A stretch of DNA of 43,120 bases from NCBI GenBank assembly GCA_937907535.1, contig CALCID010000067.1, forward strand, positions 1 through 43,120. Direction: 5' to 3'. Both the position numbers and the translations under genes were made by a program. A model generated the notes under the pieces. The model did not search any database. It worked only from the letters and a program-made list of their open reading frames with translations, and was not told the origin of the DNA. Positions 1 through 43,120 of the stretch are shown one piece after another; positions within the stretch are counted from its first letter, which is position 1; each line of letters begins with the position of its first letter. The DNA comes from an uncultured bacterium (GTDB lineage: Bacteria; Gemmatimonadota; Gemmatimonadetes; Longimicrobiales; RSA9).

Positions 1-767
1 CGTTCGGCCGTGACAAGGCCGGCAACCGGACGAACACGCTCACGCGCACGGTCCTGCGGGACACGGAGACGCCGGTGTTCGGCAACATCATCGTCCCGGT
101 CCAGGGCGAGTACAAGGGCGGTGAGCCGCTCGCGTTCAGCGTGCTCGCGCGGGACAACGTGGACCTGCTGGCGCACAGCTTCCGGCTGATCTACAACGGG
201 ATCGCCATTCCGTTCGGCCCGTTCGTGGTGATCGGCGATGGCGTCGGCTTTAACGCCGACCGGACCACGGAGGCCACCCTCGAGGCGAACTATCCGTACA
301 TGCGGACGGTCGAGCCCGTGGATGGCGCGGACGCTCCGTCCGGCACGCTGGTCAAGCCGCGGGCCGCGGCCTGGTACGTGGTCGACGTGGCTGGCAACAT
401 CGCGTACACGGAACAGGCGCTGGCGGACCTGACGATGGAGGATGGCGTCTCGGCGACTACGTTCGGCGTGACGACCTTCACCGTGGAGCTGAACGGCAGC
501 ACGCTGTCGGCGCGTGCCCACGGCAACACGGGCAACTGGGCCAACCCGTACGCGGTGGTCCACTTCTACGCGGTCGACGGGGATGGCATCGTCCAGTACG
601 TCGGCTCGGCCACGGGGGCCACGCTGGGCGATGACGGCGGGAACCGGACGTACACGTGGAAGGTCACGTACAACGCGGCCAACTTCACGGCTCCGGTCGC
701 CAACCTGTTCGCGATCGCGGTGACGTCGGCCGGCGACGGCCTCATGAGCGCACGGATCACGCCCTGA
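1..767 (+). CDS. C-terminal fragment of a larger secreted/surface-type protein (5' end lies upstream of the window)
   Basis: The ORF frame is open from nt 3 with no stop before the track's GTG at 75 and continues to the stop at 767. The product is Gly/Thr/Ala-rich, consistent with a beta-rich extracellular domain. No family assignment was possible. Confidence 0.45.
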   Translation, partial: FGRDKAGNRTNTLTRTVLRDTETPVFGNIIVPVQGEYKGGEPLAFSVLARDNVDLLAHSFRLIYNGIAIPFGPFVVIGDGVGFNADRTTEATLEANYPYMRTVEPVDGADAPSGTLVKPRAAAWYVVDVAGNIAYTEQALADLTMEDGVSATTFGVTTFTVELNGSTLSARAHGNTGNWANPYAVVHFYAVDGDGIVQYVGSATGATLGDDGGNRTYTWKVTYNAANFTAPVANLFAIAVTSAGDGLMSARITP

Positions 768-801
768 GTGGAGTGATCCCGCCCACGGAGCCGTGAGACG
801 G

Positions 802-837
802 GGGCCCCGCCGCAAGGCGGGGCCCTTCGTCATTTTC
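802..837 (+). terminator. Rho-independent terminator-like hairpin (GGGCCCCGCC gcaa GGCGGGGCCC) followed by a T-rich tract
   Basis: A 10-bp perfect GC stem with a GNRA-like loop is followed directly by TTCGTCATTTTC. It lies 35 nt downstream of the stop at 767. Confidence 0.5.
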
Positions 838-1056
838 GGGTGGCCTGGTGATGCGAGACTGCCGGGGGCGCCTCATGATCGACCGGGCCTGACCGTGCGG
901 CGAGGTGCCCGGCGAAGGAGGGTGTCGGCCTGGAGGCGGGAGACGGGCTAGCGCGGTCGGATGGCCGGCGGGAGCGGGTGCGGGTGAACGGGCGGTGGTC
1001 GCGCGCTCGCTCGGCTGAGCCCGGTGATGTCGAGACGCCGGTCGCGGGGCTCTATT

Positions 1057-1782
1057 TCAAGCGCAGGCCCGGGCGAGGTCGTCGGGGGTTTCGGCGATGA
1101 GCGCGCCGAGGGCCGCGGCCCGTTCGACGAAGGCGGCCCGGCGGTCGGGGTCGCGCCGGGACCAGAGCACGGCCACAGGGACGACGCCGGCGTCGACTGC
1201 GGCGAGGATGTCGGTGATGCTGTCACCGGCGTAGATGGCGTGCTCCGGCGGGACCCGGAGGGATTGGAGGGCGAGGCGGATGCCGGAAGGGTCGGGCTTG
1301 GGGGCGGGGACGTCGTCGTCCATGACGAGGGCGTCGAAGGGGCCGAGGGGCGCGTGGGCGGTGGTGATCTCCCAGGCGCGGCGGCTCTTGCCGGTGACGA
1401 TGCCGAGGGGCCGGCCGGCGGCGCGGAGCCGCTGGAGGAGCTCCGGCACGCCGTCGTAGATCCCGCCGAAGAGGGTGGGGTGGAGCGCCTCGTAGTGGCG
1501 GTAAAAGTGCTCGAAGCAATCGGCGAGCGCCGCGGCCCCGACCTGGCTCTGGAAGAGGCGGATCTCGGAGCGGGGCTCGAGGGCGAGGATCTCGGCGTCG
1601 GAGAGGGCGCGGCCGAGGAAGGGCACGAGGGCCCGGCGGTAGGCCTCGAGGTAGAGGTCCCGGGTCCGGATCAGGGTACCGTCCAGGTCGAAGAGCACGG
1701 CCGCGGGCGGCGCGTCGTTGCCGAGGCGGGCGCGGAGCTCACGGGCGAAGTCGCTCATTCCTTGCGTTGCCAGGGGATTCAT
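1057..1782 (-). CDS. HAD-superfamily hydrolase (phosphoglycolate phosphatase-like)
   Basis: The 241-aa ORF carries the N-terminal motif LFDLDGTLIRT (DxDGT, HAD motif I), a later GxVTGK and GDSxTD-like motifs. There is an ATG at 1782. Confidence 0.8.
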   Translation of the reverse strand: MNPLATQGMSDFARELRARLGNDAPPAAVLFDLDGTLIRTRDLYLEAYRRALVPFLGRALSDAEILALEPRSEIRLFQSQVGAAALADCFEHFYRHYEALHPTLFGGIYDGVPELLQRLRAAGRPLGIVTGKSRRAWEITTAHAPLGPFDALVMDDDVPAPKPDPSGIRLALQSLRVPPEHAIYAGDSITDILAAVDAGVVPVAVLWSRRDPDRRAAFVERAAALGALIAETPDDLARACA

Positions 1783-2063
1783 CGTGCGCGGGCGCCCGAC
1801 GGAGTGCCGGGCGCAACGGATCGGATGTGTATACGCCGGACGGGGCCGTGCGGTCCGTGGCGGCAGGGAGGGAGTGGCGGCGGGCCGGTCGGCGGCCGCA
1901 TGGCTCGCGCCGCGGTCGTGCGTGAACGGTCGGGCCGGGGACCCGGCGCGGCCTGCGGGGCGTGCCGGGAGCGGCGCCGTCGTTGGCGCGGGAGCGAACG
2001 CGCGGGGCGCGCGGCCGGCCCGTGGGACCCGGGCGGAACCGGGGATGCGAACAGGCGACGATC

Positions 2064-3053
2064 ATGATCATCCGTGCGGAGTCGCTGACGAAGCACTATC
2101 GGGTGAAGGTCAGGGATCCCGGCCTCCGGGGGGCGCTCCGGTCGGTCTTCCGGCCGCGGTACCGGGAGGTGGTGGCGGTGGAGTCGGTCACGTTCGGGAT
2201 CCGGGAGGGGGAGATCGTGGGGTTCCTGGGCCCGAACGGGGCGGGGAAGACCACGATGATCAAGATGCTGGCGGGTCTCCTGTACCCGACCCGGGGCCGG
2301 GCGGTCGTGGCGGGCTACGACCCTTGGACGGGGGGCGCGGCGTTCCGGAGCCGGTTCGCGCTGGTGCTGGGGAACAAGCAGCAGCTGGTGTGGGACCTGC
2401 CGCCGGAGGAGACATTCCTGCTGAACCGGGCGATCTACGCGGTATCGTGGCCGGACTACCGGCGCCGGGTGGACGAGCTGGTGGGGCTGCTGCGGCTGGA
2501 GGATGTGCTGGGGAAGCCGGTGCGGCAGCTCTCGCAGGGGGAGCGGATGAAGTGCGAGCTGGCGGCGGCGCTGATCCATCATCCGCGGATCCTGTTCCTG
2601 GACGAGCCGACGCTGGGGCTGGACATCACGGCGCAGGAGACGATCCGGGCGTTCGTGCGGGACTACCGGGACAGGACCGGGGCGACCGTGCTGCTGACGT
2701 CCCATTACATGGCGGACGTGACGGCGCTGGCGGACCGGGTGCTGATCATCAACCACGGCCGGCTGCTGTACGATGGGGCGCTGGGCGCGCTGGCGGAGCG
2801 GATCGCGCCGGTGAAGCGGGTGGAGCTGACGTTTTCCCGGGAGGTGGCGGGGGCGGAGGTGGAGCGGTTCGGCGTGGTGCGGAGCCGGGAGCCGCGGCGG
2901 GCGACGCTGGAGGTGCCGCGGGACGGGGTGGCGCAGGTGAGCGGCCGGCTGTTGTCGGAGCTGCCGGTGGCGGATCTCACGATCAGCGACCCGCCGATCG
3001 AGGAGGTGATCGGGCGGGTGTTCGCGGGCGAGACGGGCGCGGGGGCGCCGTGA
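2064..3053 (+). CDS. ABC transporter ATP-binding protein (ABC-2 / COG4586-like)
   Basis: Walker A GPNGAGKTT, ABC signature LSQGERMK and Walker B ILFLDEPT are all present. The start is the ATG at 2064 (MIIRAESLTKHY); the upstream part of the ORF-track frame is low-complexity. Confidence 0.85.
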   Translation: MIIRAESLTKHYRVKVRDPGLRGALRSVFRPRYREVVAVESVTFGIREGEIVGFLGPNGAGKTTMIKMLAGLLYPTRGRAVVAGYDPWTGGAAFRSRFALVLGNKQQLVWDLPPEETFLLNRAIYAVSWPDYRRRVDELVGLLRLEDVLGKPVRQLSQGERMKCELAAALIHHPRILFLDEPTLGLDITAQETIRAFVRDYRDRTGATVLLTSHYMADVTALADRVLIINHGRLLYDGALGALAERIAPVKRVELTFSREVAGAEVERFGVVRSREPRRATLEVPRDGVAQVSGRLLSELPVADLTISDPPIEEVIGRVFAGETGAGAP

Positions 3054-3187
3054 GCGGGCCGGGAACGCGGGAGCGGCCGGGGCCGGGGCCCGATGGAAGC
3101 GCCGATCCCCGGGAGGGACGAAGCGGGAGCGGCCAGGGCCTGACGTGGGCAGCGGACGGTGGTGGGCGCGCACCGCGGGAGGGGTGG

Positions 3188-3979
3188 GTGCGGCGGTACC
3201 TGGCGCTCATGCGGGTGGGGTGGCTGGTGGATCTGCAGTACCGGGCGGCGATCGTGATCTGGCTGGTGCTGGGGGCCGCGCAGCCGCTGGTGTCGCTGGC
3301 GATCTGGTGGGTGGTGGCGGGGGGCGGGGAGGTGGGCGGGTTCGGGCGTGCGGATTTCGCGCGCTACTTCTTCGCGCTGATGCTGGTGGACCAGCTCACG
3401 CTGGCGTGGGACGTGTGGTACATCGACCGGTGGATCCGGGAAGGGGAGATGAACTTCCGGCTGGCGCGGCCGCTGGACCCGATCCACGAGGCGATCGCGG
3501 ACAACCTGGCGTACAAGGCGAAGTCGGCGGCGCTGACGGCGGGGGTCTGGGCGGTGACGGCGGTGTTCTGGCCGGCGGTGCGGCTGCCGTTCGAACCGGC
3601 GCAGTGGCTGCTGGCGGGGATGGCGGTGGTGCCGGCGATGGCGATCCGGTTCTTGAGCACGTACGTGAACGGGCTGCTGGCGTTCTGGACCACGCGGGCG
3701 ACGGCGATCGCGGAGCTGCAATACGGGCTGTCGCTATTCCTGTCGGGGCGGATCGCGCCGCTCTCGCTGCTCCCGCCGGTGGTGACGGCGGCGGCGGGGG
3801 TGCTGTGGTTCCCGTACATGCTGGCGTTCCCGGTGGAGGTGCTGACCGGGCAGGTTACGGCGGGGCCGGAGTATCTGCGGGGGCTGGGGTGGCAGCTCCT
3901 GTGGGTGGGGATCTGGCTGGGGCTGTACCGGGTCGTGTGGGTCCGGGGCCGGCGGCACTACGGCGCGGTGGGAGGGTGA
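3188..3979 (+). CDS. ABC-2 family transporter permease (COG4587-like, multi-pass membrane)
   Basis: A hydrophobic multi-helix product follows the ATPase. A GTG at 3188 is preceded by GGAGG at 3177-3181. An alternative GTG at 3050 would overlap the ATPase stop as GTGA. The Gly-rich upstream portion of the long ORF-track frame is unlikely to be coding. Confidence 0.65.
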   Translation: MRRYLALMRVGWLVDLQYRAAIVIWLVLGAAQPLVSLAIWWVVAGGGEVGGFGRADFARYFFALMLVDQLTLAWDVWYIDRWIREGEMNFRLARPLDPIHEAIADNLAYKAKSAALTAGVWAVTAVFWPAVRLPFEPAQWLLAGMAVVPAMAIRFLSTYVNGLLAFWTTRATAIAELQYGLSLFLSGRIAPLSLLPPVVTAAAGVLWFPYMLAFPVEVLTGQVTAGPEYLRGLGWQLLWVGIWLGLYRVVWVRGRRHYGAVGG

Positions 3980-3982
3980 GCG

Positions 3983-4828
3983 ATGAGGGTGGAGGCGACG
4001 ACGTCGCGTCAGCCCCCCTCGCCCCGGGGCGTGTCCCGGCTCCGGCGGCTGGCCGCGGTGCTGCGGGCGTTCTGGGCGGTGAACCTTGCGGAGGAGCTGC
4101 AGTACCGGGCGAACCTGCTGGCGAGCGTGGTGGGCACGGGTTTCTGGCTGGGGACGGCGGTGCTCACGGCGGCGGTCTTCTTCCGGCAGACGCCGGCGCT
4201 GGGCGGGTGGAGCTTCTGGCAGGTGGTGGCGCTCCTGGGCGTGTTCAACGCGGTGGCGGGCGTGGTGGAGGCGGTGCTCCGGCCGAACGTGGGGCGGATC
4301 GTGGAGCACGTGCGGCGGGGGACGATGGACCTGATCCTGTCGAAGCCGGTGGACGCGCAGTTCCAGGTCACGTTCCGGCGGATCGTGATCTGGCGGGGCG
4401 TGGACATCGTGCTGGGGCTGGGGCTCACGGCCGCGGCGCTGGTGATCGGCGGGCGCTGGCCGGGGATCGTGGAGGTCGTGGCGTTCGTGGTGGCGCTGGC
4501 CGCGGCGGTGGCGATCGCGTACGCGATCTGGCTCGGGCTCATGAGCCTGGCGTTCTGGTTCGTGGCGGTGGAGAACCTTTCGATCCTGTTCGACGCGCTG
4601 TACGAGTCCGCGCGCTTCCCGGTGACGGCGTACCCGGGCGCGATCCGGTTCGTGCTCACGTACCTGGTGCCGATGGCGTGGATCACGACGGTCCCGGCGG
4701 GGGCGTTGACGGGGCGGGTGGGCCCGGGGTTCGCGCTGGTGTCGGCGCTGGTCGCGGCGGCGGCGCTGGCGCTCACGCGGCTCCTGTGGCGGGTGGCGCT
4801 GCGGCGGTACACGAGCGCCGGGGGCTGA
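3983..4828 (+). CDS. ABC-2 family transporter permease (COG3694-like), second permease of the trio
   Basis: An ATG at 3983 is preceded by GGAGGG at 3971-3976. The product has 6 or more predicted TM helices and sits 4 nt after the previous stop, indicating an operon. Confidence 0.75.
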   Translation: MRVEATTSRQPPSPRGVSRLRRLAAVLRAFWAVNLAEELQYRANLLASVVGTGFWLGTAVLTAAVFFRQTPALGGWSFWQVVALLGVFNAVAGVVEAVLRPNVGRIVEHVRRGTMDLILSKPVDAQFQVTFRRIVIWRGVDIVLGLGLTAAALVIGGRWPGIVEVVAFVVALAAAVAIAYAIWLGLMSLAFWFVAVENLSILFDALYESARFPVTAYPGAIRFVLTYLVPMAWITTVPAGALTGRVGPGFALVSALVAAAALALTRLLWRVALRRYTSAGG

Positions 4829-4946
4829 GGGTCGCCGGGCGACGTCGTCCGGAGCTTGCCCCGTCTCGCGCCGGAACCTTACCTTGCGCGGCAAACCCCG
4901 TGGACAGGTGGTCGAGGCGGCGCATCTGCCGCCCGGGAGGATGCCC

Positions 4947-5351
4947 ATGTCCGATCCCGTGCTCCCGCCCTTGCGGGCGGTGTTCCGCGCGATCGCGCGG
5001 ACGGTGGTGCCGGAAGCCGCGGCGCTGGACGGCGCGGCGTGGGACGAGCTGGAGCGGATCGTGGAGCGAGCGCTGGCGGCGAGGCCGCCGAAGCTGCGGC
5101 GCCAGCTCGGGCTGCTCATCCGGATGATCGACGTGCTGGCGGTGCTGCGGCACGGCCGTCGGTTCGCGGCGCTGGACGACGGTCGCCGGGCGCGGCTGCT
5201 CGGCGCGCTCCAGGACTCCCGGTTGCTCCTGCTGCGGCGGGGTATCTGGGGGCTCCGGACGCTGGTGTTCATGGGCTACTACGCCCGGCCGGCCGCGGCC
5301 GAGGCGATCGGGTACCGTGCGGACCCCGCGGGGTGGGAGGCGCGGCGATGA
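4947..5351 (+). CDS. Small partner subunit of a GMC oxidoreductase (gluconate 2-dehydrogenase subunit 3-like family)
   Basis: About 134 aa. The ATG at 4947 lies 6 nt after GGAGG; the ATG at 4941 is an alternative. Its stop overlaps the downstream GMC gene start as ATGA. A small subunit followed by a GMC flavoprotein is the typical arrangement for this family. Assignment is by context plus weak sequence memory. Confidence 0.5.
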   Translation: MSDPVLPPLRAVFRAIARTVVPEAAALDGAAWDELERIVERALAARPPKLRRQLGLLIRMIDVLAVLRHGRRFAALDDGRRARLLGALQDSRLLLLRRGIWGLRTLVFMGYYARPAAAEAIGYRADPAGWEARR

Positions 5352-6877
5352 TCGAGAAGTCGTACGACGTGGTGATCATCGGCTCCGGCGCGGGCGGCGG
5401 GACGGTGGCGCAGGCGCTGGGCCCGCTGGCCCGGGACGGGCTGCGGGTGCTGGTGGTCGAGCAAGGTCCGCGGCTCCAGGACCACGAATTCACCGGCCGG
5501 GAGCTGGACATGGCGGACTCCCTGTACGAGGACGGCGGCGGGTTCCTGACCGCGGACGGGACGATGACGCTGGCGTTCGGGCGGGTGTACGGGGGGTCGA
5601 CGGTGGTGTACACGGGCACGTCGCTGATCGCGCCGGAGCGGGTGATCCGTCGCTGGGGCGTGCCGGGGCTGTCGTACGAGGACATCGAGCGCCGGTCCCG
5701 CAAGTACATGGCGGAGAACAACGTGCACCTGCTCGGCCCGGAGGGGATCAACGAGAACAACCGGCTGTTCGTGGAGGGCGCGCGGCGGGCCGGCTACCCC
5801 GCCGAGCAGTTCCCGGTGAACGTGAAGGGGTGCAAGGGGTCGTCGCTCTGCAACCTGGGGTGCCCGAACGGGGCGAAGCAGGGGACGAACCGGGTGCAGC
5901 TGCCGAACGCGGAGCGGATGGGGGTGGAGGTGGTGACCCGGGCGGAGGCGCTCCGGATCGAGGAGCGGGCGGTGGTGGTGCGGGTCACGGAGCGGCCGCC
6001 GGGCGGGAAGGGGCTGCCGTCGGAGTGGGCGCCGGGCGAGTACCGGATCCGTGCGGGGACGGTCGTGGTGTCGGCGGGCGCGGTCGGCTCGCCGGCGCTG
6101 CTCCTCCGTTCCGGGGTCGGGCGGATGCTGCCGCGGCTGGGGCAGGGCTTCACCTGCCATCCGGCGCACATCCTGGTGGCGGAGCATCCGCGGGAGATCA
6201 CGAACGACGTGGGTCACCCGAAGAGCTACTACGTGGACCGGGCGGAGGAGGAGGGGTACGTCCTGGAGACGTGCATGTACTTCCCGTTCACGACGGCGAA
6301 GAACATGACCGGGTTCGGGGCGGAGCACAGCCGGTTCATGCGTGCGTTCCCGCGGCTCCAGATGATCCTGGTGCTGGCGGTGGACGAGGCGGTGCCGGAG
6401 AACCGGGTGACGGTGGACCGGGCGGGGCGTCCGGTGGTGCACTACACGTTCACGGCGGAGACGATCGAGCGGCTGGTGCGGGGGACGCGTGCGTCGGCGA
6501 AGATCTTCTTCGGCGCGGGCGCGGTGCGGGTGCACGCGCCGTCGGCGGATCCGACGACGATCGAGGCGGCGGACGCGGGGCGGGTGGACGCGCTCATCTC
6601 GTCGCGGCACTTCAAGCCGGGGAAGGTCTCGGTGTCCGCGGCCCACCTCATGGGCGGGTGCGCCATGGGGCGGGACGCCCGGGACTCGGTGACGGACGCG
6701 TGGGGTCGGGTGCACGGCGTGCCGTGGCTGCGGGTGGCGGACGCGAGCCTCTTCCCGAACGCGCTGGCGATCAACCCGTACCTCACGATCATGGCGCTGG
6801 CGGACCGGGTGGCGGAGGGGCTGCGGGCGGAGCTGGGCGCGCCGGCGGCGGAGGCCGCGCCGGGCGGCGTTTCGTAG
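5348..6877 (+). CDS. GMC-family FAD-dependent oxidoreductase (choline/gluconate dehydrogenase-like)
   Basis: The N-terminal Rossmann motif DVVIIGSGAGGG is present, the length is ~510 aa, and there is a C-terminal GMC-like region with HxxGGCxMG and NP motifs. The ATG at 5348 overlaps the upstream stop. Confidence 0.85.
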   Translation: MIEKSYDVVIIGSGAGGGTVAQALGPLARDGLRVLVVEQGPRLQDHEFTGRELDMADSLYEDGGGFLTADGTMTLAFGRVYGGSTVVYTGTSLIAPERVIRRWGVPGLSYEDIERRSRKYMAENNVHLLGPEGINENNRLFVEGARRAGYPAEQFPVNVKGCKGSSLCNLGCPNGAKQGTNRVQLPNAERMGVEVVTRAEALRIEERAVVVRVTERPPGGKGLPSEWAPGEYRIRAGTVVVSAGAVGSPALLLRSGVGRMLPRLGQGFTCHPAHILVAEHPREITNDVGHPKSYYVDRAEEEGYVLETCMYFPFTTAKNMTGFGAEHSRFMRAFPRLQMILVLAVDEAVPENRVTVDRAGRPVVHYTFTAETIERLVRGTRASAKIFFGAGAVRVHAPSADPTTIEAADAGRVDALISSRHFKPGKVSVSAAHLMGGCAMGRDARDSVTDAWGRVHGVPWLRVADASLFPNALAINPYLTIMALADRVAEGLRAELGAPAAEAAPGGVS

Positions 6878-6912
6878 TCCGATCGGCCCGGACGCGGTTC
6901 CCGGGCGTCAGG

Positions 6913-6962
6913 AGGCCCTGCCGGGGCGGCCGGTGCGCGCCGGAGCCCGGGCAGGGCCTTTC
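6913..6962. terminator. Long GC hairpin (AGGCCCTGCCGGG ... CCCGGGCAGGGCCT) between convergent genes, a candidate bidirectional terminator
   Basis: A 13-bp inverted repeat with a ~21-nt loop is followed by TTT. It sits between the convergent GMC (+) and M20 peptidase (-) genes. Confidence 0.35.
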
Positions 6963-7030
6963 CGTCGGTCGTGCCGCGCGGGCGCCGGGGAGCGGGTGCC
7001 GGGCCCCGCCGACCGCCCGGGGCGGCCGGG

Positions 7031-8380
7031 CTACTCGGAGCTGGATGCGCCGGGGAGCCCGGCCTCGGCGAGCAGGATCAGGAGCGCCTGCTGGATGGCC
7101 CGGGGGCCGTCCCGGTTGATCCACCACTCGCCCGGCGCGTGGCCCTCGCCGCCGATCCCGCCCCGCCCGATCGTGATGGCGGGGATCCCGAGGGCGATCG
7201 GGATGTTCGCGTCGGTGGACGAGCGGCCGAGCCGGGGCTCGTTGCCGTTGAGGAGCACGGCGGCCATGGCTCGCCGGAGGAGCGGCGCGTCCGTGGGCGT
7301 CTCGCCGGACGGGCGGTCGCCGATCAGCTCGACCTCCATCTCGAGGGGCGGGCCGTGGCGGTGCATGGTGTTCTGCTCCGCCAGGGCGCGGTCCATGGCA
7401 TGGCGGAAGATGGAGTCAATGGCCGCGAGCGCCGTGGGCGACTCGGAGCGCATGTCGACCTCCATCCAGCTCTCGAAGGGGATGGAGTTGACGGAGGTCC
7501 CGCCGCCGATGCGGCCCACGTTGTAGCTGGTGCGCGGGCCGGTGGCGGTGAAGCGGGCGGCCTCCTCGTCGAAGAGGCGTATGGCGCGGCCGAGGGCGTG
7601 GATCGGGTTCGCGGTGCCGAACGCGCCCCAGGAGTGGCCGCCGGGGCCCTTGAAGGCCACGCGGTAGCGGCGGGACCCGAGCGCCTGGTGGGTGATGGCA
7701 TCGTCCTCGCCGCCGTCGACGGCGATGAACGCGTCGATGCGGGGCCCGCCCTGGCGGAACAGGTATTTCACCCCGCGCAGGTCGCCGAGCCCCTCCTCGC
7801 CGACGGTGCCGATGAAGAGGAGATCGGCCCGGGTGCGGAGGTTCGCGGCGTTCATGGCGCGGAGGACGGTGAGCACGACCATGAGGCCGCGGGTGTCGTC
7901 GCCGATCCCGGGGGCGAAGAGGGTGTCCCCGCGCTGGCGGACGGTCACGTCCGTGCCCTCGGGGAAGACGGTGTCGAGGTGTCCGGCGAGGGCCACGGTG
8001 CGGTCGCCGGTGGTGCCACGCCGGAGGGCGATCACGTTCCCCTCCTCATCGATGTAGACGGTGTCCGCGCCGGCCTCCCGGAGCATCTCCGCGTACTTGC
8101 GGGCGCGGACCTCCTCCTTGAAGGGCGGCGCCGGGATCTCGGTCAGCGTAATGAGGTCCCGAATGGTGATGCTGTCCGTCTCCACGATGAACTCGAAGGC
8201 GCGGCGGACGTCCGGCCGTGCGGCGATGCGGCGGAGCTCATCGCAGTAGGGGTTGCGCGCGGCGTCGCATTGGGCCTTCGCGGCGGGCGGCGCGGGCGTG
8301 CCGGCGGGCGCCGGGGCGCACTCCGGGCAGCCGGCGAGCGGCCAGGCGAGGAACAGCGCGAGGTACGGCAGATTCAGCAT
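7031..8380 (-). CDS. M20-family metallopeptidase (peptidase T / tripeptide aminopeptidase-like), probable lipoprotein
   Basis: 449 aa. The N-terminal signal has a LAGC lipobox. M20 hallmarks are present: HLDTV, a GxxDD motif and GEEG. The ATG at 8380 has AGGAGG 5 nt upstream. Confidence 0.8.
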   Translation of the reverse strand: MLNLPYLALFLAWPLAGCPECAPAPAGTPAPPAAKAQCDAARNPYCDELRRIAARPDVRRAFEFIVETDSITIRDLITLTEIPAPPFKEEVRARKYAEMLREAGADTVYIDEEGNVIALRRGTTGDRTVALAGHLDTVFPEGTDVTVRQRGDTLFAPGIGDDTRGLMVVLTVLRAMNAANLRTRADLLFIGTVGEEGLGDLRGVKYLFRQGGPRIDAFIAVDGGEDDAITHQALGSRRYRVAFKGPGGHSWGAFGTANPIHALGRAIRLFDEEAARFTATGPRTSYNVGRIGGGTSVNSIPFESWMEVDMRSESPTALAAIDSIFRHAMDRALAEQNTMHRHGPPLEMEVELIGDRPSGETPTDAPLLRRAMAAVLLNGNEPRLGRSSTDANIPIALGIPAITIGRGGIGGEGHAPGEWWINRDGPRAIQQALLILLAEAGLPGASSSE

Positions 8381-8497
8381 TCACGCCTCCTGTCAGCGAT
8401 CGGCGGCAACTTCGCGGGCTCTGGCGGCGGGCGCAAGCCCGGCGGGTGGGTATCGGGGCGGGGCCCCGCTCCGCCCGCCGCGCCGCCGGGCGGATCG

Positions 8498-8932
8498 TCA
8501 CGCCTCGGGGATCGGGGCCTGGGAGAGCGGCGGGGTGGCGGCGGCGCGCTCGACCATCAGGGGAACCTCGGTCTTGAGGTCGTTGTCCACGAAGACGACG
8601 AAGTTGTACTCCCCGGTCTTCGCGAGGGTCAGGTTGTTGATGGTGATGATCTGGTTGCCGGAGACCGCCTGGCCGGGTCCGCCGCCGCGGGGGGTCAGCT
8701 CGCCCTTCAGCTCGAAGACCGCCTGGCCGTCCGGGTCGTGGAGCCGGATCTCGACCCAGTGCTGGCGGTCGCGCTCCGCCGGGTGCGCCCAGAGCTGGAG
8801 CACGAACTGCATCTGCGGGTGCACGGCGGGGAGCTCCGTGACGGTGATCCGGTCGAAGATGCCCATGATGTTGAGCTTCCCGTCGGCGGTCACGTTCGCG
8901 TAGTCCGCGAGCAGGGCGAGTTTGACTTGCAT
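8498..8932 (-). CDS. Hypothetical protein (144 aa, beta-rich, no recognised catalytic motif)
   Basis: A clean ORF with GGAG 8 nt upstream of the ATG at 8932, in an operon-like position upstream of the M20 peptidase. No family was confidently recognised. Confidence 0.55.
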   Translation of the reverse strand: MQVKLALLADYANVTADGKLNIMGIFDRITVTELPAVHPQMQFVLQLWAHPAERDRQHWVEIRLHDPDGQAVFELKGELTPRGGGPGQAVSGNQIITINNLTLAKTGEYNFVVFVDNDLKTEVPLMVERAAATPPLSQAPIPEA

Positions 8933-8955
8933 CGTGGTACTCCAGGGGTCAACGG

Positions 8956-9715
8956 TCAGCGCGCGGCGAAGCGGGAGAGCAGGTATCCGGCCGCGTCGGG
9001 GAACGAGGCCGCGCGCAGGTAGTCGTCGGACACGGGCTCATCCAGGTCGAACTCCCACGGGTCGCGGGATTCCACGAGGATGGCGCGGGCGCCCACCAGG
9101 AGCGCCGGGTTGATGTCGCTCCGGATGCTGTTGCCGATCATCCAGGCGCGGGCGGGCTCGGCCACGCGGTAGTGGGCGAGGGTGGCGCGGAACTCGTCCG
9201 GCGTCTTGCGGGAGCAGATCCGGATGCGGTCGGGCGGGAGCACGTCGAGCACGCCGGCCTCGCGGACGCACCGGAGCTGGTACTCGGGGTCGCCCGACTG
9301 GGTGTAGAGGACGGTGGGGAACGTGTCGGCCACGGCGCGGAGCGCGTCGAGTGCGCCGTCGATGGAGGGTGGCGGGCCGATCACGGCGCGGCCAAGCTCC
9401 TCGCACCGGCGCTCGATCTTCGGCTCGGGCGGGATGCCCGCGTCCCGGCAGAGGCGCCGGTAGGTCTCGCGGAACGAATGCTCGAGGCGGAACGGGCCGA
9501 GGCCGAAGCGCTCGATCATGCGGGGGTCGACCACCTCGTGGTGGATGTGCCGGGCGGTCCCGGGCTCGAATCCGATCTCCGCCAGGAGCTCGAAGAGGGC
9601 GCGCCTGGCGTTCTGGAAGCGCGGCGAGGTTTCGACGAGGGTGTCGTCGAAGTCGACGAGCAGGAGCTCGACGGCCGCCGGGGTTCCGGGGGATGACGTC
9701 GAATTCGGCGTTCGC
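8956..9715 (-). CDS. HAD-superfamily hydrolase
   Basis: LLLVDFDDTLVET (DxDxT motif I) follows the chosen ATG at 9715, which has an AGGA RBS. The longer ORF-track N-terminus is Ser/Arg low-complexity and is probably not translated. Confidence 0.65.
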
Positions 9716-9805
9716 ATAGGATCCTGGACCGAACGGGGCGGCGCCGGCGCGGGGCCGGACGCCCGAACATCAAGGTAGAACGGGGGCTTGGGGCGGGTCA
9801 ATCCG

Positions 9806-11179
<1,374 letters not shown>

Positions 11180-11242
11180 GCGCCGGCCACGGGGGCAAGA
11201 TGCGTGCACGAGGCGGCCGGGCGCGGACCTGGCCCGGCCGGG

Positions 11243-11662
11243 TCAGCGGAGCGGGAGGCGCGAACGGGCGCGGAGCGCGAGCTCGACGCGGCGGGCGAGG
11301 AGGGAGAGGGGGAACGGTTTCTGGAGGCACGCCACGGCGCCGGTGCTCTCCGGGCCGATCCCCGGCGCGAGGGAGCCGGTGATGAGGATCACGGGGAGGC
11401 CGGGCCAGCGGCGTCGCACCGTGGAGAGGAGCGAGATCCCCGACTCGCCGGGGAGCGTGATGTCCGAGATCAGGACATCGAAGTCCCCGCCGGCGCCCTC
11501 CAGGAGCGCCATCGCCTCCCTGGCATCGGCCGCCGCCGTGACGGACGCGCCGAGCCGCTCCAGGTACAGGCTGAAGGACCGGCGGATGGCGGGCTCGTCA
11601 TCCACCAGCAGGATGCGGGCGCCGGCGAAGTCGAGCGGCGGCAGGGAGCCCGCCGGGTTCAT
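11243..11662 (-). CDS. Single-domain response regulator (CheY-like receiver only, no output domain)
   Basis: 139 aa with LLVDDEP, an LISDITLPG phospho-acceptor Asp, ILITG and a conserved QKPF Lys. Its ATG overlaps the upstream kinase stop as ATGA. Confidence 0.75.
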   Translation of the reverse strand: MNPAGSLPPLDFAGARILLVDDEPAIRRSFSLYLERLGASVTAAADAREAMALLEGAGGDFDVLISDITLPGESGISLLSTVRRRWPGLPVILITGSLAPGIGPESTGAVACLQKPFPLSLLARRVELALRARSRLPLR

Positions 11663-13293
11663 GCCTGCACCCCGTCCAGCCGGGCTGCATGGATCGCCGC
11701 CGGTTCCGGCTCCTCCGCCTGCGCGGCCGACTCGGGGCCGACGGGGAGGCGGATGCGGAAGCAGGCGCCGCCACCCGGCTCGTCCAGTACCTCCACGGTC
11801 CCTCCGTGACGCTCGATGATGTCCCTCGAAATCGGGAGCCCCAGCCCCGTGCCCTGGCCGTCGGCCTTCGTCGTGAAGAACGGGGTGAATATATGCGGCC
11901 GGACGTTCTCGGGAATACCGGGGCCGGTGTCCGCGACGTCGAGCTCGATCCAGCCGTCGTCCACCGACCGGCCGCGGATCGTGATGGTGCCCTGTCGGCC
12001 GATGGCGTGCTCCGCGTTGACCACGAGGTTCAGCAACACCTGCTGGAGCTGGTTCGGGTCCGCCCAGATCTCCGGGAGCTCGGGGTCCAGGGAGACGGCC
12101 ACGTCGATCTTGTTGCGCCGGTGGTCGTAGGCGCGGAGCGCCAGCGTGCGGCGGACGATCTCCTCGACCTGCACGAGCCGCCGGGCCCGGTCCGAGTTGC
12201 GGGAGAAGCTCAGCAGGTTGCGCACGATCTCCCCCGCGCGGCGGGACTCGCGGACGATCAGCTCGATCATCTCCCGCCGGGCGCCGTCGGACTCGTCGAG
12301 GAGCATGAGCTGGGCGAAGTTCGTGATGGCGGAGAGGGGGTTGTTCAGCTCGTGGGCCACGCCCGAGACCAGGCCGCCCACGGTGGCGAGCTTCTCCGAC
12401 TCCATGAGCTGCGCCTGGACCCGGCGGGCCTCGGTCCGGTCCCTCACGATGAGCACGAACGCCATGGGCTGGCCGTCCGACCGGCGGGTCACGACCTGGG
12501 TCACGTGCACGGGGACCGGCGAGCCGTCCGCGCGCTGGTGCACGGTCTCGCCGGCCCAGCCGTCGCCGTTGCCGTCGTAGCAGCGCGTGGAGGTGTGGGG
12601 TCCGGGGGGCACGCAGAGGGTGTCCAGCCCCCGGCCGTTGAGCTCGGATTCCGGGACGCCGTAGATGGAGGCGGCCGCGGCGTTCGCGTACCGGATCCGG
12701 CGGAAGCGGTCCGCCACCAGGACGCCGTCCCACAGGCGGTCCATGGCGTCCACGAACACCCGGGCGCGGCGGAGCCGGCGGCCCATCGCGTCCCGCTGGG
12801 CCGTCAGCTTCGCGATCTGGCGCTCGAGCTGGGCCCGCTTCGCCTCGAGCTCGGCGTGGCGCCGGGCGAGGCGCTCGTAGGAGCTCTCCAGGTAGCTGGT
12901 CGTGCGCCCGACGTTCTGCCGCCACGCGCCGACCGCCAGCGCCACGGCGGGCGCGCCCATGGCCAGCACGAGCACCTGGGACGCGCCGGCCCATACGAGC
13001 TCGGCCGACGCTCCGTGGTAGCCGTAGCACAGGACGGCGTACCCGATGACCATGGCGGCGCTGATCAGGCCGGACCGCCATCCGCCCATGAGGGAGGAGG
13101 CCACGGTGACGAGGAGTCCCACGGCGATGGGGCCGGGCAGCGCGAACGGGCCACTGGACAGGTACCAGAGCGCGATCAGCGTCGCGGCGGTGAGGATCGG
13201 GCCTCCGAGCTCCGCGCGCATTCTCGGCGACCCCAAGGGGGACCAACGGTGAACTACCAGATCTCCAGCCATGCCCACCTCGACTGCCATCAC
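11659..13293 (-). CDS. Sensor histidine kinase (N-terminal TM helices, PAS-like domain, HisKA H-box, HATPase_c)
   Basis: The H-box is VAHELNNPLSAI. N, G1 and G2 boxes are present (LVVNAEHA, DTGPGIP, GTGLGL). The N-terminus has about 4 hydrophobic helices. Confidence 0.8.
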   Translation of the reverse strand: MMAVEVGMAGDLVVHRWSPLGSPRMRAELGGPILTAATLIALWYLSSGPFALPGPIAVGLLVTVASSLMGGWRSGLISAAMVIGYAVLCYGYHGASAELVWAGASQVLVLAMGAPAVALAVGAWRQNVGRTTSYLESSYERLARRHAELEAKRAQLERQIAKLTAQRDAMGRRLRRARVFVDAMDRLWDGVLVADRFRRIRYANAAAASIYGVPESELNGRGLDTLCVPPGPHTSTRCYDGNGDGWAGETVHQRADGSPVPVHVTQVVTRRSDGQPMAFVLIVRDRTEARRVQAQLMESEKLATVGGLVSGVAHELNNPLSAITNFAQLMLLDESDGARREMIELIVRESRRAGEIVRNLLSFSRNSDRARRLVQVEEIVRRTLALRAYDHRRNKIDVAVSLDPELPEIWADPNQLQQVLLNLVVNAEHAIGRQGTITIRGRSVDDGWIELDVADTGPGIPENVRPHIFTPFFTTKADGQGTGLGLPISRDIIERHGGTVEVLDEPGGGACFRIRLPVGPESAAQAEEPEPAAIHAARLDGVQA

Positions 13294-13452
13294 GGGGGCA
13301 TCATCCCGCGCGCAAATCTATGCGTCGAAGCGACTTCGCTCCTTCACCCGGCGGGGGGTGAGGCGTTGATGCACAATAAAAGTCATAAAGTCTAACGGAA
13401 GGGGGAGGGGAGTACTAAACCGGTGTTCGGCGGCGGGGCATCATTATTCGTC

Positions 13453-13729
13453 AGGCTTCGCGGTAGGGCAACCCTGCCGGGTCGAGCACGGAGGGCAGCC
13501 TTCGCGGCGAGGCTGCGTCACCGGGTCGAGCACGAGCACGAGCACGTGCACGAGCACGAGGATGGGGTGACGTTCGCGGTGGCGCCGGATTCTTGGTCGG
13601 GCGGGGGTTCCTGGGCAGCCTTCGCGGTAGGGCTGCCACTCCGGGTCGAGCACGAGTACGAGGTCCACCTTCGCGGTGAGGCTTCGTCACCGGGTCGAGC
13701 ACGAGCACGAGCACGAGCACGTGCACGAG
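13453..13729 (+). repeat. Tandem array A: 4 degenerate copies of a ~50-67 bp repeat (CCTTCGCGG-N13-CCGGGTCGAGCACGAG(CACGAG)n), plus orientation
   Basis: Read directly from the sequence. The units start at 13453, 13491, 13613 and 13663. Each has a conserved CCTTCGCGG and CCGGGTCGAGCACGAG core. The 13-nt middle segment is variable and partly self-complementary. The CACGAG/CACGTG hexamer run varies in copy number between units. Confidence 0.85.
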
Positions 13730-14268
13730 GGGCGGGATGGCGTGTGGGCGGGTCGGGTGGGCGGGCGGGTTGGAGGAGGGTCGGGGTGTGTACGGTCCGG
13801 GAGGTGCACGGGAGGGATCCAGGCGGGTCGGTGACGCGGGCGCGAAGGTGTATGAGCACGCATCCGCCTACCGGTTACGACTACATGTATGGTGGGTGGG
13901 CCGAAGATTGGGCGGGGCCGAGCGGGTGCGTGGATTGAACGGGCAGGCTGGTCGTCGTGAGGGGGGTGCTCGAGCCGGAAGGCCGAGCAGACATGGTGGG
14001 AGAGGCCGCGTGGGAGACGCCGGCGTGCTCGTGGCGGTGTTCGCGTAGGACAGCGCGAGTGTGTGGCAGGATAGCGGCAGGCGGGTTTGGAGGGAGGCCG
14101 GGACCTACCGGGCGATGGGAGCGGCGAGAAGGATGGGGCGGGTTCGCGGTCCGTTCGGCGGGTTGTCCGCTGGCGAGAGGAAGCGGGCGCCCGGGCGCGA
14201 TCCGGCAGGTCGCTTCGCCCTGCGGCATGCACCCGGCGTCGTGGCTAGGGGGACGGACGCCGTGCCGG

Positions 14269-14964
14269 GAGGGCGCACCCTCGAGGGTGCCCGACCCGGA
14301 GGCTGTGTTCATGCGAAGGCGGCGGGCTACGGGTGCCTCGGCCGGCTGCTTGCCTTACGACGAGGGATCGAGCCGTGCCCGAGAACGTACTCGTATCTGC
14401 GGCCGCGCTCGACCCGGCAAGGTAGCACCTCCGCGAAGGTTACCCCGTGCACGTGCACGTGCACGTGCTCGTGCACGACCCGGAAAGGTTGTATTGCCGC
14501 GAGGGCGCACCCTCGAGGGTGCCCGACCCGGAGGCTGTGTTCATGCGAAGGCGGCGGGCTACGGGTGCCTCGGCCGGCTGCTTGCCTTACGACGAGGGAT
14601 CGAGCCGTGCCCGAGAACGTACTCGTATCTGCGGCCGCGCTCGACCCGGCAAGGTAGCACCTCCGCGAAGGTTACCCCGTGCACGTGCACGTGCACGTGC
14701 TCGTGCACGACCCGGAAAGGTTGTATTGCCGCGAGGGCGCACCCTCGAGGGTGCCCGACCCGGAGGCTGTGTTCATGCGAAGGCGGCGGGCTACGGGTGC
14801 CTCGGCCGGCTGCTTGCCTTACGACGAGGGATCGAGCCGTGCCCGAGAACGTACTCGTATCTGCGGCCGCGCTCGACCCGGCAAGGTAGCACCTCCGCGA
14901 AGGTTACCCCGTGCACGTGCACGTGCTCGTGCTCGTGCACGACCCGGAAAGGTTGTATTGCCGC
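14269..14964 (-). repeat. Tandem array B: three near-identical 232-bp units, each built from ~4 degenerate copies of the same repeat family in the opposite orientation and each carrying a 16-bp perfect palindrome GCACCCTCGAGGGTGC
   Basis: The sequence GAGGGCGCACCC recurs at 14269, 14501 and 14733, giving an exact 232-bp period. Units differ only by single substitutions in the (CGTGCA)n tract. The array ends 13 nt before the ATG at 14978. Confidence 0.9.
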
Positions 14965-14977
14965 GACGGTTGCCCCA

Positions 14978-15478
14978 ATGGAGGTCTCGTTGTTCGGATC
15001 CAGTCGTCTGTTGAGGTTGTTGTTCCTGGCGCTCGGGGTGGGCGGTTGCTCGGCGGGCGCGGGGGGTGGAGGGAGTGGGGATGTGCCCGAGCCCCGTGTA
15101 CGGGATGGGATCGCGTACCGGGCGGGGGTGGAGGTGCTGGAGCGCTACCCGGTGCAACTCCATGCGTGGGTCCGGGTGGAGAACCGGACGGACCGGGACG
15201 CGGACCTGACGTTCCCGGACGGGTGCGTGGTGCTGCTGGAGGCGCGGCGGGAGGGAGGGCGTGAGGAGTGGGTGCAGGCGCGGCAGGTGAGCTGCGTGGA
15301 GTCGGTGGTGCCGGTGCGGCTGGAGCCCGGGGAGGCGCGGGAGTACGGGGTGCAGGTCTCGGCCGCGGAGATCCTGGGGGACTCGCTCCCCGCGGGCCGG
15401 TACCGGCTGATGGCGGTGGTCCGTCCGCGCGGGGTGCGCGTGGAGGTACCCGCGGGGGTGGTGGAGCTGGCGAACTGA
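14978..15478 (+). CDS. Small lipoprotein of unknown function
   Basis: The ATG at 14978 is followed by a signal peptide with lipobox LGVGGC, then a beta-rich ~140-aa domain. It lies directly downstream of the 232-bp tandem array. Confidence 0.6.
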   Translation: MEVSLFGSSRLLRLLFLALGVGGCSAGAGGGGSGDVPEPRVRDGIAYRAGVEVLERYPVQLHAWVRVENRTDRDADLTFPDGCVVLLEARREGGREEWVQARQVSCVESVVPVRLEPGEAREYGVQVSAAEILGDSLPAGRYRLMAVVRPRGVRVEVPAGVVELAN

Positions 15479-15510
15479 GCGGGCGTTCGCCCTCCGGGCG
15501 TTCTCCCTGC

Positions 15511-15789
15511 CTACCAGTTGATGGTGCCGCGCTTGGAGGTGTCGATCTCCTCGGTCTGGCCGGTGCCGAAGAAGAAGGCCTCCATGTTGGCGGTGAGGAA
15601 GTCGCGCGCGGACTTTTCGCGGACGTCGAGGCCGTAGTGGTTGATGAGCGCGGTCTGGTAGCGGAGCCACTGGTCCCAGCAGCGCTGGCAGATCTCGCGG
15701 TGGATGCGTTCGCCGAGCTCGTTGCGGAGGGGCGGGCGCTCGATCTGGGGTTCGGTCTGTCCGCAGCGGGTGCAATTGATCTCGGACAT
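15511..15789 (-). CDS. yggX: Fe(2+)-trafficking / oxidative-damage protection protein YggX
   Basis: The 92-aa product carries CTRCG ... WDQWL ... ALINHYGLD, matching the YggX family signature and length. Confidence 0.8.
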   Translation of the reverse strand: MSEINCTRCGQTEPQIERPPLRNELGERIHREICQRCWDQWLRYQTALINHYGLDVREKSARDFLTANMEAFFFGTGQTEEIDTSKRGTINW

Positions 15790-16042
15790 GGGTTCTCCTC
15801 TCCGAAAGGGCGCGGGCCCCGGGTGAGCGGGGCGTCCGGCCCCGGCGTTGGCCGGGAATTCTCTCCCGAAAGGTACATGTCCCCGCGCCGGTGTCCACCC
15901 CGGGGGCTCCGTGGGCGGGTTGGGGCATGAAACGAGCCGCGGCGCGGGGCGGGGCGTGGGGCGGTCGGCTTGCCGTCCGGGCTCCGGCGTCTCACCATCA
16001 ATCGGGGTGATCCCGAGCTTCCCGAGAAACGGGTGTGAATCT

Positions 16043-18235
16043 ATGGAGCGCAGCGACGTCGGCTGCTGGAACCGTGGCGCGTCGGGGACGGCGCGCGGTG
16101 TGGGCCGGGCTCGCGCGGTGACGGGGGCGCGCGGGCCGGCGCGGGCGCGGTGGTGGGGAGGGGTGCTTCTCGTGGCGGCGGTGGCGGCGGCGGTGGTCGG
16201 GCTGCGGATGCCGGCGGCGGCCCAGCAGGCGCTGGTGCTGGGGGGCGGGGGTTCGCGGGGGCTGGCGCACGCGGGGGTGCTGGTCGGGCTCGACTCCCTG
16301 GGCTATTCGCCGGAGCTGGTGGTCGGCACGAGCATGGGCGCGATCATCGGCGCGCTGTACGCGGCGGGGCACGAGCCGGACGCGATCTGGCGGCTGGTGC
16401 TGGAGACGGACTGGCAGGAGCTGTTCACGCCGATGCCCGCGGCGTTCGGGCCGGACCGGCGACTGGTCTATCCGCTGTTCGGCTTTCCGCTGGACGATGG
16501 TCCGGGCGCCCGGCCCCGCGGGCTGGTTCCGGACTGGCGGGTGAACCGGCTGCTCGAGCGGACGCTGCTGGATGCGGGGGTGCGCAGCCGTGGGGATTTC
16601 GATCGGCTGCCGCGGCGGTACCGGGCGGTGACGGCGGACCTGGCGAACGGGAAGGCCGTGGTGCTGGGGCGGGGCGACCTGGCGCGGGCGGTGCGGGCGA
16701 GCATGGCGGTGCCGGGGGTGTTCGCGCCGGTCCTGTGGGACGGGCGGGTGCTGGTGGACGGCGGGATCGCGGACAACCTGCCGGTGGCGGAGGCGGCGGA
16801 GCTGGGCGGCCGGCCGATCGTGGCGGTGGACGTGGTCCGGCCGGACGCGGGGGTGCCGGAGATCGGGTCGCTGAGCTTGGCGATCCGTGCGTTCCGGCTG
16901 GTGCTGGAGAACGCGCGGCCGGACACGATCCAGCCGGACGTGCTGATCCTGCCGGATCTGGGGTCGGGGCTCTCGGAGGCGCTCTTCCCGCGGGATCCGG
17001 AGTGGCTGCTGGAGACGGGGCTCGCGGCGGTGGCCGGGGTCCCGCCGGCGGGGCCTGGCCAGACGCCGGCCCGCGCCCCGCTCCCCGCGCCGGCCCGGCT
17101 GGGCGCGCCGGTGGTGGATGCGGACGATCCGGGGCTGACCCCGCTGGTACGGGCGGCGTTCGGCCGGGAGCTTCCGGGGCCGTACGACCCGGAGGGGCTG
17201 CTGCGGGCGGCGGATCGGCTGTACGCCACGGGGCTGTTCGAAGGGATCTGGCTGCACGTGCCGCCGCGGGGCGGTGGGGCGGACGGGGGCGCGACGGGAG
17301 GCGACGCCGAGCCGGTGGTGGTGCGGGCGGAGGCCACGCCCCGGCTCTCGCTGACCGGCGCGCCGGGCTACGACACGGACCGGGGCGGCCGCGTCTGGGC
17401 GATGCTGGCGGGCCGGGCCGGGGCCGGAGCCACGCCCGTGGAGCTCTCGCTGGCCGGGCACATGGACGGGCTGGGCGGGGGCGGGACCGCGGCGGCGCGG
17501 GTCGTGCCCGCGGCGCTGCTCCCGTTCTCGGTGAGCGCGGGCGCGCATTTCGTGGAGACGGACCGGCGGATCTTCGACCGGGGCGGCGTGCGGGGGGAGG
17601 TCGAGGTCCGGCGGGCCGGCGGGTTCCTCGGGGTCGAGCGGCTGTGGATCGGGCCGGACCGGTGGCTCGTGGCGCAGATCCGGGCGGAGTCGGTGCGGCA
17701 GGAGGGGGGACTCTCGGGCGCTTCCGTCGGCCCGGCGCTGCGCTGGGAACGGGCGGACCGGCTGACGCGGATCGTGGGGGAATCGCCCCTGGTGGAGGCG
17801 GAGGCCCGGTTCGGCGAGGTGGATTACCGCCGGGCGCGGGTGCGGGGCGGCGCCGTCTGGCGGCCGGGGTGCTGGTACCTGGCGCTTGCCGGGGACCTGG
17901 CTGCGGTCTCGGACGGCGCGCCGGCGGACGCGGTGCCGGCCCTCGGGGATGAGCGCCTGGTGCCGGGAATGCGCTGGGGCGAGGAGCCGGGCCGGACCCG
18001 GATCGTTGCCGGAGGCGACGTCGCGTACCCCATCCCCCTGGACGGCGTGGTCCGCCTCCGGATCCGGTCCGGCGCCGCGGTGGGGGACGCGGACCGCCTG
18101 AGGGATGGCGGGGCGTGGGTCACCGGCGCGGAGCTCGGCCTCCTCTGGGCCACGCCCTTCGGCCGGATCGAGGCGGCATTCGGCGCGAACACGCGGGGGA
18201 GGAGGCGGGTGGAGGTGGTGGGGGGGAATCCGTGA
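16043..18235 (+). CDS. Patatin-like phospholipase fused to POTRA and an Omp85-like beta-barrel (PlpD-like, type Vd secretion architecture)
   Basis: A signal peptide is followed by the patatin oxyanion motif GGGSRG, the lipase serine motif GTSMG and the catalytic DGG. The Gly/Arg-rich C-terminal ~400 aa is consistent with POTRA plus a beta-barrel. The ATG at 16043 is the chosen start but is uncertain. Confidence 0.7.
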   Translation: MERSDVGCWNRGASGTARGVGRARAVTGARGPARARWWGGVLLVAAVAAAVVGLRMPAAAQQALVLGGGGSRGLAHAGVLVGLDSLGYSPELVVGTSMGAIIGALYAAGHEPDAIWRLVLETDWQELFTPMPAAFGPDRRLVYPLFGFPLDDGPGARPRGLVPDWRVNRLLERTLLDAGVRSRGDFDRLPRRYRAVTADLANGKAVVLGRGDLARAVRASMAVPGVFAPVLWDGRVLVDGGIADNLPVAEAAELGGRPIVAVDVVRPDAGVPEIGSLSLAIRAFRLVLENARPDTIQPDVLILPDLGSGLSEALFPRDPEWLLETGLAAVAGVPPAGPGQTPARAPLPAPARLGAPVVDADDPGLTPLVRAAFGRELPGPYDPEGLLRAADRLYATGLFEGIWLHVPPRGGGADGGATGGDAEPVVVRAEATPRLSLTGAPGYDTDRGGRVWAMLAGRAGAGATPVELSLAGHMDGLGGGGTAAARVVPAALLPFSVSAGAHFVETDRRIFDRGGVRGEVEVRRAGGFLGVERLWIGPDRWLVAQIRAESVRQEGGLSGASVGPALRWERADRLTRIVGESPLVEAEARFGEVDYRRARVRGGAVWRPGCWYLALAGDLAAVSDGAPADAVPALGDERLVPGMRWGEEPGRTRIVAGGDVAYPIPLDGVVRLRIRSGAAVGDADRLRDGGAWVTGAELGLLWATPFGRIEAAFGANTRGRRRVEVVGGNP

Positions 18236-18392
18236 GCCTTCGTCGTAATGCTACCTTGCCGGGTCGTGCACGAGCACGAGCACGGGGGCAGCCTTCGTCG
18301 TAAGGCCACCTTTCCGGGTCGAGCACGTGCACGAGCACGAGCACGAGCACGGGGCAGCCTTCGCGGCGGGGCTACCTAGCCGGGTCGAGCGC
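18234..18392 (+). repeat. Tandem array C: 3 copies of the same repeat family, plus orientation, starting at the stop codon of the patatin gene
   Basis: The units are GCCTTCGTCGTAATGCTACCTTGCCGGGTCGTGCACGAG..., GGGCAGCCTTCGTCGTAAGGCCACCTTTCCGGGTCGAGCACGTGCACGAG(CACGAG)n and GGCAGCCTTCGCGGCGGGGCTACCTAGCCGGGTCGAGCGCGG. Confidence 0.85.
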
Positions 18393-18460
18393 GGGTGTGA
18401 GGCTCGGCGAACGCGCTCCCCCACATATCCGAGCGCGGCACCTACTCCGCCATCCCCTCC

Positions 18461-18811
18461 TCAGCTCCCCAGCATCCTTATGAGCATCGACACGATGCGC
18501 ACAATGAGGGCTTTGCTGGTCCGGATGTCGGTTGCGTCTAGCAGCCCGATGTCGACCATGTGATCGAGGGCCGAGGCGGCGTTGGTGGCCGAAGCCCGGG
18601 CTACGCGAAGGAAGTACGCCCGGCGCCGGAAGGTCGGCTTGCCGCACGCTTCCGCGATGTTCAGCGCGACGGAGGACGTAGCCCGCTGGAGCTGGCCCGC
18701 CAGGTCCGGCCGCTTGCGCCTCACCTGCCTGGCGATCCGGGCAACCTCCCGGCTCAGCTCGCGGGACACCCGGTAGACATCCAGCCGTTCATGATCGAGC
18801 CCCGCAGGCAT
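18461..18811 (-). CDS. Four-helix-bundle protein (TIGR02436 family, the type typically encoded inside 23S rRNA intervening sequences)
   Basis: 116 aa from the ATG at 18811, which has GGAGAGGAG 6 nt upstream. The segments DVYRVSRELSREVARIARQV, ALNIAEACGK, RRAYFLRVARASATNAASALDHMVDIGLL and ALIVRIVSMLIRM match the four-helix-bundle family pattern. The longer track ORF reads into the repeat and is unlikely to be real. Confidence 0.7.
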   Translation of the reverse strand: MPAGLDHERLDVYRVSRELSREVARIARQVRRKRPDLAGQLQRATSSVALNIAEACGKPTFRRRAYFLRVARASATNAASALDHMVDIGLLDATDIRTSKALIVRIVSMLIRMLGS

Positions 18812-18948
18812 TGAGCGCTCCTCTCCCCCGGGCCACGTCGAGAAGACTACACTGCGAGGCTCAGGAATCCATGGCCGGGCTGGTCGTCTACATGCGTGGA
18901 ACGGCCGGGCAGACGCGCCAGCGCCGCCCGGCCTGCTCATGGAGGTTC

Positions 18949-19101
18949 CGTGCACGTGCTCGTGCTCGTGCACGACCCGGAAACGCAGCCCAACCGCGAA
19001 GGTTGCCCCGTGCACGTGCTCGACCCGGAAGCGCAGCCCTGCCGCGAAGGCTGTCCCCCGTTCACGACCCGGATAGGTAGCCCTACCGCGAAGGCTGCCC
19101 C
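18949..19101 (-). repeat. Tandem array D: 3 copies of the same repeat family in minus orientation; the last copy overlaps the 3' end and stop codon of the decarboxylase gene
   Basis: The reverse complement reads GGGGCAGCCTTCGCGGTAGGGCTACCTATCCGGGTCGTGAAC / GGGGACAGCCTTCGCGGCAGGGCTGCGCTTCCGGGTCGAGCACGTGCACGG / GGCAACCTTCGCGGTTGGGCTGCGTTTCCGGGTCGTGCACGAG(CACGAG)n. Confidence 0.85.
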
Positions 19102-20543
19102 TTCTCCAGCCAGTCCAGCACCCGATCCACGTCCTCCTTCCGGGTGCGGTGGTTCAGGATGCACATGCGCAGCGCGTACCGGCCGTGGATCCGGGTGGAC
19201 GAGATCATGCCGAGCCCGCTTTCGAGGAGCCCCCGGACGAAGGCGGCGTTCAGGTCCTCGAGCTCGGACTCGTCCATGGCCGCGCCGGCCGGCGGCACCC
19301 GCCGGAAGCACACGACGCCCAGGCTCGCGGGCGAGAGCAGCTCGAAGCGGTCGGACTCGCGGATCCGCCGCTCCGCATGCGCGGCCAGGTCGAAGGCGTT
19401 GTCGATCGCGGCGCGGAACCGCTCCACCCCGAAGACCTTCAGGGAGGTCCAGATCTTGAGCGCCCGGGAGCAGCGCGTGAGCTGGATCCCGTAGTCGCCG
19501 AAGTTGACCTCCCGGAGCTCCGCGGGCGCGTCGTCGTCCGGGGCCACGTCCTGGAGGTAGTCGGCGAACATGCTGAAGGTGCGGGGGAGCCGCGCGCCCT
19601 CCCTGACCAGGATGCACCCGGCCTCGTAGGGCTGGAACAGCCATTTGTGGGGGTCGAGCGTGATGGAGTCGGCGCGCTCGATCCCTTTCAGGAGCTGGCG
19701 GCCCCGGGCGGTCAGGACGGAGAAGCCGCCGTACGCCCCGTCCACGTGGTACCAGACGCCGTGCTCGGCGCAGACCTCGGCCAGCTCCCGGAGCGGGTCG
19801 ACGGCGCCGGTGCTGGTGGCGCCGGCGCTGGCGCACGCGAATAGCGGCCGGAGCCCGGCTTCCCGGTCCTCCCGGATCGCCCGGTCGAGGGTCTCGGGCG
19901 CGAGCCGGAACGCGTCATCGGTCGGGAGGACGCGGACGCGGTCCGGGCGGAAGCCGAGGGTCCGGGCGGAGCGCTCCATGGAGGAGTGGGTCTGGTCGGA
20001 GACGTAGACGACCAGGTCGTCCGCGTGGGCGCCGGCGAGGGCGGCGCGGGCGCAGACCAGGGCGGTGAGGTTCGCCACGGAGCCGCCACTGACCAGGGCC
20101 CCGGCCGCGGAGGTCGGGTAGCCGATCCACTCCTTGAACCAGTCGAGGACCACCAGCTCGACCTGGGTGGGCCCCGCGGACGCCAGCCAGGTGCCCTGGA
20201 ACACGTTGAACCCGGCGGCCAGCATGTCGGCCAGGATCCCGGGCCAGGTGGGGCAGCCGGGGATGAAGGCGAAGGCGCGGGGGTGGTCGTTCTTCCCGGT
20301 GAAGGGGAGAACGTCGGTCAGGAGCCGGTCCAGGACCAGGTCCGGGTCGGTGGGTCCGTCGGGCGGGGGCTCACGCAGCCGGCGCTCCATTTCTTCGCGG
20401 GTCGCGCCCCGCCAGGCGACGTCCGCGTCCAGCCCCGAGATCCGCTCGACGATGGTGTCGATGACCCGGTAACCGAGCCGGCGCATGGTTTCCGGGTCCA
20501 GCTCGAGGGCGTGGTCCGGCATCGGATATCCGAGCTTGGCCAT
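19083..20543 (-). CDS. PLP-dependent group II amino-acid decarboxylase (aromatic-L-amino-acid / diaminobutyrate / glutamate decarboxylase family)
   Basis: 486 aa with the PLP-lysine motif SITLDPHKWL and S-x-H (DQTHSS) region typical of group II decarboxylases. The last codons GQPSR-stop are encoded by a repeat unit. Confidence 0.85.
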   Translation of the reverse strand: MAKLGYPMPDHALELDPETMRRLGYRVIDTIVERISGLDADVAWRGATREEMERRLREPPPDGPTDPDLVLDRLLTDVLPFTGKNDHPRAFAFIPGCPTWPGILADMLAAGFNVFQGTWLASAGPTQVELVVLDWFKEWIGYPTSAAGALVSGGSVANLTALVCARAALAGAHADDLVVYVSDQTHSSMERSARTLGFRPDRVRVLPTDDAFRLAPETLDRAIREDREAGLRPLFACASAGATSTGAVDPLRELAEVCAEHGVWYHVDGAYGGFSVLTARGRQLLKGIERADSITLDPHKWLFQPYEAGCILVREGARLPRTFSMFADYLQDVAPDDDAPAELREVNFGDYGIQLTRCSRALKIWTSLKVFGVERFRAAIDNAFDLAAHAERRIRESDRFELLSPASLGVVCFRRVPPAGAAMDESELEDLNAAFVRGLLESGLGMISSTRIHGRYALRMCILNHRTRKEDVDRVLDWLEKGQPSR

Positions 20544-20547
20544 AGGA

Positions 20548-21291
20548 CTACGCCGCCGTGAGGATCAGGGGCTGATCCCGCGTGATCACGATGGTGTGCT
20601 CGTGATGCGCGGCCAGGCTGCCGTCCGCGGTGGTGATGGTCCACCGGTCCGGGCGGGTCCGGGTGCGCCACGAGCCCGCGGAGACGATCGGCTCGAGGGC
20701 GATGACGAGTCCCTCGGTGAGCGGTTCCCGCGCCGCGGGGTCGTAGAAGTTCAGGACCTCGGGCGGCTCGTGGATGGCGCGGCCGATGCCGTGCCCGCAG
20801 AGCTCGCGGAGCACGGTGAAGCCGCGTCGCCGGACCTCGCGCTCGACCTCCCGGCCGATGACGGAGATGGGCGCGCCGGCGCGGGCCACGGCCGCGGCCT
20901 TCCAGAACGCGGCCTCCGCGCAGTCGCGCAGCGCGATGGCGAGGGGGCTGGCCGGGGGGACGACGACGGTGACCGCCGCGTCCGCGAAGTACCCGTCCAG
21001 CTCGATGGTCACGTCGAGGGTGACCAGGTCACCTTCCCGGATGACCCGGTTTCCGGGCACGCCGTGCACCGCCTCTTCGTTGACGCTGATGCACATGGTG
21101 CCCGGGAATCCGTACTGGAGGCGGGGCGCGGATCGCGCGCCGTGCCGCTCCAGGACCTTGTCCGCCAGCGCATCCAGCGCGGCCGTGGTGATGCCGGGCC
21201 GGACCGCGGCGGTGAGCTCTTGGAGGACGTCCGCGACGACCGCGCCCGCCCGCTGGAGCCCCTCCAGATCCGCCGCCGTTTCTATAGACAC
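20548..21291 (-). CDS. map: Type I methionine aminopeptidase
   Basis: 247 aa from the GTG at 21291, which has GGGAG 6 nt upstream. Metal-ligand context matches MAP type I (D in DLVTLDV, GHGIG, LTEGLVIALEP, EHTIVIT). The stop is 4 nt before the decarboxylase start, indicating an operon. Confidence 0.85.
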   Translation of the reverse strand: MSIETAADLEGLQRAGAVVADVLQELTAAVRPGITTAALDALADKVLERHGARSAPRLQYGFPGTMCISVNEEAVHGVPGNRVIREGDLVTLDVTIELDGYFADAAVTVVVPPASPLAIALRDCAEAAFWKAAAVARAGAPISVIGREVEREVRRRGFTVLRELCGHGIGRAIHEPPEVLNFYDPAAREPLTEGLVIALEPIVSAGSWRTRTRPDRWTITTADGSLAAHHEHTIVITRDQPLILTAA

Positions 21292-22231
21292 GTCAATCTC
21301 CCGTCGTCGTAAGAAAATCGTGGATATACGAAAGATAGGACGACCCCCGGCCATTCGGGAGGGGGCGGGGGGTCGCGCGGAGCGGCGGCCGTGAGCGGGC
21401 ATCCGGTCCCGCGGAATGCGGGAACGACCGCCGGTCGGGACGCCCGCCGGCGGTGGGGGCGTCCCGAGAGCGGGCGTGGGGATGGGGTGATTTCGCGCGA
21501 AATCCGGGCGCTGGAGGTGGGTGGGTGCGCCGGCGCAGCCCCGGGTACGGCCGAGCCTGCGGCAGCGAGGCCTGAAGGCCGCCGGCCGGGAGGCGCCGGG
21601 TCGGGGGTGGTCGGTTGGGGCGGGGCGCGTTGCCGAGAGCGCCGAGCCCGTCGCGGGATGCAGATTCGAAGCGCCGGCGGGGGTGGCGGTCCGTTTCGCG
21701 CGCCCTCGATTCCGGGTGGGCGGTCGTCGCGGGGGCATGGGACGGGTGCAGCGGGATCCGTCAGGGCGGCGAAACGCCGCCGCGGCGGGGCGGGACGGGC
21801 GATCGGCGGGAGCTCGGGTCGGGGCATGGCACCGCCCCGTGGGCGCGGGGCGGCTTCGAGCGCGGGCCGGGACCGAGCGGTCCGCAGACCTGCACCCTTG
21901 CCGGGCGCATCCGGGCGGCGCCCGCGCGGTCACGGGCGCAGAGGCGCATGCGCCCCGGCGCGGGAGCCGGCGCCGCCGCGGACGGGCGGTCCGCGGGGGG
22001 GCGTGCGCCGGACGACGTCGCCCGATGGAAGAGCGTTGCCGGCCCGGGCAGGCGAGCGGGGCGGCCGCCCGGGACGGCGACAGTCCGGGGCGAGCCCCTC
22101 CCCGGGCGGGCGGATGGGCCGGTGCGCGCCGGTGCCGCGGGCACGACCCGTGACGGGCGGCCGACGACGCGGCCGCCGAGCGCCCAAAAGCACGTCATCG
22201 GCCCGCCGTGGAGGGGCGGACCGGCCCGGAA

Positions 22232-22272
22232 AGCGCGAACGCCCGCGGGAGAGACCCTCCCACGGGCGTTCG
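22232..22272 (-). terminator. Hairpin downstream of the cold-shock gene (GAACGCCCGTGGGAG ggtc TCTCCCGCGGGCGTTC on the minus strand)
   Basis: A ~15-bp stem with one G-U pair starts ~20 nt after the csp stop. Only a short T tract (GCGCTTTCC) follows, so it is weak as an intrinsic terminator. Confidence 0.4.
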
Positions 22273-22292
22273 GCTCGAGCGTGGCTCCCGGT

Positions 22293-22592
22293 TTAGAAGC
22301 GGCTCTGGTAGCGGCCGGCGCCGAAGCGGCCGCCGCCCTGCCCGCCCTCACGCCGCATCGGGCGGCGCGGCGCCTCGGCCGGCGGGTTCAGGCGCACGAC
22401 GTTCTGGGCCTTGGGGCCCTTGGCCTCCTCGACCACGTCGAACTCGACCTCTTCGCCCTCATAGAGGACCTTGAAGCCGGTCCCCTCGATGGCGCTGTGG
22501 TGAACGAAGACGTCCGCGCCCTCCTCCGGGGTCAGGAAGCCGTAGCCCTTCTCCTGGGAGAACCACTTGACGGTGCCTCTGGTACGAGCCAT
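22293..22592 (-). CDS. Cold-shock domain protein (CspA family) with Arg/Gly-rich C-terminal tail
   Basis: From the ATG at 22592 (RBS CAGGAG): [37 protein letters not shown]... contains RNP1 (KGYGFL) and RNP2 (VFVHH). The ~30-aa tail is [20 protein letters not shown]. Confidence 0.8.
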
Positions 22593-22695
22593 CGCTGTAC
22601 TCCTGTGGTGTATCGGTAACGTGCGTCGGGGGTTACGGTGCGATGTCCCGTACCCTCTGACCAGATTGCCGCGTAATGCGCCCGCGGCCGGCGAT

Positions 22696-22736
22696 AACAA
22701 AAAGGGACCTGCGTGTCGTGTGTGCGCAGGTCCCGG
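22696..22736 (-). promoter_or_regulatory. Terminator-like hairpin plus T5 inside the cold-shock gene leader (GGGACCTGCG cacacacgaca CGCAGGTCCC TTTTT on the minus strand)
   Basis: A 10-bp perfect stem is followed by TTTTTGTT, ~110 nt upstream of the csp ATG on the same strand. It is a candidate attenuator or thermosensor in a long cold-shock 5' UTR. Confidence 0.4.
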
Positions 22737-22954
22737 ATCACTGCTGTGCTACAGACTACCCGCGTACCTGTGACGGCCGTCGGTCATCGTCCGGCCGTTC
22801 ACGCTGCGCGGGAAGATAAGGATGTGGCCAGGCGTTTGTCAAGAGTGACGTTAGGCGGACCGCAAGGGGGCCGCGCGGGTAGTTGGGAGCGGCGGTGCCG
22901 GGCCGCTGGACAGGGGTGCGCCGGGGTCGTGGAGGGGCCTGTCCGGGTGCGCGA

Positions 22955-22983
22955 TTGACGCGGGCGGGGTGGCGCGGTACCGT
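22955..22983 (+). promoter_or_regulatory. Candidate sigma-70-like promoter TTGACG-N17-TACCGT
   Basis: The -35 element is a near-consensus hexamer, the spacer is 17 nt and the -10 element is weak. It lies ~65 nt upstream of the ATG at 23049 and divergent from csp. Sequence pattern only. Confidence 0.25.
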
Positions 22984-23048
22984 GACGGTGGGTGAGTTCT
23001 GGCTCGCGGGAGCCAGGGAACGCTGACCTCAGACCGAACGAGTTGACG

Positions 23049-23390
23049 ATGGCTACGACGGAACGTCGCGCTGCCGCGGGGAGCGGCGTGTCTCGGTTCC
23101 GCGTCTCGGACGCGTATCGGATCCCGTTGCGGGGTTACATGCTGCGGCTGAAGCTGGTGGAGGGCGAGCCGCGGCTGAGCGTGCTGAAGCCCGGGCGGCG
23201 GGTGACGCTGCGGGCGCCGGATGGGTCGAAGCGGGCGGTGCGTGTGGTGGGTCTGGCGACCACGTACGGGCGGCCGACGGAGGAGGGGCTGCGGTCGAAG
23301 GGGGAGATCGACATCGTGATCTCCGAGGCGGATGCGGTGGGGGATGGCCGGGTGGTGGCGATCGGTTGGGAGGTCCTGGGCTCGGCGTGA
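23049..23390 (+). CDS. Hypothetical small protein (beta-barrel-like, ~113 aa)
   Basis: Clean ORF. The ATG at 23049 was chosen; the GTG at 22992 is an alternative. No motif was recognised. Confidence 0.4.
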   Translation: MATTERRAAAGSGVSRFRVSDAYRIPLRGYMLRLKLVEGEPRLSVLKPGRRVTLRAPDGSKRAVRVVGLATTYGRPTEEGLRSKGEIDIVISEADAVGDGRVVAIGWEVLGSA

Positions 23391-23534
23391 GGTCCGGCCG
23401 GCCGGGCGGCGCGCGCCCGGGGTGGCCGGGTGGGGGTGTGGGGGGACGGGACGTCGATCTGGACATCCCGGGGGGCGCGCGCTAGTGTTGCACCGCGAGT
23501 CCGAACAAGCACGACGATCGAGAGGGGAACGGCC

Positions 23535-24533
23535 ATGCCCGAGGGCCGGTTGGCATTCCTGACGGGCGCGACCGGCTTCATCGGCTCGCGCCTCACCCGC
23601 CGTCTGGCGGAGGAGGGTTGGCGGCTGCGCTGCGCGGTCAGGGCCACGTCGGACACCGCGGATCTGGAGCGGTTGGGCGCGGAGATCGTGGTGGGCGACC
23701 TGCTGGACGTGGACTGGCTGGCGGGGGAGCTGGCGGGCGTGGACGTGGCGTTCCACCTGGCCGCGGTGTACGCGGTGGGGATCGTGGACGTGGCGGCGAT
23801 GGAGCGCACGAACGTGGGCGGGACGCGTGCGTTCCTGGAGGCGTGCGAGCGGGCGGGCGTACCGCGGGCGGTGTACGTGTCGAGCACCGTGGCGCTGGGT
23901 CCGGTGGTGGAGGGGGAGGGGGACGAGAACACGGAGAACGTGGGCCCGTTCCGTTCCCACTACGAGCGGACGAAGGTGGAGGCGCACCGGCTGGCGGTGG
24001 AAGCGCAGCGGCGGGGCCTGCCGGTGACGATCGTGTGTCCGGCGTACGTGTACGGTCCGGGCGATGGGGGGCCGGGCGCGGCGCTCATGGCGGACGCGCT
24101 GCGGGGCCGGATCCCGGGGTTCCCGAACCCGCCGGCGTGGTTCTCGTACGTGCACGTGGACGACGTGGCGGAGGGGATCCGGCTGGCGGCGGAGGTGGGC
24201 CGGGCGGGGGAGACGTACGTGCTGTCGGGCGAGCACTGCCGGGTGGACGAGTATCTCGGGCGCGCGGCGGCGCTGGCGGGGCGGCGGATCTCCCGCCTGC
24301 GCTTCCCGCCGGCGCTGGCGCGGCTGTCCGCCATGGTGTGCGACGGGATCTCGCGGGCGACCGGGCTGCGCTTCCCGCTCACGCGGGAGAATGTGGAGAC
24401 GGGCACGGGGTGGCGGTGGCTGCATTCGCACGCGAAGGCCACGGCGGAGCTGGGCTGGAGGCCGCGGTCGCTGGACGAGGGGCTTCCGGAGACGGTGGTC
24501 TGGGTGCAGCGGCACGTGTTGGGCCGGCGATGA
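23535..24533 (+). CDS. NAD(P)-dependent epimerase/dehydratase (extended SDR family)
   Basis: The ATG at 23535 has GAGGGG 7 nt upstream. The Rossmann motif LTGATGFIGSRL is present, and the catalytic Ser-Tyr-Lys context (SS ... YxxxK: YERTK) is typical of SDR epimerases. Confidence 0.8.
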   Translation: MPEGRLAFLTGATGFIGSRLTRRLAEEGWRLRCAVRATSDTADLERLGAEIVVGDLLDVDWLAGELAGVDVAFHLAAVYAVGIVDVAAMERTNVGGTRAFLEACERAGVPRAVYVSSTVALGPVVEGEGDENTENVGPFRSHYERTKVEAHRLAVEAQRRGLPVTIVCPAYVYGPGDGGPGAALMADALRGRIPGFPNPPAWFSYVHVDDVAEGIRLAAEVGRAGETYVLSGEHCRVDEYLGRAAALAGRRISRLRFPPALARLSAMVCDGISRATGLRFPLTRENVETGTGWRWLHSHAKATAELGWRPRSLDEGLPETVVWVQRHVLGRR

Positions 24534-24591
24534 CCGGTGCACGGGAGCAGAGAGGAGGTACGACCGGCAACCCTTTACGCGGCGGGGAACG

Positions 24592-25125
24592 ATGACCGAG
24601 CGCGCCACGTCGGCAAGAGCCATGAGTCCCGGGGAGCTGGGTGACAGCCTCGCGCGGTTCGTGTGGGAGAGCTTCACGGATTTCCTGGAGCGGGACCCGG
24701 CGGCGGGCGATGGTTCGCCGGGGATGGGCGCGGTGTCGATCCGGGACCTGGTCGCGGAGGAGTTGCTGATCCTCTTCCTGTGGGTGCACACGCAGGTGTG
24801 CCAGCAGGCGTTCGGGGGGCGCGCGGACCCGGCGCGGGTGCGGGCGGTGCTGGACGAGATGCACCGGGCGGTGTTCGAGGACCTGGAGGCGCGGGGCTTC
24901 TCCCGGGCGCAGCTCCCGCTCTTCGAGCAGCTCGTGAGCGCGCGGTACTCGGAGTACTACGCGGCGGCGTCCGGGCGGGCGGAGACGGTGGGGGAGGTGG
25001 CGGCTAGGCACGTGAGCGGCACGAAGCCGGTGCCTGCCTGGCTCCCGCGGGCGCTCGCGGAGGCGACGATCAGCACGGCGGGCCCGTTGCGGGACTACCT
25101 GGACGAGGTGGTGATCGCGGGTTGA
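24592..25125 (+). CDS. Hypothetical protein (~177 aa, helical)
   Basis: In an operon-like position 59 nt after the epimerase stop. The upstream 5' part of the long track ORF overlaps the epimerase in another frame and was rejected. Start uncertain (24592 or 24622). Confidence 0.45.
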   Translation: MTERATSARAMSPGELGDSLARFVWESFTDFLERDPAAGDGSPGMGAVSIRDLVAEELLILFLWVHTQVCQQAFGGRADPARVRAVLDEMHRAVFEDLEARGFSRAQLPLFEQLVSARYSEYYAAASGRAETVGEVAARHVSGTKPVPAWLPRALAEATISTAGPLRDYLDEVVIAG

Positions 25126-25165
25126 GCGGAGCCGTGCCCGTCGGGGCGCCCGGCGGGCCGTCGGC

Positions 25166-26155
25166 TCAGGGGCGGACGGCGGTCAGGAGCTGGCGCTCCC
25201 GCAGCGGATCGAGGTCTTCCACGCGCACGTCGCCGAACCCGGCGTCGGCGAGCCACTCCCGATAATCCTCTTCCGAGTACGTATCCCCACCCTCGGTACG
25301 GAGCAGCATCACGATGGCGAAGCGCGCGGCGCGCGGGCTGCGGCCGCGCACGAAGTCCGCGATGGCGACGACGCCGCCCGGGCGCATCACGCGGCACACC
25401 TTCTCGAGGAGCGCGCGGTTTGCCGCGGGCGGGTAGGCGTGGGTGATGTTGCTGATGAGCGCCAGGTCGAAGGGCCCGTCGGGGAGCGGGTCGTGGAAGA
25501 AGTCTCCGGCGGCGAGGTGGAGGCTCTGGATGTCCCGGAGGCCGTAGGCGTGGGAGACGTGGTCGATGACCTCGGCGCGGTCGTAGAGGGTGGTCTCGAC
25601 GCCGTTGCGCACGAGCTCACGGGCGTAGAGGCCGGGTCCGCCGCCCAGGTCGAGGGCGGTGCGGGCGTCCGGGATCCGTTCGAGGCAGAGCCGGACCACG
25701 CGCCGCACCCGTTCCGCGGGGGGCGCGGCCATGGCGGCCATGAACCGGGCGATGGCGGCGCGGGAGTCATCCGTGGCGGGCGGGGCATCCGGCGCGCCGG
25801 TCCGGAGCACGTCCGGGAGCCGGGTCCAGGCGCCGAGGAGGTTCAGCCAGTGGCCGAGCCCGCCGCCGATGTAATCGGCGGAGTCCGGGTCCGCGAGCCG
25901 GCGGCGGGCGGCGTCGGTCAGGGCGTATCGGCTCTCGCGCTCGGTGAGGAGGCCGGCTTCCTCGAGGACGGGGAGCACGATGCCGACGGCGCGGGCGTCC
26001 AGGCCGACGCGGCCGGCGAGCTCGGCGGGGGTGGCGTCGCCCGTGGCGAGGCCGCGGAAGATGCCGGCGGCCTCGGCCGCGGCGATCGTGACCACGATTT
26101 CGGCTTCGTCGCGCAGTTCGTTGAGGGCGTCGAGGAGCGCGTCAGCCGTCTTCAT
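25166..26155 (-). CDS. Class I SAM-dependent O-methyltransferase (with N-terminal dimerisation/wHTH-like domain)
   Basis: 329 aa. SAM motif I LDLGGGPG, with acidic (ETTLYDRAE) and hydrophobic motifs spaced as in plant-type/bacterial OMTs. The ATG at 26155 overlaps the upstream zinc-ribbon ORF by 14 nt. Confidence 0.75.
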   Translation of the reverse strand: MKTADALLDALNELRDEAEIVVTIAAAEAAGIFRGLATGDATPAELAGRVGLDARAVGIVLPVLEEAGLLTERESRYALTDAARRRLADPDSADYIGGGLGHWLNLLGAWTRLPDVLRTGAPDAPPATDDSRAAIARFMAAMAAPPAERVRRVVRLCLERIPDARTALDLGGGPGLYARELVRNGVETTLYDRAEVIDHVSHAYGLRDIQSLHLAAGDFFHDPLPDGPFDLALISNITHAYPPAANRALLEKVCRVMRPGGVVAIADFVRGRSPRAARFAIVMLLRTEGGDTYSEEDYREWLADAGFGDVRVEDLDPLRERQLLTAVRP

Positions 26156-26384
26156 GGGGTCCCGGGCGCTCGGGCAGGTGCTCGCCGGGGCCGCGCTTGA
26201 ACCACTCGAAGGCCGTGCGGCAATGGTTGCACCAGTAGGTGGCCACCGAGAGCGCGGAGCCGAAGGGCGAGTGCAGCTCGGTCTCCCGGCCCCGGCAGAA
26301 GGGGCACTCCACGCTCGCGGGGAGGCCGTACTCCGTCGCGCGGTAGACGGCGTCCGGGTTCACGTCAGTCGAGCCGGAAAGCAC
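26142..26384 (-). CDS. Small zinc-ribbon protein (CPFC ... CNHC), likely the detached C-terminal zinc-finger module of PaaD
   Basis: 80 aa with two CxxC pairs (CPFCRG and CNHCRT). It overlaps the paaC stop and the methyltransferase start, indicating translational coupling. The GTG at 26384 has GGAG 9 nt upstream. Confidence 0.45.
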   Translation of the reverse strand: MLSGSTDVNPDAVYRATEYGLPASVECPFCRGRETELHSPFGSALSVATYWCNHCRTAFEWFKRGPGEHLPERPGPHEDG

Positions 26385-27165
26385 GGTTCAGGTCTCCGCG
26401 CACGCGGGCGATGGTCTCCGGGTCCGGCCCCTCGGTGGAGACGCGGCGGCTCGACTCGTTGAAGCCGCCGAAGTCCGGCGGCTCGGCCGGGGAGAAGTCC
26501 GAGCCGACCCGTTCCAGGAGCGGTTGCACGGCGGCGATGAAGCGCTGGCGCAGCTCGGAGCCGGCGGCGTCCACGACGCGCTGCCGGACGAGCCCGGCCG
26601 CCCGGGGCGAGTCCGGGCCGAACCAGCGGAGGAGGCCGGGCAGGACGCGTTCGGCGGAGGCGCGGAGCGCGGCCCGGGCGACGTCGCCGGAATCCGCGAC
26701 ACGCCGGAACCAGGCCTCGCCGTGCGCCGCGTGGAACCGCTCCTCCTCCAGCATCTTCTCGACGCGCTGCCGAACCGGCGCGTAGCTCGTGCCGCGCAGC
26801 GCCTCGAGCTGGAGTGAGAGCGCGGTGTCCGCGAACGCGTTCAGCGCCACCAGGTCCGTCCACTCCGCCGCGGGCCGGTCCAGCGCCTCCATGCTGAAGT
26901 ACGCGGACGGCTCCCGGCCGTGCTCCAGCATGACCACGTCCTCGCCGAAGTCCCGGAGCAGCGAGTAGAGGAGCCGGGCGTGGCCCCACTCGTCCTGGGC
27001 CATGGATGCGCACGCGATCCCGGCCTCCAGCTCCGGCGCGCCCAGGATCCATTCCGCGTAGCGCATCCCGAGCAGCCGCTTGCTGTCCGCCAGGACCAGG
27101 ATCAGGTCCCGGATCGCGGCGCCGGTCTCCGCGTCGAGCGCAACGGTGGGTTCGACGGTGGCCAC
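26365..27165 (-). CDS. paaC: 1,2-phenylacetyl-CoA epoxidase subunit C (PaaC)
   Basis: ~266 aa ferritin-like fold lacking full di-iron ligands, as in PaaC (ASMAQDEWGHARLLYSLL). The GTG at 27165 has GGGAGG 5 nt upstream, 1 nt after the paaB stop. Confidence 0.7.
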   Translation of the reverse strand: MATVEPTVALDAETGAAIRDLILVLADSKRLLGMRYAEWILGAPELEAGIACASMAQDEWGHARLLYSLLRDFGEDVVMLEHGREPSAYFSMEALDRPAAEWTDLVALNAFADTALSLQLEALRGTSYAPVRQRVEKMLEEERFHAAHGEAWFRRVADSGDVARAALRASAERVLPGLLRWFGPDSPRAAGLVRQRVVDAAGSELRQRFIAAVQPLLERVGSDFSPAEPPDFGGFNESSRRVSTEGPDPETIARVRGDLNRAFRLD

Positions 27166-27166
27166 C

Positions 27167-27388
27167 TCAACCTCCCGCGGCCGTAGCCGCACGCGCGGGC
27201 TCCACGTCCGCGCGGTTGAAGACCTCGATGAAGCGGTCCCGCGGAACGATCCACATGTCGAACCACTTCTCCTCGTCGTACTTGCTGTAGGCGTAGACCC
27301 GCGCCAGGGCGTCATCCGGCGCGTTCAGGTTGCCGATGTGGCGGAGCGGCTCGCCGCGGCTCTTGCGGGCAAAGACTTCGTACACCAT
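27167..27388 (-). CDS. paaB: 1,2-phenylacetyl-CoA epoxidase subunit B (PaaB)
   Basis: 73 aa. MVYEVFARKSRGEPLRHIGNLNAPD ... WIVPR matches the PaaB family pattern (EVF, HxGS/NxxAPD, Y, W-V). Confidence 0.8.
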   Translation of the reverse strand: MVYEVFARKSRGEPLRHIGNLNAPDDALARVYAYSKYDEEKWFDMWIVPRDRFIEVFNRADVEPARAATAAGG

Positions 27389-27417
27389 GGCTCGTTCGGT
27401 TCGCGGTTCCCGCGGGG

Positions 27418-27831
27418 TCAGGCGGCCACGCCGAACTGGCGGAGCAGTTCCCGACCCTTGTCGGTCAGGCGTTCGCGGGTCCAGGGCGGGTCCCAGACCA
27501 CGTTGATGACGACCTCGTCCACGCCCTCCTCGCGGAGCAGCCGGTCCCGCACGTCGTCGCTGATCATGTCCATGCACGGGCACGCGGTGGCGGTGAAGGT
27601 GAGGTCCACCGCGACCCGGCCGCCGTCGCGGCGGATGCCGTAGACGAGGCCGAGGTCCACCACGCTGATGGGGAACTCCGGGTCCCGCACGTCCTCGAGG
27701 GCCTGCCAGAGCCGGGCCACGGAGGGATCGGCCGGGCCCGGGCCGGTGGCCATGGACGGGGAGCCGGCCGCCGGGGCGTCGCCCGAGGAAGGCGACGTCG
27801 CGCCCGCCGCGTTCCCGGCGCGCGCCTCCAT
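27418..27831 (-). CDS. DUF59/MIP18-family protein, i.e. the N-terminal domain of PaaD, encoded as a separate gene between paaA and paaB
   Basis: The C-terminal ~105 aa (LWQALEDVRDPEFPISVVDLGLVYGI ... TATACPC ... VVWDPPWT) match DUF59 and PaaD. The start is uncertain: the ATG at 27831 gives a Gly/Ala-rich leader and the ATG at 27753 gives the bare domain. Confidence 0.6.
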   Translation of the reverse strand: MEARAGNAAGATSPSSGDAPAAGSPSMATGPGPADPSVARLWQALEDVRDPEFPISVVDLGLVYGIRRDGGRVAVDLTFTATACPCMDMISDDVRDRLLREEGVDEVVINVVWDPPWTRERLTDKGRELLRQFGVAA

Positions 27832-27869
27832 GCCGGCCGCGGCCCCTTCCGCGCCGGTCGGGCCGCCGT

Positions 27870-28814
27870 TCACGCCGCCTCCATCAGCCGGGCGAGGCTG
27901 CCGTGGCTGCGGCGGATCGACTCGACGTACCGCTCGTTCATCGGACCGCGGGCCTTCCAGCGCTGGAAGACCTGGTCCCAGGTGATCTCGCCCTCCTCGA
28001 AGAGCCAGCGCTTCGCCTCCGGGTCGTACTCGCACGGGAAGGGGTAGTCGAGCACGTACTCGCCCTTCGCCTCGTCGTAGTGGGCCGGGACCCGGATCCC
28101 GATCGACTCGCAGAGCGGGACCGTGGACTGCATCCAGACCTGGCGGAGCTGGTCGTTCGTGAGGCCTTTCAGCCGGTACTCGAGCTGGCCGCTGTGGCGC
28201 TTGAGGTTGTCCGGCAGCCCGAACCACTCGAGGGTCATGGGGAACATCCAGTCGACGGCGCGCTGGAGTCGTTCCCGGGCCTCGCCGCCCGCCTGGGCGA
28301 GCCGCCGCATCCAGACCTCGCCGTGCCGGAGGTGGAACGTCTCCTCGAGGTCGACCTTGACCAGGGCGCGCTTGAGCGGGCCGTAGCTGGTGTTGCGGTA
28401 GACGTCGCTGAGGAGCGTGATCCCGGCGCGGTCGAAGAACCCGTTGGCGACGACGAGCTCCACCCAGCTCTCGAGCGGCTGGTCGAACCCGTAGGGGTGC
28501 TTGAACTCGTGGGGTTCGCGGTCGTAGAGGAGCTGTTCCTTGCTGAGCCCCATGTCCTCCAGGAGCCGGTACGCGATGTTCGCGTGGGCGAGCTCATCCT
28601 GGATGATGGCCACGGCGGAGACCATGGTGTTGGTGGAGGGGGCGTGCTGGGCGGCGCCCCAGTAGGCGGGCGCGCTCATCAGCTCGGTGTCCGCCTGGAC
28701 GAGGAGCTGGGTGATGATGGCCTTGCGGTACCCCTCGGTCATCTCGTCGGGCGACTCGAGGATGTAGCCTTCCTGGACCTTTTTCTTGAGTTCTTCGTCG
28801 GTGAACCGGCTCAT
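27870..28814 (-). CDS. paaA: 1,2-phenylacetyl-CoA epoxidase catalytic subunit A (PaaA)
   Basis: 314 aa from the ATG at 28814 (GAGG 6 nt upstream). Di-iron ferritin-like ligand motifs (DELAHAN..., E ... EETFHLRHGE) and the length fit PaaA. The upstream ~750 aa of the long track ORF is antisense to the PBP gene and was rejected. Confidence 0.85.
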   Translation of the reverse strand: MSRFTDEELKKKVQEGYILESPDEMTEGYRKAIITQLLVQADTELMSAPAYWGAAQHAPSTNTMVSAVAIIQDELAHANIAYRLLEDMGLSKEQLLYDREPHEFKHPYGFDQPLESWVELVVANGFFDRAGITLLSDVYRNTSYGPLKRALVKVDLEETFHLRHGEVWMRRLAQAGGEARERLQRAVDWMFPMTLEWFGLPDNLKRHSGQLEYRLKGLTNDQLRQVWMQSTVPLCESIGIRVPAHYDEAKGEYVLDYPFPCEYDPEAKRWLFEEGEITWDQVFQRWKARGPMNERYVESIRRSHGSLARLMEAA

Positions 28815-28967
28815 AGGCGCCTCGTCGGTCGAACGCTCGTTCGAGTCCCCATAGTACGCCGCGGGGGTGAGGACGTCAAGATGAAGGCCGCGGGCGGGGG
28901 AGGCCAGGGTGGGCGTGGGGCGGGAGGGGTGGCGGGTGGCCTCGACCTTGCCCGGGAGCGGGGATCG

Positions 28968-31484
28968 ATGGGAGCCGGGAAGGGAACGGACGGTCGGCGG
29001 GCGGGCCGGGCGCTGGCCTGGGCGCTTCCACCGCTGGTGCTGGTGGTGATGGTGTCGTGGGTGCTGTGGCAGAACTGCGGCCTGGCGGGATGCCCGGACG
29101 TGGAGCTGCTGCGGGGGTACGTGCCGGAGGAGGCGTCGGTGGTGGTGGACCGGGAGGGGCGGGAGCTGGCGAAGCTGTACCGGGTGAGGCGTACGGTGGT
29201 GCCGCTGGACTCGCTGCCGCCGTACGTGCCGGCGGCGGTGGTGGCGGTGGAGGACCGGCGTTTCTGGGAGCACGGCGGCGTGGACTGGCAGCGGGTGGTT
29301 GGGGCGGCGCTGGTGAATCTGCGGGCGGGGCGTTTCCAGCAGGGGTTCAGCACGATCACGATGCAGCTGGCGCGGAACCTGTTCCCGGACCGGCTGCCGG
29401 CGCACGAGCGGACGATCTCGCGGAAGCTCGCGGAGATGCGGGTGGCGTTCGAGATCGAGGCGAAGTACGACAAGAAGGAGATCCTGGAGCTCTATCTGAA
29501 CCAGATCTATTTCGGGAACGGCGCCTGGGGGATCGACGCGGCGGCGGGCGAATATTTCGGGAAGCGGGCGTCGGAGCTGACGCTGGCGGAGGCGGCGCTG
29601 CTCGCGGGGATCGTGCGGGCGCCGTCGCGGCTGAATCCGCGGGTGAACCCGGATTACGCGGTGGGGATGCGGAACGTGGTGCTCCGGCGGATGGTGGAGC
29701 AGGGGCTGGTGTCGGTGGTGGAGGCGGAGGCGGCGTCGCGGGAGGAGTTGAAGCTGGCGCGGGACCGGGTGGACGTGGTGGAGCCGGCGGCGTACTTCGT
29801 GGAGCAGGTGCGGCGGCAGGTGGAGGCGCGGTTGGGGGAGGCGGTGTACACGGGCGGGCTGCGGATCCGGACGACGCTGGATCTGCGGGTGCAGGAGGTG
29901 GCGGAGGAGGAGCTGAGCCGTCAGCTCCGGGCGATCGAGTCGGGGGAGCTGGGCCGGTACACCCGGCCGGTGTACGCGGGGCCGCGGGAGGATGAGGAGC
30001 CGGGTCCGTACTCGCCGTATCTGCAGGGCGCGGTGGTGGTGCTGGACGCGCGGCGTGGGGACGTGCTGGCGTGGGTGGGGGGGCGGGACTTCCGGGACTC
30101 GAAGTTCGACCGGGTGGTGCAGGCGAAGCGTCAGACGGGGAGCGCGTTCAAGCCGTTCGTGTACGCGGCGGCGCTGGCGGCGGGCTATCCGCCGACGACG
30201 ATCCTGGATGACGTGCCGATGCGGATGGAGCTGGCGGGGGGTCAGGTGTGGGCGCCGCAGAACTTCGGGGGGAGCTACGCGGGTCGGATCACGATGCGGC
30301 AGGCGCTGGTGCAGTCGCGGAATGTGGCGACGGTGCGGCTGGCGCAGCGGGTGGGGCTGGAGGCGGTGCTGGATCTGGCGGGCCGACTGGGGCTGAACGG
30401 GTTGCCGGCGGTGCCGTCGGTGGTGATCGGTTCGGGTGCGGTGACGCTGCTGGATCTGACGGCGGCGTATGCGGCGTTCGGGCGTGGCGGGCGGCGGCCG
30501 GTGCCGCGGCTGATCCTTAGCGTGAAGGACCGGCGGGGCCGGGAGCTCTGGCCGCGGGCGCCGGAGCCGAAGCGGGTGCTGGATCCCGGGGTGGCGTTCG
30601 TGGTGACGGACCTGATGCGGGACGTGGTGGACCGGGGGACGGCCACGTCGATCCGGCGGGTGGGTTACTGGGGCCCGGCGGCGGGGAAGACGGGGACGAC
30701 GAACGATGCGACGGACGTGTGGTTCGTGGGGGTGACGCCGGAGCTGGCGGCGGGGGTGTGGGTGGGGTTCGACCGGCCGCGGACGGTGGTGCCGGGGGCG
30801 ACGGGCGGGGAGGTGGCGGCGCCGATCTGGGGCCGGATCATGCGGCGGATCGCGCCGGCGGATGCGCCGGGCTGGAGCCCGCCGCCGGGGGTGGAGGTGC
30901 GGGAGGTGGACGAGTGGGGGAACGTGGTGGCGCCGGGCTGTTACGTGGTCGGGCCGACGCGGCCGGAGTACTTCCTGGCGGGGACCGCGCCGCCGGCGCG
31001 GTGCGGTGGCGGGTATGCCCGGGGGTGGGGAGGCCGGTCGCCGGGGGACACGGTGGACCTGCCGGGCACGCCGCAGGAGGAGGCGTTCCATCGGCGGGTA
31101 TGGCGCCGGTTCTTCGGTGCCGAGCCGAACACGGGGGAGGCGGGCGCGGGGCGGGGGCGGGCACCGGCGGCCCCCACGGACAGCGGCGGGCTCCTGGGCC
31201 GGCCCGTGGACACGGTCCGGGCGCGCCCGTCGGAGCGCGAGCCGCGGGGGGAACGGCGCCGGGAGGAGGCGGAGGAGCGACCGCCGGACACGGTTCGCGA
31301 GCGGGGTGGCGGTGCGCGTCGTCCGGCGGAGCCGGCGCGGCCGGACACGGTGCGCCCTCCCGCCTCTCCGCCGGCGGGCGAGGGTGCGGAGCGCCCCGCG
31401 AGGCGGGACCGGCCGCGGCGGCTCCTAGGCCGTCCCGTCCCGGACCGGGCGCCGCCGGGCGCGCCGGTCGTGCCGCCGCCCTGA
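28968..31484 (+). CDS. Class A penicillin-binding protein (PBP1A-type: transglycosylase plus transpeptidase) with ~150-aa Pro/Arg-rich C-terminal tail
   Basis: TM anchor, GT51 motifs (EDRRFWEHGGVD, GFSTITMQLARN, RKLAEM), and transpeptidase SxxK (SAFK), SRN and KTGT motifs. The start is the ATG at 28968; the ATG at 28881, with GAGGA 7 nt upstream, is an alternative. Confidence 0.8.
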   Translation: MGAGKGTDGRRAGRALAWALPPLVLVVMVSWVLWQNCGLAGCPDVELLRGYVPEEASVVVDREGRELAKLYRVRRTVVPLDSLPPYVPAAVVAVEDRRFWEHGGVDWQRVVGAALVNLRAGRFQQGFSTITMQLARNLFPDRLPAHERTISRKLAEMRVAFEIEAKYDKKEILELYLNQIYFGNGAWGIDAAAGEYFGKRASELTLAEAALLAGIVRAPSRLNPRVNPDYAVGMRNVVLRRMVEQGLVSVVEAEAASREELKLARDRVDVVEPAAYFVEQVRRQVEARLGEAVYTGGLRIRTTLDLRVQEVAEEELSRQLRAIESGELGRYTRPVYAGPREDEEPGPYSPYLQGAVVVLDARRGDVLAWVGGRDFRDSKFDRVVQAKRQTGSAFKPFVYAAALAAGYPPTTILDDVPMRMELAGGQVWAPQNFGGSYAGRITMRQALVQSRNVATVRLAQRVGLEAVLDLAGRLGLNGLPAVPSVVIGSGAVTLLDLTAAYAAFGRGGRRPVPRLILSVKDRRGRELWPRAPEPKRVLDPGVAFVVTDLMRDVVDRGTATSIRRVGYWGPAAGKTGTTNDATDVWFVGVTPELAAGVWVGFDRPRTVVPGATGGEVAAPIWGRIMRRIAPADAPGWSPPPGVEVREVDEWGNVVAPGCYVVGPTRPEYFLAGTAPPARCGGGYARGWGGRSPGDTVDLPGTPQEEAFHRRVWRRFFGAEPNTGEAGAGRGRAPAAPTDSGGLLGRPVDTVRARPSEREPRGERRREEAEERPPDTVRERGGGARRPAEPARPDTVRPPASPPAGEGAERPARRDRPRRLLGRPVPDRAPPGAPVVPPP

Positions 31485-31857
31485 GGGCGATCGTGGCGCC
31501 GGGCCGCGGCCGCCGGCCGGTGGGCGGCCGCGCCCCTGCGGGCGCGCATCCCCCGTGTTGACAACGGACCCGCCGCTTGCGATTCTGCCCCGCCGACCTT
31601 CGCGCACCGCACAGGGTCGTTCACGTGCCGGAGGGAGTCTCGAGGCGGACCGGAGCATCGGTGCCTCGGACGGGTGCGCGTCAATCCGTACCGCGCCGGC
31701 AAGTCCTTTCCGCCATTGCGCGTGTGGAGGTGCGGGGACGGGGCCGCCGGAGCAGCCTCGGGCGGATCGGGGGGAGCGGTGCGGGGTCGGGCCGACACGA
31801 CGCCGACGTCACGGCTCGGCGTCTTCCCATCATCCAGTCGGTGACCATGGAGGGTAC

Positions 31858-33009
31858 ATGCGGATGCTGGTATTGGGCGGCGGGCTACAGGGTTCGGCCT
31901 GCGCCTACGACCTGCTGAAGAACGAGAAAGTCGAGCGCGTCGTGCTCGCGGACCTGAACATCGACCGGATCCCGCCGTTCCTGCGGCAGCTCGCGAACGA
32001 TCCGCGGCTGGAGCTGGTGCGGGTGGACGCGCGGGACGAGGAGGCGGTGTCCAGGGTCATGCAGGGCGTGGACGCGTGCATGAACGCGCTGCCGTACTAC
32101 TTCAACCTGGACATGACCCGGCTCGCCGTGCGGAACGGCGTCCACTACTCGGACCTGGGCGGGAACACGGAGATCGTGTTCCGGCAGCAGGAGCTGGATG
32201 CGGAGGCGCGGGAGCGCGGGGTGAGCGTGATCCCGGACTGCGGTCTGGCGCCGGGGATGGTGAACATCCTGGCCGCGGCGGGGATCGCGGAGCTGGACGA
32301 GCCGGAGTCGGTCCGGATCTTCGTGGGCGGGCTGCCGCAGGAGCCGGAGCCGCCGTTGAACTACCAGATCGTGTACTCGATCGAGGGCGTGCTGGACTAT
32401 TACACCACGCGCTCCTGGGTCCTGCGGGACGGGGAGCCGCGGCAGGTGGACGCCCTGACGGAGATCGAGCCGGTGGAGTTCCCGGAGCCGGTGGGGACGC
32501 TGGAGGCGTTCCACACGGCGGGCGGGCTGTCGACGCTGCCGTGGACGTACCGGGGCCGGCTCAAGACCATGGAGTACAAGACGCTGCGGTACCCCGGGCA
32601 CGCGGAGGCGATGCGGGTGATCCGGGATCTCGGGCTGCTGGGCCTGGATCCGGTCCAGGTCAACGGGCAGGAGGTGGTGCCGCGGAAGGTCTTCATTGCG
32701 TGCGTGGAGCCGCGGCTGCGGAAGGAGGACGGGCGGGACCTGGTGGCGCTGCGGGTGGTGGTTTCGGGGAAGCGTGGCGGCGAGCCCCGGCGGATCACCT
32801 ACGACCTGCTCGACTTCTACGATGAGGCGGCGGGGATCAGCGCCATGGAGCGGACCACCGGGTTCTCGCTCTCGGTGACCGGGCAGATGCAGGTGGACGG
32901 CCGGATCACGGCGCGGGGCGTGCACACGCCGGACCAGTGCGTGCCGGCGGAGGCGTACATCGCGGAGCTGGAGGGCCGCGGGATCCGGATCCGGCGGAGC
33001 GACGGCTGA
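31858..33009 (+). CDS. Saccharopine dehydrogenase-like NAD(P)-binding oxidoreductase
   Basis: The ATG at 31858 is preceded by GGAGGG. The N-terminal Rossmann stretch MRMLVLGGGLQGSACAYDL is present, and the overall length and pattern fit the saccharopine dehydrogenase / carboxynorspermidine synthase-like family. Confidence 0.7.
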   Translation: MRMLVLGGGLQGSACAYDLLKNEKVERVVLADLNIDRIPPFLRQLANDPRLELVRVDARDEEAVSRVMQGVDACMNALPYYFNLDMTRLAVRNGVHYSDLGGNTEIVFRQQELDAEARERGVSVIPDCGLAPGMVNILAAAGIAELDEPESVRIFVGGLPQEPEPPLNYQIVYSIEGVLDYYTTRSWVLRDGEPRQVDALTEIEPVEFPEPVGTLEAFHTAGGLSTLPWTYRGRLKTMEYKTLRYPGHAEAMRVIRDLGLLGLDPVQVNGQEVVPRKVFIACVEPRLRKEDGRDLVALRVVVSGKRGGEPRRITYDLLDFYDEAAGISAMERTTGFSLSVTGQMQVDGRITARGVHTPDQCVPAEAYIAELEGRGIRIRRSDG

Positions 33010-33117
33010 CGCCGCGCTCCGGAGCGTACCGGGAACACAACTTGCGATTTTACGTGCCCGGGCCGGGCCGCAGCGCTCCCGGCGGAATCGGAGCCGTGCG
33101 CAAGGAGGTACGCTCGG

Positions 33118-33720
33118 ATGGCGGACATCAACGTTGAGCGCAAGAGCCCGTCGATCTGGCCGTGGATCGTTGGCCTGCTGGTTCTCGCGCTGCTGATTTG
33201 GGCGATCGCGGAGATGGTCCGGACGGAGCCGGAGACCGCCCCGGTCGCGGAGACGGAGCCGATGACGCCGCCTGCGGCCGTGCCGTCGCCGGCGGAGAGC
33301 CAGCCGGTCCCGCTGCAGACGCTGGCGCCGCTGGGCTCGGAGGACTCGGGCCGCATGGTCCAGACCCGGGGCACGGTGGTGGGGAAGCCGACGGAGGAGG
33401 GGTACTGGCTGCTCACGGATCAGGACATGGTGATCTTCGTCCTGTCGGCGGACGATCCGGAGACGGGCCAGATGGTGGAGATCACGGGGCAACTGCGGCC
33501 GGCGCGGGGGGAGCAGGTCGATCGCTGGCTGGAGCTGGCGGAGCTCCGGCCGGCGGCGGGCTGGAACCTGCACCGGGAGCATTTCATCGCGGTGATGCCG
33601 GCGGCGGGCGCGCCGGTGCAGCCGAGCACGCAGCCGGGCGGGCAGCAGCCCGGTGCCCAGCAGCCGGGTGGGCAGCAACCCGGCGGGCAGCAGTCGGGCT
33701 CGTCGTCTTCGAGGCCGTAG
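33118..33720 (+). CDS. Single-pass membrane protein with Pro-rich linker and C-terminal (QQPGx)n repeat
   Basis: A strong RBS AAGGAGG lies 9 nt upstream of the ATG at 33118. The TM helix is IWPWIVGLLVLALLIWAIA. The C-terminus is QPGGQQPGAQQPGGQQPGGQQ. Confidence 0.6.
   Translation: MADINVERKSPSIWPWIVGLLVLALLIWAIAEMVRTEPETAPVAETEPMTPPAAVPSPAESQPVPLQTLAPLGSEDSGRMVQTRGTVVGKPTEEGYWLLTDQDMVIFVLSADDPETGQMVEITGQLRPARGEQVDRWLELAELRPAAGWNLHREHFIAVMPAAGAPVQPSTQPGGQQPGAQQPGGQQPGGQQSGSSSSRP
33634..33696 (+). repeat. In-frame 15-nt tandem repeat (CAGCAGCCSGGYGSS)x4 encoding QQPGx
   Basis: The nucleotide periodicity is visible directly at the 3' end of the CDS 33118-33720. Confidence 0.7.
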
Positions 33721-34062
33721 GGACGGGGCTCGCCGGGCGGACGCGCCGGGCCGGGTGAGGTCCGGCGGCTGCCCGGCCCCGATGCGCGAAGCGGCCCGCC
33801 GAGGCGCGCGGCTCCGGCCGCGCGCTTCGCACGTCTGTGTTCCGGGGAGGCCGCGCCGGCGGGCGGTACCGGGCGGGGTGGTCGGGCGCCGAGAGATCGG
33901 TCGGAATTCCCGGATCGGGGTCGAAGCTGGAGTGTTCGCGCGGCGGCGCCGTAGCGCGGCCGCGCCGTGGTGTGAACGAGTCGGCCGCGGGCCGGCGCCG
34001 TGCGGGAGGGGTGAGCCATCCCGGGCGGCGCCGCCGCGCCGTGCATGATCTGGAGAGGGACA

Positions 34063-34287
34063 ATGAATCGACGTCCACGCCGGGCAGGGCCGCTCTGGGC
34101 CTGGGTGCTCGGACTGCTCATCCTCATCGTGGTCATCTGGATCCTGGTCACCCGGTCGGGCGGAGGCGAGGAGGCCGCGGCGGCGGCCGCGCCGGGCGGG
34201 TTCCCGCCGGCGGCGGAGGTCGCGGGTACGACGTCGCCTACAACGATCCCCGAAGCGGGCGCCGTGGCGGAATTCCTGCGGGTCTAG
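34063..34287 (+). CDS. Small single-pass membrane protein, paralogous in its TM segment to the upstream 200-aa protein
   Basis: The ATG at 34063 has GGAGAGGGA upstream. The TM helix LWAWVLGLLILIVVIWILV is compared with IWPWIVGLLVLALLIWAIA. Confidence 0.5.
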   Translation: MNRRPRRAGPLWAWVLGLLILIVVIWILVTRSGGGEEAAAAAAPGGFPPAAEVAGTTSPTTIPEAGAVAEFLRV

Positions 34288-34394
34288 CCGGACGCCGGAG
34301 GGGAGCGGCGAGATCGGCCGTGCTCCGGCGGGCCGAAGGTATTACATTGGGGATATCCCGGTGTAGATCCACGACTGGTGCCCCGGAGGACGCC

Positions 34395-35240
34395 ATGAAG
34401 CTCTCCCAAGCGGCAGCGGCGGCCGTGCTGGGGCTGGTGATCGCCAGCCCGGCAGTGGCCCAGGAGCAGGTCACCCGCAGGGTCTTCACGTACATCAACA
34501 ACGACCTCTCGATCCGGGTCGCGGCGGACGCGCCGGGCGAGCTGCACCTCGCCCGGGGCGCGGCGGGCATCATCGAGGTCGCGGCCCGGGCGCCGGACGG
34601 GATCCCCGGCTTCGGCCTCGTGGACACGAACGGCGGGCGGCTCACGCTGACCTCGGCGGGAGCGGAGCGCGTCACGTACCTCGTGGTCGTGCCGGCGAGC
34701 GTGCGGGTGCGGATCGAACTGCCGGACCGCGAGGTGGACGAGTACTTCGGCTCGTTCGAGAACACGGCCACCTACGCGTGGAGCGGCCGGCCGACCCGCA
34801 TGAAGGAGCCGGAGCCGGCGGCCGCGGCGCCGAGCGCGGCGGCGCGGGGCGCGTCGTTCGTCGGACCCGCCCCCGCGGCGGTCCGGATCCCGGACCCGGC
34901 CACCCTCCGCACCGTCACCGTGCGCTGGGAGGGCTCCGTGTTCCGGGTGCAGGGGAGCAGCCCGCTGGAGGTGGAGTCGCAAGAGGTCGGCAGGCTCGAG
35001 ATCCGGCCGTCCAGGCCGGGGACGGATGTGGTCCTGGTCTTGCCCCGGCACGTATCGGACTTCGTGCTGAGCGTCGGGTCCGCGCCCGCGCTCGTCCTGG
35101 ACGCCGGCCGCGCGACCGCGCTCTGCACGCCGATGATGGACCAGCGTCTCGATGAAGATCGCCGCTGGTTCACGTTCACCCCGACCCGCGGCGAGCTCAC
35201 GTGCAGGCCGTGGGTCCAACCGCAACGGGTCGGTCCGTAA
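34395..35240 (+). CDS. Secreted hypothetical protein (signal peptide ... AVA-QE)
   Basis: The ATG at 34395 has GGAGGA 4 nt upstream. A cleavable signal is followed by a ~255-aa beta-rich mature protein with a CTPMMD ... C pair. Confidence 0.6.
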   Translation: MKLSQAAAAAVLGLVIASPAVAQEQVTRRVFTYINNDLSIRVAADAPGELHLARGAAGIIEVAARAPDGIPGFGLVDTNGGRLTLTSAGAERVTYLVVVPASVRVRIELPDREVDEYFGSFENTATYAWSGRPTRMKEPEPAAAAPSAAARGASFVGPAPAAVRIPDPATLRTVTVRWEGSVFRVQGSSPLEVESQEVGRLEIRPSRPGTDVVLVLPRHVSDFVLSVGSAPALVLDAGRATALCTPMMDQRLDEDRRWFTFTPTRGELTCRPWVQPQRVGP

Positions 35241-35306
35241 GTCCGGCCGGGAGCGAGGCGCGGGGCGCGCCCGTGGAGGCCGGCCGCGGGCCGGGAGGAG
35301 CGCGCT

Positions 35307-35564
35307 ATGGAGCAGAACCAGCGGGACGTCCGCACCCCGGAGTGGGTCCTGGAGGAGCTGTACAAGACCGGCCGGCGCTGGATGTCCATGCGAGCGCGGG
35401 CGCGGCGGCACGCTCCCTCGTTCGGCGAAGCGACGGCGGGCGACAATCCGCCGGCGTACGAGGATCCGTCGCGGTCGGATGCGGCTGCGCGGGACGCGCG
35501 GGGGCTGCGGCGCCGGTTCGAGGATCTGGTCGATGAATTCATCGACCGTGTCGAGCGCGAATGA
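35307..35564 (+). CDS. Small charged hypothetical protein (85 aa)
   Basis: Strong RBS GGGAGGAG 7 nt upstream of the ATG. Located immediately upstream of the ECF sigma factor. No recognised motif. Confidence 0.45.
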   Translation: MEQNQRDVRTPEWVLEELYKTGRRWMSMRARARRHAPSFGEATAGDNPPAYEDPSRSDAAARDARGLRRRFEDLVDEFIDRVERE

Positions 35565-35799
35565 GTGGTCGTTGCTGGCACTTGCGGGGGTTCAAACGGT
35601 CATTGGAAATAGCAAAGAATGACCGTCGGGACCCCTTGTGATCGGCGGTGATTTTTTGTATCTTAGGTAGCCAACCAGGAGGCAGGACGCGACGGGCGGG
35701 GTGCCGCCCGCGAGATAGAGGATCCCTGGCCGCGGAGGCGGCCGGTCCGGGGGTGGTCCTGGCGTGTGCCGGGAGCCCTGCCGGTCTGAAAGGAGACGA

Positions 35800-36432
35800 A
35801 TGGCCACGACGACGGTGAAGCCGGAGACGCTCGAGCGCGAGGAGCTCACCGAGCTGTCCGAGCTGTCGGATGGCGAGCTGGTGGCGGCGCATCTGGAGGG
35901 GCATCCCGGGGCGTTCGGTGAGCTGTACGATCGTTATCGGGACAAGCTGGTGCACTTCATTGCGCGGAAGACGGGCGACCGGGACCGTGCGGAGGACCTG
36001 GTGCAGGAGGCGTTCATTCGGGTGACGCGTCATCTGCACCGGTTCGACCAGTCGAAGAAGTTCTCGACGTGGATTTATACGATTTGTTCGAATCTGTCGA
36101 AGAACGAGCTTCGGAACCGGTCCAGGAATCCGCTGGTGTTGTTCCAGAAGCTGACGACGCACTGGGAGCCGGAGCATCGGCCGCTGCAGTTCGAGGACTC
36201 GTCGATGCGGCCGGACCATCTGTACCGTCAGCGGTACCTCCAGGAGATCGTGGAGAAGACGGTCGAGGAGCTCCCGGAGCATCATCGGCTGGTGTTCAAG
36301 CTCCGCGAGCTGGAGGGGAAGAGCTACGAGGAGATCGCGGAGATCACGGGCGTGAACCTGGGCACGGTGAAGAGCCGTTTGCACCGTGCGCGGACGAGCT
36401 TCGCGGAGCGGATCGAGCCGCTGTTGAACTGA
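35800..36432 (+). CDS. RNA polymerase ECF-type sigma factor (sigma-70 family regions 2 and 4)
   Basis: 210 aa. Region 2 (LYDRYRDKLVHFIARKTGDRDRAEDLVQEAFIRV) and region 4 (YEEIAEITGVNLGTVKSRLHRAR) are present. AGGAG lies 4 nt upstream of the ATG at 35800. Confidence 0.85.
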   Translation: MATTTVKPETLEREELTELSELSDGELVAAHLEGHPGAFGELYDRYRDKLVHFIARKTGDRDRAEDLVQEAFIRVTRHLHRFDQSKKFSTWIYTICSNLSKNELRNRSRNPLVLFQKLTTHWEPEHRPLQFEDSSMRPDHLYRQRYLQEIVEKTVEELPEHHRLVFKLRELEGKSYEEIAEITGVNLGTVKSRLHRARTSFAERIEPLLN

Positions 36433-36538
36433 GGCGGCTGGCGGGGTGGCGGGGCTGGCGCCGGGCCGGGGTCGCGCGGGCGAGCGCGGCGGGTCCGGCG
36501 GGTTCCTCCCCCGATCGGCGTGGAGGAGAGCGAGAAGA

Positions 36539-36572
36539 GCCCGGCCGGGCAGGACCCGGCCGGGCTTTTTTT
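36539..36572 (+). terminator. Intrinsic terminator GCCCGGCCGGG cagga CCCGGCCGGGC TTTTTTT
   Basis: An 11-bp perfect GC stem plus a T7 run lies 107 nt after the sigma-factor stop. It also abuts the stop of the convergent osmC-like gene. Confidence 0.75.
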
Positions 36573-37015
36573 CATTCGAGCGTCGCGTCGACCTCGATGC
36601 GGAGCGCTGCGCGGAGCGCGTTGGAGACGGGGCAGCCCTGTTCGGCCTTTCGGGCGGCCTCGGCGAAGGCGTTCTGGTCGAGGCCGGGGACGCGGCCGCG
36701 GACGGCGAGCTTCATGGAGGCGATGCGGAACCCGGACTCATCCTTTTCGAAGCCGCAGGTGGCGGTGACGTGGAGGCGTTCCGGGGTGTTGCCCTGCCGT
36801 CCGAGGGTGGCGGAGAGGGCCATGGCGTAGCAGGCGGCGTGGGCGGCGGCGATGAGCTCTTCGGGGCTGGTCTTGCCGCCGGGCGCTTCGGTGCGTGCCG
36901 CCCAGGTGATGGGGAGGTTGCCGATGGCGCCGCTGCCGACGCTCTGGATGACGCCCTCGCCCTCGACGAGGCTGCCGGTCCAAACGGCTTCCGCGGTTCT
37001 CTGTCCCTGTGCCAT
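36572..37015 (-). CDS. OsmC/Ohr-family peroxiredoxin (OsmC-like)
   Basis: 147 aa with two conserved Cys in OsmC spacing (AAHAACYAMAL and ATCGFEK). The length is typical. Confidence 0.8.
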   Translation of the reverse strand: MAQGQRTAEAVWTGSLVEGEGVIQSVGSGAIGNLPITWAARTEAPGGKTSPEELIAAAHAACYAMALSATLGRQGNTPERLHVTATCGFEKDESGFRIASMKLAVRGRVPGLDQNAFAEAARKAEQGCPVSNALRAALRIEVDATLE

Positions 37016-37348
37016 GAGTCCCTCCGTTCGGTGGGGTGAAGTCGGTATCGATGGACGTGCGGGATAGTGGGCTGGCGAGGGGCGGGGGGCAAGGGCCGGT
37101 AGGGCATGGCGGCGATCGAGCGGGCCGGGTGGCTCATTCCGGGGGTGAGCGGGTGGCGTGGCGCGATCGGGGGGAGCCGCGTGCGAGGCGCTTCGCCGGA
37201 GGGTTCGGTGCGGGCGGACGCGTTGGCCGGCCGGGGCTCTCGCCCCGGCCGGTTTCTCTTTGGGATCGAGGCGCCGGCCCCGGCGTGTGGGGGGCCGGCG
37301 CGGGTGTCCGGGACGCCATGACGCCGGCGATCGAGCGTTGCCGTCCGC

Positions 37349-38860
37349 TCAGGGCCTTCCGGGCGGCTCCGGCCTGCTCGCCACGTGGCGCCCGAGGGCG
37401 AGGGCGAACTCGGCGTAGCGGCGGAGGCCGGAGAAGGGGAAGTCGGCCGCCCAGTGGTCGGCGGGGTGGTGGTAGCGGTCCCAGCGCCGGTGGAGGCGTT
37501 CCTGTTCGGCGCGGTCCACGCCCTCCCAATCGCGGCCGGGGATGAGGAACACGGCGGGGACGCCCCGGCGGAGGAAGGGCCAGTAATCGGAGTTGGGTCT
37601 GGCCTCGGAGGTGGTGGCCTCCCAGCCGTGCTCGGCCGCGACGGCGGCGGCGATCTGTCCGAGGGGGGAGTCGGTGCCGCCGGCCACGCGCCAGGTGCGG
37701 GGCGGGGCGGGGGGCGCGCCGGCGTCGAGGTTGATGACGGCGACGGTGCGCTCGAGGGGGATGAGCGGCGACGTCGCGTAATACGACGACCCGAGCAATC
37801 CCCGCTCCTCGCCGGTGAAGAAGAGGAAGAGGACGGAGCGGGCCGGGGGCTCGTGGGCGAGCGCCTCGGCGATGGCGAGGAGCATGGCGGTGCCGGCCGC
37901 GTTGTCGGAGAAGCCGTTGTAGATGGAGTCCCCGTCCACGGCCGGGCCGATCCCGAGGTGGTCGTAGTGCGCGGTGAAGGCCACGACCTCGTGGCGGAGG
38001 TCGGGGTCCTTGCCGGGGAGTATCGCGGCGACGTTGGCGGCGTCGAGCGCCCGGGCCTCGAACCGGATCCTCGCCTGGACCTCCCGCTCGAGGGAGACGG
38101 CGGCGAACGGGCGGCTCCCGTCGAGGGCGTCGGGCGGCACCGGCGCGTCGGCGAGGAGGGCGGCGGAGAGGTCGGGCCCGGCCACGAGGATCGGGAGGTC
38201 GGGTTGCCAGACGGGGTCGTCGACGTCGGCGTCGACGTAGAGCCGCGGCGTCTCCGCGAGGGCCTCGGCGACCCGGCGGAACGCGCCGGGATCGGGGACC
38301 AGGTAGACCACGCCCTCCGCGCCGCGGCGGATCCAGTCGGGGATCAGGCGATCGGCCTCGGCGCCGAGGCTGCCGAGGATGACGATGACCTGGCCGTCGA
38401 GGGACGGGTGGTCGGCGAGGGCGGCGTGGGCGAGGCCGCCGGTCCCGGCGAAGAGGGCGTTGCCGGAGAAGTCCCGGAGCGCGCGGGCGCCGCCGGTGTT
38501 CAGGACGAAGTGCTCTCCGTAACGGAACTCGGCGGCCTGGCCGGCCCGCCGGAGCGTCAGGGTGGTTGCGGCCTGGTCGATCGTCGCGCTGTAGAGGGGC
38601 ACGGGCTGGAGGTAGTCGCCGTCCGGGCCGGCGCCCTGGAGGCCGATGCGCCGGAGCTGGCTCACGATGTAGAGCGCGGCGAGGCGTTCGCCCTCGCTGC
38701 CGGTGTCTCGCCCCTCGAGCCGGTCGTGGGCGAGGAAGTAGGTGTGGGCGCGGAGCGCGAGGGTGTCGATCTGCTGGGCGGAGGCCGTCGCGGGGCCGGC
38801 GAGGCCGGCGGAGATGGCGAAGGCGGCCACGGCCGGGAACGGGAGGCGGAGACGTCGCAT
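37349..38860 (-). CDS. M28-family zinc aminopeptidase with PA domain, secreted
   Basis: Signal peptide (AVAAFAISAGLAGPATASAQQ). M28 metal ligands are in context (HYDHLG, NGFSDNAAG, GEERGLLGS, INLD). Confidence 0.8.
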   Translation of the reverse strand: MRRLRLPFPAVAAFAISAGLAGPATASAQQIDTLALRAHTYFLAHDRLEGRDTGSEGERLAALYIVSQLRRIGLQGAGPDGDYLQPVPLYSATIDQAATTLTLRRAGQAAEFRYGEHFVLNTGGARALRDFSGNALFAGTGGLAHAALADHPSLDGQVIVILGSLGAEADRLIPDWIRRGAEGVVYLVPDPGAFRRVAEALAETPRLYVDADVDDPVWQPDLPILVAGPDLSAALLADAPVPPDALDGSRPFAAVSLEREVQARIRFEARALDAANVAAILPGKDPDLRHEVVAFTAHYDHLGIGPAVDGDSIYNGFSDNAAGTAMLLAIAEALAHEPPARSVLFLFFTGEERGLLGSSYYATSPLIPLERTVAVINLDAGAPPAPPRTWRVAGGTDSPLGQIAAAVAAEHGWEATTSEARPNSDYWPFLRRGVPAVFLIPGRDWEGVDRAEQERLHRRWDRYHHPADHWAADFPFSGLRRYAEFALALGRHVASRPEPPGRP

Positions 38861-38927
38861 GATTTCGAGGGTTCGGGCTCCAACAAGGACGCCCTTTCGC
38901 TACCCGGCCGGCGGGCGAAGGTGCCGA

Positions 38928-39917
38928 TCAGCCCTCGAGGACCAGGTCCGCGTAGCCGTTGTCCGGGTCGCCGCCCTGGCGGAGCACGCGGTCCACGGTA
39001 CCGGGCCCGCGGTTGTAGGCCAGGAGCGCGAGGCGGACGTTGCCGTCGTACTTGTCGATCAGGTCGCGGAGGTAGCTGAAGCCGAGGCGCAGGTTCGTGT
39101 GGCGGTCGAAGAGGTCCTCGTTGGTGATGCCGGGCTCGAGCCAGCGGGCGGTGGCGGGCATGAGCTGGGTGAGCCCGCGGGCGCCCACGTGGCTGACCGC
39201 GCGGTGCTTGAAGCGGCTCTCGACCTTGACGAGCCCGTAGGCGAGCTCCGGTTCGATGCCGGCGCGCACGGCGTGGTCGTAGATGTCGGCGGCGAGGCTG
39301 CGGGAGATGCCGTACCGGAGCATGGCGCCCTCGATGGTGTCCCTGCGGGTGCGTTCGGCCTCGAGCTCCGCCCAGCGGCGGCCCACGTCCTCCTCCAGGC
39401 TGCGTCCGCCCGCCCGGGCGGCGGTGCGGCGAGCCCGTTCCGCGGCAGGGCCGGGTTCTTCGCCGGCGGCCTGCACGGCCTGGCTCGCGAGGGGGGCGGT
39501 GGCGCCGACGAGGGCCAGGCCGATCAGCGGGTCGCGGAACCTGCGGGCGAGCTCGCGGCCCCGGCGGGTCCAACCGCGGCGTCGGTCCTCCTCGCGGAAC
39601 CGCTCCCAATGCTCGCGGGCGGCGGTGCGCCAGCGGGCCTCTCCGGCCTCACCCGGCGCGCGCTGTCGTCGTTCGGCCTCGCCGTATCGAAGGAAGTCCT
39701 CCAGGCGACGCATCCGCTGCCGCCGATCTCGCCGATCCCGCCGGTCTCGCCGGTCGCGTCGTTCCGGCGGGCCCCCGCCTGCCTCCCCGGCGTCGAAGGC
39801 GGTCCGGCGGCCGTGGGGGTTCCGGGCGCGGTGGTGGAGGCGCCGGTCGCGCCGGGCGGGCTCACCGGGGTGCGAGGGGTGGGGGTGGGATCGGCGGACT
39901 CGGTCGTGTCGGTGCAT
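38928..39917 (-). CDS. Lytic transglycosylase (SLT domain) with Arg/Asp-rich repetitive N-terminal region
   Basis: The C-terminal SLT motifs are ES-x-F (VKVESRFKH), GLTQLMP and AYNRG. The ATG at 39917 has GGAGG 7 nt upstream. The N-terminus contains RRDRRDRRDRRDRRQR. Confidence 0.7.
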   Translation of the reverse strand: MHRHDRVRRSHPHPSHPGEPARRDRRLHHRARNPHGRRTAFDAGEAGGGPPERRDRRDRRDRRDRRQRMRRLEDFLRYGEAERRQRAPGEAGEARWRTAAREHWERFREEDRRRGWTRRGRELARRFRDPLIGLALVGATAPLASQAVQAAGEEPGPAAERARRTAARAGGRSLEEDVGRRWAELEAERTRRDTIEGAMLRYGISRSLAADIYDHAVRAGIEPELAYGLVKVESRFKHRAVSHVGARGLTQLMPATARWLEPGITNEDLFDRHTNLRLGFSYLRDLIDKYDGNVRLALLAYNRGPGTVDRVLRQGGDPDNGYADLVLEG

Positions 39918-39994
39918 GGCTCGACCTCCGGATCGCTATCTCTTTACCGGAGGTGCACTTCCCATGCCCGGGCCCGACCGGTCCGGGGCGTCGG

Positions 39995-40882
39995 TCAGGG
40001 GAGCCGGCAGCGCAGGAGGTGGATCGTGGCGTCGCCGCGGAACGGACCCGCCTCGCCGGTCAGGACCACCGTCCCGTCCGGCCTCAGGCCCACGCCCTCG
40101 CCCTGGGCTTCCCGGAGCGGGTGCAGCGCGATCCCGTGGGGCTCGAGAAGTGGCTCCGCCATTGAAACATCGACCGGGTGAAACCGTAGGGAGTCGTAGG
40201 AACGGATCGCGACCCACCGTCCGTCCGGCGTGGCGTCCGCGCCGGTCACCTGGCGGCCGAGCGGCATGGGCCCCGGGTCGAAGGTCTGGACCGGCTCCAG
40301 CTCCACGATCCGGTCCGGGTCGAAGGGCGGTGGGTAGCGGTAGACGGTGACCGGGCCGGCGCGCCCCTTGGTGACGATGTAGGCGGTCGGCTCGGGGTCG
40401 GGGAGAATGAAGAGCGCTTCGGCGTCCTGGGGCCGGTCGGGGAAGCGGAACGGGAAGCGCTCGGCGGGCGCGGAGCGGCCGTCCCGGGGCGCGGGCTCGG
40501 GGATCCGGTAGATGACGGCGTGGTCGCGTCGCTCCTGGTTGTCCCCGGTGTCCGCGACGTACAGGCAGTCCCCGGCGGGGCATGGGCCGAGGGCGACGTC
40601 CTCCCAGTCCACGTTCGTGGCGCCTTCGACGCGCACGCGGGCGAGGATCGCGCCGGTCGAGTCGATGGCGAAGATGACCGGCTCGGAGCCGGAGTCGTTG
40701 TGGGTCCAGTAGACGCCCGGGTACGCGCGGCTGGCGGCCACGCCGCTGGATTCGGCGAGGTCGTCCGAGAGGAGGCCGGTGTGTTCGCCCGGCTCGCAGA
40801 GCGGCGCGTCCGACCGGCCGGAGCCGGGGGGCGCGCAGGCCGTGGCCGCGACGAGCACCACCACGGTGGCGCGTAGGTACAT
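39995..40882 (-). CDS. Hypothetical lipoprotein (beta-propeller-like)
   Basis: The ATG at 40882 gives a signal with lipobox VAATAC. About 295 aa with no recognised family. A longer upstream alternative starts at 40948. Confidence 0.5.
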   Translation of the reverse strand: MYLRATVVVLVAATACAPPGSGRSDAPLCEPGEHTGLLSDDLAESSGVAASRAYPGVYWTHNDSGSEPVIFAIDSTGAILARVRVEGATNVDWEDVALGPCPAGDCLYVADTGDNQERRDHAVIYRIPEPAPRDGRSAPAERFPFRFPDRPQDAEALFILPDPEPTAYIVTKGRAGPVTVYRYPPPFDPDRIVELEPVQTFDPGPMPLGRQVTGADATPDGRWVAIRSYDSLRFHPVDVSMAEPLLEPHGIALHPLREAQGEGVGLRPDGTVVLTGEAGPFRGDATIHLLRCRLP

Positions 40883-41047
40883 GGGGTCCGGTCCGGTTGC
40901 GCGACTCGGGAAACGGGGAAGGATGGGAGGGTGGCGGAGGCGAGTCAAGCGAAGGGGGACATCGCGGGAAGTCCGTGCGGGGTTTCAGCTTGCGCAAGCC
41001 GGTGTGCGCACGCAGATTACGGCCTCCCACGATCTCTCGGGTGAACA

Positions 41048-41662
41048 ATGAGCGGACTGTATCTCTTCTCCCTCGTGGTCGGCGGCGGGCTGCTGCTCGT
41101 GTCCATGCTCGGCAATGTCTTCGGCGGGGATGTGGACGTGGTGGCGGATGCCGATGTGGACCTGGACGCGGACGTGGATGGCGGCTTCACGAAGATCCTC
41201 TCGCTCCGGACGGCGACGTATTTCCTGTTCGGGTTCGGGGGGGTGGGGACGGCGCTGTCGTGGCTGTGGGGCGGGGAGCGGTCGGCGCTGGCGTTCGGGC
41301 TCGCGCTGGGCTCGGGCGCGGTGCTGGGCGGGCTGGCCTCGCTGGTGTTCCGCTATCTGCGCGCGTCGGAGTCGGGGGGGCAGGAGACCGAGGCGAGTTT
41401 CGTGGGGCTGCTGGGCACGGTGACGATCCCGTTGTCGGCGCACGGGGTGGGGAAGATCCAGGTTCAGCGCGGTCCGCGGACGGTGGAGCTGATCGCGCGG
41501 CCGCACGGCGGGGCGGCGGCGGGGGTCGAGGAGTGGAAGCAGGTCGTGATCGTGGAAATGGAACGGGGCATGGCGCTGGTCGCACCGTTCAGCGAGGAAC
41601 TGGACGCCGCGGCCGGGGGGGCCGCGCCGTCCCTCGAGCCGGGAGGGGACCATGTTCGGTAG
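41048..41662 (+). CDS. NfeD-like membrane protein (partner of SPFH/flotillin proteins)
   Basis: N-terminal TM helices and a C-terminal OB-like soluble domain (VGKIQVQRGPRTVELIARP ... VVIVEMERGMALVAP). Its stop overlaps the start of the flotillin gene. Confidence 0.65.
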   Translation: MSGLYLFSLVVGGGLLLVSMLGNVFGGDVDVVADADVDLDADVDGGFTKILSLRTATYFLFGFGGVGTALSWLWGGERSALAFGLALGSGAVLGGLASLVFRYLRASESGGQETEASFVGLLGTVTIPLSAHGVGKIQVQRGPRTVELIARPHGGAAAGVEEWKQVVIVEMERGMALVAPFSEELDAAAGGAAPSLEPGGDHVR

Positions 41663-42974
41663 CTTCGCGCCCGCCGCGATCGGCGGGATCCTCGTCATAG
41701 CGATCCTGGCGCTGATCTACACGATCAAGTCCCTGATCGTGATCGTGCCGCCGAACCGTGCGGCGATCATCACGGGTCGGAGCCGTCGTCTGGGGGATGG
41801 GCAGGTGGTGGGGTACCGGGCGGTGATCGGGGGCCGCACGCTCCGGGTGCCGATCGTGGAGACCGTGCACTATCTGGCGCTGGACACGATCCCGCTGGAG
41901 ATCACGGTGGCCAACGCGTACTCCAAGGGGAACATCGCGCTGACGGTGCACGCGGTGGCGAACGTGAAGGTGGCGTCCGAGCCGGAGACGGTGTTCAACA
42001 ACGCGGTCGAGCGGCTGCTGGGCAAGTCGATCCAGGAGATCGAGGCGCTGGCGAAGGAGACGTTGTCGGCGAACCTGCGCGGGGTGTTGGCGACGCTGAC
42101 GCCGGAGCAGGTGAACGAGGACCGGCTGACGTTCGCGACGGAGCTGGCGCAGGAGGCGGATCACGATCTCCAGAAGCTGGGTCTGCACCTGGACACGTTG
42201 AAGATCCAGAGCGTGACGGACGAAGTCGGCTATCTGGAGGCGATCGGGCGGAAGCGGACGGCGGAGGTGCTGCGGGACGCGCTGGTCGCGGAGGCGCAGA
42301 GCGACAGCGAGACGAGGCAGCGTCAGGCGGAGGCGCGGAAGCAGGCGGAGGTCGCGCAGGCGCAGGCGGAGATCGCGATCGCGGAGGCGCAGACCGCGCT
42401 GCGTGTGAGGAAGGCGCAGCTGGACCAGGAGGGCGAGACGGCGGAGCGGGTGGCGATGGTCCTGGCGCAGCGTTCGGAGATCGAGGCGCAGCAGGCGCTG
42501 GAGGCGGAGCGGATCGAGCTGCAGCGGCGCAGGCTGCAGGCGGACAAGGTGGAGCCGGCGGAGGCGGAGCGGCTGGCCGCGGAGGCGATGGCGAAGGCGG
42601 CGGCGGCGCCGATCCTGGAGATGGGGAAGGCGCAGGTCGAGGTGCTGCGTCTGCTGTACGAGCAGATCCGGGAGTCGGGGGACCTGGGCTTCGCGGTGTT
42701 CCTTGCGGAGAAGCTGCCGACGCTGCTGGAGACGGCCGTCGGCGCGGTGAAGGGGATCGACATCGACCGGCTGGTGGTGCTGGATGGCGGGGAGGGGAAG
42801 GGCGTCGCGGCCGCGGCGAACCAGCGGGTCGGCGCCGCGTTCCAGCTCCTGGAGGGGCTCAGCTCGGCGCTGGGCGTGGACATCGAGGAGGTGATCCAGC
42901 GGGCGGCGCGGCAGCGGACGCGGGTGGATGCCATGCAGCTCGCGGAAGCGAAGGACGGATCGCAGCGGGGTTGA
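41652..42974 (+). CDS. Flotillin/SPFH (band 7) domain protein (YqiK-like) with long coiled-coil
   Basis: 440 aa. GGGAGGGG RBS. N-terminal TM, then an SPFH core (PLEITVANAYSKGNIALTVHAVANVKV), then an A/E/Q-rich coiled-coil. Confidence 0.8.
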   Translation: MFGSFAPAAIGGILVIAILALIYTIKSLIVIVPPNRAAIITGRSRRLGDGQVVGYRAVIGGRTLRVPIVETVHYLALDTIPLEITVANAYSKGNIALTVHAVANVKVASEPETVFNNAVERLLGKSIQEIEALAKETLSANLRGVLATLTPEQVNEDRLTFATELAQEADHDLQKLGLHLDTLKIQSVTDEVGYLEAIGRKRTAEVLRDALVAEAQSDSETRQRQAEARKQAEVAQAQAEIAIAEAQTALRVRKAQLDQEGETAERVAMVLAQRSEIEAQQALEAERIELQRRRLQADKVEPAEAERLAAEAMAKAAAAPILEMGKAQVEVLRLLYEQIRESGDLGFAVFLAEKLPTLLETAVGAVKGIDIDRLVVLDGGEGKGVAAAANQRVGAAFQLLEGLSSALGVDIEEVIQRAARQRTRVDAMQLAEAKDGSQRG

Positions 42975-42999
42975 GCTGCGGCGGCCGCGCAGGGGGCGT

Positions 43000-43035
43000 G
43001 GGGCCCGGGCGGATGTCCGGGCCCCAAGTGTTTTT
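43000..43035 (+). terminator. Intrinsic terminator GGGGCCCGG gcggatgt CCGGGCCCC aagtg TTTTT
   Basis: A 9-bp GC stem with a T5 run 5 nt downstream, 26 nt after the flotillin stop. Confidence 0.55.
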
Positions 43036-43120
43036 CCCGTGTTCGCCGACGGGCTGGAGGTGCGGGTGGAAGAAGAGGATGAATCGCCCCGGGTTTGCCG
43101 GAGGCTCCAACCTTTGAGAG

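Follow-up and report, generated by a model that had tools for sequence, protein, structure and literature searches.

A tandem array of three near-identical 232-bp units stands directly ahead of a putative lipoprotein gene in a Longimicrobiales genome, which raises the question of what kind of object the array is, how it came about, and whether it acts on the gene behind it. We analyzed the whole 43,120-nt stretch of DNA that carries the array (referred to here as the window; GC content, 72.8%). It is a complete metagenomic contig of a soil bacterium of the Longimicrobiales (Gemmatimonadota). For comparison, contigs from other samples were found via the neighboring proteins, and their flanks are 98 to 99.9% identical to the window.

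Anatomy of the tandem array

TRF reported a repeat with a period of 232 bp, 3.0 copies, 99% matches, and no indels (score, 1394; span, 14263 to 14966), and gap-free extension moved its end to 14969. Both approaches thus recovered the three near-identical tandem units that had been described in an earlier, sequence-only reading of this DNA. Two details of that reading had to be corrected. It placed the end of the array 13 nt before the gene start, but homology stops at 14969, 8 nt before the ATG at 14978. It also confined the differences between units to the (CGTGCA)n tract; comparison of the units revealed two differing sites only, one within the hexamer tract (14927, T versus A at 14463 and 14695) and one within the boundary repeat (14268, G versus C at 14500 and 14732).

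With head-to-tail units of 232 bp that are 99% identical, the array has the makeup of a minisatellite or VNTR, for which units of at least 10 bp are expected. It is noncoding: its period of 232 nt is not divisible by three, and the ORFs that overlie it have no Pfam match. The units are nearly identical because they are young, have undergone gene conversion, or both. This agrees with the very recent duplication or homogenization suggested before, since the units are 99% identical and a related array (L003, see below) carries an 87%-identical unit in its middle. The array is bounded on both sides by an 11-nt repeat with the consensus TGCCGnGAnGG, which is the conserved core of a 45-nt element; the left copy corresponds to the conserved core in the loop of a degenerate element. 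The features of the locus are collected in Table 1.

Table 1. Features of the array, its surroundings, and the sister cassette (window coordinates; L004 and L013 are comparison contigs)
Feature	Position	Strand	Basis or remark
Left array, four 45-nt elements	13447–13704	−	nhmmer; F orientation on − strand
G-rich (49% G) noncoding module core	13705–14262	+	Contiguous with the left part of the unit in window and L013
Tandem array, 3.05 × 232 bp	14263–14969	+	TRF, repeat finding, unit comparison
Array units 1/2/3	14263–14494/14495–14726/14727–14958		Followed by an 11-nt partial fourth copy
Left boundary repeat, 11 nt, TGCCGGGAGGG	14263–14273	+	Array bounded by imperfect direct repeat
Palindrome GCACCCTCGAGGGTGC, 16 nt, perfect	14275–14290, 14507–14522, 14739–14754		One per unit
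Split, degenerate element remnant	14287–14322, again at +232 and +464	+	Relaxed nhmmer
Element A, clear copy, F orientation	14404–14446, 14636–14678, 14868–14910	+	nhmmer, E = 6.6e-12
(CGTGCW)5 hexamer tract	14446–14477, 14678–14709, 14910–14941	+	TRF
Element B, inner copies, 3' arm replaced by GGGCGCACCC	14469–14506, 14701–14738	+	nhmmer
Element B, terminal copy, canonical end GGTTGCCCC retained	14933–14976	+	nhmmer; adjoins ATG
Right boundary repeat, TGCCGCGACGG	14959–14969	+	Unit comparison, L004 empty site
BsuPI-related putative lipoprotein gene	14978–15478	+	Pfam, NCBI name, gene-caller variants
Sister cassette, same architecture as module	18235–19101	−	nhmmer, Pfam
Cassette elements, three and three inverted	18235–18393; 18966–19101 (inverted)		
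PF05635 four-helix-bundle gene	18461–18811	−	Pfam 23S_rRNA_IVP, 63.6 bits

Unit number differs among closely related strains

We then compared the locus across near-identical strains. All unit counts come from metagenome assemblies, in which strain mixtures or loop resolution could distort them. In these assemblies, 0, 1, at least 2, or 3 units were present, so that copy number varies between close genomes in the manner of a VNTR, as the sequence-only reading had anticipated. That reading also considered changes in hexamer number; among the strains seen, the tract was of constant length and differed by A/T substitutions only.

Contig L004 (JGI 3300002523) has no unit and presents a clean empty site, in which window position 14273 is joined to 14959 (GGACGCCG-TGCCGCGACGG-TTGCCCCAATG). 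A single unit is found in L001 (NCBI GCA_035305025.1), where an IS5-family element is inserted just to its left; this unit is an A/B chimera, as expected from unequal exchange. Both L066 and L069 contain a unit-to-unit junction and hence at least two units. Three units are present in L003, in the order A-B-A: units 1 and 3 do not differ from those of the window (100% identity), while unit 2 is of a second type (B) that is 87% identical, with all 30 differences falling in unit columns 19 to 141. Barring a mixture of strains in the assembly, the A-B-A order requires three units. The A-A-A array of the window is k-mer-equivalent to two units, and its exact count of three therefore depends on the contig assembly. 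Short-read contigs mostly break in the last unit (L002 and L005 to L010), and the array explains such assembly breaks upstream of the lipoprotein gene in this lineage.

L013, a JGI contig of 35 kb that belongs to a different species of the Longimicrobiales, also has the junction between the left part of the unit and the sequence preceding it, so that at least one unit must be ancestral and the empty site of L004 a deletion. A second, independent breakpoint, between L001 and the window, lies inside an element as well, at the same CCGCGA core.

The units are mosaics of a 45-nt element

TRF also placed (CGTGCA)n and (CGAGCA)n tracts elsewhere in the window, and reading those regions led to the recognition of a short dispersed element. 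It consists of CGACCCGG, an imperfect dyad, CCGCGAAGG, and a CCCC tail, with a (CGTGCW)n tract ahead. A profile built from the clear copies (nhmmer) identified 16 copies in the window, arranged in four intergenic clusters that all lie between 13452 and 19101, and further copies in contigs L073 (7 copies) and L074 (11 copies). The core pattern GACCCGG-N(8-30)-GCGAAGG occurs 13 times in the window, against 0.08 expected. An ungapped alignment of 19 distinct copies spans 45 nt, and CGACCCGG and most of CCGCGAAGG are invariant in it.

Each 232-bp unit contains two clear elements (A and B) with the hexamer tract between them and a split remnant, the rest being more diverged. The remnant matches positions 3 to 17 and 31 to 40 of the relaxed nhmmer model (E values of 0.02 and 0.6) and contains a core-pattern match at 14293 to 14319. 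Shorter tandem arrays of the element, with periods of 43 to 66 bp and 80 to 93% identity, occur elsewhere in the lineage.

Like REP and BIME sequences, the element is extragenic: the 16 copies of the window and the 18 copies of L073 and L074 are intergenic or overlap a gene end by 18 nt or less. Inside clusters, copies are in direct orientation, 44 to 66 bp apart, and neither the alternating orientation of BIMEs nor the inverted pairs of REPINs was found inside the clusters of the window. Inversion occurs only between whole arrays, about 570 bp apart.

The imperfect 7-bp dyad of the element pairs in 77% of the cells when in register, compared to 22 to 50% when slid. Neither this pairing nor its covariation exceeded that of column shuffles (one double change), and RNAalifold predicted no consensus hairpin, indicating that the primary sequence is conserved more than the structure. 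MFE structures also differed between copies, and the strand preference of the folds was contradictory. The invariant linear motifs hint at a sequence-specific recognition that pure slippage would not explain.

The element family is absent from the GTDB species representatives. Scanning the genome collection with a two-element pattern returned 47 single matches in unrelated phyla, all consistent with chance; a match in Gemmatimonadales lies inside a coding region. A metagenome scan with a 21-mer of the unit gave four matches, three of which are chance matches in coding sequence. As a proxy for further copies of the surrounding module, we searched with the protein of a spurious ORF that reads the unit in three frames and recovered the window contig only; exact-protein look-ups of the kinase, the patatin protein, and the spurious ORF returned no record. 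Since the proxy search led back to its own contig and the GTDB representatives are devoid of the element, module and element are narrow and lineage specific. Searching the literature yielded no publication on repeat families of Longimicrobia or Gemmatimonadetes, and the 45-nt element represents an undescribed repeat family of the Gemmatimonadota/Longimicrobiales.

The array is one end of a larger noncoding module

The array is the gene-proximal end of a noncoding module of about 0.8 to 1.5 kb, in which inverted element arrays flank a G-rich core. The elements of the left array are inverted relative to those of the tandem array, and both the module of the window (13447 to 14977) and its counterpart in L013 (2576 to 3555) end in inverted element copies. 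Terminal inverted repeats around a short noncoding body are the layout of a MITE. No direct repeat that would represent a target-site duplication flanks the L013 module.

L013 is approximately 75 to 86% identical to window positions 13669 to 14505 and to no other part of the window (tblastx, score filtered). The common region comprises an outward-facing element, a core of about 530 nt, the left 115 nt or so of the unit, and further elements; 30 nt of the unit are missing from L013. Over the core, identity is about 80 to 86%, with 1-nt indels and no codon periodicity, and the core has no Pfam match; a coding function was thus rejected. The core was likewise rejected as a structured RNA (fold z values of −1.56 and +0.92, both unremarkable) and as a decayed PF05635 gene, to which it has no similarity.

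The core module was seen in two contexts only. In the window it lies between kinase and lipoprotein genes, and in L013 between S9 peptidase and DUF72 genes, adjoining the ATG of the latter. The DUF72 protein of L013 is 80 to 82% identical to those of NCBI Longimicrobiales MAGs. Syntenic relatives of L013 (DUF72 82 to 89% identical) have neither the elements nor the core. In L013, the module stands in place of about 290 bp of the native intergenic region, and the sequence specific to L013 starts exactly at an element. Folded end to end, the L013 module has a z value of −4.5. The presence of the module at different intergenic sites in two Longimicrobiales lineages points to MITE/REP-type selfish or recombinogenic behavior. 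Because it adjoins the start codons of two unrelated genes, the module must supply or transmit transcription if these genes are expressed, and a functional role is possible given this adjacency.

Proposed misaligned recombination between element cores

Taken with its boundaries of TGCCGnGAnGG, the existence of strains with 0, 1, at least 2, and 3 units marks the array as a VNTR that probably arose by misaligned recombination. We consider it likely that the array is a young minisatellite/VNTR of a lineage-specific element mosaic, resized by misaligned recombination or slippage within a MITE/REP-like module. A 232-bp noncoding segment, itself a mosaic of the 45-nt element, would have been triplicated in tandem. 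The first duplication, the later gains and losses, and the full loss would all have resulted from misaligned recombination or replication slippage between the conserved element cores. The anatomy of the array, its polymorphism, boundaries, noncoding status, and restriction to the lineage are observations, from which the mechanism and near-neutrality differ in being inferred.

A sister cassette and its possible mobility

The window contains a second structure with the same architecture as the module. In this sister cassette, a PF05635 gene is enclosed by two inverted arrays of three elements each. This gene family has otherwise been encountered in intervening sequences of 23S rRNA, and it includes Avd, the accessory protein of DGRs. 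When the cassette is folded over its full length, its inverted arrays pair into a long stem (z = −7.9), so that the PF05635 ORF lies within complementary termini, as in an intervening sequence (IVS). The cassette is, however, not inserted in a 23S rRNA helix, the location from which RNase III excises an IVS.

An 864-bp block of the cassette is 94% identical in L074, where its neighbors are different. Patatin and PLP decarboxylase genes flank it in the window and in L002, patatin and glyoxalase genes in L001, and MarR-GNAT and glyoxalase genes in L074. A second copy from the same MAG as L001 (contig L073) lies beside an aquaporin gene, with the other side not assembled and the contig ending inside the gene. 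The PF05635 cassette is thus found in at least four gene contexts. The synteny between L001 and the window stops inside the last element of the cassette, and this is where the switch at the CCGCGA core takes place.

These observations bear on an alternative origin of the array. The 45-nt elements could be sites for a dedicated recombinase or transposase (e.g., an HUH/RAYT-like enzyme that acts on single-stranded hairpins), which we hold to be unlikely. The core module and the PF05635 cassette would then be nonautonomous mobile cassettes, and the array would stem from repeated or aberrant cleavage and joining at CCGCGA rather than from passive slippage; this, too, we regard as improbable, although several findings are in its favor. 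Besides the changing neighbors of the cassette, similarity stops on several sides precisely where the terminal element has its outer end. No target-site duplication flanks the cassette in the window or in L074, as is the case for HUH-type elements. Both the unit boundary and the L001 breakpoint are located at the 5' edge of CCGCGA, and the invariant linear motifs of the element and the lack of the module in the syntenic relatives of L013 fit the same picture. On the other hand, the 43-kb window encodes no transposase, integrase, or HUH protein, its remainder being devoted to ordinary chromosomal functions. The flank patterns (A/c/X, A/c/Y, and B/c/Y) are equally well accounted for by homologous recombination between dispersed copies, and no empty site of the PF05635 cassette was found. 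Moreover, two junctions at one motif carry little statistical weight (chance would give this about 1 time in 10), and one module boundary lies at the end of an element and not at its core.

In its fullest form, this proposal would describe a new Longimicrobiales mobile-cassette system, with cassettes of about 0.9 kb bounded by inverted element arrays, a PF05635 gene or the G-rich core as cargo, movement or exchange between intergenic sites by site-specific action at CCGCGA, and the array as a footprint; we regard it as unlikely. If true, it would tie the enigmatic rRNA-IVS proteins to a mobile element that is free-living and lies outside rRNA. The PF05635 gene, in an inverted-array cassette that has different neighbors in different genomes, is a more interesting lead than the array itself, and mobility of the cassettes, if real, would make the spread of IVS-type elements accessible to study.

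The lipoprotein gene and the palindrome

We also considered whether the array could be a regulatory device, in which the number of units sets promoter geometry or leader length and thereby switches lipoprotein expression, with the palindrome as an operator. The product of the downstream gene matches Pfam BsuPI with 26.8 bits (cutoff, 22.9), bears the NCBI name BsuPI-related putative proteinase inhibitor, and contains a lipobox, LGVGGC, that was recognized by visual inspection. The ORF from the ATG at 14978 encodes 166 amino acids, and gene callers returned 166, 162, and 131 amino acids. An alternative start, the TTG at 14990, is served by a GGAGG at 14980 to 14984 with a 5-nt spacer and may be the true start of the gene instead of the ATG.

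The location of the array lends this reading some appeal. The array (in L004, the module core) directly adjoins the upstream side of the gene, there is no other plus-strand gene within 1.7 kb upstream, and unit number is polymorphic among near-identical strains. In L013, the module displaced the native DUF72 upstream region and may therefore carry or transmit a promoter. Against it, we found no sigma-70-like promoter or intrinsic terminator in the array, the scan being one for sigma-70-like sites that does not extend to the promoter consensus of this phylum. The module also occurs independently of the lipoprotein gene, as it lies upstream of DUF72 in L013, and the same element arrays also sit 3' of genes and between convergent genes.

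Phase-variable promoter repeats of the Neisseria and Haemophilus type have units of 1 to 9 nt, placed between the −35 and −10 boxes or close to them. The array resembles them in having a repeat-number polymorphism directly 5' of a surface- or lipoprotein-type gene. It differs from them in its 232-bp unit, which is far above the size of the known phase-variable repeats, in the invariant length of its hexamer tract, and in that no promoter was detected inside it.

The palindrome was examined as a possible operator. As stated in the sequence-only reading, there is one perfect 16-bp palindrome per unit, and exactly three are present in the window. That reading took it for a plausible site of a dimeric regulator and proposed looking for the motif elsewhere; a search of the window revealed no copy beyond these three, even with 2 mismatches (0.06 expected). 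The palindrome is a 6-bp stem with a 4-nt loop, formed at the point where element B, with its altered 3' arm (GGGCGCACCC), joins the next remnant element. It reads GCACCC-CCGA-GGGTGC in the type-B unit and GCACCC-CTCC-GGGTGC in L013. The center thus varies (TCGA, CCGA, or CTCC), and the 6-bp arms alone are kept. Because the arms persist while the CTCGAG center is lost, the palindrome corresponds to a hairpin with a 4-nt loop and not to a dyad operator, which would be expected to show conserved half-sites and spacing and to recur at other genes. This indicates that the palindrome is probably a small hairpin, a structural by-product of the element junction, and the assignment to a dimeric regulator does not hold for the natural variants of type B and L013.

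Overall, a regulatory device appears quite improbable. Of the phase-variation-like scheme put forward earlier, the unit-number polymorphism stands, but the palindromic operator falls with its unconserved center. A regulatory effect of the array on the lipoprotein gene is possible; since the module adjoins the start codon, any such effect, for instance by a longer, hairpin-rich leader, would be incidental.

RNA and assembly readings

It is very unlikely that the units specify structured noncoding RNAs, as sRNA genes in tandem, or a leader RNA acting in cis. The region is GC rich and folds locally into several hairpins, the GTGCAC of the hexamer tract can pair with itself, and the palindrome keeps its hairpin arms, but whole-unit folds on both strands and of type B gave z values of only −1.4 to −1.9, and RNAalifold on 7 units found 1 compensatory pair and many broken ones between types A and B. 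No Rfam 15 match in the window reached the gathering score, and relaxing the threshold to an E value of ≤5 added one spurious IRES match of 16 bits; a tRNA/tmRNA scan found nothing. The 30 nt missing from L013 and the clean zero-unit allele further argue against an RNA.

That the array is an assembly artifact, generated by traversal of a de Bruijn graph loop at a locus with one real unit, would fit the k-mer equivalence of A-A-A to two units and the breaks of short-read contigs, but is hardly credible, as the junction TTGTATTGCCGCGAGGGCGCACCC requires at least two tandem units and is shared by the window, L003, L066, and L069, four contigs that were assembled independently and come from different samples, and the three units of L003 lie in three distinct sequence contexts.

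Relationship to known repeat systems

The array is a known kind of object and a lineage-specific new case of it. In behavior, it is closest to the MIRU-VNTR loci of mycobacteria, which are likewise intergenic, have strain-variable copy numbers and repeat ends at gene boundaries, and change by slippage or unequal recombination, as proposed here for the array. MIRU units are 40 to 100 bp long and are found within operons in fixed orientation. The array differs by its 232-bp composite unit and by its locus between divergent genes.

In concept, the closest system is BrickBuilt of Porphyromonas gingivalis, also a minisatellite nested in a MITE (PMC4596501). Both are intergenic, noncoding, species-restricted modules with inverted-repeat ends near genes, and both come in multiple forms and copy numbers among strains (PMC4596501). 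However, the BrickBuilt repeat measures 23 nt (PMC4596501), compared to a 232-bp unit that is itself a mosaic of 45-nt elements. In addition, BrickBuilt has 19 copies per genome and demonstrated promoter activity (PMC4596501), while the core module was seen in two contexts and no promoter was found.

The 45-nt element itself is similar to the REP/BIME/REPIN-RAYT sequences in being short, GC rich, extragenic, and endowed with dyad symmetry, as well as lineage specific, clustered, and adjoining stop or start codons (PMC2817692; PMC3116915). The rayt genes flanked by inverted REPs are reminiscent of the small gene flanked by inverted elements in the cassette, and target-site duplications are lacking in both cases (PMC2817692; PMC3116915). 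Unlike BIMEs, which alternate in orientation, the element clusters are direct tandem copies, and unlike that of REPs, the dyad of the element is weak and has no covariation support (PMC2817692; PMC3116915). Furthermore, REP systems flank a Y1/HUH transposase (PMC2817692; PMC3116915), whereas the gene found here encodes a PF05635 four-helix bundle, and no RAYT is present in the window. A REPIN-RAYT system would also be expected to have more than 100 copies per genome.

The sister cassette is best compared to rRNA intervening sequences such as the Coxiella IVS, an element regarded as selfish whose complementary termini pair into a stem with an S23p/PF05635 ORF in its loop (PMC4990558). In both, the PF05635 ORF is looped out by complementary termini. 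The Coxiella IVS resides in helix 45 of the 23S rRNA and has a 28-bp stem (PMC4990558), whereas the cassette lies between protein-coding genes, those for patatin and PLP decarboxylase in the window, and has arms of about 150 nt with three 45-nt elements each. The array, for its part, is a candidate strain-typing marker; the Gemmatimonadota have very few cultured members.

Sequence variation of the array in related strains

We compared the array of 232-bp units with its counterparts in near-identical strains. In contig L001 of MAG GCA_035305025.1, which carries a single unit, an IS5-family element (DUF4096 plus DDE_Tnp_1; 11147-12014) has integrated at a CTAG site lying ~17 nt to the left of this unit, equivalent to window position ~14246, and splits the unit from the G-rich core. 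In the contig L069 (JGI 3300025571; positions 1-370), from a strain 99.8% identical, the variable hexamer site of the penultimate unit is occupied by a T, whereas unit 2 of the window has an A. This difference suggests that the 232-bp units may exchange sequence or undergo conversion among themselves. A further JGI contig, of 43,320 bp and thus 200 bp longer than that of the window, contains the same YggX-like gene, and its lipoprotein and PF05635 genes are near-identical to those of the window (clustering at ≥90%). This contig probably spans the array.

Element arrays at other loci

The locus L074, which also harbors a PF05635 cassette, contains in a separate intergenic region (10136-10395) a tandem array of four copies with a 66-bp period and 85% identity. 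Its repeat unit consists of the 45-nt element together with its hexamer tract, and therefore tandem amplification of element-containing units is common in this lineage.

The PF05635 gene, encoding a four-helix-bundle protein (23S rRNA IVS protein/Avd family), lies within a cassette of ~865 bp and has a triple array of the 45-nt element on each side, the two arrays being in inverted orientation. Conservation of this cassette is 91 to 94%, yet its neighbor genes differ from genome to genome, and one MAG contains at least two occurrences of it. Element arrays adjoin or overlap gene ends: in the window, one begins at the final base of the patatin stop codon (18233-18236; TGA at 18233-18235), while a second overlaps the final ~6 codons of the PLP-decarboxylase gene (19083-19101).

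Sequences to the left of the array

The G-rich core (49% G versus 23% C, a strong G skew) is 80 to 86% conserved across two Longimicrobiales lineages despite unrelated flanking genes, and a block of ~50 nt (window ~13968-14018) is 100% identical to L013, a JGI contig of another species. The core has neither a coding signal nor a fold signal.

Further left, an AT-rich patch on the minus strand (13370-13471) is atypical for this 73% GC contig. The -35 box of its sigma-70-like match falls within the outermost 45-nt element, and this site probably serves as promoter for the gene encoding the PAS histidine kinase (11659-13293).

Positions of the core, cassette and promoter-like match
Feature	Window	Other loci	Strand	Description
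G-rich core	13705-14262	L013 2650-3250		non-coding, ~530 nt
PF05635 cassette	18235-19101	L074 7711-8558; L073 (same MAG as L001) 1-377; L001 6688-7562		
Sigma-70-like match	13471-13443		-	TTGCCC-17-AATAAT; only such match of the region

Two other sets of tandem or direct repeats in the window are unrelated to the 45-nt element family, namely a short repeat with a 15/30-nt period (33630-33699), overlapping the ORF at 33010-33720, and repeats spaced by 24 nt and ~105 nt (29098-29760).

Follow-up and report, generated by a model that had tools for sequence, protein, structure and literature searches.

Background

Gene-loss scars and eroded pseudogenes are a general phenomenon in bacterial genomes. 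The locus considered here raises the question of what occupies the roughly 1 kb of DNA that separates map, the gene for a methionyl aminopeptidase, from the cold-shock gene csp in the genome of an uncultured bacterium. This organism is probably a member of the Longimicrobiales (Gemmatimonadota), as judged from its nearest named homologues and from shared synteny. The window, i.e. the whole stretch of DNA that was analysed, comprises 43,120 nucleotides. A sequence-only reading had placed a region without any credible gene at positions 21292 to 22292, in otherwise tightly packed surroundings, and had offered three options for it: a structured non-coding RNA (ncRNA), a decayed gene or a long regulatory leader. 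The gene-free region is real and its coordinates are exact. In this paper, we have examined its coding potential, its conservation in a sister species, its polymorphism, its RNA content and the gene order of more distant relatives; it looks like an ordinary gap and not like a hidden RNA or protein gene.

Results

Position, composition and coding potential of the gap

The gap and the genes around it are as follows.

19083-20543: gene of a PLP-dependent decarboxylase, 1461 nt
20548-21291, minus strand: map, type I methionyl aminopeptidase; GTG start at 21291-21289, ribosome binding site (RBS) GGGAG at 21298-21302
21292-22292, no strand: gene-free gap, 1001 nt, GC content 0.79 overall and 0.82-0.85 in the middle part
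22293-22592, minus strand: csp, cold-shock domain and Arg/Gly-rich C-terminal tail

The map product matches PF00557 (E = 3e-42) and TIGR00500 (274.6 bits, against a cutoff of 171), and map lies 4 nt upstream of the decarboxylase gene; the csp product matches PF00313 (E = 3e-26), and its Arg/Gly-rich tail comprises residues 68-99. The same gap sequence recurs in assemblies of independent origin (ENA, Logan, JGI and NCBI), and thus is no assembly artefact. While the GC content of the window is 72.8%, that of the gap (0.79-0.85) is higher than the genome mean of 0.73 and lower than that of 4-fold degenerate sites (~0.96), so that a 'neutral equilibrium' cannot be asserted for it.

The GC content at the three codon positions of the genuine genes in the window is roughly 0.72/0.50/0.94, whereas that of the gap is flat, with 0.72-0.90 in any phase. 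By phase, the gap interior shows 0.84/0.77/0.80 (chi2 p = 0.12), compared with 0.93/0.51/0.75 for map (p = 8e-25); the phase dependence has p = 4e-11 in csp and p = 0.09 in the corresponding gap of the sister species described below. Neither gap, therefore, has the three-base periodicity or the GC3 excess typical of the genome by this test, and residual periodicity, which was considered as a sign of a dead gene, is not significant in the gap. The gap region forms the longest non-periodic stretch of the window (1050 nt), followed by others of 660, 600, 480 and 480 nt, so that the surroundings are tightly packed only in a rough sense. The segments 31231-31831 (600 nt) and 33661-34141 (480 nt) are likewise GC-rich (0.78-0.79) and devoid of codon periodicity; they may be spacers of the same kind or else coding DNA of low complexity.

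The ORFs of the gap had been described as Arg/Gly/Pro low-complexity translations, and this description is accurate: Arg, Gly, Pro and Ala together make up 62-72% of the long ones, against 36-38% of the map and decarboxylase products. The longest stop-free run in the gap has 326 codons, compared with 268±50 in shuffled sequences, 21% of which reach 326; such lengths are thus to be expected, as composition alone yields them. No Pfam domain was found in seven ORFs of the gap, in the three complete minus-strand frames or in the six frames of the sister gap.

Comparison with a sister species

A sister species is represented on Logan contigs, with a Map protein (P0026) 89% identical and a decarboxylase 78% identical to those of the window. 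The two species share the gene order paa genes, methyltransferase, 177-aa ORF, epimerase, 113-aa ORF, csp, gap, map and decarboxylase, and the sister gap has 1320 nt (contig L088, 4681-6000). A genome collection scanned with Map gave at least 80 loci, none of them syntenic and the best of the matches listed at 68% identity, and Map homologues at 69-71% identity lie in different gene neighbourhoods.

The flanks of the gap share ~84% DNA identity with the sister locus, and their 4-fold degenerate sites are 67-71% identical. On the csp side, the flank alignment ends just beyond the terminator, at 22238; on the map side, it ends by the RBS, at 21301, 10 nt upstream of the map start codon. Between these points, the best local alignment of the two gap interiors scores 33, against 27.6±3.4 for shuffled sequences; the intergenic region upstream of csp, taken as a control, scores 195 against 13.6. 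The 456-nt non-coding region that precedes csp (locus 22293-23048) is strongly conserved in the sister species and is probably a long csp leader. A permissive global alignment of the two gaps detects residual collinearity (z ~4.5 overall), with z = 4.1 for the segment from the dyad described below to map and z = 2.3 for that from the terminator to the dyad. The sister gap carries a 56-bp tandem duplication (copies 76% identical; L088, 5717-5817) between the dyad island and map. This duplication explains a portion of the difference in gap length, which thus stems from small indels and duplications.

On this basis, the gap can be divided into the following parts.

21292-21385, minus strand: conserved region beside map, presumed to hold promoter and 5'UTR of the map-decarboxylase operon
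21303-21308 and 21339-21344: arms of a 6-bp inverted repeat, GTCGTC ... GACGAC, around a 30-nt AT-rich loop
21470-21504, no strand: conserved island of ~35 nt, with the dyad TTTCGCGCGAAA (21491-21502) inside a 14-bp palindrome ATTTCGCGCGAAAT
21505-22235, no strand: distal interior, GC-rich, G-rich on the plus strand, not demonstrably conserved
22236-22272, minus strand: predicted intrinsic-terminator hairpin of csp, 16-bp arms (94% complementary), 5-nt loop, short weak T-tract

The csp hairpin folds at -49.5 kcal/mol (z = -5.6) and its sister copy at -38.5 (z = -5.0), and it is the sole part of either gap that is matched by a DNA profile built from distant relatives. Like rho-independent terminators in general, the predicted terminator at 22236-22272 consists of a long GC-rich stem directly past the csp stop codon with a T-rich tract, and it is kept in orthologous loci and across relatives. 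It differs from them in that its T-tract is weak here (CGCTTTCC), with a better one in the sister species (TTTCGTTTCT), and that a simple consensus scan missed the hairpin.

At the other end of the gap, ~90 nt beside map show ungapped similarity to the sister sequence, including CCTATCTT (21332-21339) and GGAGATTG around the RBS. In a MAFFT alignment of the 430-520 nt upstream of map, only these last ~90 nt gave a convincing alignment, and the two dyads did not fall opposite each other. The map promoter presumably lies within 21292-21385; a sigma-70 consensus scan returned no site and is uninformative, since none is expected at such a GC content. The low-GC patch and the inverted repeat that had been pointed out beside the map start are both present, and the patch is the sole place in the gap where 30 nt have a GC content of at most 55%. 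As a hairpin, on the other hand, the inverted repeat does not hold up: its fold is not significant against shuffled sequences (z = +0.59), and the sister species bears a different small hairpin, CAAGGtgtCCTTG, in its place.

The conserved island lies ~200 nt upstream of map and is referred to here by its shared element TTTCGnnCGAAA. The dyad TTTCGCGCGAAA is perfect and is followed by CACCCCATCCCCACGCCC on the map-sense strand; the sister gap (L088, 5680-5715) has the same TTTCGnnCGAAA plus CACCCCAyCCmCACGCCC, its island reading TTTCGTTCGAAA and then CCACGTCACCCCACCCACACGCCC. Among the loci retrieved (904 kb in all), the gaps of these two species are the only places with the dyad pattern; in the window, the dyad occurs once, with 0.27 occurrences expected. 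No RNA fold signal was detected at the island, which, if functional, is more likely a candidate protein-binding site than an RNA element. The distal interior, by comparison, has no Pfam or Rfam match, carries sequence variants at 21613, 21668, 21946 and 22099, and aligns locally with the sister gap no better than the shuffled null; it is apparently unconstrained.

Polymorphism within the two species

Contigs from ENA, Logan, JGI and NCBI that encode an identical or near-identical Map were taken as the same species; they are 99.8-99.9% identical to the window. Seven variants were found in the gap, at 21412, 21454 (a 1-bp indel), 21467, 21613, 21668, 21946 and 22099. Outside the gap, the first set of contigs has one variant in the decarboxylase gene (19686) and none in csp or map. 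In a wider set, the 1461-nt decarboxylase gene has two variants, both synonymous, and csp again none; these contigs were picked by their Map variants, which biases the map count upward, and that count was left out, as was one short contig end misaligned across 21617-21782. The sister population has 10 variants, including two indels, in its 1320-nt gap, against one in 1666 nt of map and decarboxylase.

A gene called on the gap

A protein-coding gene is annotated on the gap in the NCBI, JGI, ENA and Logan assemblies alike, with 293 or 301 codons.

21391-22296, plus strand: 301-aa ORF (ORF301; 293 aa in some strains), gene call in public assemblies, judged spurious

High-GC DNA yields spurious long ORFs, hence the use of FramePlot/GC3 analysis for actinomycete-like genomes. 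Stop codons are rare at ~80% GC, and ORFs of 200-330 codons arise in several frames, with much Arg, Gly, Pro and Ala in translation and with no GC3 periodicity. ORF301 differs from such ORFs in nothing and is a textbook case: its composition is 70% Arg, Gly, Pro and Ala, it has no codon periodicity, and its length is expected by chance at the composition of the gap. The long Arg/Gly/Pro ORFs of the gap, ORF301 included, would thus be by-products of the ~80% GC.

One might still take ORF301 for a genuine, very fast-evolving, intrinsically disordered Arg/Gly-rich protein, as gene finders call it in every assembly and also call an ORF, of 270 aa, on the same strand of the sister gap. These two ORFs have no similarity to each other (E = 7), however. 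ORF301 has no NCBIfam match, its sole match among 5.8 billion proteins is its own 90% cluster, and an exhaustive phmmer scan of 1.84 billion representatives returned only ORF301 itself. Furthermore, the segregating 1-bp indel at 21454 shifts the frame and alters the first 22 residues, upon which gene finders choose the 293-aa version, and all of the six substitutions in the gap are non-synonymous in the ORF301 frame. Neither conservation in the sister species nor purifying selection was seen for the ORFs of the gap, and ORF301 runs antisense across the stop codon and the terminator of csp. The 293/301-aa gene call is probably spurious, and we consider a real protein behind it extremely unlikely.

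RNA, structure and repeats

The covariance-model search that had been proposed for the gap was run with Rfam 15. No match reached the gathering score anywhere in the window, and at E ≤ 10 the matches within 21100-23100 were at chance level; a single one has E < 1, a piece of the cspA thermoregulator model inside the csp coding sequence, with 25 bits against a threshold of 78. A permissive scan of the sister locus likewise gave matches at chance level only, and no tRNA or tmRNA gene was found. The fold of the whole gap has z = -1.88 on the minus strand and -1.95 on the plus strand (20 shuffles each), a weak and symmetric signal that is partly due to the csp terminator. Covariation could not be counted, since the gap interior is not alignable to that of the one related species available.

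An RNA function nevertheless deserves to be weighed. The gap would then be transcribed, either as a lineage-specific ncRNA or as a long leader at the 5' end of the map-decarboxylase operon, with its start close to the dyad island or still further upstream. The gap has kept a length of 1001 and 1320 nt in the two species, a conserved dyad island is found 200-310 nt upstream of map, the gap folds with a z of about -1.9, and no sigma-70-like promoter was placed beside map, so that transcription could start far upstream. Against this, neither species has an Rfam family in the gap, and the interior is unalignable although another intergenic region is strongly conserved between the same two species. 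Indels and substitutions segregate freely in the gap, the fold signal is as weak on one strand as on the other and stems in large part from the csp terminator, and the dyad carries no RNA structure signal. The long ncRNAs and leaders known from bacteria (OLE, GOLLD, HEARO, ROOL and riboswitch leaders in Rfam) resemble the gap only in size and in a long intergenic site upstream of an operon; unlike them, it matches no covariance model, is not conserved in the sister species and shows no clearly strand-specific fold signal. With neither an Rfam match nor sister conservation beyond the edges, the structured ncRNA and the long leader proposed earlier find no support, and we regard a functional RNA as rather improbable.

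Other structural candidates were rejected. The gap contains one G-quadruplex-type (G4-type) motif, compared with 35 on the plus strand of the window, and thus is not special in this respect. Over the whole window, there are 35 such motifs on the plus strand and 3 on the minus strand, regardless of gene orientation; runs of three or more G occur at ~35 per kb and runs of three or more C at ~13 per kb, and the GC skew is positive nearly throughout. Repeats within the gap, tandem ones included, are short pairs at chance level, and no second copy of the gap was found elsewhere in the window.

The window does contain a family of short interspersed repeats, at 13460-13730, 14263-14966, 18235-18393 and 18949-19101, with none in the gap. 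Its unit consists of a hairpin, GGCAGCCTTCGCGGnnGGGCTGCC, a core, CCGGGTCGWGCACG, and a run of (GAGCAC/GTGCAC)n hexamers. The core has 33 matches in the window, against 4.6 expected, with ~18 good copies in the four intergenic areas, one of which holds a 232-bp unit three times at 99% identity. This family looks like a REP- or MITE-like element of the genome.

Gene order in more distant relatives

Two GenBank 'Longimicrobiales bacterium' metagenome-assembled genomes (MAGs), GCA_036381255.1 (L098) and GCA_036375745.1 (L099), encode homologues of the decarboxylase with 63% identity. In both, the gene order is epimerase, AsmA-like, the homologue of the 113-aa ORF (orf113), csp, a gene that we call X246, a GC-rich spacer of ~250 nt and the decarboxylase, and map is missing. 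The 246-aa X246 gene (L098, 6012-6752; L099, 6006-6746) has strong codon periodicity, and its product, clearly a multi-pass membrane protein, matches neither a Pfam nor an NCBIfam family. X246 as a query against JGI metagenomes retrieved six further loci (L100-L105), all with orf113, csp and X246. The proteins have 246-250 aa and are 65-81% identical among each other, and orf113 (divergent, upstream), csp and X246 form a conserved three-gene neighbourhood in these eight Longimicrobiales-like genomes or contigs.

X246 lies directly downstream of csp, with no map there, in all eight relatives (the two GenBank MAGs and six JGI contigs), and it is therefore the ancestral downstream neighbour of csp. 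In the lineage of the window, the gap and map occupy this slot, the gap beginning right after the same conserved csp terminator. The gap thus sits in the same syntenic position as an intact X246, and the distance from the csp stop codon to the decarboxylase start in L098, ~1150 nt, is similar in size to the gaps of 1001 and 1320 nt.

A search for remnants of X246 in the gaps gave no trace. With tblastn, X246 against the gap produced noise only; a profile hidden Markov model (HMM) of eight X246 sequences found nothing in the six-frame translations of both gaps even at E ≤ 1000; and a DNA profile covering X246 ± 250 nt found only the terminator. Frameshift-tolerant profile-to-DNA alignment scored 37.8 for the window gap, against a null of 30.1±3.1 with a maximum of 38.1, and 31.1 against 32.5 for the sister gap, so that no residual similarity emerged when frameshifts were allowed; a deliberately damaged real gene, used as a positive control, scored 477. 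According to simulation, an X246 remnant is detectable unless ~70-80% or more of its sites have been re-drawn. As no X246 residue is detectable, the link between the gap and X246 is positional only.

Discussion

We consider it probable, though well short of certain, that the gap is an essentially unconstrained, non-coding scar of gene loss or rearrangement with functional edges. The observations behind this reading are direct ones: the missing coding signal, the lack of a known RNA family, the lack of conservation, the excess of polymorphism and the positional match with X246. Among the three options offered at the outset, the decayed gene, or leftover DNA, is the one that fits, given the X246 slot of the relatives and an interior that is both unconserved and polymorphic.

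The scar would date from a local change of gene content in the common ancestor of this and the sister species. An ancestral order of orf113, csp and X246, with the decarboxylase next in two relatives, would have turned into csp, 1.0-1.3 kb of GC-rich non-coding DNA, map and the decarboxylase. X246 would thus have been lost and map gained beside the decarboxylase, as a comparison of the gene order of the relatives with that of this lineage indicates. The DNA between csp and map would have drifted since by substitutions, 1-bp indels and small tandem duplications. The parts still at work would be the csp terminator, the ~90 nt of promoter, 5'UTR and RBS at map and, possibly, the 35-nt TTTCGnnCGAAA island; we infer that the remaining DNA is functionless.

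The scar reading leaves the origin of the DNA to be considered separately. An X246 pseudogene is plausible on positional grounds and not demonstrated; we hold it possible that the gap is eroded X246, with the odds somewhat against it, and the remainder falls to DNA that arrived with map or otherwise. Like eroded pseudogenes and gene-loss scars elsewhere, the gap lies in the exact syntenic slot of a gene conserved in relatives, is about the size of that gene together with its spacers, lacks coding signal, and shows excess polymorphism and indels. Unlike them, it has no demonstrable similarity to the lost gene, its pseudogene status being positional, and it persists at 1 kb or more in two species rather than having been deleted.

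Alternatively, the gap might be foreign or duplicated DNA that arrived with map, as the remains of an insertion or recombination, and that has been eroding since. This account differs from the scar reading only in where the DNA came from, not in its present lack of function. It agrees with the absence of map from the slot in all eight relatives, with the lack of any X246 trace in the gap, and with the scant homology, if there is any, of the distal 730 nt in the two sister species (z = 2.3). As to marks of a mobile element or insertion, a search of the gap and the window detected neither terminal repeats, be they inverted or direct, nor pieces of a transposase or integrase, nor second copies. 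Moreover, the gap agrees with the host window in base composition and GC skew, and the closest Map homologues, among the matches listed, come from the same order. We rate an arrival with map, the main alternative origin, as unlikely.

Two observations do not sit easily with a scar that drifts freely. The conserved dyad island means that some constraint remains in the gap, and both species have kept more than 1 kb, although bacteria usually show deletional bias. The latter could hint at a length-dependent or sequence-independent role. The spacer might be functional through its length or composition and not through its sequence. It could, for example, form a C-rich leader or a G-rich template tract of rapidly changing sequence, which would shield the map-decarboxylase operon from read-through out of csp or modulate its transcription, with the TTTCGnnCGAAA dyad as the operator of a regulator; we regard this as very unlikely.

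The finding raises no larger question. Its value lies foremost in annotation: the 293/301-aa 'hypothetical protein' of the public assemblies should not be counted as a gene. For the biology of this lineage, the locus would be a tidy small case of gene turnover, in which a membrane-protein gene was probably lost and map gained beside the decarboxylase gene, and which may have left behind a kilobase of fast-drifting DNA in which only a terminator, a single short dyad and the segment next to the promoter are conserved.

Follow-up and report, generated by a model that had tools for sequence, protein, structure and literature searches.

The window, that is, the whole 43,120-nt stretch of DNA analysed here, carries genes resembling those of phenylacetyl-CoA epoxidase, with PaaD divided over two genes, no PaaE reductase and an O-methyltransferase gene at the 3' end. 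The locus hence raises the question of whether such a layout marks an oxygenase of different substrate, or one feeding a tailoring pathway, as proposed by an earlier reading of the sequence alone (the sequence-only reading), and whether the layout itself is unusual.

Gene content and subunits of the operon

Third-position GC framing and translation place all six genes on the minus strand (Table 1) in the order that the sequence-only reading gave, and the reading frames of all module genes are open with coding-type third-position GC. Pfam and NCBIfam searches support the five identities assigned by that reading (PaaA, PaaB, PaaC, DUF59 and zinc ribbon). In the HMM check which it had suggested (TIGR02156, TIGR02157, TIGR02158, TIGR02159 and PF01883) the families were matched and the TIGR cut-offs were missed. 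The region 26142-28814 is a genuine, intact five-gene oxygenase operon, and both the split of PaaD and the non-canonical gene order are real. A divergent PBP1A gene on one side and a convergent gene on the other bound the operon, and neither paaE nor paaK, the genes that the sequence-only reading had considered might be there, lies just outside it. The 222-bp divergent intergenic region common to the module and the PBP1A gene contains a promoter candidate that precedes the paaA-like ATG by ~ 37 nt; no other promoter-like site was found between 24500 and 29200, where shuffled sequence would give 0.1.

Table 1. Positions of the operon genes and of the promoter candidate in the window.
Feature	Positions	Strand	Length, family match or basis
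PaaA-like, putative catalytic di-iron subunit	27870-28814	-	314 aa; PF05138, 205 bits
DUF59 protein, stand-alone	27418-27873	-	PF01883, 63 bits
PaaB-like, predicted bridging subunit	27167-27388	-	73 aa; PF06243, 33.7 bits (cut-off 27)
PaaC-like, predicted partner subunit	26365-27165	-	266 aa; PF05138, 143 bits
Zinc ribbon, 4-Cys, stand-alone	26142-26363	-	73 aa; PF23451 Zn_ribbon_PaaD, 56.5 bits
SAM-dependent O-methyltransferase	25166-26155	-	329 aa; PF00891, 62 bits
Sigma-70-like promoter candidate TTGACG-17-TACTAT	28851-28879	-	consensus match only

The PaaA-like protein matches E. coli PaaA structures at E ~ 2e-30 with roughly 30% identity and scores 127.8 bits against TIGR02156 (cut-off 280). 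Its six di-iron ligand positions are complete (E44, E74, H77, D128, E158 and H161) and all align with those listed for E. coli PaaA (PMC4498308). Likewise common to both are the residues aligned with K103 and F108, which in the E. coli protein are the door residue and the phenyl-orienting residue respectively (PMC4498308). In contrast, the column of E. coli K68, a Lys in all canonical PaaA representatives, holds I, L, V, A or S throughout the PaaA clade of the window and never Lys, and the PaaA-like protein falls in a clade separate from canonical PaaA. K68 is also the residue that differs between PDB 3pvr and 4ii4.

The PaaC-like gene begins with a GTG 5 nt after a GGGAGG motif. Its product keeps five of the six di-iron ligand positions (E59, H62, D113, E142 and H145), with the first Glu replaced by Arg, while the first ExxH is missing from solved PaaC; the ligand columns of the PaaC-like protein are invariant across ~ 83 homologues. 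The protein reaches 96.7 bits against TIGR02158 (cut-off 133); E. coli PaaA is a better match to it (57 bits) than solved PaaC (37-39 bits). The PaaB-like protein, which gives 33.9 bits against TIGR02157 (cut-off 85), was found in 78 of the 81 scanned loci (L001-L081).

For the DUF59 gene the start was set at a GTG with which the gene shares 4 nt (GTGA) with the 3' end of paaA, stop included, and the protein has a variable, low-complexity N-terminal extension of ~ 50 aa. Against TIGR02159 it matches only profile positions 1-89 of 146, and the zinc ribbon matches positions 101-144; the former is the equivalent of the N-terminal half of canonical PaaD and the 4-Cys ribbon that of its C-terminal domain. 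The best NCBIfam match of the DUF59 protein is NF041868 paad_haloarch with 111.8 bits (cut-off 180), while the ribbon gives 33.6 bits against NF041869 'paae_haloarch' (cut-off 100). The DUF59 motifs DPE-P-S and T-x-T-x3-CPC, as well as all four Cys of the ribbon motif CPFC...WC..C, are at least 95% conserved. The ribbon gene had been described as overlapping both of its neighbours. The overlap with the methyltransferase stands, since the last 14 nt of the ribbon gene are also the first 14 nt of the methyltransferase gene, counted from its ATG. With the GTG at 26363, however, the ribbon gene abuts the paaC stop (26365-26367), and an overlap there would require the alternative GTG at 26384.

Distribution and relation to known systems

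The odd gene order and the split PaaD are normal for the lineage of the module. Indeed, the order A-DUF59-B-C-ribbon is found in 80 of 80 Gemmatimonadota species loci, with median identities of 80% for PaaA, 66% for PaaB, 58% for DUF59, 57% for the ribbon and 44% for PaaC. The same order occurs in 80 metagenome loci of a sister clade (P0122-like; L090-L169; soil, marine and other), the PaaA of which is 55-60% identical to that of the window, and in a single Bacillus and a single Dormibacteraeota-type locus. Far from being unusual, as was first implied, the arrangement is thus the standard layout of a large clade, and the domain split had already been modelled by NCBIfam in haloarchaea as a split PaaD and a stand-alone ribbon (NF041868, NF041869).

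The canonical PaaABC(D)E systems of E. coli, Klebsiella and Pseudomonas (TIGR02156-02159; PDB 3PW1, 4IIT) share with the window the Pfam families of A/C, B and both PaaD halves, as well as an A/C paralogue pair with a small bridging B. However, identity is ~ 30% and every equivalog cut-off is missed (subunit scores of 128 vs 280, 34 vs 85, 97 vs 133 and 70 vs 108). Furthermore, the window has the order A-D(N)-B-C-D(C) instead of A-B-C-D-E, with PaaD as two genes and without a PaaE reductase, and the Gemmatimonadota module is without linked paa pathway genes. The suggestion that the oxygenase is other than the canonical phenylacetyl-CoA epoxidase is borne out by these low scores and by the separate clade.

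The module also resembles the haloarchaeal type, for which NCBIfam holds NF041867 (PaaB), NF041868 (PaaD, DUF59 only, 127 positions) and NF041869 (named 'PaaE', a 56-position zinc ribbon), and for which paaABCD genes have been reported in Haloferax alexandrinus (PMC10694973). In both, PaaD is a DUF59 domain alone, the small zinc-ribbon protein is separate and the cluster has no flavin reductase, and the haloarchaeal PaaA-like P0284 belongs to the same clade as the PaaA of the window with 42% identity. Nevertheless, the window stays below all three haloarchaeal cut-offs (33 vs 150 for NF041867, 112 vs 180 for NF041868 and 34 vs 100 for NF041869). Haloarchaeobius, moreover, shows A-B-C-ribbon with a separate DUF59 gene beside a 2Fe-2S ferredoxin, whereas in the window DUF59 lies between A and B; a ligase, a crotonase and a thioesterase are linked in Haloarchaeobius, and the window is without linked pathway genes. 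The benzoyl-CoA epoxidase BoxAB is likewise a di-iron enzyme that epoxidises an aromatic CoA thioester, and its reductase is encoded separately and loosely associated, but BoxB has neither the A/C/B subunit set nor DUF59 or ribbon partners, and the Pfam and NCBIfam models of BoxB and BoxA gave no match to the module proteins at E <= 0.01.

Pathway context and probable function

We favour, with a probability of roughly 0.6, the reading of the module as a non-canonical enzyme within the PaaABC group of multicomponent di-iron oxygenases that acts as an aryl-acyl-CoA ring epoxidase, since its relatives link it to crotonases, acyl-CoA ligases and thioesterases. It would then be a widespread relative of the phenylacetyl-CoA ring epoxidase, experimentally unstudied in that the literature searched held no experimental work on any member of the window's clade. 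Of the 32 sister-clade loci longer than 9 kb, 27 have a crotonase gene next to the module, usually as the first gene behind the ribbon gene and usually translationally coupled to it (by a 4-nt overlap in L105). Some loci also carry a ligase, a thioesterase and a PaaY-like gene; in L090 these are an AMP-ligase, a 4HBT thioesterase and a hexapeptide (PaaY-like) protein, together with a second crotonase. The locus of Bacillus sp. M6-12 (51% identity) also contains a CoA-transferase, an SDR, a crotonase, a PaaK-family ligase and a thioesterase, and the Dormibacteraeota-type locus a TetR regulator, a crotonase and a PaaK-family ligase. Such linked crotonases, PaaK-family ligases and hot-dog thioesterases are a likeness to canonical systems. 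However, the ligases beside the relatives' modules are far below the PaaK cut-off (248 and 212 vs 646), so that the substrate may be other than phenylacetyl-CoA even in the relatives.

By analogy with the E. coli enzyme, the PaaA-like protein with its complete di-iron site would be the catalytic subunit, paired with the PaaC-like protein and bridged by the PaaB-like one, probably in an (ACB)2-type complex. The most likely reaction of this complex is oxygenation (epoxidation) of the ring in an aryl-acyl-CoA thioester, with phenylacetyl-CoA or something closely similar as the best guess. By comparison with PaaD and SufT, the DUF59 protein and the ribbon probably help to mature the metal centre and would not themselves be catalytic. 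Electrons would have to come from an unlinked ferredoxin or reductase, given that no PaaE-type reductase stands beside the module in the clade members examined: none in the Bacillus, Dormibacteraeota-type and Haloarchaeobius loci, and no PaaE-like gene in the Pfam-scanned flanks of L105 and L090 or among the scanned genes of L138. The absence of PaaE within 8 kb either side, reported earlier, holds across the whole 43 kb of the window.

The same 43 kb contain neither PaaK nor a crotonase; Pfam scans of all called genes gave no FAD_binding_6, NAD_binding_1, Fer2, AMP-binding or ECH domain, and tblastn with the relatives' ligase, crotonase, thioesterase and ferredoxin genes gave no match. None of the 80 Gemmatimonadota loci has a gene for a CoA ligase, a crotonase, a thioesterase, a ferredoxin or a reductase within 10 kb of the module, and the additions of the sister clade (crotonase, ligase, thioesterase, PaaY-like protein) are absent despite the same five-gene order. 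Hence, the context behind the acyl-CoA assignment is missing in exactly the phylum of the window. Under the ring-epoxidase reading the five genes would form a stand-alone operon there, and the crotonase isomerase and the ligase must lie elsewhere in the genome. Alternatively, the same complex might have been recruited in Gemmatimonadota to a different core role, with a substrate unrelated to phenylacetate catabolism, which we consider unlikely although it would explain both the orphaning from CoA-pathway genes, otherwise linked in most sister-clade loci, and the strong conservation of the catalytic subunit. Indeed, the PaaA-like protein is 80% identical across species, comparable to a cold-shock protein (83%), while the neighbouring PBP1A and PLP-decarboxylase reach only 51-54%. 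The neighbourhood is of the housekeeping kind (PBP1A, methionine aminopeptidase and CspA, with IF3 in L001), and orphaning is also seen in some sister-clade loci such as L138, in which an RNase PH gene comes after the module. However, high PaaA and low PaaC conservation is expected of a catalytic versus a structural subunit without any new function being invoked, the residues in the columns of E. coli K103 and F108 are retained, and acyl-CoA contexts surround all of the closest outgroups (51-60% identity). Moreover, pathway genes are commonly dispersed in these genomes, and no alternative partner gene is conserved beside the module on the same strand.

The downstream O-methyltransferase and integrity of the module

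The sequence-only reading had taken the co-transcribed O-methyltransferase as a clue to the substrate. This protein belongs to Methyltransf_2 and has a winged-helix dimerisation region at its N-terminus. In the lineage of the window its gene is translationally coupled to the operon, but it is a recent lineage-specific 3' addition outside the conserved system. Indeed, it is absent from 80 of 80 related loci and holds its position only in two very close relatives (L086 and L087, 82% identical); homologues of 50-59% identity lie at unrelated places in four Gemmatimonadota loci (L089, L170, L171 and L172), and another is found 9.4 kb away inside a variable island in L088. Given this absence and these unrelated contexts, the methyltransferase cannot define the substrate of the module. 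A hydroxylate-then-methylate pair, whether working on some non-phenylacetyl substrate or supplying a biosynthetic pathway, is therefore weakly supported and in our view improbable. The 14-nt overlap and the absence of a terminator-like site between the ribbon and methyltransferase genes would suit such a pair. Its persistence in the two close relatives shows that the arrangement is not a one-off assembly artefact, and a Paenibacillus relative, in which the module lies beside an adenylation enzyme, a carrier protein and a PabAB-like gene, indicates that biosynthetic settings are possible for the clade. Against it, other biosynthetic genes are absent from the window and the spot immediately 3' of the ribbon gene receives variable insertions.

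Lastly, that the split PaaD is a sequencing frameshift or mis-assembly, or the module a decaying pseudogene cluster, was checked since the window is a metagenome-type contig, and this is already refuted: nothing was found in its support, the DUF59 and ribbon genes lie ~ 1.05 kb apart with intact paaB and paaC between them, the same architecture recurs in more than 150 independent loci of several phyla, and the frames are open and coding-type with their functional motifs conserved.

Layout of the module and assignment of its subunits

At a window G+C content of 73%, raw ORF lists are mostly noise, and the genes of the module were delineated by third-position GC framing and translation, with the junctions read directly. 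The paaA stop is overlapped by the GTG of the DUF59 gene (GTGA), the GTG start of paaC lies 5 nt past a GGGAGG motif and 1 nt past the paaB stop, the ribbon GTG comes one base after the paaC stop and the methyltransferase ATG is found 14 nt inside the ribbon gene. No terminator-like site was found inside the cluster.

Coordinates of the module and of other features in the window
Feature	Position	Strand	Basis or remark
PaaA-like	27870-28814	-	third-position GC framing and translation
DUF59	27418-27873	-	third-position GC framing and translation
PaaB-like	27167-27388	-	third-position GC framing and translation
PaaC-like	26365-27165	-	third-position GC framing and translation
4-Cys zinc ribbon	26142-26363	-	third-position GC framing and translation
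O-methyltransferase	25166-26155	-	third-position GC framing and translation
Promoter-like site	28879-28851	-	upstream of paaA; only one in 24500-29200
PBP1A gene	29037-31484	+	divergent, bounds operon
167-aa gene	24622-25125	+	convergent, bounds operon
PLP-dependent decarboxylase	19083-20522	-
Saccharopine/carboxynorspermidine-dehydrogenase-like	31858-33009	+
YggX-type protein	15511-15789	-	NF003817, 85.9 bits, over cut-off
Tandem repeat	14263-14966		232-bp unit, 3.0 copies

In a gene-by-gene scan of the 43-kb window, genes for a reductase, a ferredoxin, a CoA ligase, a crotonase and a thioesterase were all absent. The other genes encode an ABC transporter, a GMC oxidoreductase, peptidases, a two-component system, a patatin-like protein, the PLP-dependent decarboxylase, a methionine aminopeptidase, a cold-shock protein, an HpnA-like epimerase, the saccharopine-dehydrogenase-like protein, an ECF sigma factor, OsmC, an SLT domain protein and a Band-7 protein; neither Rfam nor tRNA scans gave a match in the window. 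The sequence-only reading, which had described a non-canonical Paa cluster with a split PaaD and no PaaE within 8 kb, proved accurate as to the genes, the domains and the split, and the absence of PaaE extends over the 43 kb. A YggX-type Fe(2+)-trafficking/oxidative-damage-protection protein is encoded ~ 10 kb from the module, and another is found ~ 3 kb from the module in the Gemmatimonadota locus L001 (16022-16300). Between 13300 and 15100, ~ 1.9 kb show no convincing coding frame, no Rfam or tRNA match and a G+C content down at 0.68-0.69; the tandem repeat copies there are 99-100% identical, each with a (CGTGCA)5 run, and shorter related copies with (CGAGCA)5-6 lie in inverted orientation at ~ 13450-13730. 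Either a recent amplification or an artefact of the assembly may account for this stretch.

The profile comparison proposed in the sequence-only reading (TIGR02156-02159 and PF01883) displays the expected subunit homologies, with all the canonical equivalog cut-offs missed. The Pfam gathering scores are passed throughout, PF05138 standing for the ferritin-like PaaA_PaaC oxygenase superfamily.

Scores of the encoded proteins against family models (bits)
Protein	Model	Score	Threshold	Outcome
PaaA-like	PF05138 PaaA_PaaC	205	gathering 28.5	passed
PaaC-like	PF05138 PaaA_PaaC	143	gathering 28.5	passed
PaaB-like	PF06243 PaaB	33.7	gathering 27	passed
DUF59	PF01883 FeS_assembly_P	63.3	gathering 23.5	passed
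Ribbon	PF23451 Zn_ribbon_PaaD	56.5	gathering 27	passed
O-methyltransferase	Methyltransf_2	62	gathering	passed
PaaA-like	TIGR02156	127.8	equivalog 280	missed
PaaB-like	TIGR02157	33.9	85.45	missed
PaaC-like	TIGR02158	96.7	133.35	missed
PaaD, DUF59 half	TIGR02159 (positions 1-89)	69.7	108.15	missed
PaaD, ribbon half	TIGR02159 (positions 101-144)	32.8	108.15	missed
PaaB-like	NF041867 (haloarchaeal)	33.4	150	missed
DUF59	NF041868 (haloarchaeal)	111.8	180	missed; protein's best model
Ribbon	NF041869 (haloarchaeal "PaaE")	33.6	100	missed

Given the ranges of TIGR02159 that they match, the DUF59 and ribbon proteins represent two parts of canonical PaaD. In the canonical PaaABCDE system PaaD is one protein, in which a zinc ribbon follows DUF59 at the C-terminus, whereas the window has two genes. 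The canonical operon also contains PaaE, a ferredoxin-NAD(P)H reductase with FAD/NAD-binding and 2Fe-2S domains, while none was found among the called genes of the window, of L001 or of four single relatives' loci (L082-L085). The parts resemble instead the haloarchaeal-type Paa system, which has a DUF59-only PaaD and a separate small zinc-ribbon protein, the same parts being present in the Haloarchaeobius locus (L083). Indeed, the NCBIfam haloarchaeal models define PaaD (NF041868) as DUF59 alone and name a 56-residue ribbon "PaaE" (NF041869), so that the split PaaD is an already catalogued architecture. Having PaaD as two separate proteins provides a natural experiment that could help to settle the long-open question of PaaD function; beyond this the module is an ordinary, intact operon.

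No BoxB model was among the Pfam and NCBIfam matches of the module at E ≤ 0.01. The ribbon was also considered as a rubredoxin-like electron carrier, but no rubredoxin model of either collection matched and the idea survives only in speculation. The PaaB-like protein shows a weak match (29.7 bits, cut-off 57) to TIGR04031, the Htur_1727 family of candidate RiPP precursors partnered with radical-SAM enzymes, which hints that this family may be PaaB-related.

Metal-ligand positions and the E. coli K68 column

The di-iron ligands of E. coli PaaA are E42, E72, H75, D126, E155 and H158 (PMC4498308), and all six align with residues of the PaaA-like protein (E44, E74, H77, D128, E158 and H161), which also keeps the counterparts of E. 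coli K103 and F108. At the E. coli K68 column the window has Ile and its clade has I, L, V, A or S throughout, while Lys is found in 11 of the 12 canonical PaaA representatives checked and Arg in the twelfth (P0255). A 'lysine bridge' near the di-iron site has been proposed for electron transfer from PaaE (PMC4498308). Since PDB entries 3pvr and 4ii4 differ by a single K/Q substitution, located in this column, we infer that K68 is the bridge lysine, and its loss fits the absence of PaaE across the clade.

The PaaC-like protein obtains a better score with E. coli PaaA than with E. coli PaaC and keeps five of the six metal-ligand positions. These residues (E59, H62, D113, E142 and H145) are invariant in ~ 83 sequences although overall identity is only 44%, and at the first ExxH, where Leu and Gln are present in the solved canonical PaaC, the window protein retains E59 and H62. 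On a more speculative view, these positions might let the PaaC-like subunit hold a second metal site.

Conservation and neighbourhoods of the module among relatives

In a locus scan with one genome per species and a six-member alignment as query, at least 536 loci encoding a relative were found, the best 80 of which are all from Gemmatimonadota; carriers of the module include complete Longimicrobiales chromosomes such as OZ242973.1, OZ245028.1 and OX639991.1. The PaaA-like protein has an identical database entry, whose longest contig measures 43,320 bp, so that the window covers nearly all of the contig. The best 120 relatives of the PaaA-like protein are 79-88% identical to it and named Gemmatimonadota or Longimicrobiales. 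Within the 80 best loci the order A-DUF59-B-C-ribbon is maintained as far as the contigs reach, with median identities to the window of 80% for PaaA, 66% for PaaB, 58% for DUF59, 57% for the ribbon and 44% for PaaC, compared with 54% for the neighbouring PBP1A, 51% for the PLP-dependent decarboxylase and 83% for the cold-shock protein. Conservation reaches at least 95% for the four ribbon cysteines and for the DUF59 motifs. Thus the earlier interpretation stands as to the non-canonical character of the module, which misses the equivalog cut-offs, but not as to an unusual layout, which is ordinary for this clade.

Linkage to paaK, paaG, paaZ and beta-oxidation-like genes marks canonical paa clusters and is absent from the window; in the 80 Gemmatimonadota loci no such gene, and no CoA ligase, crotonase, thioesterase, CoA-transferase or ferredoxin gene, was found within 10 kb. 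The PLP-dependent decarboxylase is near the module in 51 of 81 scanned loci and the saccharopine-dehydrogenase-like gene in 30 of 81. An aromatic amino-acid decarboxylase linked to the module was considered for the former and rejected, its best models being L-2,4-diaminobutyrate decarboxylase (the top one) and aspartate decarboxylase; the two genes seem to form a polyamine pair with no relation to the oxygenase.

The wider diversity was examined through 50%-identity cluster representatives, single loci and a scan of metagenomes that used P0122, a 58%-identical representative, as query. The exhaustive representative search returned only about ten full-length clusters above 190 bits before a drop to ~ 110 bits, which is also the level of the E. 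coli PaaA match. The near clusters, among them those of Dormibacteraeota (51% PaaA identity), Bacillus sp. M6-12 (51%), Haloarchaeobius (42%) and Paenibacillus (41%), all fall under the TIGR02156 cut-off at 65-116 bits, while the distant canonical representatives P0203, P0225, P0237 and P0252 pass it at 283-447 bits. In a neighbour-joining tree the window PaaA groups with the near clusters, apart from canonical PaaA.

The five-gene order of Bacillus sp. M6-12 is that of the window, and its flanks encode a family III CoA-transferase, an SDR, a crotonase, an MBL-fold protein, a PaaK-family ligase (248 bits, cut-off 646), a second ligase and a 4HBT thioesterase. A Dormibacteraeota-type contig has the same order together with a TetR regulator, a crotonase and a PaaK-family ligase, and Haloarchaeobius displays A-B-C-ribbon with DUF59, 2Fe-2S ferredoxin, thioesterase, ligase and crotonase genes all within 6 kb. 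In Paenibacillus sp. UMB4589-SE434 (L084, 6141-12073; 41% identical) the order is A-DUF59-B-C, without a called ribbon gene, and the module immediately follows genes for an adenylation enzyme and a carrier protein and a fused PabA/PabB-like gene. This position suggests a biosynthetic setting in which the substrate would be carrier-bound and of the aminobenzoate type. Furthermore, 80 metagenome loci of a sister clade (PaaA 55-60% identical to the window, 50-66% G+C) show the same order. Of the 32 such loci that exceed 9 kb, 27 have a crotonase adjoining the module, usually immediately behind the ribbon, whose gene it overlaps by 4 nt in one locus (L105); another (L090) further encodes an upstream crotonase, a hexapeptide-repeat (PaaY-like) protein, an AMP-ligase and a 4HBT thioesterase, and a third (L138) has an orphaned module as in Gemmatimonadota. 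No PaaE-type reductase is encoded in the Bacillus, Dormibacteraeota-type, Haloarchaeobius, Paenibacillus or sister-clade loci examined.

Crotonases are the enzyme family of the epoxide isomerase PaaG. The recurrent, often translational coupling of the clade to crotonases, its repeated linkage to PaaK-family ligases and hot-dog thioesterases and the retention of the PaaA ligands and of the K103- and F108-aligned residues argue for acyl-CoA epoxidase chemistry. The most economical reading is hence a non-canonical PaaABC-type di-iron oxygenase acting as an acyl-CoA epoxidase (probability about 0.6). The predicted substrate class would be aryl-acyl-CoA, the PaaD accessory function would be divided between two proteins and the electron donor would be encoded elsewhere in the genome.

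In Gemmatimonadota the constant separation of the module from pathway genes may reflect a dispersal of those genes or a changed role. Set against the linkages elsewhere in the clade, a re-purposing of the Gemmatimonadota module to a core role is unlikely. A more specific combination of two proposals is doubtful: that the PaaE-less, split-PaaD clade would use electron delivery and metal-centre assembly different from those of the textbook enzyme, with which the loss of the K68 lysine, the five-of-six-ligand PaaC-like protein and the free 4-Cys ribbon protein are compatible, and that in Gemmatimonadota it would be a core oxygenase for a substrate other than phenylacetyl-CoA, as argued from its cold-shock-level conservation and its lack of linkage to CoA-pathway genes.

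The module is a divergent variant of a known enzyme system, loosely annotated in public data and belonging to a separate clade with no experimental study in the literature searched. PaaA and PaaC serve genome surveys as markers of phenylacetate-degrading potential (for instance in PMC13186573), and annotation pipelines already label the Gemmatimonadota proteins of this clade "phenylacetate-CoA oxygenase". Inferring phenylacetate catabolism in Gemmatimonadota from the module alone is unsafe, given the separate clade, the failed thresholds, the lack of a reductase and the lack of linked pathway genes. No relevant paper on phenylacetate, phenylacetyl-CoA, PaaA or PaaK in Gemmatimonadota came up in literature searches, and for a haloarchaeal study of the epoxidase only a transcriptome table was found.

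The O-methyltransferase and its insertion site

The methyltransferase, taken in the sequence-only reading as a hint at another substrate or a tailoring pathway, is absent from all 80 Gemmatimonadota loci and is not a conserved partner. Its family is common in the phylum (at least 120 homologues listed, mostly 50-59% identical). Two short contigs of close relatives (L086 and L087) carry an 82%-identical methyltransferase at the same position with the same 14-nt overlap, while a 58% homologue in L088 lies 9.4 kb downstream of the ribbon gene inside a variable island, and four others have unrelated neighbourhoods. The association is thus recent and local, and a genuine oxygenase-methyltransferase pair in the lineage of the window, which the shared overlap would favour, is quite improbable.

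The L088 island (~ 12 kb, 900-13700 of the Longimicrobiales contig DASVDG010000029.1) occupies the site corresponding to the window just downstream of 26142 and encodes an outer-membrane beta-barrel protein, an ABC transporter, three methyltransferases, an MBL-fold protein and a RES-Xre toxin-antitoxin pair. Bounded by the ribbon gene on one side and by the conserved convergent 167-aa and HpnA-like genes on the other, this gap is a spot of variable insertion, which holds only the O-methyltransferase in the window and is empty in most loci. That the split arrangement is an artefact has a practically negligible probability; DUF59 and the ribbon are encoded separately, at a distance of 1.05 kb.

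A 54-aa Zn_ribbon_8 gene precedes the methyltransferase homologue in two Gemmatimonadota loci of unrelated context (L089, 9398-9562; L170, 9738-9902), the L089 one with a faint Zn_ribbon_PaaD match. This pairing echoes the window and may be a coincidence.
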